64,000 nucleotides of DNA, taken from positions 15,566-79,565 of the forward strand of contig JBKHAH010000003.1 of assembly GCA_046542995.1 (NCBI GenBank), given 5' to 3'. Source of the DNA: Bacteroidales bacterium (GTDB lineage Bacteria; Bacteroidota; Bacteroidia; Bacteroidales; Tenuifilaceae). The position numbers were made by a program, and so were the translations under genes. Positions 1 through 64,000 of this stretch are shown here, piece after piece; the stretch's first letter is position 1, and every line of letters begins with the position of its first letter. The notes beneath the pieces are model-generated. The model was not told the origin of the DNA. It saw only the letters and a list, made by a program, of their open reading frames with translations, and did no database searches.

Positions 1-172
1 TGTTGGTTTCATATACTTTCAATTTTTTAATATGCAAAAATGGGGGAAAAGCGGGAATTATAAAAACGTAATCAGATATTTTATTTGGTAGTAGATATCT
101 CGGTTAATCACTTAGTTCGCTGCAACCTAATAAAACTATAGATTCTTTAATGATAGTAAATTATGTTTTGAT

Positions 173-180
173 TATATTTG
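173..180 (+). promoter_or_regulatory. Candidate Bacteroidota -7 promoter box (TATATTTG) upstream of the capA-like gene
   Basis: Matches TAnnTTTG consensus 18 nt upstream of ATG 198. Confidence 0.35.
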
Positions 181-197
181 AGCAAAATCTTTAGGAT

Positions 198-1424
198 ATG
201 CGTCATATTTTCGTAATTATCATATTGCTCTTTGCTTCGCAAGGTATTTATTCTCAGGAATCAGAGCGAGATAGCAGCTTAACCCTAATGTTTATTGGCG
301 ATGTAATGGGCCATGGCCCGCAGATTTCTGGTGCCTACTACGATGACATTGAAGGGTATTGCTACGATGATGTTTTTTCCCGTATGGCACCATTACTCAA
401 ACAGGCTGATTTTGCCATTGCTAACCTTGAGGTTACGTTGGCTGGACCTCCCTATAAGGGCTATCCTCAGTTTAGCTCACCCGATGAACTGGTGGATGGG
501 TTAACAAATTCTGGAGTAAATGTTCTGGTTAATGCTAATAATCATACCGTTGACAGGCACAAGAAGGGGATATTAAGAACAATTGATGTTCTGCATAATC
601 GAAACATCCCATTTGCGGGTGCATACAAAGATGCACAGAATCGCGATACAGCGTACCCTCTGGTTTTGGAAAAGAACGGAATTCGTGTAGCTCTGTTAAA
701 CTATACCTATGGCACTAATGGCATACCGGTTCCAAAGTCTACGGTTGTTAATTTAATTGATACAGCACTTATTAGAGCCGACTACAATAGGGCAATGAAA
801 CTTGATGTTGATGAAGTTATTGCCTTCATGCATTGGGGGTTAGAGTATAAACGTACACCCTCATTGAAGCAGCTAAAGCTCACTAAGTTTATGCACGATT
901 TAGGCATTCGCTTGGTAATTGGTTCTCATCCACATGTTTTACAGCGCATGGAGGCATCCTTTGATACTGATTCAACTATAGGAAGAGTAGCGGTTTTCTC
1001 CCTTGGTAATTACGTTTCAAATCAGCGACCACGATACCGTAACGGTGGCGCCGTTGCTGCAATTAACATTATTAAGAAGGGTGGAAAAACCAACATTGCC
1101 GATGCAGGGTACGCTTTGGTTTGGGTACATAGGATTAATATTGATGGAACAAATCGTTTTCGCGTTTTGCCAGTATCGGAGTATGAGCAAAAGGAGGATT
1201 ATCTTACTGGGAATGATTTGGCACTCTTCAGGCAATTTACAACCGATTCAAGAGAACTTCTTGAGCGCGAGAACTATAATTTTAATGAGATAGCATTTAG
1301 AGATGGACAGTGGATTATCCCTTGGGATTTACCAGCAGGGTTTATGCCAGGGAAAATTGAACGGATTGTGCCGTGGTTAAACTTTTATAAAGTTGATTCT
1401 CAGATTGAATTAATTGTGGAATGA
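198..1424 (+). CDS. CapA-family (PGA_cap) metallophosphatase-like capsule biosynthesis protein, secreted
   Basis: 408-aa ORF. Signal peptide MRHIFVIIILLFASQGIYS. Family motifs FIGDVMGHG, NANNHTVD, MHWGLEY, GSHPHVLQ. Confidence 0.75.
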   Translation: MRHIFVIIILLFASQGIYSQESERDSSLTLMFIGDVMGHGPQISGAYYDDIEGYCYDDVFSRMAPLLKQADFAIANLEVTLAGPPYKGYPQFSSPDELVDGLTNSGVNVLVNANNHTVDRHKKGILRTIDVLHNRNIPFAGAYKDAQNRDTAYPLVLEKNGIRVALLNYTYGTNGIPVPKSTVVNLIDTALIRADYNRAMKLDVDEVIAFMHWGLEYKRTPSLKQLKLTKFMHDLGIRLVIGSHPHVLQRMEASFDTDSTIGRVAVFSLGNYVSNQRPRYRNGGAVAAINIIKKGGKTNIADAGYALVWVHRINIDGTNRFRVLPVSEYEQKEDYLTGNDLALFRQFTTDSRELLERENYNFNEIAFRDGQWIIPWDLPAGFMPGKIERIVPWLNFYKVDSQIELIVE

Positions 1425-1619
1425 AATTTTACTGAATGGTGAATCATCCGGTAAGATTGTTATTCTCATCAGTCTGATATTCGAAATCTTTTATACGAAT
1501 GCTGCAAGTTTTGTTGGTAGAGTTTTGTATTTAATACGAATGCGTGTTGGGTTTGTTCCTCCATTTTTAAAACATCCAAATCATTACCGTAATTTATTTA
1601 ATTACACTATTTTTGCAGA

Positions 1620-1627
1620 TATTTTTG
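1620..1627 (+). promoter_or_regulatory. Candidate -7 box (TATTTTTG) for glyQS; a second identical box lies at 1608-1615
   Basis: Tandem TATTTTTGCA repeated 12 nt apart, 45 nt upstream of ATG 1672. Confidence 0.35.
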
Positions 1628-1671
1628 CAACTTGATATAAATTGAATATTAACTAGATAAAGTAACACTAA

Positions 1672-3222
1672 ATGACTCAAGAAGATTTATTCAAAAAGCT
1701 TATAGCGCACTGTAAGGAGTATGGTTTTGTTTTTCAAAGTAGCGAAATTTACGATGGGCTTAGCGCTGTTTACGATTATGCACAAAATGGGGTTGAGCTA
1801 AAAAATAATATACGCCAGTACTGGTGGGACTCCATGACTCGCCTTCATGATAATATCGTAGGGCTCGATTCGGCTATATTCATGCATCCAAAGGTGTGGG
1901 TAGCATCGGGGCACGTTGGCTCATTTAACGACCCACTAATTGATAATAAGGACAGTAAAAAACGTTATCGTGCCGATGTGCTGATTGAAGACTGGGTGGC
2001 CAAGCAGGAGGAGAAGATTGCCAAGGAAGTGAGGAAGGCAAGAAAACGCTTTGGCGATGGCTTTGACGAGAAGATGTTTCTTCAAACGAATCAAAGGGTG
2101 CTTGAAGTTTCGGAGCGAATTAATACCGTAAACGAAAGGATGGTTAAGGCGCTTGAGGATAATAATTTGCCAGAGGTTAAAAAGATTATTGAGGATTGTG
2201 AAATAGCATGCCCCATATCTGGAACCAAGAACTGGACGGATGTTCGGCAGTTTAATCTCATGTTCGAAACCAAGATGGGTTCCGTTAGTGATGATGCCAA
2301 TAGTATCTACCTCAGACCCGAAACGGCACAAGGTATTTTTGCAAACTACCTTAATGTGCAGAAAACGAGCCGTATGAAGCTCCCATTTGGCATTGCTCAG
2401 ATTGGGAAGGCGTTCCGTAACGAGATTGTTGCCCGCCAGTTCATTTTCCGTATGAGGGAGTTTGAGCAGATGGAGATGCAATACTTTGTTCGCCCAGGTG
2501 AGGAGCAGAAGTGGTTCGAGTTCTGGAAGCAGAAACGAATGAACTGGCACAAAGCGCTCGGACTGGGCGATGAAAATTATCGTTTTCATGAGCACGACAA
2601 GCTGGCCCATTACGCCAACGCAGCTTTCGATATTGAGTTTAAGTTTCCATTTGGATTTAAGGAGGTTGAGGGGATTCACTCACGTACTAACTTTGACCTT
2701 AGCCAGCATCAGGAGCATTCAGGCAAAAAGCTACAGTACTTCGACCCCGAAACCAAGGAGAGCTACGTACCATACGTGGTAGAGACATCCATTGGACTCG
2801 ACCGTACCTTCCTGCTTGTACTTGCAGCGGCATACACCGAGGAAAAAATTACAAAGGATGATGGCACCGAGGATGAACGTATCGTTCTTCGTCTTCCACC
2901 TGCTCTCGCACCGGTTAAACTAGCAGTATTCCCCTTAATTAAGAAGGATGGACTGCCAGAGAAAGCTCGCCAGATAATGGACGACCTGAAGATTGATTTC
3001 AACTGCCAGTACGAGGAGAAGGATAGCATTGGCAAGCGCTACCGTAGGCACGATGCCATAGGTACACCCTTTTGCATAACCATTGACCATCAAACCATTG
3101 AGGATAACACCGTAACCATCCGCCATCGCGATACCATGGAGCAGGAGAGGGTAGATGCTGGAGAACTCAGGGAGTTAATGGAGGAGAAGGTTAGCCTTAA
3201 GAAGTTGCTAAGGAATATTTAG
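1672..3222 (+). CDS. glyQS: Glycine--tRNA ligase (class II, alpha2 type)
   Basis: 516 aa. N-terminal FVFQSSEIYDGLSAVYDY, class-II motif FRNEIVARQFIFRMREFEQMEMQYF, C-terminal anticodon-binding domain. Confidence 0.95.
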   Translation: MTQEDLFKKLIAHCKEYGFVFQSSEIYDGLSAVYDYAQNGVELKNNIRQYWWDSMTRLHDNIVGLDSAIFMHPKVWVASGHVGSFNDPLIDNKDSKKRYRADVLIEDWVAKQEEKIAKEVRKARKRFGDGFDEKMFLQTNQRVLEVSERINTVNERMVKALEDNNLPEVKKIIEDCEIACPISGTKNWTDVRQFNLMFETKMGSVSDDANSIYLRPETAQGIFANYLNVQKTSRMKLPFGIAQIGKAFRNEIVARQFIFRMREFEQMEMQYFVRPGEEQKWFEFWKQKRMNWHKALGLGDENYRFHEHDKLAHYANAAFDIEFKFPFGFKEVEGIHSRTNFDLSQHQEHSGKKLQYFDPETKESYVPYVVETSIGLDRTFLLVLAAAYTEEKITKDDGTEDERIVLRLPPALAPVKLAVFPLIKKDGLPEKARQIMDDLKIDFNCQYEEKDSIGKRYRRHDAIGTPFCITIDHQTIEDNTVTIRHRDTMEQERVDAGELRELMEEKVSLKKLLRNI

Positions 3223-3308
3223 CAGTCGTGTTAAGCAAAAATACGTGTAATTCAGGTATATTATCTTATATATCTTTACGTTGGGTTATACAATAAGTTT
3301 TACTGCAA

Positions 3309-4184
3309 ATGAGCAATATTCTAATTACAGGAGCTACAGGCAATGTTGGTTTTGAAGTGATACGGCATTTGTACCAAATGGGTACCTCAAGCAGGATTGT
3401 AGCGGGTGTTAGAAATATAGAAAAGGCAAAAATGACTTTTTCCGATTTCCCTGAGCTGGAATATGTTCAATTCGATTTTGAGGACTCAAGTACTTTTGAC
3501 AACGCGTTAACGGGTATCGATAGAGTTTTTCTTTTAAGACCACCTCATATTTCAGATGCTGATAAATTTTTTAGACCCCTGATTTCAAAGATTAGGAATA
3601 ATAGCATCAAAGAGATTGTTTTTTTATCCGTTCAGGGTGCAGAAAAAAGCAAAATAATACCTCATAACAAAATTGAGCGCCTCATAACAGAGTTTGGCCT
3701 TAACCATATTTTTATTCGCCCAAGTTACTTCATGCAAAACCTTACCACTACCCTTATTGGTGATATTAAAACCAAAAGAGAGATTGTTTTACCTTCGGGG
3801 CAGGCAAAATTTAACTGGATTGATATAGAAAACATAGGAGAGGTTGGAGCAATTCTGCTTGAAAAATTTGGAAGTTATAAAAATCAAGCGTATGAAATAA
3901 CAGGATTGGAAAATTTGAGTTTTGCTCAGGTAACCTCACTAATTAATAATGCAATTAAAAATCCAATTCGATATAAGAATGTTAACCCTTTAAAATTCTT
4001 TCTTATTAAAAAAAGGGAAGGAGTGAGCCACGGGTTGATCATTGTTATGACGCTACTTCACTTTTTGCCAAGATTTCAGAAGGAACCGAGAGTTTCAGGT
4101 TTTTACGAGCAGTTAACGGGGAACAAACCAACGGACATAAAAACGTTCATTTATAAAGAGAAGAGCAAGTTTGAAATGCAGTAA
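3309..4184 (+). CDS. NmrA-like / atypical SDR NAD(P)-binding protein
   Basis: 291 aa. N-terminal Rossmann motif ITGATGNVGFEV; length and layout of the NmrA family. Confidence 0.65.
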   Translation: MSNILITGATGNVGFEVIRHLYQMGTSSRIVAGVRNIEKAKMTFSDFPELEYVQFDFEDSSTFDNALTGIDRVFLLRPPHISDADKFFRPLISKIRNNSIKEIVFLSVQGAEKSKIIPHNKIERLITEFGLNHIFIRPSYFMQNLTTTLIGDIKTKREIVLPSGQAKFNWIDIENIGEVGAILLEKFGSYKNQAYEITGLENLSFAQVTSLINNAIKNPIRYKNVNPLKFFLIKKREGVSHGLIIVMTLLHFLPRFQKEPRVSGFYEQLTGNKPTDIKTFIYKEKSKFEMQ

Positions 4185-4326
4185 TGCTCGTTACCAAAAC
4201 CCAATGTTCAGGGGTTGATGTTAGTCTCTAACTATAACCTATCATTAAGGTCAACAAGAATTACAGTAATACGTCTCTTAGCTAATAGATAAAGAAAATG
4301 CCTAATCGTTAAACTAAAATTGTAAA

Positions 4327-5631
4327 GTGCGAAAAAAGGTGCTAATAATAACATACTACTGGCCTCCTGCCGGGGGCAGTGGTGTACAGCGATGGCTAAA
4401 GTTTGCAAAGCACCTTCGCAGTTTTGGGTGGGAACCTATAGTTTACACTGCAAAAAATCCTGAAGCACCAGTTATTGATAATTCGCTTGAAAAGGATGTG
4501 CCGGAGGGCATAACAGTTATCAAGACCAAAGTGCTTGAGCCATATAGGCTATTCCGTTTTTTTACACGGAGTAGTTCAAATATGGGAGCGGGCTTCGCTT
4601 CATCCGATGGCAAAAGAACCAGCTGGCTGCATAAGCTATCCGTTTGGATTAGGGGGAACGTCTTTATCCCCGACGCCCGTATGCTCTGGATAAAACCGTC
4701 AATTCGTGCCCTAAGCACTTACCTTAAAAAGAATAAGGTTGATATGATTGTTTCTACGGGTCCACCACACAGTACCCACCTTATCGCACTTGGTTTAAAG
4801 CGGAAGTTTGATGTTTCCTGGATTGCAGATTTTCGTGACCCATGGACCAATATTGATTACTCTAACGACCTGATGCTCACGAAACGCTCAAAAAACAAGC
4901 ATCAGAAGTTGGAGGAGAAGGTCATTAAAACTGCCGATAAAATTATTGTTGTATCACCACAAATGAAGGAGGAGTTTAAGCACCACAGGGAATTTGGCAT
5001 ACATATAATTACAAATGGTTTCGATGAGGATGATTTTCAGCAATCAACCAAAAGATTGGATGACGCTTTTACCGTTACCCATGTTGGCTCATTGCCCCCC
5101 AATAGAAACAGCTCGGCCCTTTGGAAGGTGCTTTCAAATTTGGTTGAAACGGATTACAACTTTGCCTCTAAGCTATCTGTTCAGTTTGTAGGAAAAGTCG
5201 ATTCTTCAATCATAAAAGAAATAGAAAACCATAGGCTAAAAAAGCACTGCAAGTTTCATGGTTATTTGCAGCATGAGAAAGGCGTTGAGATTATGCAGCG
5301 CTCTCAGGTGCTTCTATTGTTGGTAAACCAAAGCCCCAATGCGAAAGGTATTTTAACGGGCAAGGTCTTTGAGTATTTGGCTGCAAAACGCCCGATACTT
5401 GCTCTGGGACCTGAGGGTGGTGACGTGGAGAACCTTATCCTGGAAACCCAAGCCGGGGTTTTTGCACAGTTCAATAATGAGCAGGATATTAAATCTAAAG
5501 TAAACTGGCTTTGGAAAGAGTATGAAAACGGTTACCCTTCGCTTTCTCCATCCAATTATCAAAGATACTCCAGAAAAAACCTAACCCATAGCTTAGTCCA
5601 GCTTATGGATGCTATGACAAAAAGAGGTTAG
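4327..5631 (+). CDS. Glycosyltransferase (GT-B fold, GT4-like)
   Basis: 434 aa, GTG start. N-terminal YYWPPAGGSGVQR motif and C-terminal GKVFEYLAAKRPIL region typical of GT4-like enzymes. Sits next to wecB. Confidence 0.7.
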   Translation: MRKKVLIITYYWPPAGGSGVQRWLKFAKHLRSFGWEPIVYTAKNPEAPVIDNSLEKDVPEGITVIKTKVLEPYRLFRFFTRSSSNMGAGFASSDGKRTSWLHKLSVWIRGNVFIPDARMLWIKPSIRALSTYLKKNKVDMIVSTGPPHSTHLIALGLKRKFDVSWIADFRDPWTNIDYSNDLMLTKRSKNKHQKLEEKVIKTADKIIVVSPQMKEEFKHHREFGIHIITNGFDEDDFQQSTKRLDDAFTVTHVGSLPPNRNSSALWKVLSNLVETDYNFASKLSVQFVGKVDSSIIKEIENHRLKKHCKFHGYLQHEKGVEIMQRSQVLLLLVNQSPNAKGILTGKVFEYLAAKRPILALGPEGGDVENLILETQAGVFAQFNNEQDIKSKVNWLWKEYENGYPSLSPSNYQRYSRKNLTHSLVQLMDAMTKRG

Positions 5632-5677
5632 TCGCATACATCATATTTCGCTATCTTTACAGCAAACTATTAATTAT

Positions 5678-6751
5678 ATGAAGATACTTACCGTAGTAGG
5701 AGCTAGGCCACAGTTTATTAAGGCAGCAACCGTTAGTCGTCAGTTAAAAAAGGTGGGTATAAAGGAGGCGATTCTTCATACGGGTCAGCATTTTGACCAT
5801 AACATGTCGCAGGTGTTTTTTGAGGAGATGGAGATTCCAACGCCCGACTATAATCTTAATATTCATGGGCTCAACCATGGTGCCATGACGGGTCGTATGC
5901 TCGAAGGCATTGAGAGGATATTACTAAAAGATAAACCAAACCTGATGATGGTTTATGGCGATACAAACTCAACGCTGGCGGGAGCCCTCGCAGCTCAAAA
6001 GCTCCATATCCCTGTAGCACACGTTGAGGCGGGACTTAGATCATACAACATGAGCATGCCCGAGGAGACCAACAGAATACTAACCGATAGAATTTCCAAT
6101 TACCTTTTTTGCCCAACCCAAACAGCGGTAAACAATCTAAACAAGGAGGGCTTTAGCAGCTTCAATTGCACCATTGAAAACTCAGGCGATGTAATGCTTG
6201 ATGCAGCCTTATTTTATGGAGAACGCTCATCAAAAAAATCAACAGCTATAAAAAATCATGGCTTAGATTCAGATTTTGTGCTGGCAACCGTTCATCGTCA
6301 GGAAAATACTGATAACCCGGACCGGCTAAAAAGCATAGTTGAGTCATTCAATACCATTAACCAAGATGTTAAAGTGGTTGTTCCGCTACACCCACGCACA
6401 AGTAAGAAAATAAGTGAGCTAAAATTAAAGGTTGATTTTTTAACCATTCCTCCGGTTGGGTACTTTGATATGGTTGAACTATTGAAGAGTTGTACTGTAG
6501 TTATGACTGATAGTGGAGGTTTACAGAAGGAGGCCTTCTTTTTTAAAAAAAGTTGTATAACTTTACGGCAGGAAACTGAATGGACCGAACTTGTTGACGG
6601 GGGGTACAACTATCTTGCAGGAAACCAGCAGGATGAAGTTATTAGTAGTTTTAGAAAAGCGCTGAAACAAACCCCAGATTTTTCAAAGCAACTATATGGA
6701 AGTGGCAATGCTGCAACCAAGATTGTAAATACCTTAAGGACTTTACCCTAA
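5678..6751 (+). CDS. wecB: UDP-N-acetylglucosamine 2-epimerase (non-hydrolysing)
   Basis: 357 aa. Motifs VVGARPQFIK, HTGQH, GDTNSTLAGALAA, HVEAGLRS, DSGGLQKEA. Confidence 0.9.
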   Translation: MKILTVVGARPQFIKAATVSRQLKKVGIKEAILHTGQHFDHNMSQVFFEEMEIPTPDYNLNIHGLNHGAMTGRMLEGIERILLKDKPNLMMVYGDTNSTLAGALAAQKLHIPVAHVEAGLRSYNMSMPEETNRILTDRISNYLFCPTQTAVNNLNKEGFSSFNCTIENSGDVMLDAALFYGERSSKKSTAIKNHGLDSDFVLATVHRQENTDNPDRLKSIVESFNTINQDVKVVVPLHPRTSKKISELKLKVDFLTIPPVGYFDMVELLKSCTVVMTDSGGLQKEAFFFKKSCITLRQETEWTELVDGGYNYLAGNQQDEVISSFRKALKQTPDFSKQLYGSGNAATKIVNTLRTLP

Positions 6752-6791
6752 AACCATTAAGCCTCTTTTTTAGTATTTTAAAAAAGAATTG

Positions 6792-7385
6792 ATGATTAGA
6801 CTATTCCCTGATGAGAAGTGGAGTGTGCTGCCATTTAAGGGCAACAGCGGATTAAACTATGCCGTTTCAAATTACGGTAGGGTTGCTAGTTTTAGCAAAT
6901 CAATTACCGAAGGTAGGCTCGTGGGTGGCACTTCAAAAAAAGGTTATAGATACCTGAAGCTATTTAAAATAATTGATGGGAAGAGGCTGTCGTACACCTA
7001 CTATGTGCATAGGCTGGTTGCCCAGTATTTCGTTCCCAAAAGAGAAGAAGGACAGGATTTTGTTATTCATCTTAACTATAAGAAGGACGATAACCGCCAC
7101 ATCAACATAAAGTGGGCTACAAGAGAAGAGGTTGAGGAGCATCACAGCAAAAATCCTAGGGTTATAGCCGACCGGAAACGCCTTCAACAGCACAATAAGT
7201 TGCACAATTATAAATTAACCGATGAAAAGGTAAAAATACTTAAACGTAAACTTTTTGACCCCAATAGGAAAACTAGGTTAAAGATGCTGGCCCGCCAGTT
7301 TGGAGTAAGCGAAATGCAGCTTCATCGTATTAAAACGGGTGAGAACTGGGGGCATGTGAAAATTGATAAAATTAAACATTGTTAA
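6792..7385 (+). CDS. Free-standing NUMOD4 / HNH_3 homing-endonuclease-like protein with C-terminal HTH
   Basis: EKWSVLPF...YAVSNYGRVAS (NUMOD4). YVHRLVAQYF...HLNYKKDDNRHINIKWATREE (HNH_3-like). LARQFGVSEMQLHRIKTGENWGHV (HTH). The ORF track starts at TTG 6789; ATG is the next codon. Confidence 0.75.
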   Translation: MIRLFPDEKWSVLPFKGNSGLNYAVSNYGRVASFSKSITEGRLVGGTSKKGYRYLKLFKIIDGKRLSYTYYVHRLVAQYFVPKREEGQDFVIHLNYKKDDNRHINIKWATREEVEEHHSKNPRVIADRKRLQQHNKLHNYKLTDEKVKILKRKLFDPNRKTRLKMLARQFGVSEMQLHRIKTGENWGHVKIDKIKHC

Positions 7386-7447
7386 TGGACCCCAAAAGCC
7401 CTCATTTTGTTTAAATATCTACAAAACCAATTAAAGTTATTCTTTTA

Positions 7448-8974
7448 ATGGAGATACTATTTCTACTTGCAGCATACCTATTCGGACTTGGAGCACAAAC
7501 ACTTAAATTACCTCCTCTGGTTGGTTATTTATCTGCTGGGTTTTTACTTGCAGCATTCGGGATAGAAACAACTGAAAATCTCAATACCATTGCCAACCTG
7601 GGCGTAGTTATAATGCTCTTTACCGTTGGATTAAAAATCCGTTTCCGTAATATATTTGTAAAGGAAATTGTTGGCACAGGATTTATATACACCTTCCTAA
7701 CCACGTTGCTTTTTGCTGGAGTAGGGTATCTTATAGGTTATGGGTTGCTTGGGTCTATGTATGTTGGGCTAATGCTCAGTTTTTCGAGTACCGTATTCAC
7801 CGCAAAAATCCTTGACGATTATGACGACCTTGGTGCTTACTATGGACGTATTGCAATAGGTATTTTAATTATTCAAGATATAGTTGCAGTTACTGTCCTT
7901 GGATTTACCGGGTTAGAGGAACCATCCATTTGGGCTATTACATTGCTGGGTTTGCCCATACTTATTCCTTTGCTTCAAAAATTGTTGAACAGAACAGGGC
8001 ACGGTGAACTTATGCTGGTTCTTGGTATTGCATTAGCTTTATCGGGAGCATGGTTGTTTCAGTATTTTGGCATGAGCGATAAGCTGGGGGCGCTTGTAGT
8101 AGGCATCTTAATATCAAATAATAAGAAGGGAGAGGAGCTTGGTAAAACTTTGTGGGGCCTAAAGGAGGCTTTTCTTGTAGCCTTCTTTCTGAACATCGGA
8201 CTTATGGGAGTTCCTAATGGAGAGGACTTTCTACTGGTCGGGTTATTCCTATTGCTATTGCCCCTTAAAGGGTTTGCCTATTTCTTTTTATTAAAACTTT
8301 TTGGATTGAGAAATAGGACCGCATTCTGGAGTAGCTCCGTTTTATTCTGTTATAGTGAATTTGGTCTGATTGCCGGAGCCGGTGCAGTTTCAGCAGGCTT
8401 AATTAATGAAAGTGTACTGGCTATGATGGGACTGTTAGTAACAATTTCGTTCGTATTATTGGGGATTTTGCAAAAGTGGATGTCCGATATTTACGATAGG
8501 TTCTTCTCTTTCCTTGATTTGATGCAACCAGCTGCAAAAACTCCAGACCACCTCCCCTTATGTATCGGAAGTTCAAAATTCCTGGTGGTTGGAATGGGCG
8601 TTTGTGGTACTTCAACCTACGATTATCTAAAGGGGAAAAAAGTAAGGGTGTTGGGTATTGATTCTGATCCCAACGTTATTCTTGAACACAGAGAGCAAGG
8701 GCGGAGGGTAATTTATGGCAATGCTATTGATAAAGCTTTTTGGCAAAGATGTAATTTGGATCAGGTACTAGGCATTAGTGTTTGTTTGCCAGTTATGGAT
8801 GAGAAAGTTACTGTAATTAAAAAGCTCAGAAAGTTAGGATACAAAAATAAAATAGATACCTATTGTGACTATGATGACGAAGCTAAAATCTTAAAGGATG
8901 CTGGAGCGTCCGAGTTGGTTTCTCCTCGCAAGCTAACAGGTGAAAGTTTGGGGCATATTATAAACCAGGAGTAG
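7448..8974 (+). CDS. Cation:proton antiporter (CPA2/Kef-like) with C-terminal TrkA-N/RCK-like domain
   Basis: 508 aa. About 10 hydrophobic helices, then the Rossmann-like segment FLVVGMGVCGTSTYDYL. Confidence 0.8.
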   Translation: MEILFLLAAYLFGLGAQTLKLPPLVGYLSAGFLLAAFGIETTENLNTIANLGVVIMLFTVGLKIRFRNIFVKEIVGTGFIYTFLTTLLFAGVGYLIGYGLLGSMYVGLMLSFSSTVFTAKILDDYDDLGAYYGRIAIGILIIQDIVAVTVLGFTGLEEPSIWAITLLGLPILIPLLQKLLNRTGHGELMLVLGIALALSGAWLFQYFGMSDKLGALVVGILISNNKKGEELGKTLWGLKEAFLVAFFLNIGLMGVPNGEDFLLVGLFLLLLPLKGFAYFFLLKLFGLRNRTAFWSSSVLFCYSEFGLIAGAGAVSAGLINESVLAMMGLLVTISFVLLGILQKWMSDIYDRFFSFLDLMQPAAKTPDHLPLCIGSSKFLVVGMGVCGTSTYDYLKGKKVRVLGIDSDPNVILEHREQGRRVIYGNAIDKAFWQRCNLDQVLGISVCLPVMDEKVTVIKKLRKLGYKNKIDTYCDYDDEAKILKDAGASELVSPRKLTGESLGHIINQE

Positions 8975-8990
8975 AGGTTTATGTTGCAAA

Positions 8991-9022
8991 AAGCAACGCT
9001 ACTTGAATGTCTAGCGTTGCTT
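8991..9022. terminator. Bidirectional hairpin terminator between convergent kef-like and kbl genes
   Basis: Perfect 11-bp inverted repeat AAGCAACGCTA / TAGCGTTGCTT with a 10-nt loop. Confidence 0.55.
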
Positions 9023-9045
9023 CCTAATCGAAATGATATGTTTAT

Positions 9046-10236
9046 TTAAGAAATTACCTTGAACTCCTTCCCAATCTTCTTGAAAGCCTCAATGCATTGA
9101 TCAAGGTCCTCTTTTGAGTGAGCCGCAGAGATTTGAACCCTTATTCTTGCCTGTTCTTTAGGAACTACCGGGTAATAGAATCCAATTACATAAATTCCTT
9201 CATCTAAGAGTTTTGCTGCCATATCCTGCGATAGCTTTGCGTCGTAAAGCATTACTGCAACAATGGCGCTTTGAGTTGGTTTAATGTCAAATCCTGCCTC
9301 TTTCATGGCATTCATAAAGTACTGGGTGTTATCCGAGAGCTTATCGTGCAGCTCGTTACTCTGTTCAAGCATGCTAAATGCTTCAATTCCTGCTCCAACA
9401 ATGGCAGGTGGCATTGAGTTTGAGAAAAGGTAGGGTCTTGATCGCTGGCGAAGCATGTCAATTATCTCTTTACGACCTGTGGTAAAACCACCGCAACCAC
9501 CACCAAAAGCCTTGCCCAGAGTACCTGTAATAATATCGGCTTTGCCTTTTATGTTGAACAGTTCTGTTACGCCCCTGCCGGTTTCTCCTACTACACCAGC
9601 CGAGTGGCTCTCATCAATCATTACCATGGCTTCGTATTTTTCTGCCAGCTCAGCAATCTTGTCCATTGGTGCAACATTGCCATCCATCGAGAAAACCCCA
9701 TCGGTTACAATAACCCTGAAGCGTTGTGCTTGCGCTAGCTTTAGTTGCTCCTCAAGGTCTTCCATGTCAGCATTCTTGTAGCGGTAACGCTGAGCTTTGC
9801 AAAGCCTAACCCCATCAATAATTGAGGCATGATTTAGCGCATCGGATATTATGGCGTCATCCTCAGTTAAAATTGGCTCAAAAACCCCGCCATTGGCATC
9901 AAATGCGGCTATGTAAAGAATTGTATCCTCAGTTCCAAAGTAATTGGATATTTTTTCTTCCAGCTGCTTGTGAATATCCTGCGTTCCGCAGATAAATCGA
10001 ACCGACGACATACCAAAACCATGCGAGTCCATGGTATCTTTTGCTGCCTTTACTAAATTAGGGTGATTTGAAAGACCAAGGTAGTTGTTTGCGCAAAAGT
10101 TTAGAACCTCCTGCCCTGTGCTAACCCTAATTTTTGCCTGCTGTGCAGAGGTGATTATTCGCTCTTCCTTAAAAAGGCCTGCTTCTTTAATCGATTTTAG
10201 CTCAGTGGCCAAATGCTCCTTAATTTTTCCGTACAT
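9046..10236 (-). CDS. kbl: Glycine C-acetyltransferase (2-amino-3-ketobutyrate CoA ligase)
   Basis: PLP alpha-oxoamine synthase motifs NFCANNYLGL, DESHSAGVVG, GTLGKAFGG. Start moved to the MYGKIKEHL ATG because a TAnnTTTG box lies inside the longer ORF (to 10302). Confidence 0.9.
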   Translation of the reverse strand: MYGKIKEHLATELKSIKEAGLFKEERIITSAQQAKIRVSTGQEVLNFCANNYLGLSNHPNLVKAAKDTMDSHGFGMSSVRFICGTQDIHKQLEEKISNYFGTEDTILYIAAFDANGGVFEPILTEDDAIISDALNHASIIDGVRLCKAQRYRYKNADMEDLEEQLKLAQAQRFRVIVTDGVFSMDGNVAPMDKIAELAEKYEAMVMIDESHSAGVVGETGRGVTELFNIKGKADIITGTLGKAFGGGCGGFTTGRKEIIDMLRQRSRPYLFSNSMPPAIVGAGIEAFSMLEQSNELHDKLSDNTQYFMNAMKEAGFDIKPTQSAIVAVMLYDAKLSQDMAAKLLDEGIYVIGFYYPVVPKEQARIRVQISAAHSKEDLDQCIEAFKKIGKEFKVIS

Positions 10237-10270
10237 ATTGTTATTTTTTGATTTTTTATATTCCCTGATA

Positions 10271-10278
10271 CAAAGGTA
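10271..10278 (-). promoter_or_regulatory. Candidate -7 box (TACCTTTG on minus strand) for kbl
   Basis: Plus strand reads CAAAGGTA, 35 nt upstream of ATG 10236. Confidence 0.35.
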
Positions 10279-10491
10279 AAGTAATTTTTTTATTTGCATC
10301 ACATGCTTTTAAAAAGGAGAACGGGCGCACTATGCACCCCATTTTAAACCATTCGCATGTTAATGAAGTGAATGCCAGATAAAAAAAGTTGAAAAATTAA
10401 TTGCGAATAGTATTGTTTTGTTAAACCAGTTTTATATATTCGCACTTTATCAACAGTTAATTAACTTTCTGCCACCGTAAAATTATTTATA

Positions 10492-11226
10492 ATGCCCTAT
10501 CGACGATTACCAAATACGGATAGCGCACGATTGAGAGCGCTAAAATCAGCAGCAAAAAAGGGGAGGGATTTGCCCCCATTCAAAATGGCATTCTCGCAAA
10601 GCACCTTTGCAAAGGTTGAACTGTTTATTAACGGGTACGAGAAAGCAATGGCTAATCACAAGGCTGCCTACGGTAAGCAGGTTGAACGCAATAAGAGCTA
10701 TCAGGCTGCTGCAAAAAAGGCCAGGCTTTATCTCTCCCATTTCATTCAGGTTCTGAATATGGCCATTTCAAGGGGAGAACTGCCAGAAAAGGTAAGGTCC
10801 CTTTACGGGATGGATATCGACGAGAAAAAATTACCAAACCTACATTCTGATAAGGACCTTCTTGAATGGGGTAAGAAAATTATTCAGGGCGAATCCGACA
10901 GAACAAGCAAAGGTCAGCCACCAATAACCAACCCAACCATTGCTGTTGTTAAGGTAAGGTATGAGAATTTTGTTGATGCTTATAACCATCAGCGCATATT
11001 GCAGCAGAATACGCAACGTAGTCAAGCAGAGCTTGAAAAGCTAAGAAAAGAGGCCAATCAGATTATTCTGAATATCTGGAATGAGGTGGAAGACACATAT
11101 AAGGATATGCCCGACCACGAGCGACGAGAGAATGCTCAGGAGTATGGCGTTGTGTATGTTTACAGAAAGAATGAGCTTAAAGGCCTTCAGATGCTTGAGC
11201 GGGGTCTGGTAGATCTTGATGTGTAG
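10492..11226 (+). CDS. Hypothetical protein (helical, K/E/Q-rich, no recognised domain)
   Basis: 244-aa ORF with no competing frame except at its 3' end; no family recognised. Confidence 0.5.
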   Translation: MPYRRLPNTDSARLRALKSAAKKGRDLPPFKMAFSQSTFAKVELFINGYEKAMANHKAAYGKQVERNKSYQAAAKKARLYLSHFIQVLNMAISRGELPEKVRSLYGMDIDEKKLPNLHSDKDLLEWGKKIIQGESDRTSKGQPPITNPTIAVVKVRYENFVDAYNHQRILQQNTQRSQAELEKLRKEANQIILNIWNEVEDTYKDMPDHERRENAQEYGVVYVYRKNELKGLQMLERGLVDLDV

Positions 11227-12145
11227 TTCTGTTTTTCCATATTAACCACAGTAACGCACCACCAGCTATCAAACTTAGCATTCCTAGCTGCCACATATCC
11301 GAAACTTCGCCTATTGTTTCAGAATCTTTGGGAATTACCCCCATGCCAATAAAGAAGTATGCAAAGACAGCCAGCCCGTTGTTTGTGAAATGAACAGCAA
11401 TGGGCGCCCAAATCGAACCTGTCCATACATAAAGGTATCCAAACATCATACCCAGTAAAAATCTTGGGAAAAACCCAAGAAACTGCAGGTGAATCGCGCT
11501 AAATACTAGCGAAGTGATGATAATTCCCACAAGAACATTTCCAGTTAATCTGCAGAAATATTTTTGAAGAACGCTCCTGAAAAGCAGCTCCTCTCCAATG
11601 GCAGGCAGAACAGCAACTACAAAAAGGTTCAGAATTAGCGTTCCGGAGTTGTCGGTAATAAGCAGCCTTTTTATAAGATGCTCAGCCGATTTCTCCATAT
11701 TAATCATCCATTCTGGCACGGGTATCTCTGCATTTAACGAGCCAATTAAATTAATCCCAGGGATAAACGTTACCATCATTATAATTGATAGCAGCAGAAG
11801 ATTGAATGGGATTTTCTTGAATCCAAGAAATTTTGCACTATTGTTTGATGCCAGTAAAGCGATAGCAACTGAAGGAAATACGAATAAGCCTGCGGTTTGA
11901 AACATTTGCATTATTCTCACCGAATGTAAGCCAAGAGCGGTTTCAGTACTAAAGGTTGTAAGCATGTCAGGATCCCAAGTCCCGGAGAGAATGGCAACTG
12001 TTATTATTCCCAATAGTAAAAAAACCAAAAAACCGATACAAGCTAGAAGTAGCGTGAGCATTATCCCTCTGGCTGCCGACATATCTTTGAAGAGTGAGCG
12101 AATCATTTTTTCCTCAAATATAATCAAGGTTTCATTATATACCAT
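11177..12145 (-). CDS. CPBP-family (CAAX/Abi) intramembrane glutamic endopeptidase
   Basis: Polytopic membrane protein with motifs EELLFRSVLQ and FSAIHL...HFTNN. The start may instead be the internal MIRSLF (12106). Confidence 0.8.
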   Translation of the reverse strand: MVYNETLIIFEEKMIRSLFKDMSAARGIMLTLLLACIGFLVFLLLGIITVAILSGTWDPDMLTTFSTETALGLHSVRIMQMFQTAGLFVFPSVAIALLASNNSAKFLGFKKIPFNLLLLSIIMMVTFIPGINLIGSLNAEIPVPEWMINMEKSAEHLIKRLLITDNSGTLILNLFVVAVLPAIGEELLFRSVLQKYFCRLTGNVLVGIIITSLVFSAIHLQFLGFFPRFLLGMMFGYLYVWTGSIWAPIAVHFTNNGLAVFAYFFIGMGVIPKDSETIGEVSDMWQLGMLSLIAGGALLWLIWKNRTTHQDLPDPAQASEGL

Positions 12146-12187
12146 GAGGTTTTTGGTTGTGAATAATATTATTTCCTAAACTCTGCC

Positions 12188-12195
12188 TATTTTTG
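12188..12195 (+). promoter_or_regulatory. Candidate -7 box (TATTTTTG) for dusB
   Basis: TAnnTTTG match 27 nt upstream of GTG 12222. Confidence 0.35.
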
Positions 12196-12221
12196 TACCC
12201 CAATTCTATATAAATTTTAAA

Positions 12222-13238
12222 GTGAAAATAGGTAATATTGATTTAAGTGAAAAGCCTCTCTTCCTGGCTCCAATGGAGGATGTGACCGACCCTTCCTTCC
12301 GCTACCTGTGCAAGCGGTTTGGTGCCGATATGATGTACACTGAGTTTGTTAATTCCGATGGGCTAATCCGCGATGCTTCTAGCTGCCATTTTAAAATGAA
12401 CATTTTCGATTATGAACGCCCCATAGGTATTCAGCTGTACGGACATATTATTGAGAGCATGGTGGAGGCTTGCCGCTTGGCAACAGAAGCCAACCCCGAG
12501 GTTATTGACATCAATTTTGGTTGTCCGGTAAAAAAAATTGCCAACCGTGGTGCTGGGTCAGGTATGATGAAGGATGTTCCCAAGATGGTTGAAATGACCC
12601 GCCAGATTGTGAATGCAACAAACTTGCCTGTTACTGTTAAAACCAGGTTGGGGTGGGATGAGCAATCGAAAAATATTGTAGAGATTGCTGAGCGTCTTCA
12701 GGATGTTGGCATACAGGCTCTAACTATTCATGGGCGAACTCGTTCGCAGCTTTACAGGGGGGAGGCTGATTGGACGCTAATTGGCGATGTGAAGAACAAT
12801 CCGAGGATGCATATCCCGATTATTGGTAATGGCGATGTTGATGGTCCGCACAAGGCAGTGGAGATGTTTAATAAATATGGGGTTGATGGGGTAATGATTG
12901 GGCGAGCTACCTATGGTCGTCCATGGATTTTTAAGGAGATTAAACATTTTATGGAGCATGGTGTTGAAATGACACCCTTTACCGTTGAGGAGAAGGTTGA
13001 TATTGCGATGGAGCACCTCAAAAAATCAATAGAGGTGAAGGGTGAAAGAAGGGGTGTGCTGGAAATGCGGAGGCATTTTACTTGCTATTTTAAGGGTTTA
13101 CCAAATTTTAAGCACCTTAGGCTTAAACTTGTTACAACCGATTGCCCTCAGGAGTTGGAGCAACTTCTTTCGATGGTAGCAGAGCGTTATGCAGGGTTTA
13201 CGCAGGATCAAAGTATAAATCCTTCACCTTGGTTGTAG
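12222..13238 (+). CDS. dusB: tRNA-dihydrouridine synthase
   Basis: 338 aa, GTG start. LAPMEDVTD, DINFGCP, TVKTRLGWD, HGRTR, NGD motifs of the Dus family. Confidence 0.9.
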   Translation: MKIGNIDLSEKPLFLAPMEDVTDPSFRYLCKRFGADMMYTEFVNSDGLIRDASSCHFKMNIFDYERPIGIQLYGHIIESMVEACRLATEANPEVIDINFGCPVKKIANRGAGSGMMKDVPKMVEMTRQIVNATNLPVTVKTRLGWDEQSKNIVEIAERLQDVGIQALTIHGRTRSQLYRGEADWTLIGDVKNNPRMHIPIIGNGDVDGPHKAVEMFNKYGVDGVMIGRATYGRPWIFKEIKHFMEHGVEMTPFTVEEKVDIAMEHLKKSIEVKGERRGVLEMRRHFTCYFKGLPNFKHLRLKLVTTDCPQELEQLLSMVAERYAGFTQDQSINPSPWL

Positions 13239-13268
13239 TGTGCTTATTACTCAATAAAACAGTTTAAA

Positions 13269-14180
13269 TTGAAAGAGAATCCCTTAGTTAAATCAACCAA
13301 CTTTCTGGCAATTATTGCCTGCGTTCTATGGGCGACTGCTTTTGTTGGAATAAAGGTGGGGTTGGAACATGCCGATCCATTCCAGTTTGCAGGAATTCGT
13401 TTTTTTATATCAGGACTACTTATACTCCCATTCATACCACATCTTAAGGAGAAGCTAAAGGTTGCCAAAATGAATTTTGGGAAAATAGTTCTTGTTGGTA
13501 TAGTCCAGATATTTCTTCAGTATGCCCTTTTTTATAGTGGCATGGACATGGTACCTGGTGCTTTGGGGGCTATGATAATTGGCTCAGGTCCTTTGTTTAT
13601 TGCTGTTACTGCGCATTTTGTTCTAAAGAGCGATAAAATATCGGGCAGAAAATTGTTTAGTATTTTTCTGGGTTTAATGGGTATTGTTGTAATAAGCTTA
13701 GGTAGAAACCAAATGGGTGTGGTGGGTCCTTTGGTGGGTTTCGGTATTTTGATACTAATTGGTAACAATATTCTTTCGGGATTTGGTAATATTCTGGTTG
13801 CTAGCGATAGAAGGCGAATACCTCCACTTCTACTTAGCTCCTTTTCAATGATAATTGGAGGAGGAATGCTATTTGTTATGGGGTTAATTGTTGAAGGCCC
13901 CAGCCGGGGTCCGTTTCCCATAGAGTTTTTTGTGGCGTTAGCATGGTTAAGTTTTTTGTCGGCAGCAGCCATATCCATTTGGTACACTTTGCTAAAGCGC
14001 CCTGGGGTTAAAATATCCACGCTAAATATGTGGAAATTTATTATTCCTGTTTTAGGTGCAGTGTTGAGCTGGCTGATTTTGCCCGATGAAGAACCCTCGC
14101 TTCTGGCAATAATTGGGATGGTGCTGGTGACCGTGGCATTACTTATCTTAAATCTACATGCAAAAAAGCGCGGCATATAA
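13269..14180 (+). CDS. DMT-superfamily (EamA-like) transporter
   Basis: 303 aa, TTG start. 10 predicted TM helices in a two-EamA-repeat layout. Confidence 0.75.
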   Translation: MKENPLVKSTNFLAIIACVLWATAFVGIKVGLEHADPFQFAGIRFFISGLLILPFIPHLKEKLKVAKMNFGKIVLVGIVQIFLQYALFYSGMDMVPGALGAMIIGSGPLFIAVTAHFVLKSDKISGRKLFSIFLGLMGIVVISLGRNQMGVVGPLVGFGILILIGNNILSGFGNILVASDRRRIPPLLLSSFSMIIGGGMLFVMGLIVEGPSRGPFPIEFFVALAWLSFLSAAAISIWYTLLKRPGVKISTLNMWKFIIPVLGAVLSWLILPDEEPSLLAIIGMVLVTVALLILNLHAKKRGI

Positions 14181-14187
14181 CCGCGCT
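14167..14187. terminator. Short GC hairpin between convergent EamA and TPR genes
   Basis: AGCGCGG-catataa-CCGCGCT, overlapping the EamA stop codon. Confidence 0.4.
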
Positions 14188-14214
14188 AGCGAACTCAATT
14201 TATGTTGTCTCTTG

Positions 14215-15468
14215 CTATTCGTTTATCTGCACCTGGCTACGGCAGTACATCTTCAGCATTGGCTCTGCCTGTTTGTAACCAAGGTCAAGCGCTTTCTGAA
14301 AATCTTCACATGCACCCTCAGTATCTCTAGTATTCATTCTTGAAATGCCCCTGTTGTAGTACGCCTCAGCATTTCTGGAGTCCCTTTTAATAATATAATC
14401 GTAGTCGGGCAGCGCCTCTTTGTGCATCCCCAGTATGGCTTTCGATACCGCTCTGTTGTAGTAGGCCTGAGCAAATTCCTTATCAAGTTCAATTACCTTG
14501 TCAAAGTCCTTAATTGAACCTGCATAGTCTGTTGATAGGGCCTTTGTAATTCCCCTCCCGTAATAGGCGCGTTTGTACTCGGGATTTAGTTCAATAGCTT
14601 TCGTAAAATCTTTAATCGATTGATTGTGCTTATTGATTTTCAGGTATGCACCACCACGGGCACCATAGGCCAGTGCATAGTCAGAATCTAGTTTTAGCGC
14701 CTTATTGTACATTTCTATGGATTCGTCGGTTTTGTTAAGGTTGTGCTTTGCTTGTCCCAACTGGTAGTATAGCTCCTTGTCATTCTCATCAATATCAGCG
14801 GCCATTGCTAAATCGCTTTCTGCTCCCTTGTAATCCTGAATTTTAAGTTTAAACATTCCTCTTTGCTTGTATGCTGTAGATGTGGCTTCCGATCCTTCAA
14901 TCATCTTGTCATAGTCATCAATAGCACCCATAAAATCGTCAAGATGCGCACGGGTTTCACCACGGCTATAAAAAGCTTCAAGATTCGAACCATCCAGCTC
15001 AATGCTTCGGTTGTAATCCTCAATGGCCTCGTCGTACTTATGCTGAGATGCTTTAAGCAGCCCTCTTTGGAAAAATGCCTGGGCATTGGAGTCGTTAAGC
15101 GCGATTGCCTTATTAAAATCGTCCATCGATTTTTCCAGTGCTTTTAACTTCCTGTTTGTGGTGCCTCGATTTAGGAAAAAGTCTGAAATGGTATCGTTTA
15201 TGCTAATTGCCTTATTAAAGTCAGTAAGTGCAAGAGAATCCTTGCCTAAAGCATCGTATGCCAAACCGCGTGCATGGTAAAAAGCTGCTGGTTTCTTATT
15301 AAACTTAATGGCTCGTGTAAACTTTTCAGCAGCTAACTCATACCTGGCCGAATCTGCAAGTTCAAGTCCTGTCTCATACGATTTTTGGGCAAAATGGGGG
15401 CGGAGAAGGAAGAATGCTCCGCCTGCAATAATAAGTAAGAGAAGAAGTGCTATTGCTGCTTTTTTCAT
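14215..15468 (-). CDS. Tetratricopeptide-repeat protein with signal/anchor sequence
   Basis: More than 10 tandem 34-aa TPR units (A..Y..RG......D...A..D..KA(I/L)EL(D/N)). Start set at MKKAAIALLLLLIIAG; the longer ORF reaches 15591. Confidence 0.85.
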   Translation of the reverse strand: MKKAAIALLLLLIIAGGAFFLLRPHFAQKSYETGLELADSARYELAAEKFTRAIKFNKKPAAFYHARGLAYDALGKDSLALTDFNKAISINDTISDFFLNRGTTNRKLKALEKSMDDFNKAIALNDSNAQAFFQRGLLKASQHKYDEAIEDYNRSIELDGSNLEAFYSRGETRAHLDDFMGAIDDYDKMIEGSEATSTAYKQRGMFKLKIQDYKGAESDLAMAADIDENDKELYYQLGQAKHNLNKTDESIEMYNKALKLDSDYALAYGARGGAYLKINKHNQSIKDFTKAIELNPEYKRAYYGRGITKALSTDYAGSIKDFDKVIELDKEFAQAYYNRAVSKAILGMHKEALPDYDYIIKRDSRNAEAYYNRGISRMNTRDTEGACEDFQKALDLGYKQAEPMLKMYCRSQVQINE

Positions 15469-15753
15469 AGGGTATATCTTTTGTGTTAATGTACAAAGAT
15501 ATATATTTTTCCTGCTCAATGAGTATGTAGCAATTTTTTTTGGGCGGAATGGTGTTATAAAAGATAAAGCAAATACGCTTGGTTGCTTCAACCTTTATGT
15601 TTCTAAAAACATGGAGAACTGCTCAGTGCCCACCTCAGCGTCTGGTTTCGCCTGCCCGACTGCTGCGGTCATGTGTGGGGAGAGCAGGAAGGTAGCCAAT
15701 CAATCCCCCGATGGTTATCGGAGCAACCAATCAATCAACCAGAACAGCTTGCA

Positions 15754-16497
15754 TTAATCCCCAATTTTTGCGCTAAAAAACTCCCTGTTCAACCTAGCAA
15801 TATGCGATATTGATATGCCCTTAGGGCATTCAGCTTCGCAAGCGCGCGTGTTAGTACAGCTGCCAAAGCCCAATTCGTCCATCTTGGCAACCATGTTTTT
15901 AACTCGCACCTTGCTCTCAACCCTGCCCTGTGGGTAAAGAGCCAATTGTGAAACCTTGGCTGCAATAAATAGCATTGCCGATGAGTTTTTACAGGCTGCC
16001 ACGCAGGCACCACAACCTATACACGATGCAGCATCGAAGGCATCATCGGCATGAGGCTTAGGAACGGGGATAGCGTTTGAGTCGCCTGCCTGTCCAGCAT
16101 TTACTGAGACGAAACCGCCAGCTTGCATTATTTTATCGAAGGCGTTGCGCTCTACAATTAAATCTTTAATTACAGGGAACGATGCAGCTCTCCATGGTTC
16201 AACCGTTATGGTTTCATTATCATTAAATTCTCGCATGTGTAGTTCGCAAGTGGTTGTTTTACTCATTACACCATGAGGTCGTCCGTTTATGTATAGTCCG
16301 CAGCAACCACAAATTCCTTCCCTGCAGTCGTGCTCGTAGGCAACGGGTTCTTTCCCTTCAGTAATTAGCTGGCTATTCAGGTAGTCGAGCATCTCGAGGA
16401 ACGACATTTCGGGCGAAACGTTAATCAACGAGTAGGTTTCAAATTTACCCTTTGATTTTGGATTTTTCTGCCTCCATATTTTTAGCTTAACGTTCAT
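15754..16497 (-). CDS. sdhB: Succinate dehydrogenase/fumarate reductase iron-sulfur subunit
   Basis: 247 aa. 2Fe-2[11 protein letters not shown], 4Fe-4[12 protein letters not shown] and 3Fe-4S C..C...CP motifs. Confidence 0.92.
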
Positions 16498-16531
16498 CTT
16501 ATTCTGTTGTTAAGTTATAATTCGGTTAGTT

Positions 16532-18451
16532 TTACTTGTAGCTTCGTACCTGAACTTTAACAAATTCATAGTTAAGTTCCTCCTTGTGGAGTTGAGGTTC
16601 GTTCTTTGGACCTTTATATTCCCAGGCTGCTACGTAGGAGAAGTTTTCATCGTCCCGCATGGCTTCACCATTCTCAGTCTGGCTTTCTTCTCTGAAATGT
16701 GCACCGCAGCTCTCTTTACGATTTAGGGCATCGGCACAAAGCAGCTTCGCCATCTCAAAATAATCGGCAACCCTGCTGGCTTTTTCTAGCTCTTGGTTCA
16801 GGTCTTCGTTGGAGCCGGTAACCCTAACATCTTTCCAGAATTCTTGCTCAAGTTCATCTATAAGTGTGAGAGCATTTTTTAATCCCTCTTCGTTTCTGTA
16901 CATTCCGCAAAAATCCCACATTATTTTACCCAATCTTTTATGGAATGATGTAACGGTTTTTGTACCGTTAATGGCAAGAAGTTTTTCAATCCTTTCTTTT
17001 GCCTGCTTTTCAGCCTCATCAAACTCAGGAGTATCTGTGGGTATTTTTCCCGTTTTAATATCATCGGCAAGATAATCGGAGATAGTATTGGGTAGGATAA
17101 AGTAGCCATCTCCAGCACACTGCATTAGCGAGCTGGCACCAAGCCTGTTAGCACCATGGTCAGAGAAGTTTGACTCACCTATAGCGTATAGGCCGGGTAT
17201 GGTGGTCATAAGGTTGTAGTCAACCCAAAGTCCACCCATGGTGTAGTGTCCTGCAGGGTAAATCCGCATTGGTCGTTCGTATGGTGACTCTCCAGTAATC
17301 TTCTCATACATCTCAAAAAGATTGCTATACTTATCTTCTATTGCTTTTTTCCCCTGTTTTTGAATGGCATCGCGAAAATCGAGGTAAACGGAGAGCCCAG
17401 AATCACCTACGCCGTATCCTGCATCGCATCTTTCTTTGGCTGCACGGGAAGCAACATCGCGAGGAACAAGATTGCCAAATGCCGGATATCTGCGCTCTAG
17501 GTAGTAGTCGCGTTCTTCATCGGGTATCTCGTTGGCCTTCCTTTTATCACCTTTAGTTTTTGGTACCCAAACTCTGCCATCGTTCCTAAGGGATTCGCTC
17601 ATTAGGGTGAGTTTGCTTTGAAAATCGTTAAGCACAGGGATAGAGGTAGGGTGAATTTGTATAAAGCTTGGATTTGCGAAGTAGGCCCCACGCTTGTAAG
17701 CTTTCCATGCAGCTGAGCCGTTAGAGTTAACAGCTAAAGTGGAGAGGAAGTATATGGTTCCATAGCCACCGGTTGCTAGCACCACTGCATGAGCAGAGTG
17801 GCGTTCAATTTCACCAGTAATTAAATTTCGAACTACAATTCCTCGCGCTTTGCCGTCAACTATTACTATGTCCAGCATCTCGCGGCGGGTAAACATGGTT
17901 ACTTTGCCTTTTTGCATTTGACGAACCAAAGCGCTATATCCTCCTAACAGGCATTGTTGACCGGTTTGCCCCTTTGCGTAGAAGGTGCGGCTTACCTGAA
18001 CGCCTCCAAAGGAGCGATTATCAAGAAGTCCGCCATAATCGCGGGCAAAAGGAACGCCCATGGCTGTGTAATGGTCGATAACGGCATTGCTAACCTCGGC
18101 GGCACGATAAACATTGGCCTCGCGGGCTCGGTAGTCGCCACCCTTAATCATATCGTAAAAAAGGCGGTAAACGCTATCGTTATCATTCTTGTAGTTTTTT
18201 GCAGCATTAATCCCTCCCTGTGCCGCAACGGAATGCGCCCGGCGTGGTGTATCCTGATAGCAGAATACTTTAACATTGTAGCCAAGCTCCCCAAGTGTTG
18301 AGGCGGCACCAGAGCCAGCAAGGCCAGTTCCCACAACAATAACATCAAGCTTCTTTTTGTTTGCTGCATTAACCAGCCTAATGGAGTTTTTATGTTTCGA
18401 CCACTTTTCTGTTAAGGGGCCTTCAGGTATTTTTGCGTTTAGCTTGCTCAT
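16532..18451 (-). CDS. sdhA: Succinate dehydrogenase/fumarate reductase flavoprotein subunit
   Basis: FAD motif [26 protein letters not shown] (covalent-FAD His), HYTMGG, active-site R. Start at MSKLNAK; ORF extends to 18469. Confidence 0.95.
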
Positions 18452-18510
18452 TTTATAGTAATTTTTCAATTATTAATGTAGGATTAATGTTTAAATCAAA
18501 TATCCCGAAA

Positions 18511-19182
18511 TCAATAAAAAAGCCAGAAGTATAGTGGGATAATTGTAAATCCTACAGCAATTATTACTGCATAGATATATGATATTGCCTGTATTCTTGG
18601 TATCCACTTTTGGTTATTAAAACCAATGGTTTGAAATGCGCTCCAAAACCCATGGGAGAGGTGAAGTCCCAGTAGAATTGCTGAAACTATATAGATAACA
18701 TTGTACCACCAGTAATCAACAAAAAATTGAGACACTAAAAGGTACGAATTATGCATCTGCACACCATCGTAGGTAATGTAAGGAACATCTCCAAACCTTA
18801 ACTTTAAGAAAAAGTTTATTAGATGGAGAACAAGGAAGACCAGAATAACAAAACCGAGGATATACATGTTTCGCGATGACCAGGTTGTTAATTCGTTTGA
18901 TCCGCTTTTTGCATATCTTATCGGGCGGGTTCTCCTGTTTTTAAGGGTTAGGAATGTTGCATAAAAAATATGGAAAACAAAGCCAAACGCCAGAAGGTAC
19001 TCAACTATTTTTAGGACAGGGGTAGTAACCAGCGTGTGCGCAGCCTTATTGTAAAGTTCTCCGTCACCTATAAGTAGCAACAGGTTGGTTGCTAAATGAA
19101 CCAATAAAAAGAGCATAAGGAAAAGACCTGTTATGCTCATTATTAACTTTTTACCTAATGATGAACTGAAAATTCCAATCAT
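18511..19182 (-). CDS. sdhC: Succinate dehydrogenase/fumarate reductase cytochrome b subunit (b558 type)
   Basis: 223 aa, 5 TM helices with conserved His residues. First gene of the C-A-B operon. Confidence 0.85.
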   Translation of the reverse strand: MIGIFSSSLGKKLIMSITGLFLMLFLLVHLATNLLLLIGDGELYNKAAHTLVTTPVLKIVEYLLAFGFVFHIFYATFLTLKNRRTRPIRYAKSGSNELTTWSSRNMYILGFVILVFLVLHLINFFLKLRFGDVPYITYDGVQMHNSYLLVSQFFVDYWWYNVIYIVSAILLGLHLSHGFWSAFQTIGFNNQKWIPRIQAISYIYAVIIAVGFTIIPLYFWLFY

Positions 19183-19290
19183 GGATTCGGGTTTTGAGGT
19201 TTTGTGTTCAAGTTAAAGAATTTACCTTTGTCTTGAATATTTTTTAAGGAAAAAATAGGGTGTTCTATAGCATGTTGATTGTCGATTTGC

Positions 19291-20007
19291 TTATGAAGGC
19301 TCGCATAGGAGTTTTAGGTACCTGTCCTTTATCGATTTAAGGTTATCTTTTGTAAGGTTCTCTCTATAAATCCTAATCATATCAATAATTCCGTTGTTTT
19401 GAAAAACGTATGCAGAGGCTGCATCGAAATAGAGAAGACCGGTTTCATATTTAACTTCGGTGGTTAGCTTCTTGAAATCTTCCCAATTAATATAATCTGG
19501 CAAAGCAAAGTAACCTAGATTTGGCTGATTGCTCTCCATAAACATTCCTTCACCAACAGGTATAAAACTAAAGAAGCGTCTTAGTTTTATTATTGCCATT
19601 TCGTGTTGAAATGTTCTGGATTTTTTCTTGAAAGTAATGCCTTCTTCTAAATATTTTTCTTGTAGCAAGGCGATATGGCTGTAGTTTTGAATATCAAGGA
19701 ATCGGATTACATAGCATGTTTGGTTAAATATGGTTATGCTGCCCGTAACGCAATCAATTTTAAACTTAACTTTCTTTTGTACGTTAGTAGTTGCGCGCAT
19801 TAAAAATTCTAGAGAGAAATATTTGTCAAGAATAAAGTAAGTCATGTGAGGTTTTGAGGTGTGTGGAGCCTCGTTATAATATCCAAAGTAGGGTGAGTCT
19901 GCTTCAAATACACAAGTGTTTTTTAGGATGATATCATTATCTACACATGAAAGGGGCTCTTCTTTGATGATGCCGCCGTATCGTTCAATAGTTGGTTGGC
20001 TGCCCAT
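19291..20007 (-). CDS. Hypothetical protein
   Basis: 238-aa ORF from MGSQPTIERYGG (longest ORF reaches 20064); no recognised domain. Confidence 0.5.
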   Translation of the reverse strand: MGSQPTIERYGGIIKEEPLSCVDNDIILKNTCVFEADSPYFGYYNEAPHTSKPHMTYFILDKYFSLEFLMRATTNVQKKVKFKIDCVTGSITIFNQTCYVIRFLDIQNYSHIALLQEKYLEEGITFKKKSRTFQHEMAIIKLRRFFSFIPVGEGMFMESNQPNLGYFALPDYINWEDFKKLTTEVKYETGLLYFDAASAYVFQNNGIIDMIRIYRENLTKDNLKSIKDRYLKLLCEPS

Positions 20008-20211
20008 GGAGTAATATTTTATTGTATAGTATTCAAATATACAATAAAAAATGGTACGTTTCAATTCTTTATTGTGATCGTTAGATTGCTAATTATTGAA
20101 AACAATAGAAAGAAAAGGCTGGTGTATAGTCTTTTTACCAGAATTTTTTAAATTGTTGGTGTAACGATTAAAAAGCCAAAAGAAGCTGGCAGTAGCCCCC
20201 ATTCTTAAAAA

Positions 20212-21927
20212 CTATACTGTTTGTACCAAGGCATCTTTTACTACTCTGCGCTTATTGTTTGCCCTTAGCCAGGCCAAAACAGATGGTTGTTTCTCGTGCT
20301 GTAAAGATATAAGCTCTTTCATGTTGCCGCTTTCAACAATCTCAATGGCCCTGATAAGCGTGTTGTCTATTTTACTAATTATTGGGTAGAACCCTTCGTT
20401 ATCAATAATATTCCTAGCAATGTATGCTTTTAGCTGCGTTTCTAAAACCTCTTTTGAGGTTTCAATTTGTTTATAATTTGGTTCTATGCCATTTTCATTT
20501 GCGAAAAGAATAAACTTATCAAGTATCTTTTGTTTTTCAAGATAATTCTCTATGCCGCTAGCATTGTTAAATTCTGAAAGTTCACTTCTGTTTTTATCGG
20601 CGTATTCAAATGCGTATCTGTAAATTATATTTCTTCTGGCAACCTGGTTAAAGTAGGGTGTTATGCCTGATGTGTCAAGTGGGATAAAGAAATCCGGCAT
20701 AATACCGCCCCCACCATAAACAGTCCTGCCACCCAGGGTTGTGAATTTTAAGGAGTCATCCAGATGGATGCTGTCGCGCTCTTGAAACTCTCCGTGGATG
20801 TACCTGTTACTAATGTCGTAATAATAATCATCAATTCCTTTCTCGTAAGGCTTCTGAATGCTTCGTCCTGTGGGTGTGTAATAGCGCGCAATGGTTAGTC
20901 GAACTGCTGAACCATCAGAAAATTGTATCTGTTCTTGAACCAGCCCTTTACCAAATGAACGACGACCGATGACTGCTCCCCTGTCGTTATCCTGCATGGC
21001 TCCTGCCAGGATCTCACTTGCAGATGCTGAGAACTCATCGAGTAGAACGGCAACTTCGGTGTTTAGGCATCTTCCCTTTGCGTTGGAATAAATATTTTGG
21101 CGGGGTCGTGCCTTCCCCTCAGTATAAACAATAAGTTTCCCTTCGGGTAAGAACTCGTTCGCAATGTTGGTGGCCGCATCCATGTATCCTCCGTTGTTCC
21201 CACGGAGATCGATAATGAGTTTCTGCATCCCTTTGTCTTGCAGTTTATCAACTGCCTCTATAAACTCTTGGTAGGTAGTTCGCGCAAAGCGGGAAATTTT
21301 TATGTATCCAATATCTTCCTTAATCATGTAGCTAACATCAACGCTGTAAATGGGAATTTTGTCGCGAATTATTTCGAAAGTAATAGGTTCCTTCTCTCCC
21401 TTTCTTTTTATGCCAACCTTTACCTTTGTGTCGTTAGGCCCCTTCAGCATTTTTACAATATCATTCTGGTCAATGTTAACACCCGCAACGGTTGAGTCGT
21501 CAATTGTCACAATTCTATCCCCGGGGATTATACCTACTCGCTCCGATGGGCCTCCTGGTATGGTAGTTATAACTATAATCGTATCGTCAGGCATATTGAA
21601 TGTTATGCCAATCCCGTCAAACCCCCCGTCAAGGGGTTCGTTAACCTGTTGAAGATCAGATGCTGGTATGTATACTGAGTGTGGATCCAGATTCTCCAGA
21701 ACTGTGGGAATTGTCGATTCAACGAGGTCGTGCATGGAAACAGTGTCAACATACTGCCCCTCTATGTACTTTAGGATGCTATTGAGTTTGTCTGTCCGTG
21801 GACTAACAGTTAGACTTGTTCTTCCTGGCTCTTTTCTCAGATTACTGCCAATAAGTATTCCAATCACCATAACAATTGCAATGGCAATGGGGTAGATAAT
21901 ATCTTTCTTTCTGTTGTTATATATCAT
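20212..21927 (-). CDS. S41-family C-terminal processing peptidase with PDZ domain
   Basis: 571 aa. N-terminal TM, PDZ (GGPSERVGIIPGDRIVTID), DLRGNNGGY, catalytic-Ser region SASASEILAGA. Confidence 0.9.
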   Translation of the reverse strand: MIYNNRKKDIIYPIAIAIVMVIGILIGSNLRKEPGRTSLTVSPRTDKLNSILKYIEGQYVDTVSMHDLVESTIPTVLENLDPHSVYIPASDLQQVNEPLDGGFDGIGITFNMPDDTIIVITTIPGGPSERVGIIPGDRIVTIDDSTVAGVNIDQNDIVKMLKGPNDTKVKVGIKRKGEKEPITFEIIRDKIPIYSVDVSYMIKEDIGYIKISRFARTTYQEFIEAVDKLQDKGMQKLIIDLRGNNGGYMDAATNIANEFLPEGKLIVYTEGKARPRQNIYSNAKGRCLNTEVAVLLDEFSASASEILAGAMQDNDRGAVIGRRSFGKGLVQEQIQFSDGSAVRLTIARYYTPTGRSIQKPYEKGIDDYYYDISNRYIHGEFQERDSIHLDDSLKFTTLGGRTVYGGGGIMPDFFIPLDTSGITPYFNQVARRNIIYRYAFEYADKNRSELSEFNNASGIENYLEKQKILDKFILFANENGIEPNYKQIETSKEVLETQLKAYIARNIIDNEGFYPIISKIDNTLIRAIEIVESGNMKELISLQHEKQPSVLAWLRANNKRRVVKDALVQTV

Positions 21928-22079
21928 TATTCCAGTATTTTACAGGAGTAAAATTGTGGTATTACGTAATGTTTCATACCACTTGTTTAACAAAACATCA
22001 AAGTTAATGTTTTGGATGGAAATGTTAACCTATGTTTGTTAACGAAGCAAATATTTAACCCTTTTTTACGGTATGAGTA

Positions 22080-22523
22080 TTAACCCAACTTTACAACTTC
22101 AATGCCTGCACGGCGAAGTAATTCAATTCCTTCTGTTGCTCTGTAGTCATCGCTATAAACTACCCTTTTAATACCCGCTTGAATAATTAGTTTTGAACAC
22201 TCCATGCATGGGGCAGAAGTTACGTAAAGGGTTGCTCCCTGACTACTATTATTTGATTTGGCAACTTTTGTTATTGCGTTAGCCTCGGCGTGTAGCACGT
22301 ATGGTTTGGTTTTCCCCTCTTCGTCCTCGCAAATATTTTCAAAGCCCGATGGGGTGCCATTGTAGCCGTCGGAAATTATCATTTTATCTTTTACAATGAG
22401 CGCACCAACTTGCCTGCGAATGCAGTATGAGTTTATGGCCCAAATATGAGCCATTTCAAGGTAGCGCTTATCAAAGTCGGGCTGCTTATCACCGTATGGG
22501 TAAAGGTTTGTTTCTGATGACAT
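22080..22523 (-). CDS. dCMP deaminase (ComEB-like)
   Basis: Zinc motifs HAEANAI and PCMECSKLI. Start at MSSETNLYPY; longer ORF reaches 22598. Confidence 0.85.
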   Translation of the reverse strand: MSSETNLYPYGDKQPDFDKRYLEMAHIWAINSYCIRRQVGALIVKDKMIISDGYNGTPSGFENICEDEEGKTKPYVLHAEANAITKVAKSNNSSQGATLYVTSAPCMECSKLIIQAGIKRVVYSDDYRATEGIELLRRAGIEVVKLG

Positions 22524-22624
22524 ATACAATTTTTTATTGGGTATCAAAGGTAAAGAAAATTCTTTTGTGAGCCGATTAAAAATTAAAGGGTGCCTCATGA
22601 TATTGAGACACCCTTTAATTTTTG

Positions 22625-22708
22625 TACCCGGAGCCGGGATCGAACCGGCACGGTATTGCTACCACTGGTGTTTGAGACCAGCGCGTCTACCAATTCCGCC
22701 ATCCGGGC
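22625..22708 (-). tRNA. tRNA-Leu (anticodon CAA)
   Basis: The reverse complement folds as a class-II tRNA: acceptor GCCCGGA/TCCGGGT, anticodon loop CTCAAAC, long variable arm, T-arm GGTTCGATCC. No encoded CCA. Confidence 0.9.
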
Positions 22709-22767
22709 ATTTTATTAGTTTTTCTTGGGGTGCGAATATACTGTGTTTTTTTGTTATGGGCAAAAAG

Positions 22768-22788
22768 TTTGCTTAATCAATAAGCAAA
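22768..22788 (-). terminator. Rho-independent terminator downstream of dxs
   Basis: TTTGCTTA-loop-TAAGCAAA hairpin followed by CTTTTTG on the minus-strand transcript. Confidence 0.5.
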
Positions 22789-22796
22789 AAAATGCC

Positions 22797-24716
22797 TTAA
22801 ACAACTTTTCCTATCAATTTTGGTGAGGCTATTCGTAATGCTGCATTATAAACGCCTGCTGCATCTATGCCACATTCTTTGTATAGTTCCTGTAGGGTTC
22901 CATGCTCAATAAAACGGTCGGGTATGCCAAGCCTTACAATGCGGGTACTTAAACCGTTATCGTTAAACCACTCAAGCACTGCAGAGCCAAATCCTCCTTG
23001 CAGAACACCATCCTCAAGGGTAATGATGGTTTTAAAACGTTTGCCAATGCTTTTTAAGAGGTTTGTATCAAGAGGCTTAACAAAGCGCATATCGTAATGA
23101 GCCACGCTTACGCCTTTTGCCGCTAATTTTTCTGCTGCATTGGCTGCTTGCATCCCTAGCGGACCAAGTGAAAGAATTGCAATATCAGAACCTTCCCTAA
23201 GGAGTTTTCCTGTACCAACCTCAATAGTTCGCAGCGGTTTTTTCCAATTTGCCATTGAGCCAGTACCTCTTGGGTATCGAATGCTCCAAGCCCCCATATC
23301 CTTTTGCTGGGCGGTGTACATCATATTTCGCAGCTCCTCTTCGTTTAGAGGTGAGCAGATGGTTAGGTTGGGAATGCTTCTCATGTATGCAATATCAAAA
23401 ACTCCGTGATGCGTTGCACCATCTTCGCCAACCAATCCGCCACGGTCAAGGCAAAATACTACGTTGAGTTTTTGAAGGGCAACATCGTGGACAACCTGAT
23501 CGTAAGCTCTTTGCATAAATGATGAGTAGATATTGCAGAAAGGCACCAGTCCTTCTGCTGCCAGACCAGCAGCAAATGTAACGGCATGTTGCTCTGCAAT
23601 TCCTACGTCAAAAGTTCTGTCAGGCATCTTTTCCATCATAATGTTGAGCGAGCAGCCCGTAGGCATTGCAGGTGTAATTCCAACTATCTTCTCATTCTGC
23701 TCAGCGAGCTCAACAAGCGTATGTCCAAAAACATCCTGAAAACGGGGAGGTGATGGCTTATCCGTTTTAACGGTAATGCGCTCACCTGTTAGCTTGTCGA
23801 ATATTCCCGGAGCATGCCACATGGTTTGGTTCTGCTCGGCTGGAGAGAATCCTTTGCCTTTAACGGTAACACAATGGAGTAGTTTTGGCCCGGGAATGCT
23901 CTTTAAATCGTTTAATACCTGGGTTAGATAAACCACATCGTGCCCGTCAACAGGCCCAAAATACCTAAATCCTAAAGATTCAAACAGGTTACTTTGCTTT
24001 AGCAGGGCAGATTTTATTGCATTCTCAAGCTTCTGAACCATTGAGCGGGCGCTTGGTCCCACTTTGTTAAGCTTACCCATGAGGTTCCACACCTCATTTT
24101 TGAACTTGTTGTATGTTTGCGATGTTGTAATATCAAGCAGATACTCTTTGAGTGCCCCCACGTTGGGATCTATGGCCATATTGTTGTCGTTTAAAATGAC
24201 CAGTAGGTTTGAATTTTGCGAACCTCCATTATTAAGACCCTCGAAGGCTAACCCTGCCGTCATAGAGCCGTCTCCAATAATTGCAACGGTTTGCTTCTCA
24301 TCTTTTTTTAATTCTGATGCCACTGCCATGCCAAGTGCAGCAGATATAGATGTAGAGCTGTGACCCGTTCCAAAGGAGTCGAATTTACTTTCGTCACGTT
24401 TAGGGAAACCGCTTATACCTTTGTATTTTCTATTTGTATGGAAAACATCTTTTCTGCCGGTAAGTATTTTATGACCATACGCCTGGTGCCCAACATCCCA
24501 AATAATCCTATCGTTGGGCGTATTAAACACATAATGTAGCGCAACCGTTAACTCCACTACACCTAGGCTTGCTCCAAAGTGACCCGGATTGTTAGAAACC
24601 ACATCAATTATAAACTGACGCAGTTCCTGACTTACTCCAACCAAATCTTCAGTCTGAAGTTTTTTTAAGTCATCAGGAGAATTAATGTTTTGTAAAAATG
24701 AATGTTGCGTATTCAT
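22797..24716 (-). CDS. dxs: 1-deoxy-D-xylulose-5-phosphate synthase
   Basis: 639 aa. [19 protein letters not shown] motif [27 protein letters not shown]. Confidence 0.95.
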
Positions 24717-24732
24717 AGTTTTTTGTTAACCG

Positions 24733-24740
24733 CAAAGTTA
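24733..24740 (-). promoter_or_regulatory. Candidate -7 box (TAACTTTG on minus strand) for dxs
   Basis: Plus strand CAAAGTTA 17 nt upstream of the start codon; implies a very short leader. Confidence 0.3.
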
Positions 24741-24878
24741 TAACAAATTTAAAAAATAAAGTTGTTATAACTAAACGTCAAACAACATTTAATAGTTTAA
24801 ACTATTTCAAAAAAAGGCATTGTTAATAAATTATTATAACAGCAAGATGCACTTAAGTGTTTAAATTCCTATTATTCT

Positions 24879-24886
24879 TATATTTG
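24879..24886 (+). promoter_or_regulatory. Candidate -7 box (TATATTTG) for the OmpA-family gene
   Basis: TAnnTTTG match 43 nt upstream of ATG 24929. Confidence 0.35.
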
Positions 24887-24928
24887 TAATAAATATAATA
24901 ATGACCCTATTTTCCTAAATTATTAACC

Positions 24929-25960
24929 ATGAAAAGAATAGGATATTTTACATCCATGCTGGTTTTTTTTGCAATTGTAATGAGTGCCTGTGTTCCAGCC
25001 AAGGAGTTTCAAGCATTGCAAGACAAGAATGTTAAATGTGAAGAGGAGAGGGAGCGTTTTTCAATAGAAAATGAAGCGCTTGAGATTAATAATAAGGAGC
25101 TTGAAACGAAATACAAGGTTTTAAAATCTGAAGTTGATCAGCTCGTTTCCGACAGCTTGTCACGCTCAGTAGAGTTAAACAGATTAAAAGATCAGAATCA
25201 GCGCCTAGAGAGTAGATACGGGGAGTTGCAAGAACTTCAGGAGAACTTTATGGCTGGTAGCCAAAAAGAGACCAGAAGGGTGCTCTCTGAACTTCAAGAA
25301 ACGCAAGAGGAATTGCAAGTGAAGGAGGATGCCCTTAAAGAACTTGAGCGCCAGCTAAATCTAAGAAGGCGAAATCTTGAGGAGTTACAATCCTATCTTA
25401 ATGGGTTAAAGACCGATTTAGATGAGCGCAATGCAAGGATTCAGGAGATGGAGCAAATACTTGCCAGAAAGGATTCCGCTGTAATGGCTCTGCGCAAAAC
25501 CGTATCGGATGCACTCTTTGGTTTTGAGGGCGAGGGGCTAACGGTTAAACTTAAAAATGGCAAGGTATACGTGTCTTTAGATGAGCAGCTGATGTTTAAA
25601 TCGGCTAGCCATGTGGTTGATGCCAATGGGAAGAAAGCTTTAAGGCAGCTTGTGCCTGTGCTTGAGGATCATCCAGATATCAACATCGTTGTGGAGGGGC
25701 ATACCGATGACCTTGCTTTCCCCCCGCGCGGAGAATTGCTTGACAATTGGGATCTAAGCGTTAAGCGAGCCACCTCAATTGTTAGGATTCTGCTTGAAGG
25801 CTCTAGTATTGACCCTGCCCGTGTTGCCGCATCGGGGCGCAGTGAGTTTCATCCTGTTGATATGAAGAAGACACCTGAGGCAAGGCAGAAGAATAGGAGG
25901 ACGGAAATTATTCTTACACCAAAGCTTGATGAGCTTTTCGAAATACTTGAAACTATTTAG
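24929..25960 (+). CDS. OmpA/MotB-family lipoprotein with long coiled coil
   Basis: Lipobox VMSAC. About 170-aa heptad-rich E/L/K/Q region. C-terminal OmpA-like peptidoglycan-binding domain (GHTD...NWDLSVKRA...NRRTEI). Confidence 0.8.
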   Translation: MKRIGYFTSMLVFFAIVMSACVPAKEFQALQDKNVKCEEERERFSIENEALEINNKELETKYKVLKSEVDQLVSDSLSRSVELNRLKDQNQRLESRYGELQELQENFMAGSQKETRRVLSELQETQEELQVKEDALKELERQLNLRRRNLEELQSYLNGLKTDLDERNARIQEMEQILARKDSAVMALRKTVSDALFGFEGEGLTVKLKNGKVYVSLDEQLMFKSASHVVDANGKKALRQLVPVLEDHPDINIVVEGHTDDLAFPPRGELLDNWDLSVKRATSIVRILLEGSSIDPARVAASGRSEFHPVDMKKTPEARQKNRRTEIILTPKLDELFEILETI

Positions 25961-25999
25961 CAATAAATCTACTGAATTAACAGTATAAGGTTTGAATTA

Positions 26000-27016
26000 T
26001 TGAAAGAACTTCGCCTTTACTTGTCGCACCTTACGTTTGGTAGGGTAGTAAATCTTGCTCTTTGTGGAATAGGCTATACTTTTTCACGCTTGTTTCGCAA
26101 ACCTATTCTACTTGGTATGCCCTATAGCGTTTCCCTAGAACCAACTACAAGATGTAACCTGCTTTGTCCTGAGTGCCCAACAGGAGCCAGAACCCTTAAA
26201 AGATTAGGTGGTGATATGGAACTTAATCTATATAAAAATATTATTGATCAAATCTCACCATACTCAACAACAGTACTTTTACATTTTCAGGGTGAGCCCC
26301 TGTTAAGTACCAATCTTGTTAATATGGTTCAGTACGCAACATCTAAAAGACTAATTACAGAGATTGCTACAAATGCCACCCTGCTCACTTACCCTTTAGC
26401 AAGCAATTTGGTTGATGCTGGTGTAAAAAAGATAGTTGTAACGCTTGATAGTACTAATGAGCATGATTTTGGGTTTTATAGGAAAGGTGCCAACTTCAAG
26501 AATGTTGTGAGTGGAGTGAGTAATCTGATTAGAGCAAGAGAATTGGGTAAAAAAAAGTACCCTATGGTGGTGCTTGAATTGCTCGCGTTTAAACGGAGTC
26601 TTGATGATATTGATAGGTTTATAGCGCTTGGTAAGCAGCTTAGGGTTGATAAGTTGAGAATAAAATCGGTACAGGTTACCTCAGGGAAAGATGCGTATAA
26701 TGAGATACCCATTAACACGCGCTATAGTCGCTATAAAATTAATGTTAACCAAACCATTACGTTAAAGAGTAATATAAATAAACCTTGCCCAAACCCGTGG
26801 TTTAAGTTTTCTGTTTATTACGATGGCAGTATGGTTCCCTGTTGTTTTGATAAGTCCGGCGATCATATTCTTGGTAATGCGCAGGATGTGCGAAATGCAT
26901 GGATATCAAGAAAGTATAATGATTTCAGAAAAAAATTACTTGCGAATCGTAATGCAATTCCGTTATGTTCGCAATGCCCACAAGGGAGATTTAAACTGGA
27001 TTTTAAAGTGGATTGA
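26000..27016 (+). CDS. Radical SAM / SPASM-domain protein
   Basis: CxxxCxxC cluster EPTTRCNLLCPECP. C-terminal Cys-rich SPASM-like region (CPNPW...VPCCFD...CSQCPQG). TTG start per ORF track. Confidence 0.8.
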   Translation: MKELRLYLSHLTFGRVVNLALCGIGYTFSRLFRKPILLGMPYSVSLEPTTRCNLLCPECPTGARTLKRLGGDMELNLYKNIIDQISPYSTTVLLHFQGEPLLSTNLVNMVQYATSKRLITEIATNATLLTYPLASNLVDAGVKKIVVTLDSTNEHDFGFYRKGANFKNVVSGVSNLIRARELGKKKYPMVVLELLAFKRSLDDIDRFIALGKQLRVDKLRIKSVQVTSGKDAYNEIPINTRYSRYKINVNQTITLKSNINKPCPNPWFKFSVYYDGSMVPCCFDKSGDHILGNAQDVRNAWISRKYNDFRKKLLANRNAIPLCSQCPQGRFKLDFKVD

Positions 27017-27058
27017 TTGTTTGTCTTTATTGGTTTTAATAACTTTAAAAAAAATACT

Positions 27059-28219
27059 ATGAGAAGAAAAATACTTTTATCCGTTATTGCCATAGTTGTC
27101 CTCGCTTTGGGCATATTTCTGTCTATTCCTCAGAATCATTACGTAACAAAAGCGCTGCGCTACCAAAAGGCAAAAATACATCATTATAAAATTTTTGAAA
27201 ATAGGGCTGTAAAAGCAGAATCACCAGAGCCCTGGAAATTACATCAAGATTATAACGAGTACACACTTACTCCTGATCAAGAGGAAAATTTAAATAAATA
27301 CCGTACGGTTGCTTTCTTAATGGCAAAGGATTCTTTACTGCTGTTTGAGAAGTATTGGGAGGATTACGGATCGGATTCGTATTCCAACTCATTTTCAATG
27401 GCAAAAAGTTTCATTAGTTTATTGATTGGATGTGCCATTGATGATGGCTATATTAAAAGTCTCGATCAGCCTGTTGCCGATTTTATTCCCGAATTTTCAG
27501 AAGGGGATAAGTCAAAAATCACCATTCGCCACTTGCTTACCATGAGTTCAGGTTTAAGTTGGGATGAGGCGTATGCCAGCCTCTTCTCTACAACAACTAA
27601 AGCGTACTATGGGAAATATCTGCGTGAATTGGTGCTTGATCAGGAGGTTGTATCAGAACCTGGCAAGGAATTTAACTACTTGAGTGGAGATACCCAGCTG
27701 CTATCAATAGTTCTTGCTGAAGCAACTGGTAAAAGCTTGAGTGAGTATATGTCGGATAAAATTTGGAGCAAAATTGGTGCGGAGCATGATGCCCTGTGGA
27801 GCCTTGATAAGGAGAACGGCATTGAGAAAGCTTACTGCTGTTTTAACACCAATGCAAGAGATTTTGCTCGTATTGGCAGGTTGGTGCTTAATAAGGGAAA
27901 TTGGAATGGGGAGCAGCTAGTTCCCAAGAAATACCTTGAGGAAACCTTAAAGCGAACAACCTATTTGACCGATAAAGAGTTGGGAGGAATACCAACCGAG
28001 AGGTATGGTCATCAATGGTGGTTTACCAATCATAAAGGTTATAATGTTATTTTTGCCAGAGGAATTCTGGGACAATACATTTTTATTGTACCAGAGCTTG
28101 ATATTGTTGCTGTAAGACTGGGGCATTTGAGAAGCGAAGAGCGAATTGGCGGTCAGCCAATTGATATTTTTGCTTACCTTGATATTATGATGGATGTAAA
28201 TAACTTTACGCAGGAATAA
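27059..28219 (+). CDS. Serine hydrolase (beta-lactamase / PBP4*-like family), membrane-anchored
   Basis: N-terminal anchor, SxxK motif SMAKS, YxN-like YLSGD. Start at MRRKILLSV; ORF-track TTG at 27017 abuts the rSAM stop. Confidence 0.75.
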   Translation: MRRKILLSVIAIVVLALGIFLSIPQNHYVTKALRYQKAKIHHYKIFENRAVKAESPEPWKLHQDYNEYTLTPDQEENLNKYRTVAFLMAKDSLLLFEKYWEDYGSDSYSNSFSMAKSFISLLIGCAIDDGYIKSLDQPVADFIPEFSEGDKSKITIRHLLTMSSGLSWDEAYASLFSTTTKAYYGKYLRELVLDQEVVSEPGKEFNYLSGDTQLLSIVLAEATGKSLSEYMSDKIWSKIGAEHDALWSLDKENGIEKAYCCFNTNARDFARIGRLVLNKGNWNGEQLVPKKYLEETLKRTTYLTDKELGGIPTERYGHQWWFTNHKGYNVIFARGILGQYIFIVPELDIVAVRLGHLRSEERIGGQPIDIFAYLDIMMDVNNFTQE

Positions 28220-28251
28220 AGATCTAGTATTTAATATTTTATTGCTATAAA

Positions 28252-29424
28252 ATGGAGAAATTAAGGGTTAAACTGCTTGCCTTTCCAGCGGCAGATCTTA
28301 ATGTTTACTCAAAAGGGAAGAGAAGATTACAGAAGCTTTTTCATCAGGATCAGGTTGAATTTGTAGATTCTAATCCTGAGGTTCTCGTGTTCTTAACGGG
28401 AGGTTCAGAGAGAATTGCGTTGGAATCGGTTCAGGAGTTTGGGTTCTATCTATTGCTGGCATCAGCCGATGAAAATTCATGGGCCGCTGCTACCGAAGTT
28501 AAAGCTTGGATGAATCAGAATAATATATCAAGCATTCTTGTTGACCAATCGTGCAAGTATGCAGCTTCACTGATAGACAATCTGTTTCATGTTAAAAATG
28601 GGCTCAATCAACTTAAAGGCAAGAGGTTTGGGTTGGTTGGCTCATCTTCCGAATGGCTTGTTAATTCAAACGTAAATCCTTTTATTATAAAAACAAAACT
28701 TGGCGTTGAGCAGATAGATATCCCATGGAATCAAGTAATAGTTGACGAAGATAAGAAGGTTGATGCTGATTTTATTAATTTTTTTAGGAACGACACAAAT
28801 AATGAACCGTTGCAGGCCTCAGGAAGCGTTTACGAGGCCCTTGCAAATTTGGTAAGAGACAATGGTTTAAATGCTTTAACCGTTGAGTGCTTCACTTTTA
28901 TTAATTCTTGCAATACTACTGCATGCCTTGCTCTCTCTAAATTATCGATGGATGGAATACCTGCAGGATGTGAGGGTGATATTTGCAGTATGCTTGGAAT
29001 GATGATTACATACGAACTTTTTGGGATAGTTCCCTGGCAAGCCAACGTAGGCTTTGTGAAGGATCAGAAGGTAACTTTTGCGCACTGTACTGCTCCTGCT
29101 AATATTCTAGAGCATTTTGAACTTGACACCCATTTTGAAACGGGTAAAGGTTTAGCTTTAAATGGTAAATTAAAAGCCGAGGAGGTTACAATTCTAAGGT
29201 TAGACCATACCCTTAGCAAGATGTTTATAGCCAAAGGGAAAGTAACTAAAACGCATAGTAAAGGAGCCATGTGCAGAACAAGGGTAACGGTGGAGGTGGA
29301 TGAAAGAGTAACGTCCTATTTTATAAATAATCCACTGGGGAACCACCACCTTATTATTCCCGGAGATTATGTGGTTGGCCTTGAGTTGGCCTGCAGAATG
29401 CTTAAAATGGAGCTGGTTGATTAA
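28252..29424 (+). CDS. L-fucose/L-arabinose isomerase-like family protein (function uncertain)
   Basis: 390 aa. The PAGCEGDICSMLGMMI segment resembles the conserved xACExDxxGAL motif of this isomerase superfamily. Confidence 0.45.
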   Translation: MEKLRVKLLAFPAADLNVYSKGKRRLQKLFHQDQVEFVDSNPEVLVFLTGGSERIALESVQEFGFYLLLASADENSWAAATEVKAWMNQNNISSILVDQSCKYAASLIDNLFHVKNGLNQLKGKRFGLVGSSSEWLVNSNVNPFIIKTKLGVEQIDIPWNQVIVDEDKKVDADFINFFRNDTNNEPLQASGSVYEALANLVRDNGLNALTVECFTFINSCNTTACLALSKLSMDGIPAGCEGDICSMLGMMITYELFGIVPWQANVGFVKDQKVTFAHCTAPANILEHFELDTHFETGKGLALNGKLKAEEVTILRLDHTLSKMFIAKGKVTKTHSKGAMCRTRVTVEVDERVTSYFINNPLGNHHLIIPGDYVVGLELACRMLKMELVD

Positions 29425-29471
29425 ATAGTATAAGCCTGATTTCGAGCTGAGGTTATAAGACTCAAATATAA

Positions 29472-29526
29472 AAAAATCTCATCATCTTGGTTAAGCAGAT
29501 TAGCCAACCAAAGCGATGAGATTTTT
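29472..29526. terminator. Compound bidirectional hairpin between convergent isomerase-like and frr genes
   Basis: 12-bp outer stem AAAAATCTCATC/GATGAGATTTTT enclosing the inner stem CTTGGTT/AACCAAG. Confidence 0.55.
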
Positions 29527-29540
29527 ACTTTTACGATTGC

Positions 29541-30104
29541 TTATACAGTTAAAATTTCTTCCTCCTTTTGTACGAGTAGCTCTTCAACCTTCTTATTAAA
29601 CTTGTCGGTTAATTTCTGCACCTCTTCCTCCGCATCCTTAGCAACATCCTCTGAGAGGCCATCTTTCTGCAGTTTCTTAATCTCCTCATTGGTATCACGA
29701 CGAGCATTCCTGATGCTTACGCGAGCATTCTCCCCCTCCGATTTCACCTGCTTAACCAGCTGCTTCCGCCTTTCCTCTGTAAGCGGAGGCACGGCTATAC
29801 GTATTACCTCACCGTTGTTCTGAGGATTGAACCCTAAATTTGCAGCCAGAATGGCTTTCTCAATGGGTCCAATCATGCTTTTCTCCCAGGGTTGGATAGA
29901 AATTGTACGAGCATCAAGTGTGCCCACGTTTGAAACCTGCTGAAGCGGGGTAAGGGTTCCGTAATAATCAACCATAATGTTTGTAAGCATTCCGGGATTT
30001 GCTTTCCCTGCTCTAATCACGCGTAGCTCATTTGTAAGATGCTCAATAGCTTTTTCCATTCGCTCCTTGGCATCCTCAATATACATATTAACTTCTTCGG
30101 TCAT
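29541..30104 (-). CDS. frr: Ribosome recycling factor
   Basis: 187 aa; full-length match to the RRF pattern (RAGKANPGML, PPLTEERRK). Confidence 0.95.
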   Translation of the reverse strand: MTEEVNMYIEDAKERMEKAIEHLTNELRVIRAGKANPGMLTNIMVDYYGTLTPLQQVSNVGTLDARTISIQPWEKSMIGPIEKAILAANLGFNPQNNGEVIRIAVPPLTEERRKQLVKQVKSEGENARVSIRNARRDTNEEIKKLQKDGLSEDVAKDAEEEVQKLTDKFNKKVEELLVQKEEEILTV

Positions 30105-30132
30105 GGTTTCTGAATTTTAGACTCAAAAATAT

Positions 30133-30843
30133 TTAATTTTTTATCAAAGTTCCAACATTTTCACCAAAAACTACCTTTTTTAAGTTACCAGATGTATTCA
30201 TGTCAAAAACAACTATTGGCAAATTGTTCTCGCTACACATTGTAAATGCAGTTAAATCCATCACTTTTAGCTTGCGCTGATAGGCCTCATCAAAGGTTAA
30301 GTTTTCAAATTTTTTGGCGCTTGGGTCTTTCTCCGGATCAGCCGAGTAAACGCCATCAACCCGTGTCCCTTTTAGGAGAGCCTCCGCTTCAATCTCAACG
30401 CCTCTTAACGCCGATGCTGTATCGGTTGTGAAGAATGGATTGCCTGTACCCCCAGCAATTATTGCAGCGGCACCCTGCTTGAATGCCTCAATGGCCTTCC
30501 ATTTTGAGTAAAGTTCGCCAACAGGTTCCATCTTTGTGGCTGTAAAAACCTTCGCTTTTCCTCCCTCTGCCTCAATGGCGCTTTGTAACGCCAAGCTATT
30601 AATTACGGTTGCTAGCATCCCCATCTGGTCTCCTTTTACCCTGTCAAAACCTTTTGATACTCCGCTTAGCCCTCTGAAAATGTTTCCGCCACCAATAACA
30701 ATTCCAACTTCGATACCCTTATCAGTTATTGACTTTATTTCTTTAGCATAAGCGTTAAGCACCTGCGTGTTTATGCCATACTTGTCGTTGCCCATTAAGG
30801 CCTCTCCGCTAAGTTTTAGGAGAATACGTTTATATTTTGTCAT
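30133..30843 (-). CDS. pyrH: UMP kinase
   Basis: 236 aa. YKRILLKLSGEAL, VIGGGNIFRG, GTGNPFFTTD motifs. Confidence 0.95.
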   Translation of the reverse strand: MTKYKRILLKLSGEALMGNDKYGINTQVLNAYAKEIKSITDKGIEVGIVIGGGNIFRGLSGVSKGFDRVKGDQMGMLATVINSLALQSAIEAEGGKAKVFTATKMEPVGELYSKWKAIEAFKQGAAAIIAGGTGNPFFTTDTASALRGVEIEAEALLKGTRVDGVYSADPEKDPSAKKFENLTFDEAYQRKLKVMDLTAFTMCSENNLPIVVFDMNTSGNLKKVVFGENVGTLIKN

Positions 30844-30879
30844 TATTTACGGTATTAAGGATGTGTAAATATATTAAAA

Positions 30880-33729
30880 CTATCCTTTTATTAAAACAAA
30901 GCCGGCCCAATCTAGCGGAAGAAAACCTCTCTCAATGCATTCTATTTTTGCAAACCGAAGGGCCTCAGCGTATGATTTACCCTGAAGCAAGTGCCTGTAG
31001 AAGGCAAGCATTAAATCCTTGGTTCTCTCATCGTGTACCTTCCAAAGCGATGCAATAATATTTGGTACTCCCGAGTAGATGAATCCGCGTGGTAGTGCCA
31101 TTATCCCTTCGCCTTCCATAACATCTCCTGTGCCAGTTTTACAGGCAGAAAGAACTACCAAATCGGCACTCACATTATGTTTATATAGTTCTGGTAGCCT
31201 AAGGTAGCTCTCATCAAATTCTGCTTCGGATGGAAGCGCAAAAACCAGACCGCTAGTGTTAGTGGTGTTACTTATGCCATGAGTAGCTATATGTAGAATG
31301 TTATATTTATCCAGATTTGTTTCAAAATATTCTTTTGTTGCCGTGTTTCCGGTCACCTTATTGTTTCCCTGTTTATTTAATTCGAACAGGGATACAATTT
31401 CCTCCACCTCTTTTACAGAGTGTGGCAGCGCTACCATACTGGTTCTATCGGTGGTTGTTCTAAATATATCTAGCGTGTCAATAGCAGACTGAGTTACCAG
31501 TGCTGTTGTAATGGGTTGATTACTGCTGAATTCAGGAGCCATTGCAAGAATATTCATCTCCATTACCCTTGGGGTTTTCTCAAACCCTTTAGCTGAGTAG
31601 TAGTATGAAATGCTGTGATTGCTGATTAGGAGTTCACCAGACTTGTTCATAAACATTTCAAAAGGTATCTCCATAAGCTTATCGTCAGCTAAAATATGCA
31701 GATCGCTTACTCCTTTTAATTGACTTTCAATGGGAGATATTAGCTTATTGTAAAAGAGTTTTTGTGATACCTTGGCATCCGCTCCAGTTTTTATATCGCG
31801 CGTAAATAGCCTTATGCTCTGAGAAAAATCATTGAAAGATACTGAGCGTATCGTTGAATTATCCTTAGTGTAACAAATAACGAAAATTGAATCGCCTTTT
31901 GCAAAGTACTGAATTATTGCATCGCTACTTTCGATTTGCGATTTAACCTGCTCATTTACTCCCCGATTATCCATAAACTCAATAGCTGATTGGTAATCAT
32001 CAGTTAGGTTAACTTTGGCACGGTATAGAGCCGATTTAAGCTTAAAGAGTCTTTCATTTTGAACGGCATTGCTCGTTTCATTCTCAAGGTTTGAAATCTC
32101 AACAGAAAGTTCGCTAATATCTTTTAAGATGCCGCTGTTTTCATGGGTTGCATAATGATTTGCAATCTGTTTCTGAAAGTTTAGGTTGAATGTTCTGGGA
32201 CTATCTGAATAGATGAATGCCGTATCAATGTATGTTGCATTGTATTTTGAAAGATGATAAGAGGCGAAAAGACCGTAGTACGATGTTTCTTTCAGGTGTT
32301 TGCTTGTTTCCATTAACAAACGTTCATCGGCAATTCCACTAAAATGGTATTTAATAATAGTGTTGACGTAGTTTACCAGCTGTAAAATTGTTTCAGCTAT
32401 TTCATCATCTGGGCTATCTTGTGCCAGCAATCTGTAGCTTTCAAGCATTTCTATTATTATATCTCGTAAATAGGGTAGATAGAGCTTCTGAAAGTTTTCA
32501 GGGGGCAAAAGTTTTAAATCATCATCTATTGTTGTGTACTCATTTGCAGCAATTGATATTAGGGTTTTCTCATAGTAGGAAATCGCTTCGTTATACTGCC
32601 CTTTTGCAGCCAGCACATCTGCTTTGTCAAGGTAGTAGTTTACCAGGTATGGCGATAAGGGGGTTCCTACAATATCAAGATACATTTGATTAAAAGTCTC
32701 AAGATGCGAAAGGGCCTCGTCGTAATTCTCCTGCATCCTGTACATCATGCTCTCGTAATATACGGCCAGGCCTTCAGATACAGCCGGATTTGGGAAACCA
32801 GGAATTTCTTCTCTCATTTCTTTAAGATAATCACTGGCTTTCTCATATTCACCCAGCCTAATTAACGATTCAATAATTGTTGTGTATCGTGTATGCCTGT
32901 TAAGAAATTTAAAGTCGCTTAAATCCTGATTCTGAAGTAGCAGCTCATTGGATTTTTTACTGTGCTTAAAGGCGTTTTCATAATCAGAATTTTGCAAGTA
33001 GTAGCGGCCAATATTTGCATGAAGCATAATTAGGTCGCTTAAATACTTGTCCTTTCCCTTAATAATATCCTTAGCTCTTAAAAGGTACTCTATGGCTATT
33101 TCGGGGTCATGACTGGCAATTTCGGACCCAATTACTGTATAGAGGTCTGAAAGGGAAGTAGAGTCAACATCAAATTCGTTTTGACAAGCATCCCAATGTT
33201 CCCAGGCCTTGGTGTATTCCCCAATTTTGTAGTATCGCGAACCAATATCTCGGTTAATGATAAACCCAAAGCGTTGATATTTGCTTGGCGAGTAATTGCC
33301 AAGAAATTTCTTATACCAGTTTATTTTCTGCTGAATATCTTCAGCTAATATTGCCATGTTATAGTTTGAAATCAGCATTTCAATATGGCCAACTGGGATA
33401 TTCCCTTTGGCGGTTTCAATGGCTGTGCTGAGAATGCTTTCTGCTTCGCCTCTCTTCCTCTCCATGTAGAGCCAGTATGAGTATTCGTTGGCCACAAAAA
33501 GGTAGTTTTCAAAATCGCTGTTTTCTAGCCGAATCTCCTGATGCTCATGATAGAGGCTATCAGCCTTTTCAAAGTTACCATTTCTAAGTACCTCGTAAGG
33601 GGCATTCCATGTAGTATCGGAGGGCGGCGTTCTGTATTCTGAGAATACAATCTCTGGACTTGTTTGGCTAAAGACCGAAAAGCAAAGGCAAATAAGCGAT
33701 GAAAGGATTAATGATTTTCTTAATAGCAT
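30880..33729 (-). CDS. Secreted TPR-repeat / CHAT-domain (caspase-like) protein
   Basis: 949 aa. Signal peptide MLLRKSLILSSLICLCFSVFSQ, long TPR-like helical repeats, C-terminal CHAT with His (HIATHG) and Cys (LSACKTG) dyad. Confidence 0.85.
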   Translation of the reverse strand: MLLRKSLILSSLICLCFSVFSQTSPEIVFSEYRTPPSDTTWNAPYEVLRNGNFEKADSLYHEHQEIRLENSDFENYLFVANEYSYWLYMERKRGEAESILSTAIETAKGNIPVGHIEMLISNYNMAILAEDIQQKINWYKKFLGNYSPSKYQRFGFIINRDIGSRYYKIGEYTKAWEHWDACQNEFDVDSTSLSDLYTVIGSEIASHDPEIAIEYLLRAKDIIKGKDKYLSDLIMLHANIGRYYLQNSDYENAFKHSKKSNELLLQNQDLSDFKFLNRHTRYTTIIESLIRLGEYEKASDYLKEMREEIPGFPNPAVSEGLAVYYESMMYRMQENYDEALSHLETFNQMYLDIVGTPLSPYLVNYYLDKADVLAAKGQYNEAISYYEKTLISIAANEYTTIDDDLKLLPPENFQKLYLPYLRDIIIEMLESYRLLAQDSPDDEIAETILQLVNYVNTIIKYHFSGIADERLLMETSKHLKETSYYGLFASYHLSKYNATYIDTAFIYSDSPRTFNLNFQKQIANHYATHENSGILKDISELSVEISNLENETSNAVQNERLFKLKSALYRAKVNLTDDYQSAIEFMDNRGVNEQVKSQIESSDAIIQYFAKGDSIFVICYTKDNSTIRSVSFNDFSQSIRLFTRDIKTGADAKVSQKLFYNKLISPIESQLKGVSDLHILADDKLMEIPFEMFMNKSGELLISNHSISYYYSAKGFEKTPRVMEMNILAMAPEFSSNQPITTALVTQSAIDTLDIFRTTTDRTSMVALPHSVKEVEEIVSLFELNKQGNNKVTGNTATKEYFETNLDKYNILHIATHGISNTTNTSGLVFALPSEAEFDESYLRLPELYKHNVSADLVVLSACKTGTGDVMEGEGIMALPRGFIYSGVPNIIASLWKVHDERTKDLMLAFYRHLLQGKSYAEALRFAKIECIERGFLPLDWAGFVLIKG

Positions 33730-33813
33730 AATGTAAGTTAATTTAGGAACCAGTAAAATATCGAACTAAAATAGATGAAAAATGGAAGAAGTGCAAACCG
33801 AGCATTTAGCGCA

Positions 33814-33846
33814 TAAAAAAAGCCACCTAATTAGGCAGCTTTTTTT
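33814..33846 (-). terminator. Rho-independent terminator of tsf
   Basis: On the minus-strand RNA: AAAGCUGCC-UAAUUA-GGUGGCUUU (two G-U pairs) followed by a U7 run. Confidence 0.65.
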
Positions 33847-33864
33847 GAAGTGAGTAATTCTACT

Positions 33865-34695
33865 CTATGCGTTAAGAGATACTCTTTTAAATCCAAGTAC
33901 TTTAAGATCTTTATTAGCGCTTTTTAAGTAATCCGCAACTTTCATCTTACCGTCCTTAATAAAATCCTGATTCATTAGGGTGCTCTCCTTGTAAAACTTC
34001 TGAAGTTTACCTTGAGCAATTTTATCAAGGATGTTTTCAGGTTTCCCTTCTTGGCGAGCCTGCTCACGTCCAATCTCATACTCCTGCTTCTTGATGTTCT
34101 CAGGAACATCATCTGCATCAACGGCAACTGGGTTCATGGCAGCTACCTGCATGGCAACGTCTTTGGCTACTTGCTCATCAACATCAGCCTGATTAAATGC
34201 AACTAATGTTGCAAGCTTATTTCCAGGGTGGATATATCCAATAACTTTTTCGCCATTAATCTTTTCGTAGAAAGATAGTTCGAACTTCTCACCTGTAATG
34301 CCTGATTGGTCAAGCACAAGGTCTTGAATTTTTCTGCCATCAATTTCAATTGCTTTTAAAGCATCAAGATCGGTAGGAGCATTCTCAAGAGCTGCGTCAA
34401 GAATTTTGTTTGTTAGTCCAACAAAATCGTCGTTTTTGGCTACAAAGTCGGTTTCGCAATTCAGTACAACAATGGCACCAAATTTACCATCGGCAGTGGT
34501 TGCAGCAAGGGCAGCGCCTTCACCTGCTTCGCGATCGGCACGCTTATTCGCAATTGCCTTGCCACGCTCTCTAATGAATTCAATTGCTTTATCTAAATCG
34601 CCGTTAGATTCTACCAGAGCTTTCTTGCAATCCATCATACCTGCTCCGGTAATCTTTCTGAGTTTAGCTATATCTGCTGTTTTTACTTCGGACAT
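33865..34695 (-). CDS. tsf: Translation elongation factor Ts
   Basis: 276 aa. LRKITGAGMMDCKKAL UBA-like N-terminus and EF-Ts dimerisation core. Confidence 0.95.
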   Translation of the reverse strand: MSEVKTADIAKLRKITGAGMMDCKKALVESNGDLDKAIEFIRERGKAIANKRADREAGEGAALAATTADGKFGAIVVLNCETDFVAKNDDFVGLTNKILDAALENAPTDLDALKAIEIDGRKIQDLVLDQSGITGEKFELSFYEKINGEKVIGYIHPGNKLATLVAFNQADVDEQVAKDVAMQVAAMNPVAVDADDVPENIKKQEYEIGREQARQEGKPENILDKIAQGKLQKFYKESTLMNQDFIKDGKMKVADYLKSANKDLKVLGFKRVSLNA

Positions 34696-34731
34696 ATTGT
34701 TGATTTTTATTAAGTTATCACTAACTGTTGA

Positions 34732-35634
34732 CTAGTTCTTTTCTTCAGCACCTTTTGTTTCAGCAGGTTCTTCCTTCGAAGGCTCTTCCTTTTTTGCCTC
34801 TACCTTTGTAGGCTCTTCCTTCTTCTCTACGGTTTTTTCAGGAGCTTTTGCTGCTTTAGCTGTAGTTTTCCTAGCCCTGGTGCGTGTTGTTTTTTCCTTA
34901 CCCTCATCGCTTCCTTTGGGAGCATCCTTCTCTTTATCCTTCTCGTTCTTTCTTTCGTCTAACCCTTCCTCAATGGCTTTTGCCATTTTGTCAATTACAA
35001 GTGATATAGATTTAGATGCATCGTCGTTTGATGGTATAACAAAGTCGATTGGAGTTGGATCACAGCAGGTATCAACCATTGCAAATACCGGGATATTCAA
35101 TTTTTTTGCTTCTCTTACGGCGATGTACTCTTTCTGTACGTCAATAACAAAAAGGGCTGCAGGTAATCTGTTTAAGTCAGCAATTGAGCCCAGCAATTTT
35201 TCCAGCTTTGCTCTTTGACGGGTAATTTGAAGGCGTTCGCGTTTTGATAGGTTAGTAAAAGATCCCTCAGAAAACATCTTATCAATAGAGACCATCTTCT
35301 TTACAGCCTTGCGAATGGTAGGAAAGTTGGTTAGCATCCCACCTGGCCAGCGCTCGGTAACGTATGGCATGTTAATCTGCTTAATTCTCTCGGCAACAAT
35401 GTCTTTAGCTTGCTTTTTTGTGGCAACAAAAAGAATTTTTTTGCCTGATTTAGCAATTTGCTTCAGGGCCGAAGCAGCCTCGTCTATCTTAACGGCTGTT
35501 TTTTGAAGATCGATAATGTGAATCCCGTTACGCTCCATAAAAATGTATGGAGCCATTTTTGGATTCCATTTACGTTTTAGGTGACCAAAATGAACACCTG
35601 CATCTAGCAATTCTTTAAAATCTGTTCTTGGCAT
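34732..35634 (-). CDS. rpsB: 30S ribosomal protein S2 with about 75-aa K/E-rich C-terminal tail
   Basis: LLDAGVHFGH, RWNPKM, VTERWPGGMLTN motifs. Start at MPRTDFKEL; longer ORF reaches 35700. Confidence 0.95.
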   Translation of the reverse strand: MPRTDFKELLDAGVHFGHLKRKWNPKMAPYIFMERNGIHIIDLQKTAVKIDEAASALKQIAKSGKKILFVATKKQAKDIVAERIKQINMPYVTERWPGGMLTNFPTIRKAVKKMVSIDKMFSEGSFTNLSKRERLQITRQRAKLEKLLGSIADLNRLPAALFVIDVQKEYIAVREAKKLNIPVFAMVDTCCDPTPIDFVIPSNDDASKSISLVIDKMAKAIEEGLDERKNEKDKEKDAPKGSDEGKEKTTRTRARKTTAKAAKAPEKTVEKKEEPTKVEAKKEEPSKEEPAETKGAEEKN

Positions 35635-35741
35635 TTTAAATGTTTTAGTTTGTAAATAAAATGTGGCAATCACCTGGTAGTTTCGTGTTCGAAAGTCCAA
35701 GCAATTTACAGCGAAAGCTGTTTGCCAAAGATTGATAAATA

Positions 35742-36128
35742 TTAACGCTTGCTGAACTGGAATTTCTTCCTTGCCTTAGGTTGCCCTGGCTTCTTACGTT
35801 CCACTTCGCGTGGGTCACGTGTCATAAAACCATTCGACTTAAGGAGTGTTTTATTTTCGGGGTTTATCTCAACAAGAGCGCGTGATACACCAAGACGAAG
35901 TGCTTCTGCTTGTCCTTTTACTCCACCGCCATCAAGGTTAGCCTTAATATCGTAGCTACCTAGTATGTTAAGAACTTCGAGAGGTTGTTTTACCACGTAC
36001 TGCATAAGTTCCGAAGGGAAATATTCCTTTAGATCTTTACCATTTATGGTGATATTCCCTTTACCTTCTTGAAGGTAAACGCGTGCTACAGCATTTTTTC
36101 TTCTCCCCGTTGCATTGAATACCTGCAT
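35742..36128 (-). CDS. rpsI: 30S ribosomal protein S9
   Basis: 128 aa. GGGVKGQAEA...RDPREVERKKPGQPKARKKFQFSKR. Confidence 0.95.
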   Translation of the reverse strand: MQVFNATGRRKNAVARVYLQEGKGNITINGKDLKEYFPSELMQYVVKQPLEVLNILGSYDIKANLDGGGVKGQAEALRLGVSRALVEINPENKTLLKSNGFMTRDPREVERKKPGQPKARKKFQFSKR

Positions 36129-36133
36129 AATTT

Positions 36134-36589
36134 CTATTTAATTGAATTTAACTTTAATTCTTTTGGTTTTTGCGCTTCGTGCTTGTGCTCTGGCCCTGCG
36201 TAAACATGTAGGTTGCCATAGAGCTTAGAACCCAAACGATTTTTTGGTAGCATCCCTTTTACTGCGTGTTCAACAACTGCAGTGGGCTTGCGAAGTAGCC
36301 AGTCTTTTGGAGTTGCACTACGCTTACCACCTGGATACCCAGTGTGGTGGTAGTAAAGCTTCTCGGTTAGCTTGTTACCCGTTAGTCGTACTTTTTCTGC
36401 ATTAATAACAATTACATTGTCACCGCAGTCGACATGTGGGGTGTAGTTGGGCTTGTGCTTGCCTCTAATAAGCTTTGCAACTTTACTAGCCAGACGGCCC
36501 AATACTTCGTTCGTAGCATCAACAACTATCCACTCTTTATTTACCGTGGCGTCGTTGGCTGAAACTGTTTTGTAACTAAGTGTGTTCAC
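36134..36589 (-). CDS. rplM: 50S ribosomal protein L13
   Basis: 151 aa, GTG start. WIVVDATNEVLGRLAS, HTGYPGG motifs. Confidence 0.95.
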   Translation of the reverse strand: MNTLSYKTVSANDATVNKEWIVVDATNEVLGRLASKVAKLIRGKHKPNYTPHVDCGDNVIVINAEKVRLTGNKLTEKLYYHHTGYPGGKRSATPKDWLLRKPTAVVEHAVKGMLPKNRLGSKLYGNLHVYAGPEHKHEAQKPKELKLNSIK

Positions 36590-36661
36590 GTTATAAACTC
36601 CTCTGTTTTAAGTTAATACCTTTTCTTTTACGTGATCCAAACGTATATAATAAGCGGGTTG

Positions 36662-36669
36662 CAAAAATA
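36662..36669 (-). promoter_or_regulatory. Candidate -7 box (TATTTTTG on minus strand) for the rplM-rpsI-rpsB-tsf cluster
   Basis: Plus strand CAAAAATA about 73 nt upstream of the rplM GTG. Confidence 0.35.
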
Positions 36670-36833
36670 CAGCATTTTATTTAAACTGCAACATAAACAG
36701 GGAATTAATTTTTATTTTATGGAAGAGTTTTCAAAATTTTCCTATCAAAATTCTTTTGATATTTTTGTTTTCTAGAGATTTTTATTTTGCATTGCTTATT
36801 TTTACGCACAATATTTTGTTTACCGTGGATACC

Positions 36834-38426
36834 ATGCTAAAGGAACGAATTCATAGATACATTTTCTTATTAGCCATTGGGCTTTGCCTTGTTAGCCTTC
36901 CATTTTCTCGCTTTACGTTAACCCTCTCTTTGATACTGCTTACTGCAAATTGGCTTATTGAAGGCAGCTGGTTGTATTGGAAGAACATAAAAAGTACACC
37001 TGCTATACTTATTTTTCTCCTAATCTATCTTGCTCTCATATTTGGGTTGTTCTATTCAGATAATATTGATTATGCTCTTGCGGATTTAAGATTGAAGCTA
37101 CCATTGTTAATTGTTCCTTTAATTTTTGCAACATCGCCGCCGTTATCAAGTGAGGAGCGCCAGTACATTATATCCTTATTTTGCTTTTCAGTATTTGTTG
37201 CTACAGCGATAAGTTTTGTTATCTACGTGCAAAATTTCTCGCTTGGGAGCAGTAACGTTCGCGAAATCTCCCCATTTATATCACATATTCGATATGCAAT
37301 CATGATAAGTATTGCCATAGCTTTATTACTTTGGTATGCTATGAAGGAAAAGAGAAAGTTTGTTGCTGGTGCTTATGTGGTTTTAGCCTTATGGTTAATA
37401 TTTTTCATTTTCGTGCTTCAGTCATTAACAGGGATGGTGTTATTAATGTTTGTAGCATGGGTTTTTGCAGTAGCGCTCGTGCTAAGGATCAATATAAAGT
37501 ACTTGAAATGGTCTTTCATACTCCTTATTGTTATCTTATCCTTTTTTCCACCCTTTTATATATACAGTAAAACGATTGATTATTTCTCAAATAGAGAGGA
37601 TGTTGCAGTTGATACCTTACCTAAATATACTGTTAATGGGAACAAGTACGCCCACCATAAAAACCCTAAACAGTACGAAAACGGTAACCTGGTTTGGATA
37701 AATGTATGCTGGGAAGAGTTAGAGCAGGAGTGGAACAGAAGGAGTAAATTAACTTTTGATGGAAACGACAGACTTAGTCAACCCCTTTACAGCACCTTAA
37801 TTAGATACATGACATCAAAAGGATTTAAAAAGGATTCTGCCGGTGTTTGGAAACTTGATACCACTGATATTAGGTTGATTGAGGACGGAGTGACTAGCGT
37901 TGTTTACAAAGATCATAAGCTGGGCGTTTACCCTAGATTGTATCAGGTTCTTTGGGAGGTTGACCAGTATCTTTCCTTTGGTAAGGTTAGCGGAAGTTCC
38001 GTTGTGCAACGTATAGTATTTATTGATATTGCCATAGGAATTATAAAAAATAACTTTTGGTTTGGTGTTGGAACAGGCGATTTAAATGATGCGTTTACAA
38101 GCTATTATCGGACTAATGATGTGAATATCTCTGAGGATTTCTGGTACCTTTCACATAATCAGTTTTTAACCCATTGGGTGCAGGTTGGTTTTCTGGGGCT
38201 GCTCCTGTTTGCATTTGGCTGGTTTTTGCCAATTTACTTGTTGCGAAAGAAGTTAGATTTTATAACAATTATAGTTTTTGGCATCCTAACATTATCGATG
38301 CTTAATGAGGATACTTTTCAAACTCACATAGGCGTTTCAATGGTTGGGTTGTTTTATGGAATCTTTGTTTTTGGCTCTTCAAAACCTAATGTTAAATCAG
38401 AGGATTGGTATGCCCCAAAGAATTGA
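36834..38426 (+). CDS. O-antigen ligase (Wzy_C)-family membrane protein
   Basis: More than 10 TM helices and a large loop. SHNQFLTHWVQVGFLGLLLF resembles the Wzy_C core. Start at MLKERIH; ORF-track TTG at 36756. Confidence 0.65.
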   Translation: MLKERIHRYIFLLAIGLCLVSLPFSRFTLTLSLILLTANWLIEGSWLYWKNIKSTPAILIFLLIYLALIFGLFYSDNIDYALADLRLKLPLLIVPLIFATSPPLSSEERQYIISLFCFSVFVATAISFVIYVQNFSLGSSNVREISPFISHIRYAIMISIAIALLLWYAMKEKRKFVAGAYVVLALWLIFFIFVLQSLTGMVLLMFVAWVFAVALVLRINIKYLKWSFILLIVILSFFPPFYIYSKTIDYFSNREDVAVDTLPKYTVNGNKYAHHKNPKQYENGNLVWINVCWEELEQEWNRRSKLTFDGNDRLSQPLYSTLIRYMTSKGFKKDSAGVWKLDTTDIRLIEDGVTSVVYKDHKLGVYPRLYQVLWEVDQYLSFGKVSGSSVVQRIVFIDIAIGIIKNNFWFGVGTGDLNDAFTSYYRTNDVNISEDFWYLSHNQFLTHWVQVGFLGLLLFAFGWFLPIYLLRKKLDFITIIVFGILTLSMLNEDTFQTHIGVSMVGLFYGIFVFGSSKPNVKSEDWYAPKN

Positions 38427-38925
38427 TGAAAAATTTTTTACCCGTGATGTTTTGGATGTTGCTCCAGATTTACTGGGGAATGTTTTAGTAAGAAGAACAG
38501 AGAATGGGAATATGAGCAGGCACATTATTACTGAGGTAGAGGTTTACAGGGGCGAGGATGATTTAGCTTGTCATGCTTGCAAAGGCAGAACAAAAAGAAC
38601 GGAGATGATGTTCGCCAAAGGGGGTTGCTTATATATATATCTAATATATGGAATCCACTGGATGATGAATATTGTTACGGGAGGGGAGGGAAATCCTCAG
38701 GCTGTATTAATTAGAGGTCTGGATGTGTTTGATGGTCCGGGTAAGTTAACAAAGGGTTTAAATATTGATAAAAGTTTTAATGGCGAGTTATTAGTAAGCT
38801 CACAGAGGGTTTGGGTTGAACCGGCAAACCAGAAGTATCAAGTTTTTACAGGTCCAAGAATTGGAATAGATTACGCTGGTGATTACTGGGCAAAAATCCC
38901 CTGGCGTTACTGGATAAATTTTTAG
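38410..38925 (+). CDS. DNA-3-methyladenine glycosylase (AAG/MPG family)
   Basis: FFTRDVLDVAPDLLGN, EVEVYRGEDDLACHA, GGCLYIYLIYGIHWMMNIV. Start at MPQRIDE, overlapping the preceding gene by 17 nt. Confidence 0.85.
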   Translation: MPQRIDEKFFTRDVLDVAPDLLGNVLVRRTENGNMSRHIITEVEVYRGEDDLACHACKGRTKRTEMMFAKGGCLYIYLIYGIHWMMNIVTGGEGNPQAVLIRGLDVFDGPGKLTKGLNIDKSFNGELLVSSQRVWVEPANQKYQVFTGPRIGIDYAGDYWAKIPWRYWINF

Positions 38926-39101
38926 ATATTTTTCAGCATTGCAATTGTATGTGATTACTAAATGTCTTGTTTTCAGATTGTGCTGTTTTTTTTTGCCTCG
39001 TAATTTTTTGATACCCACGCATTCCTCCCCAATGCTGCTATTTTGAGGTTTAACGTATTGTAGTTATTACCTTTTTTACAGTTACATTCACTTAATGCTG
39101 C

Positions 39102-41480
39102 TTAAAACCCCGATTTTACCCTTTTAGGAACATTTCCCTTATCCCTGTTTATTAATTTTTTCTCTTTCCCAGTTTGAAATTGATAGCTTAAACGAAACAT
39201 TATTGGGACTGTTGGGAGCTTTAGATTTCCGCGGTAACTGCTCGTGAAATTCTGTGCTTCAATTTCTGAACCTTGGTAAATAAAAGTTTTGGCAAATGGA
39301 AGCGCTGCCATTACACCCACCTTGACATTGTTTTTAAAAGTTTTATCTAACGATAAGAAGTAAAGAGCATCACAAAAAGCATTCCCTTGTATCTTATATT
39401 TTACTGTTGAGTATTGGAAGGTCCCTGAGAGTGCAAAATCGTTCTTTAAAGAGAGCACCGATGAGAAGCCAGCATCAATCACCCAATTAGTTCTTTTTTC
39501 AATGTTATAATGCTTAGCAAGGCTATTCCCGTTAGTTAACTGGTTGTAAAATCGGATTGATGGACTTAAAGTGAGTGAACCAAATTTAAGGGAACCTAAA
39601 AATTGCATTCCAAGTTGATAAATACTCCCAAGGTTATGTTGCTGCGTTTCAAAGATATTGCTTTCGTTCAGAAATGTGAGGTTATTAATGGCATTGTTCA
39701 TATTTTCATAAAAAAGTCGTGTTGAAACATAGCTGACATTGAAACGGATGGAATGCTCTGCATAAATTCGGTGCGTAAATTCGGGTTCAAGAAAAGGATT
39801 CCCTTTGCGTATTGAGTATGGATTATCCATGTAAATGTATGGATTTAGCTGAAATACGTTAGGTCTGTTAACTGAGCGCCTGTATGAGAGCAGAATATTT
39901 TGCTTTGTATTAAGTTTATATTTAAAGGTTATGTAAGGTAAAACGGAGAGTTCAGGTTTGTTAAAATCATTATTCAGTTCAGTATCTACATATTCAGTCC
40001 TAACCCCAAGGTTAATATTATACCTTGTTCTCTTATAATGAAAGGTACTATATAGTGCAAATAGCTGCTCATTATAACCGAAGCTACTTACCGATTTGTT
40101 ATGCATTGACTTTACCCCTGCTTTTACTCCAGTATTCATAGTGAAATTCTCACCTATTGGGTTAGAGTAATCTATTTTTAAACTTGTAGCAACCTGTTCA
40201 GGTTTTTCTGAGTTAAGTATAGAGACTTCTTCATCATTATTGTCATTTATGTAAACTGTTGAATTGTTGGCTTTAAGGAGTGAGTTGCTGATATCAAAAG
40301 TTATTTCGCTTCCCTTTTTTTCAAACAGGTGCCTGTAGTACAATGAGTTGAAAACATTCAGGTTTTGATCTGTCTCTTCTTTAGTGCTATTCCAGATTTG
40401 GTTCATGTTTCCAACAATATCCATATATACTTTTCCATCTTGTTCGTAGGAGTAGGGATTTATTGAACCATAGTAGTTTATAATATCTTGGGATGTTGCT
40501 TGGTAATCAAATCCATAATGAAACTTATGCGAGAGGTTCTTTTGCTTTATCTGTTCAACCGATGTAATATCTAACGTTTCCCAAGTATTCCTTATTTCCC
40601 ATTTATAGGTCTCGTCAATGTTTTCAAAGTTAATTTCTCCATTATATGAAGTGTAAAGGTTTAGCTTTTTAAATCCATAGTGTAAGCTATAATTAGGAAA
40701 TGAATATACAATAGATTTCGATGTTGGTATTTCGGTAAAGAATTGTCCGCTGAAACCAGCATCTTTCTCCTTTTTTAATACAATATTTATTACCCCCGAC
40801 GCATTCCCATCGTAGCTTGAGGGTGGCGTATTCATAATCTCAACCCGGTCTATATGAGATGGGTTTAATTGTTTTATAAAACTCATATCACGCTCTTTAC
40901 CGTTTACAAAAAGCAGGATGGCCCTGCTGCCCTCAAGCGACAAGTTCTGCTTTAGGTCAACTTGTACGCCGGGTACATGCCGAAGTAACTTGGGCGTATT
41001 GCCCGATGCAGAAAGAATTCTTTTATTAATAAAAAAGATGGTTCTGTCATTTTCGATTTTCCCTTTAATGCGTTCTCCAACCAGAACAACTTGGTCTAAA
41101 AGTTGTACTGAATCTTTTACGTAAATAGTTCCAGCATCGTAATTACCTGAGTTAACAATGTTAATTCTTTTCGTAGTTTTTTTATATCCTACCGATGATG
41201 CCTGAAGTGTATATTTCCCTTTTGCTAAAGGTCTAATGTTAAACTTACCATTCTCATCAGCAATAGTTCCTGTAATTAAGAGATTAGCCCCATCTGATTC
41301 AGCCATTAGTCCCACTGTTGCATACGGAACAGGTTGGTTGCTTTCCTCTTCAATAACAATTCCCGTAATTGTACAATCCATCTGCGCGTAAAGCATGGGA
41401 GAGCAAATAAATGATGCAGAGATGAATAGAATTTTTGCATTCTTGAAGATCCTTTCTTGAAGATTTTTTGAATTTTTCAT
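39102..41480 (-). CDS. Outer-membrane beta-barrel (TonB-dependent-receptor-like) protein with CarboxypepD_reg N-domain
   Basis: Signal peptide. TGIVIEEESNQPVPYATVGL (carboxypeptidase-regulatory-like fold), plug-like segment, long alternating beta-strand region ending ...RVKSGF. Confidence 0.75.
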   Translation of the reverse strand: MKNSKNLQERIFKNAKILFISASFICSPMLYAQMDCTITGIVIEEESNQPVPYATVGLMAESDGANLLITGTIADENGKFNIRPLAKGKYTLQASSVGYKKTTKRINIVNSGNYDAGTIYVKDSVQLLDQVVLVGERIKGKIENDRTIFFINKRILSASGNTPKLLRHVPGVQVDLKQNLSLEGSRAILLFVNGKERDMSFIKQLNPSHIDRVEIMNTPPSSYDGNASGVINIVLKKEKDAGFSGQFFTEIPTSKSIVYSFPNYSLHYGFKKLNLYTSYNGEINFENIDETYKWEIRNTWETLDITSVEQIKQKNLSHKFHYGFDYQATSQDIINYYGSINPYSYEQDGKVYMDIVGNMNQIWNSTKEETDQNLNVFNSLYYRHLFEKKGSEITFDISNSLLKANNSTVYINDNNDEEVSILNSEKPEQVATSLKIDYSNPIGENFTMNTGVKAGVKSMHNKSVSSFGYNEQLFALYSTFHYKRTRYNINLGVRTEYVDTELNNDFNKPELSVLPYITFKYKLNTKQNILLSYRRSVNRPNVFQLNPYIYMDNPYSIRKGNPFLEPEFTHRIYAEHSIRFNVSYVSTRLFYENMNNAINNLTFLNESNIFETQQHNLGSIYQLGMQFLGSLKFGSLTLSPSIRFYNQLTNGNSLAKHYNIEKRTNWVIDAGFSSVLSLKNDFALSGTFQYSTVKYKIQGNAFCDALYFLSLDKTFKNNVKVGVMAALPFAKTFIYQGSEIEAQNFTSSYRGNLKLPTVPIMFRLSYQFQTGKEKKLINRDKGNVPKRVKSGF

Positions 41481-41611
41481 CGCATTGAATTTTAAGATTA
41501 ACAATGCAAATGGAGGAAGATATAAGAAGGTAACCAAGCTATTGGTTTATACAGCAAGGGTTTGTTACCAGCGGAAAGTAGATTTTATAAAAATGGTATG
41601 AAATGTAAATT

Positions 41612-42508
41612 TTAGTGATGAATGGATAGAAGGAACTGTTGGCTAAGTTCATCAAACTTTTTAACATTCTGGCGTGAAACGGGAATAATGCTACTGCTAT
41701 CTTGAAGCTTAAGATGGTACCCCAGAGAATTACCTTTTTTTGATATTACTTTACCCAAATTTACTATAAAAGCTCTGTGAGTTCTCATAAAGTGAGGAAT
41801 AGAATCAAGCTGCTGTTCAATATCACTAATTGAATTCCTGATTGTTACCTTAAACTCTCTTTCCTGCCTGATGAGATGAAAAATCACATAGTTCCCTTTC
41901 GATTCGGCATAAATAAACTCATTTTTCAGGAAACTCAACTCTTCCTTTTTGGCCTTTGATTTAATCTGAATCAATTTCTCGTTCGTTTCTTTCTGTCTGC
42001 TTTGGCTGTTAACTTTATATTCTTGAAATATTTCCGGGGTAAAAGCAAAGCGTATATTCACTAAGGATGGTATAACCACAGGTACAACACCGATTAGTAC
42101 TGAGCGAATAAAAGAGTCGAGGAAGGTACTCATATTCAAGCGCTCACCTTGATCTTCGATTAGAAACCCAGCAGAATATGCAGAGAGCCCAATACTTGTT
42201 AAAATAATTAAAATTGAGAATAGTTCTTTTGAAACGGTCCAGCGTTTATTTTTTGAGAAGCAGCTTGTCTTTTTTATAATAACAGCCACAATAAATACGC
42301 ATATTGATATTAACAGGCCGTATAATAAAACAGTAAGACTAAAACTGAAGGAGCGAGCCTCGTGTATTTGAAGCGGTTGGTAAGTAATGGCAAATAAGAA
42401 AAGAATGGCAATAAACGCTATTGCGCCCCAGATGGGTTTTTGTATTATAAAATTTTGAGGATACTGTCTGTAGAGTAGTTCTTTTATTTGGTTTATCTGA
42501 TTATTCAT
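41612..42508 (-). CDS. Membrane-anchored LytTR-domain DNA-binding protein
   Basis: Four to five N-terminal TM helices, then the LytTR pattern (FIYAESKGNYVIFHL...RTHRAFIVNL). Confidence 0.8.
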   Translation of the reverse strand: MNNQINQIKELLYRQYPQNFIIQKPIWGAIAFIAILFLFAITYQPLQIHEARSFSFSLTVLLYGLLISICVFIVAVIIKKTSCFSKNKRWTVSKELFSILIILTSIGLSAYSAGFLIEDQGERLNMSTFLDSFIRSVLIGVVPVVIPSLVNIRFAFTPEIFQEYKVNSQSRQKETNEKLIQIKSKAKKEELSFLKNEFIYAESKGNYVIFHLIRQEREFKVTIRNSISDIEQQLDSIPHFMRTHRAFIVNLGKVISKKGNSLGYHLKLQDSSSIIPVSRQNVKKFDELSQQFLLSIHH

Positions 42509-42680
42509 TTTACATAATCAAAGTGATAAGTTCATTTTTTATCTTTTGTAAGGTCTTAAAAAAACATTGTAACTTATATGAGGAGAAACTTATGTTGGTT
42601 TATAGTATCAGCATAAATTCTCCCCATAATATTGATTATCATTGAATATACTTATTTTGTGAACCCAAACTAAGATACCC

Positions 42681-43676
42681 TTACTTAATAATTACATCTC
42701 CATTCACAATTTTATCTACCATACTCCTAATCGTGTCCCATCTTTCAGCGTCCATCTTTGGACCAATTACTTCAATTACTTTACCCGATAAGATTGCTCC
42801 AATCTCAGCACATTGCTTTAGGGTTAAATTCTTTGTGAGGCCATATATAAACCCTGCGGCGAAAAGGTCGCCAGCACCTGTTGAGTCAATGGCATTTACG
42901 TTAATAACTCCCATCTTCACAACCTCTTCGCCTGATTTTATTAAAGAACCTTCGGCTCCGATTTTTACAACCGCAATATCAACCATTTTAGAAATCTCTA
43001 CCAATGCCTGCTCCGGAGATTTTCCCGTGAAAGCTTTTGCTTCATCCTCGTTGGCAAATACCACATCTACATATTCGCTAACTATGCGCTTAAGAAATTC
43101 AAGGTTTGCTTCTACCACGTTGTAGCTGGCTAGGTCTAATGATATTTTTAGCCCTGCCTGTTTCGCGGTTTTAATTGATTTCTCAATTAATGCATGGTTT
43201 TGTACCAAGTAGCCTTCAATATGTAAGAAGTTGTAGCCCTGAAATGATGACTCCTCAATGTCTGAGTCAAGCATCTCAATTGCTGCTCCCAGGTTTACAG
43301 CAAAGGTCCGCTCCGAGTCAGTAGAAACCAGTGCAAGCGCTCTCCCCGAAGCTGCTGTTCCAATGAGGAGGCTAGGGCTAATTCCCGTTGTGGTCATGTC
43401 CTTATTAAAAAAGTCGCCCATTTCATCCTTACCAACCTTACCAATAAATCCGGTTACAACACCAAGGTTCGCTAGGCCGTTTATTGTGTTTGCTGCGCTT
43501 CCACCTGAAGCAAGTGTTTGCTTTAGACCTATTGTTTGCTCTATAGCCTTTTCAATGGTTTCGTCGTCAACTATTTGCATGCTGCCTTTAGGGAGGTTAA
43601 GAATCTCAAGCAGGTCATCATTCTCTAAACTGGTCATTATATCAACCAGCGCATTGCCAATACCAATAACTTTCAT
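42681..43676 (-). CDS. PfkB-family kinase, adenosine kinase-like
   Basis: 331 aa. GGSAANT and DSTGAGDLFAAGFIYG ribokinase-family signatures. Confidence 0.8.
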   Translation of the reverse strand: MKVIGIGNALVDIMTSLENDDLLEILNLPKGSMQIVDDETIEKAIEQTIGLKQTLASGGSAANTINGLANLGVVTGFIGKVGKDEMGDFFNKDMTTTGISPSLLIGTAASGRALALVSTDSERTFAVNLGAAIEMLDSDIEESSFQGYNFLHIEGYLVQNHALIEKSIKTAKQAGLKISLDLASYNVVEANLEFLKRIVSEYVDVVFANEDEAKAFTGKSPEQALVEISKMVDIAVVKIGAEGSLIKSGEEVVKMGVINVNAIDSTGAGDLFAAGFIYGLTKNLTLKQCAEIGAILSGKVIEVIGPKMDAERWDTIRSMVDKIVNGDVIIK

Positions 43677-43818
43677 TATTCAAATTTTTTTGTAAAAGTA
43701 ATTTTTTTACCTCTTCTTTCCTATGATTTATATCTACATTTTTTAATGAGTAAAAATCGTTAAAAATATTTTGCCGATAAAATATTATCATCTATATTTG
43801 CACTCGCAAAAAAGGAAA

Positions 43819-43826
43819 TATTTTTG
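43819..43826 (+). promoter_or_regulatory. Candidate -7 box (TATTTTTG) for tRNA-Asn; a second box TATATTTG lies at 43793-43800
   Basis: Two TAnnTTTG matches, 11 and 37 nt upstream of the mature tRNA 5' end. Confidence 0.4.
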
Positions 43827-43836
43827 CAAAAACCAT

Positions 43837-43910
43837 TCCTCATTAGCTCAGTTGGTTAGAGCACCTGACTGTTAATCAGGGGGTCCTAGGTTCAAGTCCT
43901 AGATGAGGAG
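43837..43910 (+). tRNA. tRNA-Asn (anticodon GTT)
   Basis: Acceptor TCCTCAT/ATGAGGA, D-arm AGCTCAGTTGGTTAGAGC, anticodon loop CTGTTAA, T-arm GGTTCAAGTCC. Confidence 0.92.
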
Positions 43911-43911
43911 C

Positions 43912-43947
43912 AAAAAGGGGAGGCTGAATTTTAGCCTCCCCTTTTTT
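43912..43947 (+). terminator. Rho-independent terminator of tRNA-Asn
   Basis: 14-bp stem AAAAAGGGGAGGCT/AGCCTCCCCTTTTT with a 7-nt loop and a T-run. Confidence 0.8.
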
Positions 43948-43964
43948 GTTAAGTGCGATTTGGC

Positions 43965-44005
43965 ATAAATAAAGGGAAGCATTACCGATGCTTCCCTTTA
44001 TTTAT
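43965..44005. terminator. 18-bp perfect palindrome; terminator for the 11-gene minus-strand operon (bidirectional)
   Basis: ATAAATAAAGGGAAGCAT-taccg-ATGCTTCCCTTTATTTAT, 21 nt downstream of the 44027 stop. Confidence 0.75.
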
Positions 44006-44026
44006 GATTTTTTAAAGTGCAGGTAG

Positions 44027-44464
44027 TTACATTGTATCCACCAATGATAGCAGTCCAACAGCTAAACCTGGTTTCCCATCCCTAAATTTAAAGAATAGGT
44101 GGTATGCCCCTGTTTTTGTGCAAACATAGTCAATGGAAGGGTGGTCTTTTCCTGTGGCAACAATATGGGTGGTTGCTAATAATCTGTTGTTATCAAATAG
44201 TTCAAGAACTACTTTCCCTTCATAATCTTTTGAGTTACAAACAGAGAAGCGATACTTAATCCCCTTTTTAAGAATAACAGAAAATCTTTGCGTGGGAGGA
44301 GGGTCGCCTGCATCTAGTCGAATTGTAAAGTCTTTTAAAAAGGTGGCATCGCCTGCGATCATTCCACAGATTTCAACCAGATCATCTTCCGTTTGTGCGG
44401 ATAGCTTTGTTGAGAACCCCGCAATAAGAACTGATAGTAAAAGAATAAGGCAAGTATTTTTCAT
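44027..44464 (-). CDS. Secreted hypothetical protein (last gene of operon)
   Basis: 145 aa. Signal peptide MKNTCLILLLSVLIAGFSTKLSAQ; beta-rich; no family recognised. Confidence 0.55.
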   Translation of the reverse strand: MKNTCLILLLSVLIAGFSTKLSAQTEDDLVEICGMIAGDATFLKDFTIRLDAGDPPPTQRFSVILKKGIKYRFSVCNSKDYEGKVVLELFDNNRLLATTHIVATGKDHPSIDYVCTKTGAYHLFFKFRDGKPGLAVGLLSLVDTM

Positions 44465-44486
44465 AATTCAAAGTTTTTCTAGAGTT

Positions 44487-45398
44487 TTACCCATTAAGCA
44501 GCTTATTTCTAATTTCCCGTACCTTAATTATGATGCTATTCAAGGTTTCTTCTGACATTTCAATGTTTTGAGTATCCTTTTGTTCAAAGGTGAGCACCCC
44601 ATCTTTAACTACTTGAACAGGATCAGCATACTCATACGTTATCTTTACATCCTTGTATAGGCCCTGAATTTGTTCAAAATCCTTAATTAGATCTGCTATT
44701 TTAGGGTCGCGTTTGTAGTTATCAAGCAAAATCATTAGGTGATTCATAATCATCTTTTGCTCCCCAATGGTTTCGTTAATTCTGGGATGGTTTGCATCTT
44801 GCGCCACCCGGGTAGAAAGGTAGAGCCCTTCAATCCATACCCCAGCAATTATTAGCACGCTAAGGTGTGAACGGTTTGTTTCGCGAAGGTAGCCATCAAT
44901 GCGGTTGAAACTTTGCTGTGAGATAAGCATTAGGGAGTCAAGGTTCTCTCTATTGGTTGCAATTCTACTAAGGGTACTGAAGTCGAAAAATTGACCAACC
45001 TGAATACCATCCGCTAAGGATTTAATTGTTGAAATATAGTTAATAACAAGAGATGTCCTTTCGTACATGTTAATATAACCTAGGTCTGCCCCATAAATTC
45101 CTAGACCAATAGCTTTTTCGAAGTTGGTGTTCAGGTTGTTCTCCTTTTTTGTGCTTGCTAGGTAATCTTTGTTGAAGGGCATGTTAAGACCCTTGATCAT
45201 GGCTGCAGTTTCAACAGGAGAGGATACATTCTGAATCATATCGTCAATAACTTCCGCTGCAATTTCCAGAGGTTGATCATCTAGGAGTTCATCTGGGATG
45301 TCAAATTCTCCGCTAGTTTCGTCCCTGTCCGAGTCAAAAAAACGACACGATGAAACGAGCAGTGTAGTAATGAGGATGAGAGTTGTGATTCTAAGCAT
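44487..45398 (-). CDS. Hypothetical lipoprotein
   Basis: 303 aa. Lipobox LLVSSC; helical body; no family recognised. Confidence 0.55.
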   Translation of the reverse strand: MLRITTLILITTLLVSSCRFFDSDRDETSGEFDIPDELLDDQPLEIAAEVIDDMIQNVSSPVETAAMIKGLNMPFNKDYLASTKKENNLNTNFEKAIGLGIYGADLGYINMYERTSLVINYISTIKSLADGIQVGQFFDFSTLSRIATNRENLDSLMLISQQSFNRIDGYLRETNRSHLSVLIIAGVWIEGLYLSTRVAQDANHPRINETIGEQKMIMNHLMILLDNYKRDPKIADLIKDFEQIQGLYKDVKITYEYADPVQVVKDGVLTFEQKDTQNIEMSEETLNSIIIKVREIRNKLLNG

Positions 45399-45462
45399 AT
45401 TTAAAAACGATTAAATGTAATGTTGTATTATCTCACTCTTCAAAAAGTAAAGATATAAAAAA

Positions 45463-48400
45463 TTATTTTTTTCTGGGTATAGGCACCTTAATTTTACCTA
45501 AAAATTCAATCGACTTTTTAATTACTTCAAAATAAAGCATGAAGTATAGTATGATGCTCATAAACCATATAAAGCAAACATTGAACCAAAATGTGTCGTA
45601 GTAGCTACCCAAAAAGTATTTTCTTGGAGCCAGGAAGTGTGATCTGAAATCGAGTTGATGATTTGGTATAGGATCCCTGTATATGGGATCGTACTGTTGA
45701 ACTAGTTCTCCCTTGTATTGTAGTATCTTGTTTTTTTCAAAAATCTTCATGGCCAAATCGGCTATACTTTCATTGTGGTAAGCTCTACGTTTAGCTTCGT
45801 ACAGTTTAGGATTTGTTTCTACAAGGTGTGTTATTAGCTTGTCGCGTTTACTGTTGGCCGTTTGGAATATTTTATTGTAATGCTCTTTAAGCTGCTGAAG
45901 GTAATCAATAGTGCCAAAGTAAACCTCCTGGTCGAAATCATTCGAATTGAGGTTGTCCATATATCTGTAGGGAATAGCTGGAACCAGATAGTTAGCCTCG
46001 TTAAATAGTGAATTCCTGAGAACTAGAAGGTTCTCCTTAAACTCTTCAGTTGCCTCATCGTTTTGTTCATTGCTATTAATATGTTCGTAGCATTCATCAA
46101 GAATTTTTTCCAACTCTGGAATGTAATATACAGTTTTGTAGTCGGCGTTTCGCTCCACCTTCTCTATATCGTAGAAGGTCTTATGGAAATCGTTATTCTT
46201 AAATTGGTGTACAACTAGCGCCTCATAGCCCCATTTTGTAACCATAAACTCTGCAATTAGTGGCACTCTGCCAAAACTTCCAACGGCGCGGTTTAACTTC
46301 TCAAAGCTAAACATTGCTCCGGAAAGCACCATCATGGGGATCATTAGCAGGGGGATTACAATATATATGGTAACGGCAGAGTTGAATGTTGCAGAAATGT
46401 TTAAGCCTAAAAGATTAGCAAAAACGGCAGTAGAGAAAAGCACCAGCCAGTACTCAAAATTCATACCTCTGAGTTGGAGTATTCCATTGGCAATAAGCAC
46501 AAATGTTATGCACTGGATTGCCGAGAGTACAACCAGAATAAATATCTTGCTAAACAGGTACGATGCGCGGCTCAAGTTTAGGAACGCTTCGCGTTTAAGA
46601 ATTTTCCTGTCGCGGAAAATCTCCTCGGCGCTCACTGTTAATCCAATGAACAGGGCAACAATAAGCGCCATAAATATGTAAATGGGGATATTCTCGTTCT
46701 CCCTAAAAATGTAAACATCAGAATTCGGATCTGCTATATATCGAATAACAAATGCGAGGATGAAACCCAGAATGGGTGTTTCAAGCATGTTAAGTACGAT
46801 ATACTGCGTGTTGCTTACCTTTGAGAGAAAATCGCGGGTGGTATATATGAAGAACTGCTTAAGTTTTGATGGGATATTTAGCGATTTTGGCGGTGGCTCC
46901 GTTTCTCTTGGTACACTTTTCAGCTTAATATTCTCACTAAAATGATCCTCCCATTTGGGGGGGGATATTTTTCGGGTTGGGGTGTAGCGACCAAACTCAT
47001 CCACCACCTTCGCTTCAATGATATTGAATATAAGTTCAGGATTAACATTACCGCAGGTTGGGCATTCCCCCTGATCGCTGTTAATCTGCATGTCGATGCG
47101 CTTAAAGTACATCACCGCTTCAACGGGGTTGCCGTAGTATATCATGTATCCACCCGTATCAAGAATCATCATATTGTCAAACATCTTATATATGTCTGAC
47201 GATGGCTGGTGAATTACTACAAAGATGAGTTTTCCCTTAAGCGTAAGCTCTCGAAGAAGGTCCATCACGTTTTCCGAGTCCCTGGACGATAGGCCAGATG
47301 TTGGTTCATCGACAAAAAGGATGGCGGGTTCGCGAATTAGCTCAAGCGCAATGTTCAGCCTTTTTCTTTGCCCTCCGGAAATCATTTTGTTAAGAGGTGA
47401 GCCTACTTTTAAATTTTTACGTTCGTAGAGACCTAGGTTCTGAAGCGTTTTGTCAACGAGTTGGGTAAGTTCTTCCTCAGATTTATCCTTAAAGCAGAGC
47501 TTGGCATTGTAATAAAGGTTTTGGAATACGGTGAGTTCCTCAATAAGAAGATCGTCCTGAGGTATTACGCCAATAACTCCTTCAAGGTTCTCCTTTTCAT
47601 GATGCAGGTCAATTCCGTTTATGGTAACTTTCCCTGTTGTGGGCACCTCAATGCCTGCCAATACATTTAGTAGGGTGGTTTTTCCTGCACCGCTAGCTCC
47701 CATTATGCCAATGAGCTTGCCTTGCTCCTCGGCAAAGTTGATATTGCGTAAGCCTATGTCGCCACTTTTAAATTTAAACCCAACATCTTCTACCTCGTAC
47801 GATATGCGTATGCTAGTATCGTCGGCAAGGTAATGTGCCACAACATCGGTGTAGTATATGGGTTTACCTTTGGGAAGTTTAATGGAGCTGCCATTGGCAA
47901 ACAGGTATATCCTTTTTTTGTTGATTGGAAGACCATTAAGGAAAATTTCCTCGTTACCGGTGTACCTCAGGAAGTATAGGTCTTCGCTTTTTATCTGAAG
48001 TATGTATAGGTGCCCATCGAGGGCTTCGGTTGGAATGTGCTTGCAATGCTCTCCCTTGTCCTCGTTATCGTGTATGGTAAGTATGCTGGGGTAATCAAGA
48101 TCCTTCGGGTCATTGTTTATGACGAAGTTTTCGATATCGGTAAATTCTTCTTTGGTAAGCTTAAATACGTCGGCCACCGTATTAATAATAGCCATACGTT
48201 GCTCGGTGAATTTTCTATCGGCATTAACCAGCTCAAAGAGGCGAACCAGTACAACAACCTTCTGTTTCTGGGTTAGGGTTTTGTTAATTTTTTTGCATAT
48301 ACCCAAAATCTTAACTGAGTCTTTAACCGAGGTTAGCTTGACCTTTTTAGGCTTCCCATCCGCCTCCCCGTTTTCTTTATCCTGTTTTAGCCCGGCATGC

Positions 48401-48558
48401 TGGTCAAAAAGATCAATATATTCTCCAACAGCCTCATCGTTAACCTGCTGCAACAAGAAGTTGACAACGTACTCGCGTTCGTTGGACTCAACACCTTCGT
48501 CCTGCTTTGCAATAATTGCAAAGAGCTGCATTAAAGCCTTGAGAATTTCTTCACTCAT
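45463..48558 (-). CDS. ABC transporter, fused ATPase + ABC-2 permease (ABCG-like order) with TerB-like N-terminal region and an unassigned beta-rich linker
   Basis: 1031 aa. Walker A GASGAGKTT, signature ISGGQRKR, Walker B ILFVDEPTSGL, then about 6 TM helices. N-terminal FAIIAKQDEGVESNEREYVVNFL resembles TerB-type helical repeats. Confidence 0.85.
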   Translation of the reverse strand: MSEEILKALMQLFAIIAKQDEGVESNEREYVVNFLLQQVNDEAVGEYIDLFDQHAGLKQDKENGEADGKPKKVKLTSVKDSVKILGICKKINKTLTQKQKVVVLVRLFELVNADRKFTEQRMAIINTVADVFKLTKEEFTDIENFVINNDPKDLDYPSILTIHDNEDKGEHCKHIPTEALDGHLYILQIKSEDLYFLRYTGNEEIFLNGLPINKKRIYLFANGSSIKLPKGKPIYYTDVVAHYLADDTSIRISYEVEDVGFKFKSGDIGLRNINFAEEQGKLIGIMGASGAGKTTLLNVLAGIEVPTTGKVTINGIDLHHEKENLEGVIGVIPQDDLLIEELTVFQNLYYNAKLCFKDKSEEELTQLVDKTLQNLGLYERKNLKVGSPLNKMISGGQRKRLNIALELIREPAILFVDEPTSGLSSRDSENVMDLLRELTLKGKLIFVVIHQPSSDIYKMFDNMMILDTGGYMIYYGNPVEAVMYFKRIDMQINSDQGECPTCGNVNPELIFNIIEAKVVDEFGRYTPTRKISPPKWEDHFSENIKLKSVPRETEPPPKSLNIPSKLKQFFIYTTRDFLSKVSNTQYIVLNMLETPILGFILAFVIRYIADPNSDVYIFRENENIPIYIFMALIVALFIGLTVSAEEIFRDRKILKREAFLNLSRASYLFSKIFILVVLSAIQCITFVLIANGILQLRGMNFEYWLVLFSTAVFANLLGLNISATFNSAVTIYIVIPLLMIPMMVLSGAMFSFEKLNRAVGSFGRVPLIAEFMVTKWGYEALVVHQFKNNDFHKTFYDIEKVERNADYKTVYYIPELEKILDECYEHINSNEQNDEATEEFKENLLVLRNSLFNEANYLVPAIPYRYMDNLNSNDFDQEVYFGTIDYLQQLKEHYNKIFQTANSKRDKLITHLVETNPKLYEAKRRAYHNESIADLAMKIFEKNKILQYKGELVQQYDPIYRDPIPNHQLDFRSHFLAPRKYFLGSYYDTFWFNVCFIWFMSIILYFMLYFEVIKKSIEFLGKIKVPIPRKK

Positions 48559-48600
48559 TGCTTAGGTTAACTTGTTAAAGTTGGAGTAGCATTATTTCTC

Positions 48601-48984
48601 TTAACTAAGAGTATAGCTTATCTGCTCAAAAGGAACATCAACAATATCTGCATACTCTTCACCGGCCTCCTGCATATCTTCGTCATCCTCAGGGTAGTAC
48701 CAGTTAATCAGAACTTCCTTCCCATCCTCATGCATCTCTTCGAGCTTCATAAGAATATCCAGGAGTAGCTTTGAACTGGCAGTATTAAAGTACACCAGCT
48801 TAAATGAGAAGATGGTTTTTGCATTTGGGCTTGCAGCGTACTCATCGAGCCAGTTTAGTATTGGGTCGTAAAAAGCCGTGACATCCTCCGGTAACGAACG
48901 ACCAGATATTTCGAAAATGTCATTCTCTGCATCCAAAATTACGGTTGGGGTATCGTCAGTACCCAAAATCTTTATGGTCTCCAT
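48601..48984 (-). CDS. SiaC-like regulatory phosphoprotein (DUF1987)
   Basis: 127 aa. ILGTDDTPTVILDAENDIFEISGRSLPED...FYDPILNWLDEY and YFNT(68)ASSK match the DUF1987/SiaC pattern. Confidence 0.8.
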   Translation of the reverse strand: METIKILGTDDTPTVILDAENDIFEISGRSLPEDVTAFYDPILNWLDEYAASPNAKTIFSFKLVYFNTASSKLLLDILMKLEEMHEDGKEVLINWYYPEDDEDMQEAGEEYADIVDVPFEQISYTLS

Positions 48985-48995
48985 AAGTCAATTGT

Positions 48996-49571
48996 TTACT
49001 CGTTTCTGGTGATTGTAGATGTTAAAATAAAAAAGTGTGTCTCCTCGTCAATAGGCAGGAAGTGGTATTCCAGGTTTCGACCGGTTTTTCTGGCAATATC
49101 GATAAAGCCTAAACCTGCGCCTCCTTTCTCCGAGAGCCTTCCTTCTCTCATTTGCGTTTTGTAAAGCTCCTTAAGCCCATTTTTATCAAGGGTATTAATG
49201 TGATCGAGGATTTTTGTGAGCTCCTCAATCTTGGAGTTTTCAATTACGTTGCCCGTGGTAACGTGATACTCAATTTCGCCCTTGCTCACCATGAATATCC
49301 CTCGGCCTGCAAACAGGAAGTCGTCTGACCCGAAGCTGTCGGCATGCTTACTGATGTTCTGAAGGCACTCTACCATAACATGGAATACCTTCTTTTGCAC
49401 CTGGTTCGACTCCTCCTCTTTTGCCATATTGGACTCCGTGAGGGAAGTGAAGGCCTTGGTGATTTGATGGGTAATCTCACCCTCATACACCAGAGTGATT
49501 TCATGAGCTTTCATCGACTTGTAAAAGTCGTAAACAAACTCAAGAAAACCTTTAACATTTCTTTTATCCAT
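48996..49571 (-). CDS. SiaB-like Ser/Thr protein kinase (GHKL/anti-sigma-kinase fold)
   Basis: 191 aa. C-terminal G-box GGAGLGFIDIARKTG. 11 nt upstream of the DUF1987 gene and 38 nt downstream of the PP2C gene. Confidence 0.7.
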   Translation of the reverse strand: MDKRNVKGFLEFVYDFYKSMKAHEITLVYEGEITHQITKAFTSLTESNMAKEEESNQVQKKVFHVMVECLQNISKHADSFGSDDFLFAGRGIFMVSKGEIEYHVTTGNVIENSKIEELTKILDHINTLDKNGLKELYKTQMREGRLSEKGGAGLGFIDIARKTGRNLEYHFLPIDEETHFFILTSTITRNE

Positions 49572-49609
49572 AGCCTGTAAAATTAAATAATTTACCGATA
49601 ATAAACAAT

Positions 49610-52246
49610 TTAGAATTCAATTCCTATAGTGAGAACATCGTCAATCTGCTTGTTATCTCCCATGTACTCTTCAAAGTCTTTAGAAAATAAATCGTTAAAT
49701 TTTGGCATTGTTAGTTCCTGATTCTCTACTATTAGCTCTCTGATGCGTACTGGTCTGTATTTTCTCTTGTCTTCACCTCCAATTTGGTCGGGCATGCCAT
49801 CGGAGAAGAAGAATATCTTATCGCCCTGCTTAATATCAATCTGGTAGTTGGTGAAATCTTTCTCTGGCTTTTTGGGATGTGGTATTCCACCTATGGCTTT
49901 CCTGTCGCCCTTGTACTCGTGTAGTTCCTTGTCTCTAAGCAGGTAAAGCGGCCTGTGAGCCCCAGAATACTGCAGTTCCTTCTTTTTTAGGTTAATTTTA
50001 CAGAGTGCAATATCCATGCCATCGCGAGCATCGGCATCTATCCGATCTTGCTTTAGCGTTTTTCTTACGTTATGATGGAGTTCATCAAGTATCTTCGATG
50101 CGGAGTAGCTAACATCGTGGTCAACTACGTTGTTTAGAATGAAGTAGCCTATAAACGATAGCAGTGCGCCAGGAACACCGTGGCCTGTACAGTCAACTGC
50201 TGCAATATATACATAGTCTTCCTTAACGAAGAACCATGGGAAATCTCCACTTACTACATCTCTTGGTTTGTAGTATATGAATGATTTGGGCAGGTACTGG
50301 CGAATAGTTCTGTTGTTAGGTAGAATTGAGGTTTGGATACGCTGCGCGTAGTTGATACTTTCGGTAATTTTTCGGTTCTTATCCTGAATCTCCTGCTCAA
50401 TTCTTTTTGCATCGGTAATATCATGACCAACAAAAAGTATGGTCTCCAGTTCGTTTTCGTTAAACTCAGGTATGGCAGATATATGCATTATCGTGTCGCC
50501 AACTTTTGAGGAGAAGGTAAGATCATCTTCAACATTGCTCTTACTGGTTTTAATGCTTTTTATGGTTTCTTTAAGGAACGATGCCAGAACTTCGTTCAGT
50601 TCAACCGAGTTTAGCGTTTGGTTAATTAGCTCCTTAACTGGTATGCCAAGATACTTCTCAACCATTGGGTTTGCATAAAAGAACTGACCGCTGGTGTTGA
50701 GGCGCATAATCATATCGGGTGAGTTCTCTGATAGTGCCTGCATCTTACTACGCATACGCTCTTCCTTCTCAGCTCTCTTGCGCTCCGTAATATCTTGTGA
50801 GTTAAGAATAATCCCATTTATTGCAGGGTCATCAAGTAGGTTGCGCCCTGTTACCTCAAGAAACAGCTTGGTACCATCCTTCTTCATAAAGGTGTACTGG
50901 ATGGTAATGGGTATTCTGGGCGAGTCGAGCAGTTTTTGGAACATGCCGTTAAGTTCCTGCTCTCCTTTGCGGGTAAGACGATCAATATCTTTTCCGCTCA
51001 TCATCTCATCGGGTGTGTATCCGAGTATTTTAGTTACCGATGGGCTTATGTAGGTTAATTTAAGGCTGCTGCTATATATTGAAATAATTTCAGATGCGTT
51101 TTCAAGCAGTGAATGGATTCGTTTCTGGGCATTTTCAACCTCCTGAATTTTTGATTCCAGCTGAATGTTTGATTTTTCAAGCTCTTCGTGTGTGGCCCTC
51201 ATCTCCTCAGCATTCTGCCTTAGCTCCTCCTCGTTCTCTTTTAGTTCCTGAGTCATTTGCTGAGCTTCATGAAGGAGCTGCTCAGTTTTTTGATTTATGC
51301 GGAGGTTAAATATGGTGCGAGCAATAATCTCGCCCATTTCTCTTAGGAAACGAATGGTTAGCTCTGGTATACTATCTTCAAGCGAGGCAAACTCAATTAC
51401 ACCTTGCAGCTTCTCATCGGTAATGAGTGGTACTATTAGTAGGGTCTTGGGTTTTTTATCGCCAAGTATTCCTGATGTGATGGAAACATAGTCCTCGGGA
51501 ATTTCTGTGCGGTACACAATATCCCTTTCGTAGGCGCATTGGCCTATTAAGCCTTGCCCAATCTTAAACTCTTGATTTATATACTTCTTTCGATTGTATG
51601 CGTAGGTTGCGAGGTTGGTTAGTTTCTCCTTGTCGTCATCATAAATGTATAGGGCTCCTTGTATAATGTTGATGTAGTTTATAAGCTTAACAAGCACTTC
51701 GTAGGATAGTTCTCCAATATTGTTGTGCAGTCGTAGTATGTATGAAACTTCATCTTTCCCTTTTGTAATCCAGCTTTGTTCAGACTCTTTCTTGTTGTTT
51801 TCTAGGAGGTTGTCGCGCATTACAAGTAGCGATTTACCCAGAATATCGTCTTCGTCGCTTATTTGAAAAGGAGCGTTGTAGTTGCCTTCGCCAATTGTTT
51901 TTGCGAAAAGGGCATTCTTGTTAATATCCTGATCTCTTTGGGTTATTTCATCCTCAAGAAACGACACCTTCTCTTGATGCTTTTTAAGGCTTAAATATGT
52001 GATGTAACCAAAAAGAATGGGGAGTATGTCAATAATCCATAAGGCCGGGTTGGTTACGTGGAGCTTTGCTACTCCGGAAATGGATAATGCAATTCCATGC
52101 GCAGAGAGTTCCAGTGCCCATGCAATAATAACTATTAGCAAACCAACCGTAGCGGCTATAATAACCTTCTGGGTTACGGCCTTGTTGATTATATCCGGTG
52201 ATGTTTTACTATGGGTTATCATACTATTCCTTTGTACTGTTGCCAA
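49610..52246 (-). CDS. Membrane-anchored GAF - coiled coil - PAS - PAS - PP2C (SpoIIE-type) protein phosphatase (SiaA-analogous)
   Basis: 878 aa. Two N-terminal TM helices. GAF with ITSGILGDKKPKTLLIVPL. Two PAS blocks. C-terminal PP2C motifs VSGDF, VDCTGHGVPGALLS, DGMDIAL, FSDGMPDQ, DDVLTIGIEF. An alternative start MITHSK at 52222 would leave 1 nt after the upstream stop. Confidence 0.85.
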   Translation of the reverse strand: MATVQRNSMITHSKTSPDIINKAVTQKVIIAATVGLLIVIIAWALELSAHGIALSISGVAKLHVTNPALWIIDILPILFGYITYLSLKKHQEKVSFLEDEITQRDQDINKNALFAKTIGEGNYNAPFQISDEDDILGKSLLVMRDNLLENNKKESEQSWITKGKDEVSYILRLHNNIGELSYEVLVKLINYINIIQGALYIYDDDKEKLTNLATYAYNRKKYINQEFKIGQGLIGQCAYERDIVYRTEIPEDYVSITSGILGDKKPKTLLIVPLITDEKLQGVIEFASLEDSIPELTIRFLREMGEIIARTIFNLRINQKTEQLLHEAQQMTQELKENEEELRQNAEEMRATHEELEKSNIQLESKIQEVENAQKRIHSLLENASEIISIYSSSLKLTYISPSVTKILGYTPDEMMSGKDIDRLTRKGEQELNGMFQKLLDSPRIPITIQYTFMKKDGTKLFLEVTGRNLLDDPAINGIILNSQDITERKRAEKEERMRSKMQALSENSPDMIMRLNTSGQFFYANPMVEKYLGIPVKELINQTLNSVELNEVLASFLKETIKSIKTSKSNVEDDLTFSSKVGDTIMHISAIPEFNENELETILFVGHDITDAKRIEQEIQDKNRKITESINYAQRIQTSILPNNRTIRQYLPKSFIYYKPRDVVSGDFPWFFVKEDYVYIAAVDCTGHGVPGALLSFIGYFILNNVVDHDVSYSASKILDELHHNVRKTLKQDRIDADARDGMDIALCKINLKKKELQYSGAHRPLYLLRDKELHEYKGDRKAIGGIPHPKKPEKDFTNYQIDIKQGDKIFFFSDGMPDQIGGEDKRKYRPVRIRELIVENQELTMPKFNDLFSKDFEEYMGDNKQIDDVLTIGIEF

Positions 52247-53027
52247 TTGTTAAAAGATGTTCTGTGAAAAACTGACCCAATGCCTCAAATACTTTTACGT
52301 TGTCCTTCTCAAAGGGTTTAAACGATGCCAATTCTAGTACGCCTTCACACTCGTTGCTGGAGTTTAAAAAAGGTACCAGAAGAAGATGATTGGGTGACCC
52401 TTCTCCAAGACCTGAAACTATGGTTATGTAGTCATCAGGGACATCAGAGAGATTTAGGGTTGTCTTATTTTTTGCTACCTGTCCAGGAAGAGTTTCTCCT
52501 TCAGCAAAGTTTTTTGGTGTTTCTTCGGAAAAGAAAGCGTATGACGCTAAGAAGGAGAATTCTGAATTGTTGGGTTCTTTTTTAAAGAATACGCCCTGAA
52601 CTATATCGTGTTCTTTTGCAATATTGGAGAGCATTTTTTCTGTAAAGACCTCAAGGTCTTCAAAATCATCTGATGGGATTAACTTTTCTGCCTCTGCCTT
52701 GTAATTAATCTCCTGTTTTGTAGAATCTTTTTTCTTCTCACCGTTTTTAGTATCCTGTTTTTTCTGATTCTCTTGAATGCTCTTTTTTAGCTGCTCAAGC
52801 TGCTGCTTGTTACTATTTGAAGCATTAATGGCTGTTATAATGATTTGAAAAAAAAGTATGCCAATAGCAGCAGATGCAACTAGCAAAATGATAGCCAAAA
52901 CTGGTATTTTTGTTTGGTACTGTGCCAGTTGATTTTGTAGGCTAAAAAAAACACCTGATACGCTTATAATCAGCAGAACCAAAAGGATGCCGTAACTAAG
53001 TCTGGAATTGTTGGAGAAGAATCTCAT
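52224..53027 (-). CDS. Membrane-anchored GAF-only protein
   Basis: 267 aa. Two TM helices, K/Q/E linker, and a GAF paralogous to the two flanking sensors (VPDDYITIVSGLGEGSPNHLLLVPF...GVLELASF). Confidence 0.7.
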   Translation of the reverse strand: MRFFSNNSRLSYGILLVLLIISVSGVFFSLQNQLAQYQTKIPVLAIILLVASAAIGILFFQIIITAINASNSNKQQLEQLKKSIQENQKKQDTKNGEKKKDSTKQEINYKAEAEKLIPSDDFEDLEVFTEKMLSNIAKEHDIVQGVFFKKEPNNSEFSFLASYAFFSEETPKNFAEGETLPGQVAKNKTTLNLSDVPDDYITIVSGLGEGSPNHLLLVPFLNSSNECEGVLELASFKPFEKDNVKVFEALGQFFTEHLLTIGNSTKE

Positions 53028-53039
53028 AAGGCACCAAAT

Positions 53040-53606
53040 TTATTGATTTTGTTTTATGCTTTGAAGAAAACGAATAATTTCATCGGTTTTATATACGTAA
53101 TCAACCTTAGTAAGTTTAAGCGATGATTCTGTCATGGTCTTTACCTGACATTCACTAGGATCCTGAACAATGGTTTTTCCGTTGTAATCTTTTATTCTCT
53201 TTAACCCATAAGCTCCATCTTTATTAGCTCCAGATAAAATAATGCCAATGAGTTTTTCACGGTAAACCTGAGCGGCAGTTGTAAAAGCTAAATCAATTGA
53301 TGGCCTGGAATGGTTAACTGGCGGCTCGGTTGAGAGCGCTATCTTGTTTCCAAGCTCAATAAACATATGATAGTTTGCTGGAGCAAGGTATGCTTTGCCT
53401 GGTTTTATCTGGTCTTTATCATAAGGTTCAATTACGGGTATGGCTGATTTAATTGAAAGCGCCTCTACAAATCCGCTTCTAACATGTTTTAACCTATGAA
53501 GGTTAAGAAGCACAGGTAGTGGAAAGTTCTTTGGCAAAGAACTAAGTATTCTGGTAATTACTTGAAAACTACCAGCCGAACCACCTATTATAACCGCTTT
53601 ATACAT
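53040..53606 (-). CDS. cheB: CheB-type protein-glutamate methylesterase/glutaminase, catalytic domain only (no receiver domain)
   Basis: Ser (IIGGSAGS), His (LNLHRLKH) and Asp (LSGANKDGA) triad contexts present. Start set at MYKAVIIGG; longest ORF reaches 53651 and overlaps cheR. Confidence 0.85.
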   Translation of the reverse strand: MYKAVIIGGSAGSFQVITRILSSLPKNFPLPVLLNLHRLKHVRSGFVEALSIKSAIPVIEPYDKDQIKPGKAYLAPANYHMFIELGNKIALSTEPPVNHSRPSIDLAFTTAAQVYREKLIGIILSGANKDGAYGLKRIKDYNGKTIVQDPSECQVKTMTESSLKLTKVDYVYKTDEIIRFLQSIKQNQ

Positions 53607-53613
53607 TATCTGA

Positions 53614-54444
53614 TTAACCTGTTTTTTTCTTGTAAATTTTTTCACCGTCATTTACTACGGTAAACTTATCGCTACAATTTGTGTTTTCTAAAGTCTCTTT
53701 GGCTCCCAGTACCATAAAACCTCCTGGCGATAAACTCTCGTGAACTGATTTAATGGCTTTATCTTGTAATATAGTATTAAAATAAATAATTTGATTTCTG
53801 AACAGTGCAAGTTTTATGCTTGATGGGGCGTTGTTGTAAAGCGTATCTTGCTTAATAAATTTCACATCTTTTATAAGATCCTTGTCTAATATAATGAATC
53901 CATTATCATCGTATGAGTAGTAATTAGAATATTTGCCTTCACACTTGGTTCTGTCATAGTTGGCTTCGTTTACCTCAAGTTGCCTTGCATCAATTTTGCC
54001 CTCCTGTATTTTCTTAATTGTTTCGTCGCTAAAAACAGAAACAAAGATACTAAAGTGTTCGAGTAAATTCATCTCTTTGAGAAGAATGCATAACGAGAAG
54101 AGCTCTTCGCCTGAATCGAAGGAGGCTACCCAAATTTTTGGTTTAGAGGTGCTTTTGCTTATTATTGGTATAATATCATCATATAAGGCACGCCAGAGCG
54201 ATGGGTCTCGGAACATTTCTGTGGTTTCAGGGGTAATGTCCTTGAGAAACTGCTCAAAGAATGATTTGTTGCTTTGTAACCTTGAGATAAGAACTTCGGA
54301 GTCTTTAAGACCATTTTTAGTTATTATATCCTCAAGCCTACGTTTAAAAGAGGTGAGCGCATAGTCTCTAAAGTCATAGCCGTATGTTTCCAGCAATGCT
54401 TTTATAATGTTCCTTGTTTCTACTATGCCAATTTCGTAACCCAT
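53614..54444 (-). CDS. CheR-like methyltransferase, divergent paralog
   Basis: CheR_N region and TEMFRD motif present. The SAM-binding motif reads IWVASFDSGEE instead of the canonical IWSAGCSTGEE. Confidence 0.8.
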   Translation of the reverse strand: MGYEIGIVETRNIIKALLETYGYDFRDYALTSFKRRLEDIITKNGLKDSEVLISRLQSNKSFFEQFLKDITPETTEMFRDPSLWRALYDDIIPIISKSTSKPKIWVASFDSGEELFSLCILLKEMNLLEHFSIFVSVFSDETIKKIQEGKIDARQLEVNEANYDRTKCEGKYSNYYSYDDNGFIILDKDLIKDVKFIKQDTLYNNAPSSIKLALFRNQIIYFNTILQDKAIKSVHESLSPGGFMVLGAKETLENTNCSDKFTVVNDGEKIYKKKTG

Positions 54445-54458
54445 GTTAATTATAAGGC

Positions 54459-56840
54459 TTATTTGTTTTTACGCAGTTGATTCATTAACTCGTCAATCTG
54501 CTTTTGTAGCATTAGCTCCTTCTCTTTGCTTTCAGTTATGTTTATACCTAGGTTGATTATTTTAACAACCTTTCCTGATTTATCACGTATTGGCGTGTAT
54601 TGTTCCGATATCCATACAGTTTTGCCTTTTACGTTTAGGGAGAAGTCTCTTTTTTCAATATTGCCTTCCAGAATGCTGTTCCAGAATTTTTTATACTTTT
54701 CAGGTTTTGTTTTTGCTTCAAAATCAAGTTCATGATGCAGCTTCCCTTCAATCTTGTCTTTGCTATCGCCCAGAGTTTCTACGTTCTTATTGTTTATGAA
54801 TAGTATTTCTCCTTCTGGGCTTATTTCAGTAACAAGGCATGTATTATCAAGGGCCTGAAGTAGCGCGGCGATTTCCTCTTCTTGTTGTTTTGTGATTTTT
54901 TGCTCTTCTTGGAGTTTAATTAAATTCTGCTCTATCTCTTCGGCTTGCTGCCTCGCTTTAAGCTCAATATTTTTGGAGTCTGTTATGTCCTGTCCGAGAT
55001 AGAATATTTTGTAAAGCTCGTTATTTTCATCAAAGGCTGGTGTAATGCTTGCCAGGGTATAAAACTCCTCGTTATATTTATTCAGCCATTTTAATGTACC
55101 CTTAAACGTTTCTCCTTTGGTAATCGTGTTCCAGGCCTCATTGAATGTTGTAGTATCATCAGGATGAATAAACTCTTTTATTGTTAGCTCTTCAATACTG
55201 TCCTTAGTGTGTCCAAATTTTTCAAGGAAGTTTAGGTTTGCAAACTGGAAGTTGCCCGATTCAGAGAGTTCACAGAAAAGGAGTGCTTCGTTAATTGCAG
55301 AAGTAATGCCCTCCATTTCAATTGTCTTACGTGCCATCTCTTCCTGTGTAGCTTGCATCTCTTCCATGTTTTGCCTCATCTCCTCTTCTTGTGCCGCCAT
55401 CTCTTCTCTTTGTTGTTGCGATTGCTCAAGAAGTTGTGTTGTACGAATGCTGTTTTTAACCGCTGATAACGTTGAGGCTATGTTTTCACCAATCTTTTCA
55501 ACAAATTCAATTTCATGTTGAGAGAGGTTGTTGAAGGATGCTAATTCGATTACACCAAAAACTTTTTCTTCCAACTTTAGAGGAACTATCAGCAGGGTGC
55601 GAGGAGGAGCTTCTCCTAACCCGGATGTTATTTCAATATAATCTTCAGGAATTTCTTTTAGGTAAATGGTTTGCTTCTCAACAGCACAATTACCAACAAG
55701 CCCTTCGCCAAACAGAATTGTTTTTTTCTTTGATTTTTTCCGGTTGTATGCAAAGGTTGATAGAAGTTCGAGTTCGTGTTCGTTATCTTCGTTTTCATTA
55801 ACGATAAACAGTCCGCCTTGGTTCGCATTAAGGTAGTTGACCAGTTCCTGAGTTACATTATCCGACAGGGCTTCAAGCTCATCATTATTTTGCCTTAAAA
55901 TGTCGCCAAATTTTGCCAGGCCGGAGTTTACCCAGTTTCTGCGTTGGTCCTCCTGCTTGCGTTCTTGCTCTTCCAACGAGGCTTTCTTCAGATTAGCTCG
56001 CATGCTTAATAATGAGTTTCCTAAAGCATCATTTGGCCCTAAAGGAGCATATTCAGTATTGAGGTTATTTTGCCCAATCTGCGTGGCAAATTCCGCTGTT
56101 CTGCTCAACCCCGCAATAAGCTTGTTAAGGGATGAGGCTATTTGCCCTACCTCATCGTTCGTACTATGTTGTATTTTTTGGGGAGTGTCCCCTTCTGCCA
56201 TTCTTGTGAGGCTCGAATTAATTTTTGAAATGGTTTTTATAACGGGGCGAAGTGCGTAATTAATTGCAATGGCAGACAAAGTTATACCAGCAAAAATTAT
56301 TAACAATAAAATTATTCTATTAGTCTTTAGGTCCTCTGTTATTTCCGAGAAGTTAACCGGGATTGCAATAAATGCATCATAAGAGTCTATCTTTTTAAAA
56401 TAAACAATAATTTTGTGTCTTTCATTCCTAACCTCCTGATAATATTCGAAAAACCCTTCTTTGTTTGGGTCAGCAAACACTCTGTTTAACCTTTCGGTTG
56501 GGTACTTTTGACCCTCACGGTATAAATGGATTAGGTAGTTACCCTCTTTACTTACCAGAAACGGGTAATCAGTTGAATAAAAGGCGGGCTTATTGAAGTA
56601 ATTCTTAAGCTGAGCATAGTCTTGATGCGAGAAGCCGTCAGGAGTTTGCTTGTCAATTTCAGTAATAATATCTGAAATCTTTTGCAAATAAACCTCCATT
56701 TGCGTTTGCGTGGTATTGAGCAAGCGTTTTAGGCTGAAACTATAAACCGTGAAAGCAGCCGCGCTAAATAAGAGCACGAGAAGCGTAGTTACTACAAGTA
56801 GTATTCTGTGCTTTATTTTAATGTTATTTAAAAACTTCAT
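54459..56840 (-). CDS. Sensor protein: TM - Cache-like periplasmic domain - TM - HAMP - GAF - coiled coil - PAS - coiled coil - PAS, no recognisable output domain
   Basis: 793 aa. HAMP (LRPVIKTISKINSSLTRMAEGD...NDEVGQIASSLNKLIAGL), GAF (ITSGLGEAPPRTLLIVPL), two PAS blocks. Ends without a kinase, phosphatase, GGDEF or MCP-signalling domain. Confidence 0.8.
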   Translation of the reverse strand: MKFLNNIKIKHRILLVVTTLLVLLFSAAAFTVYSFSLKRLLNTTQTQMEVYLQKISDIITEIDKQTPDGFSHQDYAQLKNYFNKPAFYSTDYPFLVSKEGNYLIHLYREGQKYPTERLNRVFADPNKEGFFEYYQEVRNERHKIIVYFKKIDSYDAFIAIPVNFSEITEDLKTNRIILLLIIFAGITLSAIAINYALRPVIKTISKINSSLTRMAEGDTPQKIQHSTNDEVGQIASSLNKLIAGLSRTAEFATQIGQNNLNTEYAPLGPNDALGNSLLSMRANLKKASLEEQERKQEDQRRNWVNSGLAKFGDILRQNNDELEALSDNVTQELVNYLNANQGGLFIVNENEDNEHELELLSTFAYNRKKSKKKTILFGEGLVGNCAVEKQTIYLKEIPEDYIEITSGLGEAPPRTLLIVPLKLEEKVFGVIELASFNNLSQHEIEFVEKIGENIASTLSAVKNSIRTTQLLEQSQQQREEMAAQEEEMRQNMEEMQATQEEMARKTIEMEGITSAINEALLFCELSESGNFQFANLNFLEKFGHTKDSIEELTIKEFIHPDDTTTFNEAWNTITKGETFKGTLKWLNKYNEEFYTLASITPAFDENNELYKIFYLGQDITDSKNIELKARQQAEEIEQNLIKLQEEQKITKQQEEEIAALLQALDNTCLVTEISPEGEILFINNKNVETLGDSKDKIEGKLHHELDFEAKTKPEKYKKFWNSILEGNIEKRDFSLNVKGKTVWISEQYTPIRDKSGKVVKIINLGINITESKEKELMLQKQIDELMNQLRKNK

Positions 56841-56863
56841 GGTTTTTATTATAACTTGCTATA

Positions 56864-57703
56864 TTACTTTTTAATGTACGATTGCCCCATCTTTTCAAAT
56901 TTATTTGCCCATGGACCAAGGATGGTTTCATGCATGCCTAAGAGCAAAATGCCTTTTGTGTAAAGGTTTGAATGAAACAGGTCAAAAACTTTATTCTGTA
57001 ATGAGTAGTTAAAGTAAATAATCACATTCCTGCATAAAATCAGGTCAAACTTTGCAAAAAACAGGTTGCCATCCTTTACCAAATCGTGCTTTCTGAAAAT
57101 AGGCTTTTCAGTTAAAAAGCGTTTCATGGTAATGGTATCCTTTGATTTATCGATGTCAAAATATGTTTCGTAGGGAACATCGTTAAATTCTTCGTAATTA
57201 AGGGGGTTCTGCTTAATTACTTTATCAAAATTATCAAGATATCCAATGTTAAAACGATATTTGAACTCGCCTTTCTTTGCGGCCTCCAGAACGTCGGTGT
57301 TTAAATCGGAGGCAAATACCTTGGCCTTTTCAAACAGCCCCATCTCATTTAGAAGAATCATCATGGAATAAACCTCCTGCCCTGTTGAGCAGCCAGCATG
57401 CCATATGTTTATGTTCTTGTTGTTTTTAAACCTTGGGAGTATCCGTGATTTAAGCATATGCCATACTTGTGGATCGCGGAAAAGCTCAGTTGTATTAACG
57501 GTAATCTCTTTTACAATGCTTTCTGTAAAGATGGGGTTTGTTTTCATTGATGATATAAGACCAGCTATATCAAGGTTGAAGTCCGTGAGAACTTTCTGCA
57601 ACCTGCGCTTCAAGGACTTATCTGAATACTCGCTAAAATCGTATTTTGATGAGTTCTTTAAAGCAGATACAAAATACTGTAGATCCTGATCTGATATCAC
57701 CAT
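56864..57703 (-). CDS. cheR: CheR protein-glutamate O-methyltransferase (canonical motifs)
   Basis: 279 aa. TELFRDPQVW, INIWHAGCSTGQEVYSMMILL, LILCRNVIIYF. Confidence 0.9.
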   Translation of the reverse strand: MVISDQDLQYFVSALKNSSKYDFSEYSDKSLKRRLQKVLTDFNLDIAGLISSMKTNPIFTESIVKEITVNTTELFRDPQVWHMLKSRILPRFKNNKNINIWHAGCSTGQEVYSMMILLNEMGLFEKAKVFASDLNTDVLEAAKKGEFKYRFNIGYLDNFDKVIKQNPLNYEEFNDVPYETYFDIDKSKDTITMKRFLTEKPIFRKHDLVKDGNLFFAKFDLILCRNVIIYFNYSLQNKVFDLFHSNLYTKGILLLGMHETILGPWANKFEKMGQSYIKK

Positions 57704-57959
57704 AAAAAATTAATTACAAAACTTAAAATCTAACACATTATGGAGGTTAGCGAGCGCAATGTTGCAGATAACCCCTTTGGCAAAAGAAACAGATTCGATG
57801 GTTAAGTTTATATTTTAACTTGCTAAAAATATAAATACTTTGCTAATCCACAAAGGATATTGGGTAATTTTATTGGTTGCGTTACTTTTAGAAAAAGATA
57901 AAGATTATAACTGCTTTTTAAGTACGCATTTAAGCTCCTAACTTAAGGGTTTTCAATAA

Positions 57960-58739
57960 TTATAAGTTGCTTATTGATATTCCAAATACAAAAAAAATGT
58001 TCTCAGTATATGGGTTTACAATGAGCTTTCCGATGATTGGAAGCGAAAATTGTTCTGTAACCTGAAAGGTCTGGTTCATTGCCACCCCGCAGCTTACAAC
58101 ATTAAATGACTCAGCATAGTAGCCTTTGCTTGGGGTAAGGCCAATATGTACGTCAAAATGTTGATTCTTGTTTGGTTGCCACTCGTAGCCAGCTTCAATA
58201 TATGTTGAGTAGAAATTGGTATTATTAGCGGGGCTCAAATCATCACCATATAGTAATGATGACACCATGAAGCGTACAGGAAACTTCCCAGTGCCATCGT
58301 AGCTAGCTATGGCATCAATGGTGTGCTGGGTGGTTTGTTGCTTGAAATCGAAAAGCCGGTTAAACTTCAGCGTTTCGTCTGGGCAGAAGTAATCCAAAAC
58401 AGAAATTGAAAAGTTTCTCCATGTGTAGGATACGTATAGGTCGAGTTCGGAGTAGCTATTATTAATAGTATATGCGCCCCATGCGCCAATTTGGAAATTA
58501 CTTTTGCTAAGGTTTATGGTTGGTTGAATATTCCAGCTATCGCATGTTAGGGTGCCCCGCCAAATGTGACGGGTATAAAAATCTGCGCTAAGCGATATGC
58601 TTAGGCTATCGGTTGATGCAGGTATCTTCTCTGGTGGTTCAGCCAGTAATGAGTTATCCTTTTTTTTATCAAGAATAGCATAACCATGTAGTATTAAACC
58701 CAGCATTAAACAGGCTATGAGCGTTACTGTTTTGGACAT
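57960..58739 (-). CDS. Outer-membrane beta-barrel protein, porin-like, hypothetical
   Basis: Signal peptide MSKTVTLIACLMLGLILHGYA. Alternating amphipathic beta-strands with aromatic girdle residues. Longer ORF reaches 58778. Confidence 0.5.
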   Translation of the reverse strand: MSKTVTLIACLMLGLILHGYAILDKKKDNSLLAEPPEKIPASTDSLSISLSADFYTRHIWRGTLTCDSWNIQPTINLSKSNFQIGAWGAYTINNSYSELDLYVSYTWRNFSISVLDYFCPDETLKFNRLFDFKQQTTQHTIDAIASYDGTGKFPVRFMVSSLLYGDDLSPANNTNFYSTYIEAGYEWQPNKNQHFDVHIGLTPSKGYYAESFNVVSCGVAMNQTFQVTEQFSLPIIGKLIVNPYTENIFFVFGISISNL

Positions 58740-58941
58740 CCCTTGGTTTTTGCCGCAAAAGTAGTTTTTTCGAACCAAAATGGTACGCTTTTTTACATGT
58801 TATGCAACCTGTGGTTGATTGTAAAAAATCCTTATTTTAACTGCCCGTTCATCAAATTTCCAAAAAGTTTTATGGTAGAGCAATGCTTGCCAAAAAGTAT
58901 TTTATATCTATCTTTGGGCGAACTATTAAATTCGTATTGAA

Positions 58942-59643
58942 ATGAAGTTTGGTGTTGTCGTTTTTCCAGGATCGAATTGCGATCATGACATGATATACGT
59001 TCTGAGAACAATCATGGAGCAGGAGGTGATTGAACTTTGGCACAAGGATAAAGACTTGCAAGGAGTAGATGTTGTCGTCCTTCCTGGCGGTTTTTCTTAT
59101 GGCGACTATCTTCGATCTGGTGCTTTGGCCCGATTCTCCCCAATTATGGAGAAAGTAATTGAGTTTGCCCAAGCTGGTGGGTATGTTTTTGGCGTTTGTA
59201 ATGGTTTTCAGATTTTGTGTGAGGCGGAACTTCTACCTGGGGCACTGCTTCATAATAACAGCCAAAAGTTTGAGTGTAAGAATGTTTTTATATTGCCTGA
59301 TAGTAAAACTTCCGCATTAACTGCCTTTTTACCACGAGGAAGAGCATTGAAAATTCCCATTGCACATGGGGAAGGACGTTACTATGCAGATAAGGAGACG
59401 CTGGCAAACATGAGAATTAAAGGTCAGATTCTTTTCCGTTATTCTGATAGCAATGGAAGCATTTCGGAGAGCGTAAACCCCAACGGTTCGGTTGAAAATA
59501 TTGCAGGGGTGTGCAATGAGCAGTTCAATGTGTTTGGTATGATGCCCCATCCAGAGCGTGCTGCGGATGATGAGTTGGGCAATACGGATGGAAGCTTAAT
59601 ATTTGAATCGTTTATTCGCTTTATAAAAGAGAGAGTTAGTTAA
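58942..59643 (+). CDS. purQ: Phosphoribosylformylglycinamidine synthase, glutaminase subunit
   Basis: 233 aa. VVFPGSNCD, LPGGFSYGDYLR, GVCNGFQIL (Cys nucleophile), MMPHPER. Confidence 0.95.
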   Translation: MKFGVVVFPGSNCDHDMIYVLRTIMEQEVIELWHKDKDLQGVDVVVLPGGFSYGDYLRSGALARFSPIMEKVIEFAQAGGYVFGVCNGFQILCEAELLPGALLHNNSQKFECKNVFILPDSKTSALTAFLPRGRALKIPIAHGEGRYYADKETLANMRIKGQILFRYSDSNGSISESVNPNGSVENIAGVCNEQFNVFGMMPHPERAADDELGNTDGSLIFESFIRFIKERVS

Positions 59644-59648
59644 CTTAT

Positions 59649-60362
59649 TCAAAGTTCTCTTACATCCATGAGTACATCCCCGTAGTCTTGGGGATTATTT
59701 ATTATATGCATAAGCATGTTAGCCACATCCTTAGTATTAGAAAGGTGGTTCCCCGTTTTATAGTTGAGAAATTTTTCGAGATGAGGAAAATCTTTGGATG
59801 AAACGCTTCTGATCTCATCCTGCATTTTTGTGTCAACTACCCCTGGGGCAACGGCAAATACCCTTAGGTTAGAGTCGGCATTCTCCTGCTGCACAACTCG
59901 CGATAGCATATCTAAAGATGCTTTGGTGGAGCAATAGTTAGCCCAGCTTTCAACCGGTTTGCGCGCTGCGCCAGAACTAATATTAATTATTGTTTTTTCA
60001 GTATCGTTATTCTTGTATGCATTAAGAAAGAGGTTTGTTATAATAGTTGGGGCTATAGCATTTACCGTGTGGGTTTTTATGATATTCTCAGTATCTTGAC
60101 TCCCTATTGGCTTAACCTGCCCCAGCATACCAGCATTATTTATGAGTACGGCCTTGGAGGCATCCGCCTTAACAGGTAACTCTAGGCTCATTAGGTTCTC
60201 TGGGTTGCTGAAGTCCGAACTTATATGCTTATAGTTAGCATGATTAATTGTTTGGGTTCGTGAATAGCCAAATACAAAATTATCTTCATCCATAAGAGCA
60301 AGTTCGGCTATAGATTTACCAATGCCACGGCTTGTACCAGTAATATAGAATATGGTTTTCAT
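59649..60362 (-). CDS. SDR-family oxidoreductase
   Basis: TGTSRGIGKSIA cofactor motif, NNAG, and the catalytic YCSTK (YxxxK). Start at MKTIFYITG; longer ORF reaches 60383. Confidence 0.85.
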   Translation of the reverse strand: MKTIFYITGTSRGIGKSIAELALMDEDNFVFGYSRTQTINHANYKHISSDFSNPENLMSLELPVKADASKAVLINNAGMLGQVKPIGSQDTENIIKTHTVNAIAPTIITNLFLNAYKNNDTEKTIINISSGAARKPVESWANYCSTKASLDMLSRVVQQENADSNLRVFAVAPGVVDTKMQDEIRSVSSKDFPHLEKFLNYKTGNHLSNTKDVANMLMHIINNPQDYGDVLMDVREL

Positions 60363-60428
60363 GGTAATTGCTTTTTTCTTCAATTATTTAAAATTATGAA
60401 TGCATTAATTGGTTGCATTCTGTTTATT

Positions 60429-61517
60429 TTAAGCATGTTTGTCAACAAACTTGCTTTTTATCCATTTTGGGAAAATTATTGCACCAATAATAAGGTACGG
60501 ATAGTATGTTGCTAAGCGCCAAACCAGAGCCATAGCCACTGCAACAGCTCCTAAAATAGTAGGATCAACAGGAATGTACTCACCAAGATACCTTGTGAAA
60601 ACAAATTCAGCAAAACCGCTTCCCCCGGGAGTTGGGCTTACCAGCATCATAATCCACATTACAAGTTGACGTGCAAAGATGATTCCGTGATCGGAAATGG
60701 AAAAGAAAGCAAGTAACAATGCGTTAGCCACCCAGTAGCGGGACGTCCATGATAATGCTGTGGCCACAAACGATTTGAACCAAAAAGAGAAAGGCTTTGC
60801 TTTAAAATCTTTTGAGTTTTCAATAATTTCGCTACCGGCATCGTTTGCCCCATGTTTCCATCGCCTGAGAATTGGCAGTTTGAAAATCATTAGCATTAGC
60901 CATTTTAATCCTCTGGGATTAAAGAAAAGACCGTATGCTAAAACAACCACATAAAGAAATTTTAGGCTATACCCAATTAAGGCAAAGAGGAAAAGTTCAT
61001 TTGAGAATCCCATTGCTCCCTCTACACCTTCAATTCCGAAAAGAATGCTTGGTTTAACCATGATTAAAAGCAAAGGGAACATCAAAAGGAAGTAGAGCTC
61101 ATCAAGTAGCGATGTGGCCATTACAATGGCAGAGCTTCTCCCTACGCTAATCCCTTCCTTATTAACATATAGAATTGCTACGCTTGTCCCTCCAATGGCT
61201 GAGGGCGTTATGGCTGATGTGAATTCCCATAGCATTACCACCCTAAAGGCCTGCCTTAACGATAGCTTTCCCTCTGCTAAGATTAGCAGCCTGATTATAT
61301 ACCCCACGTCACGAAAGGCCATTAGCGCCAAAGCAACAATGAACCACAGGAAGCTCCACTTAGCCATTGTGATGTAGGTGAAAACCTCAGGATTAAATTC
61401 TCTGTAAAACATGTAGCCTACAACCCCAAGACCAATTAGTATTGGATACAACGCTCTGCTAAGCTTAATTTTGCTTAGTGGGTTGTCTGGATTTTCCTGC
61501 TTACGTTTTCTTCTCAT
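60429..61517 (-). CDS. Flippase-like / lysylphosphatidylglycerol-synthase-TM (UPF0104) family membrane protein
   Basis: 362 aa, about 8 TM helices, PTPGGSGFAEF motif typical of the family. Confidence 0.7.
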   Translation of the reverse strand: MRRKRKQENPDNPLSKIKLSRALYPILIGLGVVGYMFYREFNPEVFTYITMAKWSFLWFIVALALMAFRDVGYIIRLLILAEGKLSLRQAFRVVMLWEFTSAITPSAIGGTSVAILYVNKEGISVGRSSAIVMATSLLDELYFLLMFPLLLIMVKPSILFGIEGVEGAMGFSNELFLFALIGYSLKFLYVVVLAYGLFFNPRGLKWLMLMIFKLPILRRWKHGANDAGSEIIENSKDFKAKPFSFWFKSFVATALSWTSRYWVANALLLAFFSISDHGIIFARQLVMWIMMLVSPTPGGSGFAEFVFTRYLGEYIPVDPTILGAVAVAMALVWRLATYYPYLIIGAIIFPKWIKSKFVDKHA

Positions 61518-61707
61518 AATTTAGTACTACAAAATTAGCGAATAAGAAGCAAGAGGTTTCAACATAATAGGATTTAAGTGTTAATTTTTTATAAAAAAAT
61601 TGTAGCTTAGTGAAGAGTTTTAAAATAAACTTAATATCCGAACAAATGGATATTGGAATAGTTTACCTTAAGGTTTTGTTGCCCCAGAAATTTAAATTGA
61701 AAATAAT

Positions 61708-62325
61708 ATGGAACTTAAAACTGCTATTGAAAGAAGAACAAGCGTTAGACAGTTCTTACCCGACCCCGTGCCGGTAAGTGACCTGAAGGAAGTTTCAAGA
61801 TTAGCAAGCTTGGCCCCTAGCGTAAACAACTATCAACCCTGGAGATTCATAGCTATCACCAATAAGGATGTTTTGCATAAAATGGCAAGCATAGTAAGAG
61901 CAAGATTAGCAGCCATACCCGAGAATGGATCGAAGTATTCTTTGAACGTTAAGAAACAGGTCGATTTCTTCGCCACATTTTTTGAACATGCCCCTGCATT
62001 AATTGCCGTTTGTATGGAGAACTATGAAACAGTACTTGAGAAGGGTGTAACTTTATCGCATGAAGAAATTAATGAAATGAGAAACTCTCCAGATTTGCAA
62101 AGCACAGGTGCTTGCATACAGAACTTACTTTTAAGTGCGGTGGATTTGGGGTATGGAGCTTGCTGGATGAGCGCTCCAATGATTGCTAGTAATGAGTTAG
62201 AGGAGATGCTAGGTGTTTCGGAACCATTCAAACTGGTCTCCTTTGTAGCAGTTGGAAAATCCGCTAAGCCATATTCACCCAGAGATAAGAAACCTATTGG
62301 CGAGATGTTTAGGATTATTGATTAG
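61708..62325 (+). CDS. Nitroreductase-family protein
   Basis: 205 aa. RRTSVRQF, APS..N.QPWRF and GACWM motifs. Confidence 0.85.
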   Translation: MELKTAIERRTSVRQFLPDPVPVSDLKEVSRLASLAPSVNNYQPWRFIAITNKDVLHKMASIVRARLAAIPENGSKYSLNVKKQVDFFATFFEHAPALIAVCMENYETVLEKGVTLSHEEINEMRNSPDLQSTGACIQNLLLSAVDLGYGACWMSAPMIASNELEEMLGVSEPFKLVSFVAVGKSAKPYSPRDKKPIGEMFRIID

Positions 62326-62523
62326 GGAATGTAACCTAAGGTTAAGTTTTAAAAGGATAGGAAAGTATAGGCTGACAAGCTAGGATAATAAATTATACCC
62401 TTGGAGATTCCCAGCAATTACAAGGTTTATTAGTAAAAGGAACTACCACGATTGCAATACTCTTTTGGCGTTTAGACTGTTGAGTTTTTTACAATCGTGA
62501 TAGAATTAATAGAACTATTGGTT

Positions 62524-63204
62524 TTACTCTAGTTTAAAGGTCACCGGAAAGGTAAACTTCACCTTTGTTGGTTTGTTTCGTTGCTTACCAGGAGTCCATT
62601 GTGGTGAAGAGGAAACAATTCTTACAGCTTCCTTGTTAAGAAGAGGGTCTGCTCCTCTAATTATCTCAACGTTCCTTACAAAACCCTCCTCGTCAATTAT
62701 AAACTGAAGAAAAACTCTGCCCTGAATTCTGTTTTCAATAGCTAAATCAGGATACTTTACATTTTGAAAGACCCACTTGGCAAAATCGTTATGGTTGCCT
62801 CCCATAAAGGTTGGTTTTTCCTCAATGAGCATAAAGTCAATCACCTCATCAACATCCTCCTCCTCTTTAGTTTTGAGTAATTCAGGAATTATATCAACCC
62901 CAACATCTTTGAAAATATCAGGATTTTCAACAATATCCTCCGTGTCGTTTGAGTGGATGTTAATTACCTCAGCTACTTTTGGCAAAGGGGGAGGCGGCGG
63001 AGGCTTAATATCCTCAGGCTTGGTAATTGGAATTTCGTCGTAGGGGATTTCCCCGGTGTTGTCCAAAGGGACGTTAAAAGTTGCAATGCCTTTACTTGGC
63101 CATTCGAAAGCAGCCAGAACCGCAGCCAGAGCAATAATACACCCAATTTGAAAGAAGAGAAGCTTATGTCTCTCCAGGTCTGTTTTTTTGCTTTTTGTTT
63201 TCAT
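62524..63204 (-). CDS. tonB: Energy transducer TonB
   Basis: N-terminal anchor, Pro-rich spacer KPPPPPPLPK, C-terminal TonB_C (GRVFLQFIIDEEG...). Confidence 0.85.
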   Translation of the reverse strand: MKTKSKKTDLERHKLLFFQIGCIIALAAVLAAFEWPSKGIATFNVPLDNTGEIPYDEIPITKPEDIKPPPPPPLPKVAEVINIHSNDTEDIVENPDIFKDVGVDIIPELLKTKEEEDVDEVIDFMLIEEKPTFMGGNHNDFAKWVFQNVKYPDLAIENRIQGRVFLQFIIDEEGFVRNVEIIRGADPLLNKEAVRIVSSSPQWTPGKQRNKPTKVKFTFPVTFKLE

Positions 63205-63459
63205 GATTTTGGGTTTTTATGGGTTATTAAATATGGTTTTGGTATAGCTTTTTATAATATGATACACATGTAGGCGAAATTCCATAAATGATTATTTAAT
63301 TTTTAATTTATTGTTGTGATCAGTCGTAGCAATAAGCAAGTATTTAATGGATTAGATAGAATGTGGTTGTGAGAGAAATGTTAAAAATTAAACAACATTT
63401 TGAGTTAATTGTACTACTGGATAAAACGAATGATTAATTAAACTAAAACGATTTGCTTT

Positions 63460-64000
63460 ATGATTACAAAAATTAAACAGCAACTAAAACCAATTGCTTC
63501 ATCTAGGTTATTTCTTTCGTTATCTCTAATTATATCAATGGCCCTGCTAATGTTGTCATGCGAAACTGACGATATTCTCGGGTTAGAGGAAAATATGCAG
63601 ACCCTTAGCGGTAGCTATGATGATGAGCTTATATTGAAGAACATTTTTGACGATCCTGCCAAGGTCGATTATACCGTAAGCGGCGACATGGTAGTAAATG
63701 ACAAGCTAATTATTGAGGCGGGTGTTAGAATAGAGTTTGAGGAGGATTTAGAACTCCAAATATCAGCTGACGGGGTAATAATTGCAGAAGGAACCGAAAG
63801 TGATATGATTACTTTTACAACGGCTAATAGTGAGGCTGGAAAATATTGGAAAGGTTTACGAATAAAAAGTTCCGACCAGCGTAATATGCTTGAGCATGTA
63901 AAAATTGAATTTGCTGGCAATTCAAACATGAACTTGGGACCATACAGTTCACAAAATCGCCAGACAAACGTGGGGGTAGATGACGACGCTGCCTTAACCA
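63460..64000 (+). CDS. Lipoprotein, partial (runs off the window); beta-helix-like N-terminal region
   Basis: My own translation from ATG 63460 is MITKIKQQLKPIASSRLFLSLSLIISMALLMLSCETDD..., with a lipobox LSC. It is open to the window end and absent from the ORF track because no stop is present. Confidence 0.5.
   Translation, partial: MITKIKQQLKPIASSRLFLSLSLIISMALLMLSCETDDILGLEENMQTLSGSYDDELILKNIFDDPAKVDYTVSGDMVVNDKLIIEAGVRIEFEEDLELQISADGVIIAEGTESDMITFTTANSEAGKYWKGLRIKSSDQRNMLEHVKIEFAGNSNMNLGPYSSQNRQTNVGVDDDAALT

Follow-up and report, generated by a model that had tools for sequence, protein, structure and literature searches.

The 64-kb stretch of Bacteroidales DNA analysed here (the window) contains eleven genes in which CheR- and CheB-type enzymes of glutamate methylation are joined to a SiaABC-like Ser/Thr partner switch and an ABC exporter, and this cluster is one real functional unit, a signalling-plus-effector cassette widespread in Bacteroidota. 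Its novelty is that of a fresh combination of known modules, namely SiaABC, helix methylation of the RsbK/RsbM type and an FHA-ABC exporter; the literature searched yielded no description of the cluster itself. As the best explanation overall, and with moderate confidence, we propose that a methylation-tuned PP2C/SiaB/SiaC cassette switches the exporter.

An eleven-gene cluster conserved in two lineages

The cluster occupies positions 44027-57703 on the minus strand and consists of 11 co-directional open reading frames with intergenic gaps of -23 to +64 nt, the layout given by an earlier interpretation made from the letters of this DNA (the sequence-only reading). The domain assignments of that reading, those of SiaB, SiaC, CheR and CheB among them, are supported by HMM searches, in which the Cache and GAF_2 matches fall below cut-off. 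Comparison with homologues moved the start of CheB to 53606, for a length of 186-188 aa, and 52222 is a possible start of the PP2C gene. The hairpin that follows the last gene is a probable operon terminator, and the cluster itself holds no minus-strand hairpin of comparable strength. Features and coordinates, all as positions in the window, are collected in Table 1.

Table 1. Features of the cluster, with the searches or observations on which each assignment is based.
Feature	Position	Strand	Basis
CheR1, canonical CheR-type SAM-dependent glutamate methyltransferase, 279 aa	56864..57703	-	Pfam
Accessory membrane sensor, 793 aa: weak Cache, HAMP, GAF, signalling helix, PAS, PAS	54459..56840	-	Pfam/NCBIfam
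Sensor signalling-helix motif, aa 472-508, five heptad-spaced EE/EQ pairs	55317..55427	-	
CheR2, divergent CheR paralogue, 276 aa	53614..54444	-	Pfam
CheB methylesterase/deamidase, catalytic domain alone, about 188 aa	53040..53606	-	Pfam and homologues
GAFm, small membrane protein with C-terminal GAF, 267 aa	52224..53027	-	GAF_2, below cut-off
SiaA-like phosphatase, 878 aa	49610..52246	-	Pfam/NCBIfam and structure 6K4E
Phosphatase signalling-helix motif, aa 333-361	51164..51250	-	
SiaB-family protein kinase, 191 aa	48996..49571	-	NF038262, DUF6272
SiaC-family phosphoprotein (switch protein), 127 aa	48601..48984	-	Pfam SiaC
ABC exporter, 1031 aa	45463..48558	-	TerB, ABC_tran and ABC2_membrane; model
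Lipoprotein X, conserved, 303 aa	44487..45398	-	Invariant Cys18
Small secreted-type protein Y, 145 aa	44027..44464	-	Signal-like N-terminus, conserved cysteines
Hairpin, perfect 20-bp stem, 21 nt past the last gene	43964..44006	.	

Across 80 Bacteroidales species genomes, 54 of 57 complete loci show one identical order, CheR-(optional sensor)-CheR-CheB-GAF-PP2C-SiaB-SiaC-ABC-X-Y. A version with one CheR is found in Fulvivirga maritima (Cytophagales) and in 39/39 metagenome contigs of more than 9 kb that belong to a second, Cytophagales-type lineage, and well over a hundred Bacteroidota genomes carry the cluster, including those of the cultured strains Tenuifilum thalassicum (CP041345) and F. 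maritima (CP089980). Since the order is conserved in both lineages while the flanking genes vary between them, no gap exceeds 64 nt and the sole strong hairpin is terminal, we conclude that the genes form one unit, as the sequence-only reading had held; the survey of gene neighbourhoods suggested alongside that claim finds the order kept in other genomes of two lineages, across a range in which CheB identity is down to 55-62%. All 11 genes of the original list are present, but not all belong to the core: the sensor, described there as Cache-HAMP-GAF-PAS, is missing from its slot in 20 of 71 Bacteroidales loci, and the second CheR, which has no counterpart in the Cytophagales-type cluster with its single CheR, is on sequence comparison a Bacteroidales addition.

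Methylation enzymes without local chemotaxis partners

CheR1 matches the Pfam CheR family (PF01739) at 128.5 bits, together with CheR_N; its SAM motif WHAGCSTGQEVYS does not vary among 72 orthologues, and mean identity to the window residue is 0.73. CheR2 is more distant (PF01739, 73.5 bits; mean identity 0.48), with motif I relaxed to W-x-[PA]-x-x-x-S-G-E-E-L-[YF]-S and the FRD and RN..IY motifs retained. The CheB protein, whose homologues measure 184-190 aa, matches CheB_methylest (PF01339) at 165.6 bits, and its alignment shows no variation in the motifs of the Ser (GGSAGS), the His (LHRLKH) and the Asp (SGANxDG). A receiver domain is found on 0 of 82 CheB orthologues, all of which comprise the catalytic domain only (184-203 aa), and the enzyme therefore lies beyond CheA control. 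With the SAM motif of CheR1 and the catalytic motifs of CheB invariant, the Asp motifs of the PP2C retained, SiaB scoring above its family cut-off and the SiaC Thr invariant, the CheR1, CheB, PP2C and SiaB enzymes look active.

Bacteroidota are not known to carry flagella and usually lack CheA-based pathways. Consistent with the sequence-only reading, which had reported neither CheA, CheW, CheY nor an MCP domain, none of these domains, nor GGDEF, occurs in any other window ORF of at least 120 aa. Crude motif scans of 1.59 Mb of related loci likewise returned no Che or MCP motifs, the MCP hairpin motif included, and CheA and CheW are missing from the ±10 kb around the related loci.

Sensor, phosphatase and a candidate methyl-acceptor helix

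The accessory sensor has HAMP-GAF-PAS-PAS domains and a weak Cache match (23.4 bits against a cut-off of 27.7); it carries no output domain, and its N-terminal part varies between loci. The phosphatase comprises, in order, two predicted membrane helices, a HAMP-like segment, GAF, a signalling helix, two PAS domains and a PP2C/SpoIIE domain (SpoIIE, 69.6 bits). Against the SiaA-PP2C structure 6K4E its PP2C domain gives E=4.5e-36 and retains the metal-binding Asp motifs, and the SiaA model NF038263 matches the C-terminal 260 aa at 171.7 bits; the different N-terminal architecture keeps this score under the equivalog cut-off of 700. GAFm, present in every locus next to cheB, evolves fast (identity 0.32); two N-terminal membrane helices are predicted from its sequence, and its C-terminal GAF domain, of the ITSGLG subtype, matches GAF_2 at 23.9 bits, below cut-off.

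Sensor and phosphatase have in common a nearly invariant coiled-coil motif right after the GAF domain, EEELRQN[AM]EEMxATQEE, in which Glu-Glu pairs recur at heptad spacing and which includes an MCP-like EE-x-x-A-T. In the phosphatase the motif occurs in 72/73 Bacteroidales and 36/37 Cytophagales-type orthologues; in the sensor it occurs in all 55 slot sensors extracted from 80 Bacteroidales loci, despite their divergent N-termini, and in 25 of the 28 adjacent sensors of the second, Cytophagales-type set. The helix is the best-conserved segment of either protein (0.69 against 0.50 overall in the sensor, 0.83 against 0.73 in the phosphatase) and is absent from the other nine cluster proteins. 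The shorter pattern [EQ][EQ]xxA[ST] is restricted within the cluster to the sensor (aa 493) and the phosphatase (EEMRAT), the sensor being the sole sensor-type protein in the window to contain it. In a register that places L/M at d, the Glu-Glu pairs fall at b/c.

A precedent exists in Bacillus cereus, where the CheR-type enzyme RsbM methylates RsbK (CHASE3-HAMP-GAF-S-helix-HK) on the helix after HAMP-GAF, upstream of a PP2C partner switch (PMC4574943). Given its conservation, its restriction to the two candidate substrates, the b/c positions of the Glu pairs and its RsbK-equivalent place after HAMP-GAF, the EE-heptad helix is likely the methyl-acceptor. Because the sensor is missing from some loci, the constant candidate substrate is the phosphatase, which would also serve as the switch phosphatase, whereas the sensor is an accessory candidate. 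Pfam MCPsignal (PF00015) matches neither protein at E<=0.01, so the site is not homologous to the methylation helices of MCPs. Alternatively, a purely structural role as connector from GAF to PAS or from PAS to PAS could account for the conservation of the motif, which occurs in up to nine copies per protein and also in orphan genes remote from cheR/cheB, orphan PP2C genes among them. Across genomes, the motif is carried by about 3,200 protein clusters (at 50% identity), mostly GAF/PAS proteins without an output domain, and its co-occurrence with CheR/CheB was seen in just one genome, that of Fulvivirga.

The SiaB/SiaC switch and the exporter

SiaB scores 176.6 bits against NF038262 (SiaB_fam_kinase, cut-off 85) and 149 bits against Pfam DUF6272, aligns to P. 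aeruginosa SiaB (6KKO_A, E=3.5e-13) and shows an identity of 0.83 over 72 orthologues. Its match to the equivalog model NF038264 (88.5 bits) lies under the cut-off of 225, and since phosphatase and kinase both score below equivalog cut-offs they are family relatives of SiaA and SiaB, not orthologues. SiaC matches PF09345 at 147.3 bits and aligns to P. aeruginosa SiaC (6KKO_C, E=2.5e-16); the Thr of its FNTAS motif, invariant in 70 orthologues, aligns with the Thr of YLNTSS, that is T68, the reported phosphosite of the Pseudomonas protein (PMC7647112, PMC8457831). The missing SiaD noted in the sequence-only reading is borne out by the domain search, which found no GGDEF domain in the window, and by a motif scan for R.GG[DE]EF, which drew a blank in 1.59 Mb of related loci.

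The exporter gene comes right behind siaC, at a distance of 42 nt in the window, in all of the more than 90 complete loci from the two lineages. Its product consists of a TerB-like helical bundle (aa 1-155), an FHA-like beta domain (aa ~158-245), the ABC ATPase, an ABC-2 membrane domain and a C-terminal extension. Pfam FHA does not match the exporter; the FHA-like fold is seen in the AlphaFold2 model of aa 1-255 (pLDDT 85.7, pTM 0.82), for which the best Foldseek matches are the FHA domains of Mek1, Rad53 (FHA1) and CEP170, with probability 1.00, target TM-scores of 0.44-0.47 and E-values of just 0.02-0.08. In a manual alignment of this domain, Ser191, Thr200, Gly201, Asn208 and Gly209 are conserved, while the position that follows the conserved Gly, at which an Arg would be expected, varies. 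Within the head, a Glu/Asp/Lys-rich disordered linker (aa 61-74) varies in length and sequence.

The authors of the SiaC-SiaD structure proposed that DUF1987 proteins modulate adjacent proteins (PMC7647112, PMC8457831). Additionally, Rv1747 of M. tuberculosis is an FHA-domain ABC exporter regulated by Ser/Thr phosphorylation (PMC3138270). With these two precedents, the FHA-like head and the occupation of the siaD position in every locus, the exporter is most likely the SiaC target, its FHA-like head offering a plausible docking site. Against this stand the variable residue at the expected Arg position and the finding that Pseudomonas SiaC binds its target in the unphosphorylated form. The exporter is not strictly dependent on the switch, since at one locus (L087) the ABC-X-Y trio occurs without che/sia genes. 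Lipoprotein X, which follows the exporter always, L087 included, has a signal sequence and a Cys18 invariant in 25 orthologues, and has no Pfam, NCBIfam or PDB match. Protein Y, always the last gene of the cluster, has no family match; its C33 and C76 are invariant, and C115 occurs in at least 90% of sequences.

Proposed mechanism and alternatives

In the scheme that we favor, the membrane-anchored SiaA-like phosphatase would sense through its membrane/HAMP-like, GAF and PAS parts, with the accessory sensor, where present, adding input. Both proteins would contain a dimeric signalling helix between GAF and PAS, with three to five Glu-Glu pairs at solvent-facing b/c positions; CheR would methylate these glutamates and the receiver-less CheB would strip the methyl groups. 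The level of methylation would shift the helix, so that phosphatase output is set or adapted, in parallel to the action of RsbM on RsbK. Without CheA feedback on CheB, true adaptation, as opposed to a fixed set-point, is not guaranteed. The phosphatase would oppose the SiaB-family kinase at the conserved Thr of SiaC, and the free form of SiaC would bind a partner, most likely the cytoplasmic TerB/FHA-like head of the exporter. Switching of the exporter would then control export of an envelope or extracellular product that may be made or handled with lipoprotein X and protein Y. The pathway put forward in the sequence-only reading, from sensing through a methylation-tuned PP2C to SiaC and perhaps the exporter, thus fits all of the findings and gains a candidate methylation site and docking domain, but its Cache sensor is not part of the core.

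Two alternatives retain much of this scheme. We think it unlikely, though worth serious consideration, that the Che/Sia module operates as proposed while the partner of SiaC is unlinked (an enzyme or a transcription factor), ABC-X-Y being co-transcribed cargo or an independent neighbour. The L087 trio and the canonical Arg missing from the FHA-like domain in the manual alignment would both fit such an arrangement; however, the constant position of the exporter behind siaC argues for a functional tie, and the Pseudomonas SiaC target is likewise the product of the next gene (PMC7647112, PMC8457831). We hold it decidedly unlikely that the cassette is real and its CheR and CheB modify GAFm, SiaC, SiaB, the acidic TerB head or linker, or dispersed proteins instead of the EE helix. 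That helix is proposed as substrate from sequence only, GAFm always adjoins cheB, and the exporter linker is rich in acidic residues, yet GAFm is poorly conserved and shows no heptad EE run in 79 sequences, the linker is variable, [EQ][EQ]xxA[ST] is confined to sensor and phosphatase, and the sole experimental precedent, RsbK, is a post-GAF helix (PMC4574943).

Readings that dissolve the cassette seem to us highly improbable. One would see Che-like, Sia-like and exporter modules as historically adjacent and independent, with no signal passing between them, and each does occur alone (SiaABC in Pseudomonas, ABC-X-Y in L087, orphan motif-bearing PP2C genes); against this, order and tight spacing are kept while flanks change and CheB has diverged to 55-62% identity, and the EE-helix motif ties the Che-adjacent sensor to the Sia phosphatase. 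There is equally little to recommend the view that CheR and CheB act on conventional chemoreceptors from other parts of the genome, with no more than proximity to an unrelated SiaABC-like operon. Although both enzymes have the scores of ordinary CheR and CheB catalytic domains, every CheB orthologue lacks a receiver domain, strict synteny with the Sia genes extends over two classes of Bacteroidota, MCP, CheA and CheW were not found in the window or in ~1.6 Mb of neighbourhoods, and the phylum is one that usually does without flagella and CheA pathways.

Our favored scheme can be extended, tentatively and with rather low confidence, to a phylum-wide, CheA-less pathway following the logic of chemotaxis, in which many dispersed, output-less GAF/PAS receptors and motif-bearing PP2Cs are methylated and demethylated by a single CheR/CheB pair and converge on a SiaB/SiaC switch that gates an FHA-headed exporter. 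The dispersed receptors may be the proteins of the ~3,200 clusters, with one to nine copies of EEELRQNMEELxATQEE.

Comparison with known systems

The cluster resembles SiaABCD of P. aeruginosa (PMC7647112, PMC8457831) in its membrane-anchored PP2C, its SiaB-family kinase, a DUF1987/SiaC protein with the same Thr, the same gene order and an effector gene adjoining siaC. However, SiaD/GGDEF is absent and the ABC exporter stands in the siaD position; GAF, PAS and an EE-rich signalling helix form part of the phosphatase, and the cluster has CheR, CheB and a small GAF membrane protein in addition.

The sequence-only reading had suggested that no coupling of CheR/CheB adaptation chemistry to a Ser/Thr partner switch had been described, which is too strong a claim in view of RsbK/RsbM (PMC4574943). 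In both B. cereus and the present cluster, a CheR-type methyltransferase gene lies beside that of a HAMP-GAF-signalling-helix protein, and in B. cereus the methylated helix controls a PP2C-driven partner switch further down the pathway. The B. cereus hybrid histidine kinase phosphorylates a separate REC-PP2C, whereas here the helix lies inside the PP2C protein, and in the Pfam/NCBIfam searches HisKA, HATPase_c, Response_reg and sigma factors were all missing from the cluster. RsbM works without a partner esterase; CheB is always present here, so methylation would be reversible. In place of the STAS/anti-sigma proteins of the RsbK/RsbV/RsbW/RsbY-sigma B pathway the switch proteins are SiaC and SiaB, and the output is probably an exporter instead of a sigma factor.

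Likeness to chemosensory adaptation (MCP-CheR-CheB) lies in the catalytic domains of CheR and CheB, in heptad Glu/Gln pairs, one of them in EE-x-x-A-T, on a coiled coil beside a HAMP-type input, and perhaps in many dispersed receptor-like proteins with the same acceptor motif. Unlike that system, the cluster has no MCP domain, no CheA/CheW/CheY nearby and no CheB receiver domain; the candidate acceptor is probably a parallel signalling helix and not an antiparallel four-helix bundle, and output would pass through Ser/Thr phosphorylation. Finally, the exporter shares with Rv1747 (PMC3138270) a cytoplasmic FHA fold N-terminal to an ABC ATPase and ABC-2 membrane domain, and a gene position beside Ser/Thr phospho-signalling genes. 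It differs in having one FHA-like domain, without the canonical Arg by manual alignment, and a TerB-like bundle in front, and its neighbours encode a SiaB/SiaC/PP2C switch, not a Hanks-type kinase.

Implications

CheR/CheB chemistry is regarded as a hallmark of chemosensory arrays built on CheA. In the present cluster, which well over a hundred genomes of this non-flagellated phylum carry, it is hard-wired both to an exporter and to a Ser/Thr partner switch, and SiaC-type switches would thereby be able to drive outputs other than c-di-GMP synthesis. Predictions of the proposed scheme are directly testable, since the cluster is present in the cultured T. thalassicum and F. maritima. Should the EE helix be the acceptor, reversible methylation of glutamates would be a general tuner of signalling helices, beyond MCPs or one Bacillus kinase, and thousands of otherwise puzzling, output-less GAF/PAS proteins of Bacteroidota would gain a function. 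If the phylum-wide reading also holds, these bacteria would possess an adaptation-capable receptor network with a phosphatase core instead of a histidine kinase.

Gene content and boundaries of the cluster

The cluster comprises eleven minus-strand genes (see the table), and every one of the domain assignments made in the sequence-only reading, from the CheR and CheB proteins through the SiaB- and SiaC-like pair to the TerB-like ABC exporter, was upheld by Pfam and NCBIfam. Homologues suggest that the CheB gene starts at 53606 and not at 53651. The PP2C domain of the SiaA-like phosphatase matches the crystal structure of Pseudomonas aeruginosa SiaA-PP2C (E=4.5e-36) and keeps the metal-binding Asp motifs. 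For lipoprotein X, a profile search of the PDB returned nothing significant, and its single-sequence AlphaFold2 model was set aside on account of a pLDDT of 46.6. Directly beyond the last gene lies a palindromic hairpin, which is probably the operon terminator; it separates the operon end from a pfkB-family kinase gene on the same strand. A scan for sigma-70 promoters yielded 33 sites vs 36.5 expected and was uninformative.

Features of the cluster, of the surrounding window and of loci retrieved from other genomes
Feature	Position	Strand	Properties
Whole cluster	44027-57703	-	11 ORFs; gaps -23 to +64 nt
CheR1 (first CheR)		-	CheR, 128.5 bits
Slot sensor (between the cheR genes)		-	793 aa; HAMP-GAF-PAS-PAS; weak Cache match; without output domain
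CheR2 (second CheR)	53614-54444	-	Weaker CheR match, 73.5 bits
CheB		-	Methylesterase domain, 165.6 bits; without receiver
GAFm (GAF membrane protein)		-	267 aa; weak GAF match; two membrane helices predicted from sequence reading
SiaA-like phosphatase		-	878 aa; GAF-PAS-PAS-SpoIIE
SiaB-family kinase		-	176.6 bits (curated cut-off 85)
SiaC-family protein		-	147.3 bits
Exporter		-	1031 aa; TerB-ABC_tran-ABC2_membrane
X (lipoprotein)		-	303 aa; without family match; Cys18 invariant, lipobox-type
Y (small secreted-type protein)		-	145 aa; without family match; signal-like N-terminus; conserved cysteines
Hairpin	43964-44006		Perfect palindromic 20-bp stem
pfkB-family kinase gene	42681-43676	-	
LytTR gene	41612-42508	-	Membrane protein; C-terminal LytTR DNA-binding domain, no receiver
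NUMOD4/HNH_3 ORF	6789-7385	+	198 aa; homing-endonuclease type
Three consecutive genes	26000-29424	+	Radical SAM/SPASM enzyme; beta-lactamase-fold protein; 390-aa protein without Pfam match
TPR-CHAT gene	30880-33729	-	949 aa; CHAT is caspase-like protease
L087, exporter, X and Y	10001-14518		TerB-ABC exporter; assembly looks frameshifted
L087, LytTR genes	6430-7185; 16870-17736		Flank the exporter, X and Y
L085, orphan motif gene	8001-10520		
L088, orphan motif gene	658-3873		
L089, orphan motif gene	9001-14025		

Conservation of the gene order

The CheB protein is 72-90% identical to proteins from Tenuifilaceae and other Bacteroidales. A scan anchored on it, with one genome per species, returned at least 496 relatives, and in the best 80 loci, all of them from Bacteroidales or Bacteroidota MAGs, gene order was read by matching the window proteins to the ORFs of each locus. 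The order in these loci is CheR1-[sensor or nothing]-CheR2-CheB-GAFm-PP2C-SiaB-SiaC-ABC-X-Y. All ten core genes are present in 57 of the 80 loci, and in 54 of these 57 a script found them in the same order; most of the other loci are cut by contig ends. The full 11-gene version is present in the cultured Tenuifilum thalassicum. The slot between the two cheR genes is occupied by a variable gene encoding 620-915 aa, the products of which differ in their N-terminal sensor parts, and it is empty in 20/71 loci; the slot sensor was therefore rejected as an obligatory methyl-acceptor.

A related cluster in Fulvivirga maritima (Cytophagales), reached via a homologue of the exporter head, is arranged as sensor-CheR-CheB-GAFm-PP2C(1214 aa)-SiaB-SiaC-ABC-X-Y. 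A metagenome scan anchored on the Fulvivirga CheB gave 80 further loci, and each of the 39 contigs above 9 kb displays this one-CheR order as far as it extends. Since the order is kept while the flanking genes vary from lineage to lineage, the cluster is a selected unit across at least two classes of Bacteroidota. Its recurrence in the Bacteroidales loci, in Fulvivirga and on the metagenome contigs removes the possibility that the arrangement is peculiar to one genome, and we are highly confident that all eleven genes belong to a single functional unit.

CheR2 evolves much faster than CheR1 (identity 0.48 vs 0.73), and its SAM motif I is relaxed, with the Gly-Cys lost. We did not adopt the reading of CheR2 as a dead enzyme, because CheR2 retains conserved FRD and RN..IYF motifs despite the relaxed motif I and because the Salmonella CheR enzyme presumably lacks this Gly-Cys as well. 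The single CheR of the Cytophagales-type cluster is canonical.

Relation to chemotaxis and SiaABCD systems

CheA, CheW, receiver, MCP and GGDEF domains were all absent from the remaining window ORFs of at least 120 aa, which encode housekeeping or unrelated functions. This domain scan bears out two points first read from the DNA alone, namely that the window lacks the CheA, CheW and MCP partners of chemotaxis and that SiaD, the GGDEF protein, is missing; an ABC exporter always comes next after siaC. The cluster is outside the Che pathway class, since it lacks an MCP domain, has neither CheA nor CheW nearby and encodes a CheB without receiver. Nor is it orthologous to SiaABCD, given scores under the equivalog cut-offs and the missing SiaD. 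The Tenuifilum literature searched yielded nothing on motility or che genes.

Elsewhere in the window, the NUMOD4/HNH_3 ORF is flanked by genes for a UDP-GlcNAc 2-epimerase and a Na+/H+ exchanger and may be a mobile insertion, the three genes that begin with the radical SAM enzyme may be a peptide-modification set, and the TPR-CHAT gene sits between tsf and pyrH in an otherwise classical rpsB-tsf-pyrH-frr row.

The EE helix as candidate methyl-acceptor

In the sensor as in the phosphatase, the GAF domain leads straight into a predicted coiled coil in which Glu-Glu pairs recur at heptad spacing, here termed the EE helix. The two EE segments align without gaps, and each is the most conserved stretch of its protein. 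The motif is present in 72/73 Bacteroidales and 36/37 Cytophagales-type phosphatase orthologues, in all 55 Bacteroidales slot sensors and in 25 of 28 Cytophagales-type adjacent sensors, and in none of 79 GAFm proteins. With invariant L/M at position d and M/A at position a setting the register, the Glu pairs fall on b and c of the exposed face. The pattern [EQ][EQ]xxA[ST], which we take to be the MCP methylation-site consensus, occurs once in the sensor, once in the phosphatase and in none of the other nine cluster proteins. The EE helix of the phosphatase and sensor is thus probably the site that is methylated.

A direct precedent exists in Bacillus cereus (PMC4574943), where the CheR-type methyltransferase RsbM methylates a signalling helix after the HAMP-GAF region of the kinase RsbK and thereby controls the REC-PP2C protein RsbY together with the partner switch RsbV/RsbW/sigma B. 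The HAMP-like-GAF-helix arrangement is common to RsbK and the window proteins; unlike that of RsbK, however, the window helix runs via PAS domains into the PP2C domain of the same polypeptide.

A family of EE-helix proteins

When a profile built from both window helices was run against 1.84 billion representative proteins, 3,228 matched at E<=1e-3, of which 717 reached E<=1e-10, with up to nine motif copies per protein spaced ~160 aa apart, as helix plus PAS units. Among the best 150, the same GAF subtype is found in 131, a PP2C domain in eight, and a CheR or CheB domain in none. Pfam annotation of 46 of these 150 gave PAS in 44, GAF in 41 and SpoIIE once, and HisKA, HATPase_c, GGDEF and MCPsignal were absent from the 25 most frequent families, so most motif proteins, as the window sensor, have no recognisable output domain. 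The 40-aa helix consensus, used as a homology query, returned 16 candidates, all short fragments, and hence no taxonomic information. One metagenome fragment of 66 aa, which contains little beyond the EE helix, bears the JGI label 'methyl-accepting chemotaxis protein' (P0394); this label shows that the motif looks MCP-like to automatic annotation. A link of the motif to CheB-CheR-PAS-kinase fusions bearing 'NEEL' repeats was considered and not adopted; the best 150 motif proteins are free of CheR and CheB domains.

Three motif genes checked in their genomes are orphans with no che or sia neighbours. One of these, from Fulvivirga maritima, encodes an 839-aa GAF-(helix-PAS)x4 protein without output domain and lies 1.5 Mb from the cluster in the same genome; the other two encode large PAS-PP2C proteins. 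Such a distribution fits dispersed, receptor-like motif proteins served by a single CheR/CheB pair, and it fits equally well a motif that is purely a structural connector.

The SiaB/SiaC switch and the exporter

The cluster kinase aligns with SiaB, and the SiaC-like protein aligns with P. aeruginosa SiaC over its whole length, keeping a Thr that matches the reported T68 phosphosite and is invariant in 70 SiaC-like orthologues. The exporter head gave no Pfam FHA match even at E<=1 and nothing in a sequence-profile search of the PDB. An AlphaFold2 model of residues 1-255, from a 50-sequence alignment (pLDDT 85.7, pTM 0.82), comprises a TerB-like helical bundle and, after it, a beta domain spanning residues ~158-245, and the closest PDB folds to this two-domain query are FHA domains (Mek1, Rad53 FHA1, CEP170; probability 1.00, target TM-score 0.44-0.47, 73-82 aligned columns, E 0.02-0.08). 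Because these E-values are weak, the query spans more than the beta domain alone and conservation does not extend to the canonical phosphate-binding Arg, we term the modelled beta domain FHA-like only and make no claim of phosphothreonine binding. A published proposal has DUF1987 proteins modulating their neighbours (PMC8457831), and an FHA-bearing ABC exporter of Mycobacterium tuberculosis is under Ser/Thr phosphorylation control (PMC3138270); on these grounds, SiaC may reasonably be expected to have the exporter head as its candidate partner.

At another Bacteroidota locus (L087), the exporter, X and Y occur with no CheR, CheB, PP2C, SiaB or SiaC gene within 10 kb, which makes the trio a separable module and, in this one genome, counts against a strict dependence of the exporter on the che/sia switch. 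LytTR genes flank the trio there, and the window likewise has a LytTR gene two genes downstream of the operon; these neighbours could be there by chance or could give the exporter a second regulatory input.

Proposed mechanism and comparison with described systems

Building on the observed protein identities, motifs, synteny and fold, we propose that the EE helix would take its conformation from the sensing domains, both membrane and cytoplasmic, of the phosphatase and, where present, of the accessory sensor. Methyl groups added by CheR and removed by the receiver-less CheB would shift phosphatase output, the phosphatase and SiaB kinase would set the phosphorylation state of SiaC, and SiaC would engage the exporter head. 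The output-less sensor might, at a guess, transmit by heterodimerising with the phosphatase via the homologous helix and PAS domains. We lean slightly towards this entire chain; its methylation substrate, the direction in which each effect runs and the target of SiaC are inferred.

The literature searched held no description of this cluster, no paper on DUF1987 together with CheR, only Pseudomonas work on DUF1987, DUF6272 and the SiaB/SiaC family, and nothing relevant on 'CheBR'-type systems. The initial view that coupling of CheR/CheB to a Ser/Thr switch was undescribed is nevertheless too strong, since CheR-type methylation upstream of a PP2C switch has been described (PMC4574943). The cluster resembles a fusion of three ideas already in the literature, namely the SiaABC switch, helix methylation that acts on a PP2C switch from upstream (as in RsbM/RsbK), and an ABC exporter with an FHA head that is subject to Ser/Thr signalling. 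Its new features are an esterase that is always present and so makes methylation reversible, an acceptor-like helix within the phosphatase itself, an exporter at the effector position, and the breadth of the EE-motif family.

Follow-up and report, generated by a model that had tools for sequence, protein, structure and literature searches.

A GAF-PAS phosphatase with a SpoIIE/PP2C output domain, encoded in the window (the whole stretch of DNA analysed, 64 kb long, from a Bacteroidales bacterium), is a plausible substrate of the CheR and CheB enzymes of its own operon and may be a signalling protein of the methyl-accepting coiled-coil (MAC) type. Judging from its sequence and gene surroundings, we give this reading about an even chance. 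The genes and features concerned are the following, in window coordinates:

45463-48558, minus strand: TerB-ABC (ABC-2 type) transporter, 1031 aa (Pfam)
48601-48984, minus strand: SiaC-family phosphoprotein with T68 conserved (Pfam SiaC, 2.1e-43, 147.3 bits vs cut-off 24.5)
48996-49571, minus strand: SiaB-family Ser/Thr kinase, DUF6272 (NCBIfam SiaB_fam_kinase, 176.6 bits vs cut-off 85)
49610-52246, minus strand: TM-GAF-helix-PAS-PAS-SpoIIE/PP2C phosphatase gene, 878 aa from TTG (Pfam)
51092-51364, minus strand: predicted continuous helix of the phosphatase, residues 295-385, which starts as the last GAF helix, continues as the coiled coil and reaches the first PAS (AlphaFold2)
51191-51208, minus strand: EEMRAT hexapeptide of the phosphatase, residues 347-352, with E348 the predicted methyl-accepting Glu (gene translation)
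52224-53027, minus strand: membrane protein of 267 aa that has a GAF domain but lacks a coiled coil (Pfam GAF_2)
53040-53651, minus strand: CheB methylesterase, catalytic domain alone, no receiver domain (Pfam CheB_methylest, 1.2e-48)
53614-54444, minus strand: CheR2, a divergent CheR (Pfam CheR, 2e-20)
54459-56840, minus strand: 793-aa paralogue, Cache/HAMP-GAF-helix-PAS-PAS, no output domain (Pfam)
55347-55364, minus strand: EEMQAT in the helix of the 793-aa paralogue (gene translation)
56864-57703, minus strand: CheR1, a canonical CheR methyltransferase (Pfam CheR, 2.8e-37)

The preliminary description had placed CheR and CheB in the same operon as the phosphatase, and Pfam bears this out, with two CheR genes and one CheB in the gene string. 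CheR1 has intact SAM motifs, retaining GCSTGQE and ASDLN; CheR2 is without the usual SAM-ribose Asp, as judged by alignment to 5FTW and by orthologue comparison. In CheB, aligned with T. maritima CheB (3SFT), the Ser/His/Asp triad positions are intact. Among the operon proteins scanned with Pfam, none carried a CheA or CheW domain. The phosphatase itself is built, in order, of a TM segment, GAF (179-312), the helix, two PAS domains and SpoIIE/PP2C (676-876), and it ends in ...TIGIEF, with no C-terminal pentapeptide tether; the NCBI start call is M9 (52222), giving 870 aa with the exact sequence of MFP4555433.1. Its PP2C domain matched NCBIfam prot_phos_SiaA at 2.6e-50 (171.7 bits, profile positions 397-654). 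Because this score lies far under the equivalog cut-off of 700, we take the relation to SiaA to be at the level of the domain and not that of an orthologue.

We compared the locus across 80 species-representative genomes of Bacteroidales and Cytophagales, found by a motif-pattern genome scan, reading homologue architectures from the genome loci. The order CheR-(GAF-helix-PAS)-CheR-CheB-(TM-GAF)-phosphatase-SiaB-SiaC-TerB/ABC recurs in 73-75 of them. CheB and the SiaB-family kinase are each present in 75/80 loci, the TerB-ABC transporter gene directly follows SiaC in 71/80, and the 267-aa membrane GAF protein was found in 77/80, a count in which some best matches fall on the GAF domain of a neighbouring gene. 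Cultured carriers of the operon include Ohtaekwangia kribbensis and Chryseolinea lacunae.

The translation of the minus-strand phosphatase gene includes TEQLLHEAQQMTQELKENEEELRQNAEEMRATHEELEKSN. Residues 321-376 correspond to 51119-51286, and both this mapping and the position given earlier for EEMRAT were right, the quoted letters matching the translation exactly. When the 56-residue segment was shuffled, EExxA[ST] arose in 2.4% of cases and the looser [EQ][EQ]xxA[ST] in 5.8%. The long open frames of the window add up to 21,005 residues, in which EExxA[ST] occurs only twice, the second copy being EEMQAT at the equivalent helix position of the paralogous 793-aa protein. An E-rich coiled coil of this kind, rich also in Q, A and T, is expected to hold short motifs at some rate, and EEMRAT could on that account be a hexapeptide match without significance. 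The paralogue, however, has the same motif at the same position, orthologues down to 48% identity keep it invariant, and thousands of homologous modules carry it; this makes a chance match extremely improbable, and the shuffles and conservation data together led us to rule it out. The label of a canonical MCP consensus was nevertheless overstated: the old hexapeptide E-E-x-x-A-S/T does fit at 347-352, and nowhere else in the phosphatase helix, but the 10-residue methylation consensus [ASTG][ASTG]xx[EQ][EQ]xx[ASTG][ASTG] found no match anywhere in the phosphatase or the 793-aa paralogue, its upstream half being missing at EEMRAT.

AlphaFold2, run on alignment A1 (17 rows), predicted an unbroken helix of 91 residues (fragment residues 142-232; monomer model only; mean pLDDT 88.7), with EEMRAT at its middle. 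Heptad phase analysis showed that E327, E334, E341, E348, E355, (Q362) and E369 form a Glu stripe in one heptad phase beside a hydrophobic seam, and that the polar residues N338, N345, T352 and S359 share one core position. Four [QE]E[LM] units follow in succession at 7-residue spacing, and the helix opens with a '[KR]TExLL' S-helix-like element in which T321 and L324-L325 are invariant. Loss of the motif from an otherwise preserved helix had been named in the preliminary description as evidence against modification; we found instead that the EEMRAT block is the best-conserved stretch of the helix among homologues. The invariant block reads LRQNAEEMxxT, or LRQNAEEMxxTQEEL when extended. In 73 unique orthologues, conservation is 100% at M349 and T352, 97% at E355, 93% at E354 and 79% at A351, and alignment A1 shows no variation at N345 and at least 90% conservation at E348 and T352. 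Since only sequences with EE.LRQN.[EK]E intact could pass the genome-scan pattern, these columns owe part of their invariance to ascertainment, and we discounted their conservation; the columns outside the pattern are 93-100% conserved in the 73 orthologues (A351 itself 79%).

The resemblance to chemoreceptors is one of motif and register. tblastn with Tsr residues 290-519, a query validated on PDB 6s1k and 1qu7 that picked out genuine MCP genes in the related loci L019 and L021 as a positive control, found no MCP signalling domain in the 64 kb, which upholds the earlier statement that no MCP is present. Pfam MCPsignal (PF00015) gave no match at E <= 0.01 in the phosphatase or the 793-aa paralogue and reached only E = 0.09-0.12 in two homologues, and a profile of the helix (A2) searched against the PDB returned designed helical bundles only, with no MCP. 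Aligning the helix to Tsr with hhalign yielded a sole, non-significant alignment of 13 columns (E = 0.14, probability 0.4%), which puts E341 on Tsr E304 and E348 on Tsr Q311; together with Q297, these two residues are the MH1 methylation sites of E. coli Tsr/Tar. The antiparallel hairpin of MCPs is not seen in the AlphaFold2 monomer model, where one continuous helix leads into PAS. On the PDB profile search and the hhalign result we rejected true MCP homology, and because the profile searches show none, our claim goes no further than a likeness of motif in the correct register.

Far from being confined to the phosphatase, the motif is a module of thousands of mostly output-less GAF-PAS proteins. 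It occurs in 3,834 protein clusters, a far wider spread than that of the operon; GAF and PAS domains without enzymatic output make up 36 of the 39 sampled top matches, and HATPase_c was found in only 1/39 sampled motif-bearing proteins. Some 17 residues hardly vary among thousands of diverged proteins or between repeat copies within one protein. This near-invariance exceeds that of MCP methylation sites and could reflect a docking or oligomerisation surface. The metagenome scan gave 26 motif-bearing loci of the broader family that reach 15 kb or more; CheR/CheB lay within 10 kb in only four of these and was absent from that range in 22. All four linked loci are this same operon, and the scan did not show the motif to be linked to CheR/CheB in general.

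A possible though less probable reading is that the conserved block is an unmodified structural element, a signalling helix or docking site, and that CheR and CheB act elsewhere, on the 793-aa paralogue or on an unlinked protein. In the docking form of this explanation, the output-less, receptor-like GAF-helix-PAS proteins would use the helix to bind the phosphatase or some other shared partner. In their near-invariance the 17 residues resemble the hairpin tip of MCPs, which is a surface for partner binding, more than MCP methylation sites; the polar core position suits specific higher-order or hetero-association; and the output-less sampled matches, the metagenome loci without nearby CheR/CheB and the absence of significant MCP homology all point the same way. 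Missing CheR/CheB linkage is, however, weak evidence, because MCP genes, too, are commonly unlinked to cheRB. Moreover, the operon needs a substrate, and the phosphatase is the sole motif-bearing gene in 32 of the 73 CheR+CheB loci; four loci that lost CheR2-CheB have a degenerate motif; and the two roles are compatible, as CheR and CheB also have to dock on their substrate.

Those four loci (L049, L081, L083 and L084) have no CheR2-CheB pair before the phosphatase gene, and their phosphatase motifs read NAKEMKHT, NAKQMKIA, NAEAMRRG and NAKQMKQT, respectively. Two Draconibacterium loci (L033 and L034) retain the motif with no che genes within 10 kb upstream, and L086 has CheB and the motif NAEIMETT. 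Partly degenerate motifs occur in three CheB-containing loci, two of them from visibly fragmented assemblies. The motif appears to co-vary with CheR2/CheB, in a natural experiment on motif loss that is informative but small. The proposal of the preliminary description that the helix is a plausible methylation substrate finds partial support in motif conservation, in CheR/CheB linkage in 73-75/80 genomes, and in the sole-candidate and degenerate loci; it is tempered by the lack of MCP homology, the wide spread of the motif and the 22/26 unlinked loci.

If the phosphatase helix is methylated, E348 in LRQNAEEMxxT would be the core site, with E334, E341 and E355 likely further sites. Rather unlikely, in our estimate, is a variant in which the helix is the CheR/CheB substrate but E348 stays unmodified, EEMRAT serving mainly as an enzyme recognition element and E334, E341, E355 or Q residues being modified. 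MCP modified positions tolerate E/Q interchange, which is typical of them, and recognition residues are constrained. Residue 341 varies among E, Q and V in orthologues whereas E348 never varies, and there are four heptad-spaced acidic pairs to choose from, as this variant would have it; the hexapeptide consensus is satisfied only at 347-352, however, and hhalign, if weakly, sets E348 on a genuine site, Tsr Q311. The E/Q interchange at residue 341 also counts in favour of the main reading.

Taking E348 as the core site, we infer methylation, the sites used, the direction of its effect and the target of SiaC along the following lines. An operon CheR, with CheR1 as the canonical enzyme, would methylate glutamates of the stripe, and the receiver-less CheB would demethylate them. 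Neutralisation of the acidic stripe by methylation may alter helix packing, and this change could be relayed by the two PAS domains to the SiaA-like PP2C domain, presumably dimeric, setting its activity on SiaC phosphorylated at T68. The SiaB-family kinase would counteract the phosphatase, and SiaC would act on a partner that is most likely the adjacent downstream TerB-ABC transporter and not a diguanylate cyclase.

A wider arrangement, which we regard as doubtful, is a chemosensory-like system in which the PP2C phosphatase replaces CheA, scattered output-less sensor-GAF-helix-PAS receptors couple to it via the shared helix, CheR1, CheB and a catalytically degenerate CheR2 provide adaptation by methylating and demethylating that helix, and SiaB/SiaC gate TerB-ABC; methylation adaptation would then be grafted onto Ser/Thr phospho-signalling. 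To our knowledge, experiments have established CheR/CheB methylation on CheA-controlling chemoreceptors alone. Methylation of the phosphatase, if true, would mean that a Ser/Thr phosphatase partner switch, probably one in control of a transporter, can be under methylation-based adaptation, and would give a function to a motif of thousands of Bacteroidota signalling proteins. The operon is a compact test case, with two CheRs, a receiver-less CheB and one or two sharply motif-defined candidate substrates, and dephosphorylation of SiaC-P at T68 offers a tractable read-out.

Set beside MH1 of the E. coli MCPs Tsr and Tar, the phosphatase helix has the same heptad-spaced acidic pairs followed by hydrophobic and then small or hydroxyl residues, four [QE]E[LM] units at the same 7-residue spacing, an EEMRAT that resembles EQLTAT at Tsr 310-315, two acidic pairs in register with two real sites in the weak hhalign match, and CheR and CheB as partner enzymes. 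It differs from MCPs in lacking the MCPsignal domain, the hairpin and the C-terminal pentapeptide tether, in having no significant sequence or profile similarity to them, and in missing the upstream half of the 10-residue consensus. With S-helix linkers it shares a long helix of dimeric-coiled-coil type, here joining GAF and PAS; the LRQNAEEMxxTQEEL block and the Glu stripe are not part of the S-helix signature.

The output side resembles SiaABCD of Pseudomonas aeruginosa (PMC7647112, PMC8457831), with which the operon shares a PP2C domain that is SiaA-like at domain level, a SiaB-family kinase and a SiaC-family phosphoprotein in the gene order A-B-C, and the conserved T68 (LVYFNT68ASSK here, LLYLNT68SSIK in P. 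aeruginosa SiaC). The input differs, being GAF-helix-PAS-PAS with CheR/CheB here and a periplasmic domain with HAMP in SiaA, and beside SiaC there is no SiaD diguanylate cyclase or other GGDEF gene but the TerB-ABC gene instead.

The idea of a methyl-accepting coiled coil outside MCPs is not new: it matches the MAC class that Wuichet and Zhulin reportedly predicted in 2010, placed between two-component and chemotaxis systems. MAC proteins are described as uniting receptor and histidine-kinase functions, with CheR/CheB fused in MAC1 and encoded alongside in MAC2 and no CheA/CheW in either, and the MAC1 and MAC2 profiles reportedly belong to MiST and are absent from Pfam. Methylation of MAC proteins is a prediction, and as of 2022 it was not known to have been demonstrated for any of them; literature searches for later experiments on MAC proteins, or for CheR/CheB together with GAF and SpoIIE in Bacteroidetes, turned up no relevant work. 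Like a MAC2 protein, the phosphatase is a non-MCP signalling protein whose coiled coil resembles a methylation helix, with heptad-phased acidic pairs, and it is accompanied by separate, dedicated CheR and CheB genes without CheA or CheW among the operon proteins scanned. Unlike MAC proteins as described, it has a SpoIIE/PP2C output feeding a SiaB/SiaC partner switch and no histidine kinase, and the 793-aa paralogue has no output domain. The operon would represent a phosphatase and partner-switch variant of the predicted MAC kind.

The EEMRAT hexapeptide, put forward in the preliminary description as a plausible CheR/CheB methylation site, lies in a phosphatase with a GAF domain (residues 179–312), two PAS domains and a SpoIIE/PP2C domain (676–876), as assigned by Pfam. 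The quoted sequence containing it is present letter for letter in the translation of 49610-52246. The NCBI entry for the same phosphatase, from a Bacteroidales MAG, is an 870-aa 'PAS domain S-box protein' starting at M9, so the residue numbers used here exceed the deposited ones by 8.

Features of the phosphatase operon, in minus-strand order
56864-57703, minus strand: CheR1 (canonical CheR)
54459-56840, minus strand: 793-aa paralogue
53614-54444, minus strand: CheR2 (divergent CheR)
53040-53651, minus strand: CheB, 203 aa, without receiver domain
52224-53027, minus strand: TM-GAF protein, 267 aa
49610-52246, minus strand: phosphatase gene
51119-51286, minus strand: E/Q-rich segment of the phosphatase, residues 321–376
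51191-51208, minus strand: EEMRAT, residues 347–352
48996-49571, minus strand: SiaB-family kinase
48601-48984, minus strand: SiaC-family phosphoprotein
45463-48558, minus strand: TerB-ABC transporter (ABC-2 type), 1031 aa

An AlphaFold2 prediction from a 17-sequence alignment (mean pLDDT 88.7) gave a single unbroken helix over residues 295–385, with the last GAF helix forming its start and EEMRAT at its middle. Heptad analysis placed A328, L335, L342, M349, L356, L363, V370 and I377 at one core position, L324, M331, N338, N345, T352 and S359 at the second, and E327, E334, E341, E348, E355, (Q362) and E369 at one shared flanking position, so that E348, the predicted methyl-accepting residue, belongs to a glutamate stripe, which comprises four [QE]E[LM] units exactly seven residues apart. 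When the motif was compared with the rest of the helix, the block NEEELRQNAEEMRATQEEL proved to be the best-conserved stretch among homologues found with the GAF-helix segment; in the 17-row alignment of these homologues, N345 never varies, and conservation reaches 90% or more at E348 and at T352. A one-genome-per-species scan recovered 80 loci from Bacteroidales and Cytophagales, with identity down to 48%. Among 73 unique orthologous helices, conservation in columns outside the scan pattern was 100% for M349, T352 and L356, 97% for E355, 93% for E354 and 79% for A351 (otherwise V, S, L, I or M); the invariance of LRQNAEE in this set is partly imposed by the scan pattern and was discounted accordingly. 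Residue 341 (51221-51223, minus strand), in the same stripe one heptad ahead of E348, is E in 47%, V in 27% and Q in 26% of orthologues. MCP sites deamidated by CheB typically show exchange between E and Q.

EExxA[ST] arises in 2.4% of shuffles of the 56-residue segment, and it occurs twice in the window (open frames of 150 codons or more, 21,005 residues): as EEMRAT and as EEMQAT, the latter at the corresponding position of the 793-aa protein, which is encoded three genes upstream of the phosphatase and has the same Cache/HAMP-GAF-helix-PAS-PAS layout without an output domain. EEMRAT had been called a canonical methylation consensus; it fits the hexapeptide but not the 10-residue form [ASTG][ASTG]xx[EQ][EQ]xx[ASTG][ASTG]. 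The helix profile matched no MCP in the PDB, and hhalign against residues 290–519 of the E. coli MCP Tsr returned a single 13-column alignment (EELRQNAEEMRAT to Tsr 303–315 EETAASMEQLTAT; E = 0.14, probability 0.4%), with E341 opposite E304 and E348 opposite Q311, both of them genuine methylation sites. Judged by sequence, the resemblance to MCPs is one of motif in the correct register, and homology is not demonstrable.

Two CheR and one CheB are encoded in the same gene string as the phosphatase, and a Tsr query, validated against the PDB and able to pick up MCP genes in two related loci, detected no MCP signalling domain in the window, as the preliminary description had maintained on both counts. 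In two rumen Bacteroidales, the phosphatase gene is followed ~8.5 kb downstream by a genuine MCP gene (L019:18529-19083, L021:19091-19711), so some carriers of the operon also possess classical chemoreceptors. The window CheB retains the Ser/His/Asp positions. It is a stand-alone catalytic domain whose ORF overlaps the CheR2 end by 38 nt; without a receiver domain, phosphorylation could not control demethylation, unlike in E. coli, where it does. At one metagenomic locus (L082:368-2201), a version of the operon has CheD and full receiver-CheB genes ahead of its customary GAF-PAS, CheR, CheR, CheB string, in a region broken up by frameshifts. Relative to B. subtilis CheR (5FTW), the CheR2 strand 'ATDID' reads 'VSVFS' and the loop 'GCSTGEE' reads 'SFDSGEE', the former implying loss of the SAM-ribose Asp. 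Across loci L001-L059, this Asp is also missing from CheR2 orthologues in sampled Bacteroidales loci with separate CheR2 and CheR1 (L001-L051), and is retained in CheR1 orthologues and in the single CheR of Cytophagales loci and L054. CheR2 thus looks catalytically degenerate. The TM-GAF protein between CheB and the phosphatase has no coiled coil, and its stop codon is 1 nt ahead of the phosphatase ATG (M9). Matches to it occur in 77 of the 80 loci, a count that includes some loci whose best match is the GAF domain encoded by an adjacent gene. The SiaC homologue retains Thr68, the SiaC phosphorylation site in P. aeruginosa. No diguanylate cyclase gene adjoins the SiaC gene and the TerB-ABC gene comes next, so the SiaC-like switch may control the transporter rather than c-di-GMP synthesis.

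Gene order was constant across the 80 loci (CheB in 75, CheR in 73, SiaB-like in 75, SiaC in 74, TerB-ABC in 71). The phosphatase is the sole motif-bearing gene in 32 of the 73 loci having both CheR and CheB (at least 3 kb upstream of the first CheR was available in 27 of these 32), and it is the obvious candidate substrate in such operons. Loci without the CheR2-CheB pair ahead of the phosphatase form a small natural experiment: the motif reads NAKEMKHT in L049, NAKQMKIA in L081, NAEAMRRG in L083 and NAKQMKQT in L084, and in L049 and L084 the paralogue encoded upstream still has NMEEMRAT. There are counter-examples, however: two Draconibacterium loci lack che genes in the upstream 10 kb and yet have an intact motif, L086 has CheB yet reads NAEIMETT, and two fragmented assemblies with CheR/CheB read NA[AN]EML.A.

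The anatomy, conservation, synteny and co-variation of the system are what the data show. In the best-supported reading, to which we give roughly an even chance, methylation and demethylation of the glutamate stripe would alter PP2C activity towards SiaC-P. The modification, its sites, the direction of its effect and the SiaC target are predictions: CheR1 would methylate the stripe and CheB demethylate it, charge neutralisation would change helix packing, and this change would pass through the PAS domains to the dimeric PP2C.

The helix alone, used as a profile, matched 3,834 clusters (50% identity) at E ≤ 0.001, of which 1,698 reached E ≤ 1e-10. The top 150 matches (P0087-P0236) carry a mean of 2.7 copies of AQEEE[LM]RQN[ML]EE[LM]xATQEE[ML]xR, with at least 8 copies by motif pattern in the most repeat-rich protein and as many as 10 profile matches in one protein. 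Copies are spaced about 150–170 residues apart in helix-PAS repeats, where the unit is about 165 residues, and 42–70 (42, 63 or 70) in pure helix arrays; examples of repeats are P0087 residues 500–873 and P0139 residues 409–558. Among 39 sampled matches, 36 had GAF and PAS domains, 1 a kinase ATPase domain and 0 SpoIIE; an enzymatic output domain is absent from almost all clusters carrying the motif. A metagenome scan seeded with repeat modules yielded 80 loci, 26 of them at least 15 kb; CheR/CheB lay within 10 kb in only 4 of these 26, all four being the phosphatase operon described here, and the other long loci encode sensor-GAF-helix proteins whose PAS domains number from zero to four. In several of sensor(CHASE3/HAMP)-GAF type, the chain stops 25–40 residues past the motif (L120, L141, L147, L150, L154, L159), and no CheR/CheB lies within 10 kb; in these, the conserved helix is the C-terminal 'output'. 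MCP genes are likewise scattered away from cheRB, a pattern that the motif proteins resemble, but such scatter equally allows a non-methylation role. The main rival, that the invariant block is an unmodified docking or hetero-association surface, is possible though less probable than stripe methylation, and the two are compatible with each other.

The observation that opened this analysis stands and its methylation interpretation is partly supported, but the idea is a rediscovery of the methyl-accepting coiled-coil (MAC) class already predicted by Wuichet and Zhulin (2010), in which CheB/CheR are fused (MAC1) or encoded alongside (MAC2), with profiles for both built in MiST 3.0. A literature search found no paper joining CheR/CheB, GAF and SpoIIE in Bacteroidetes. 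The appeal of the methylation proposal is that it is sharply testable. The operon is a phosphatase/partner-switch variant of this known predicted class, apparently departing from the class as described in the phosphatase output and in the continuation into SiaB, SiaC and TerB-ABC.
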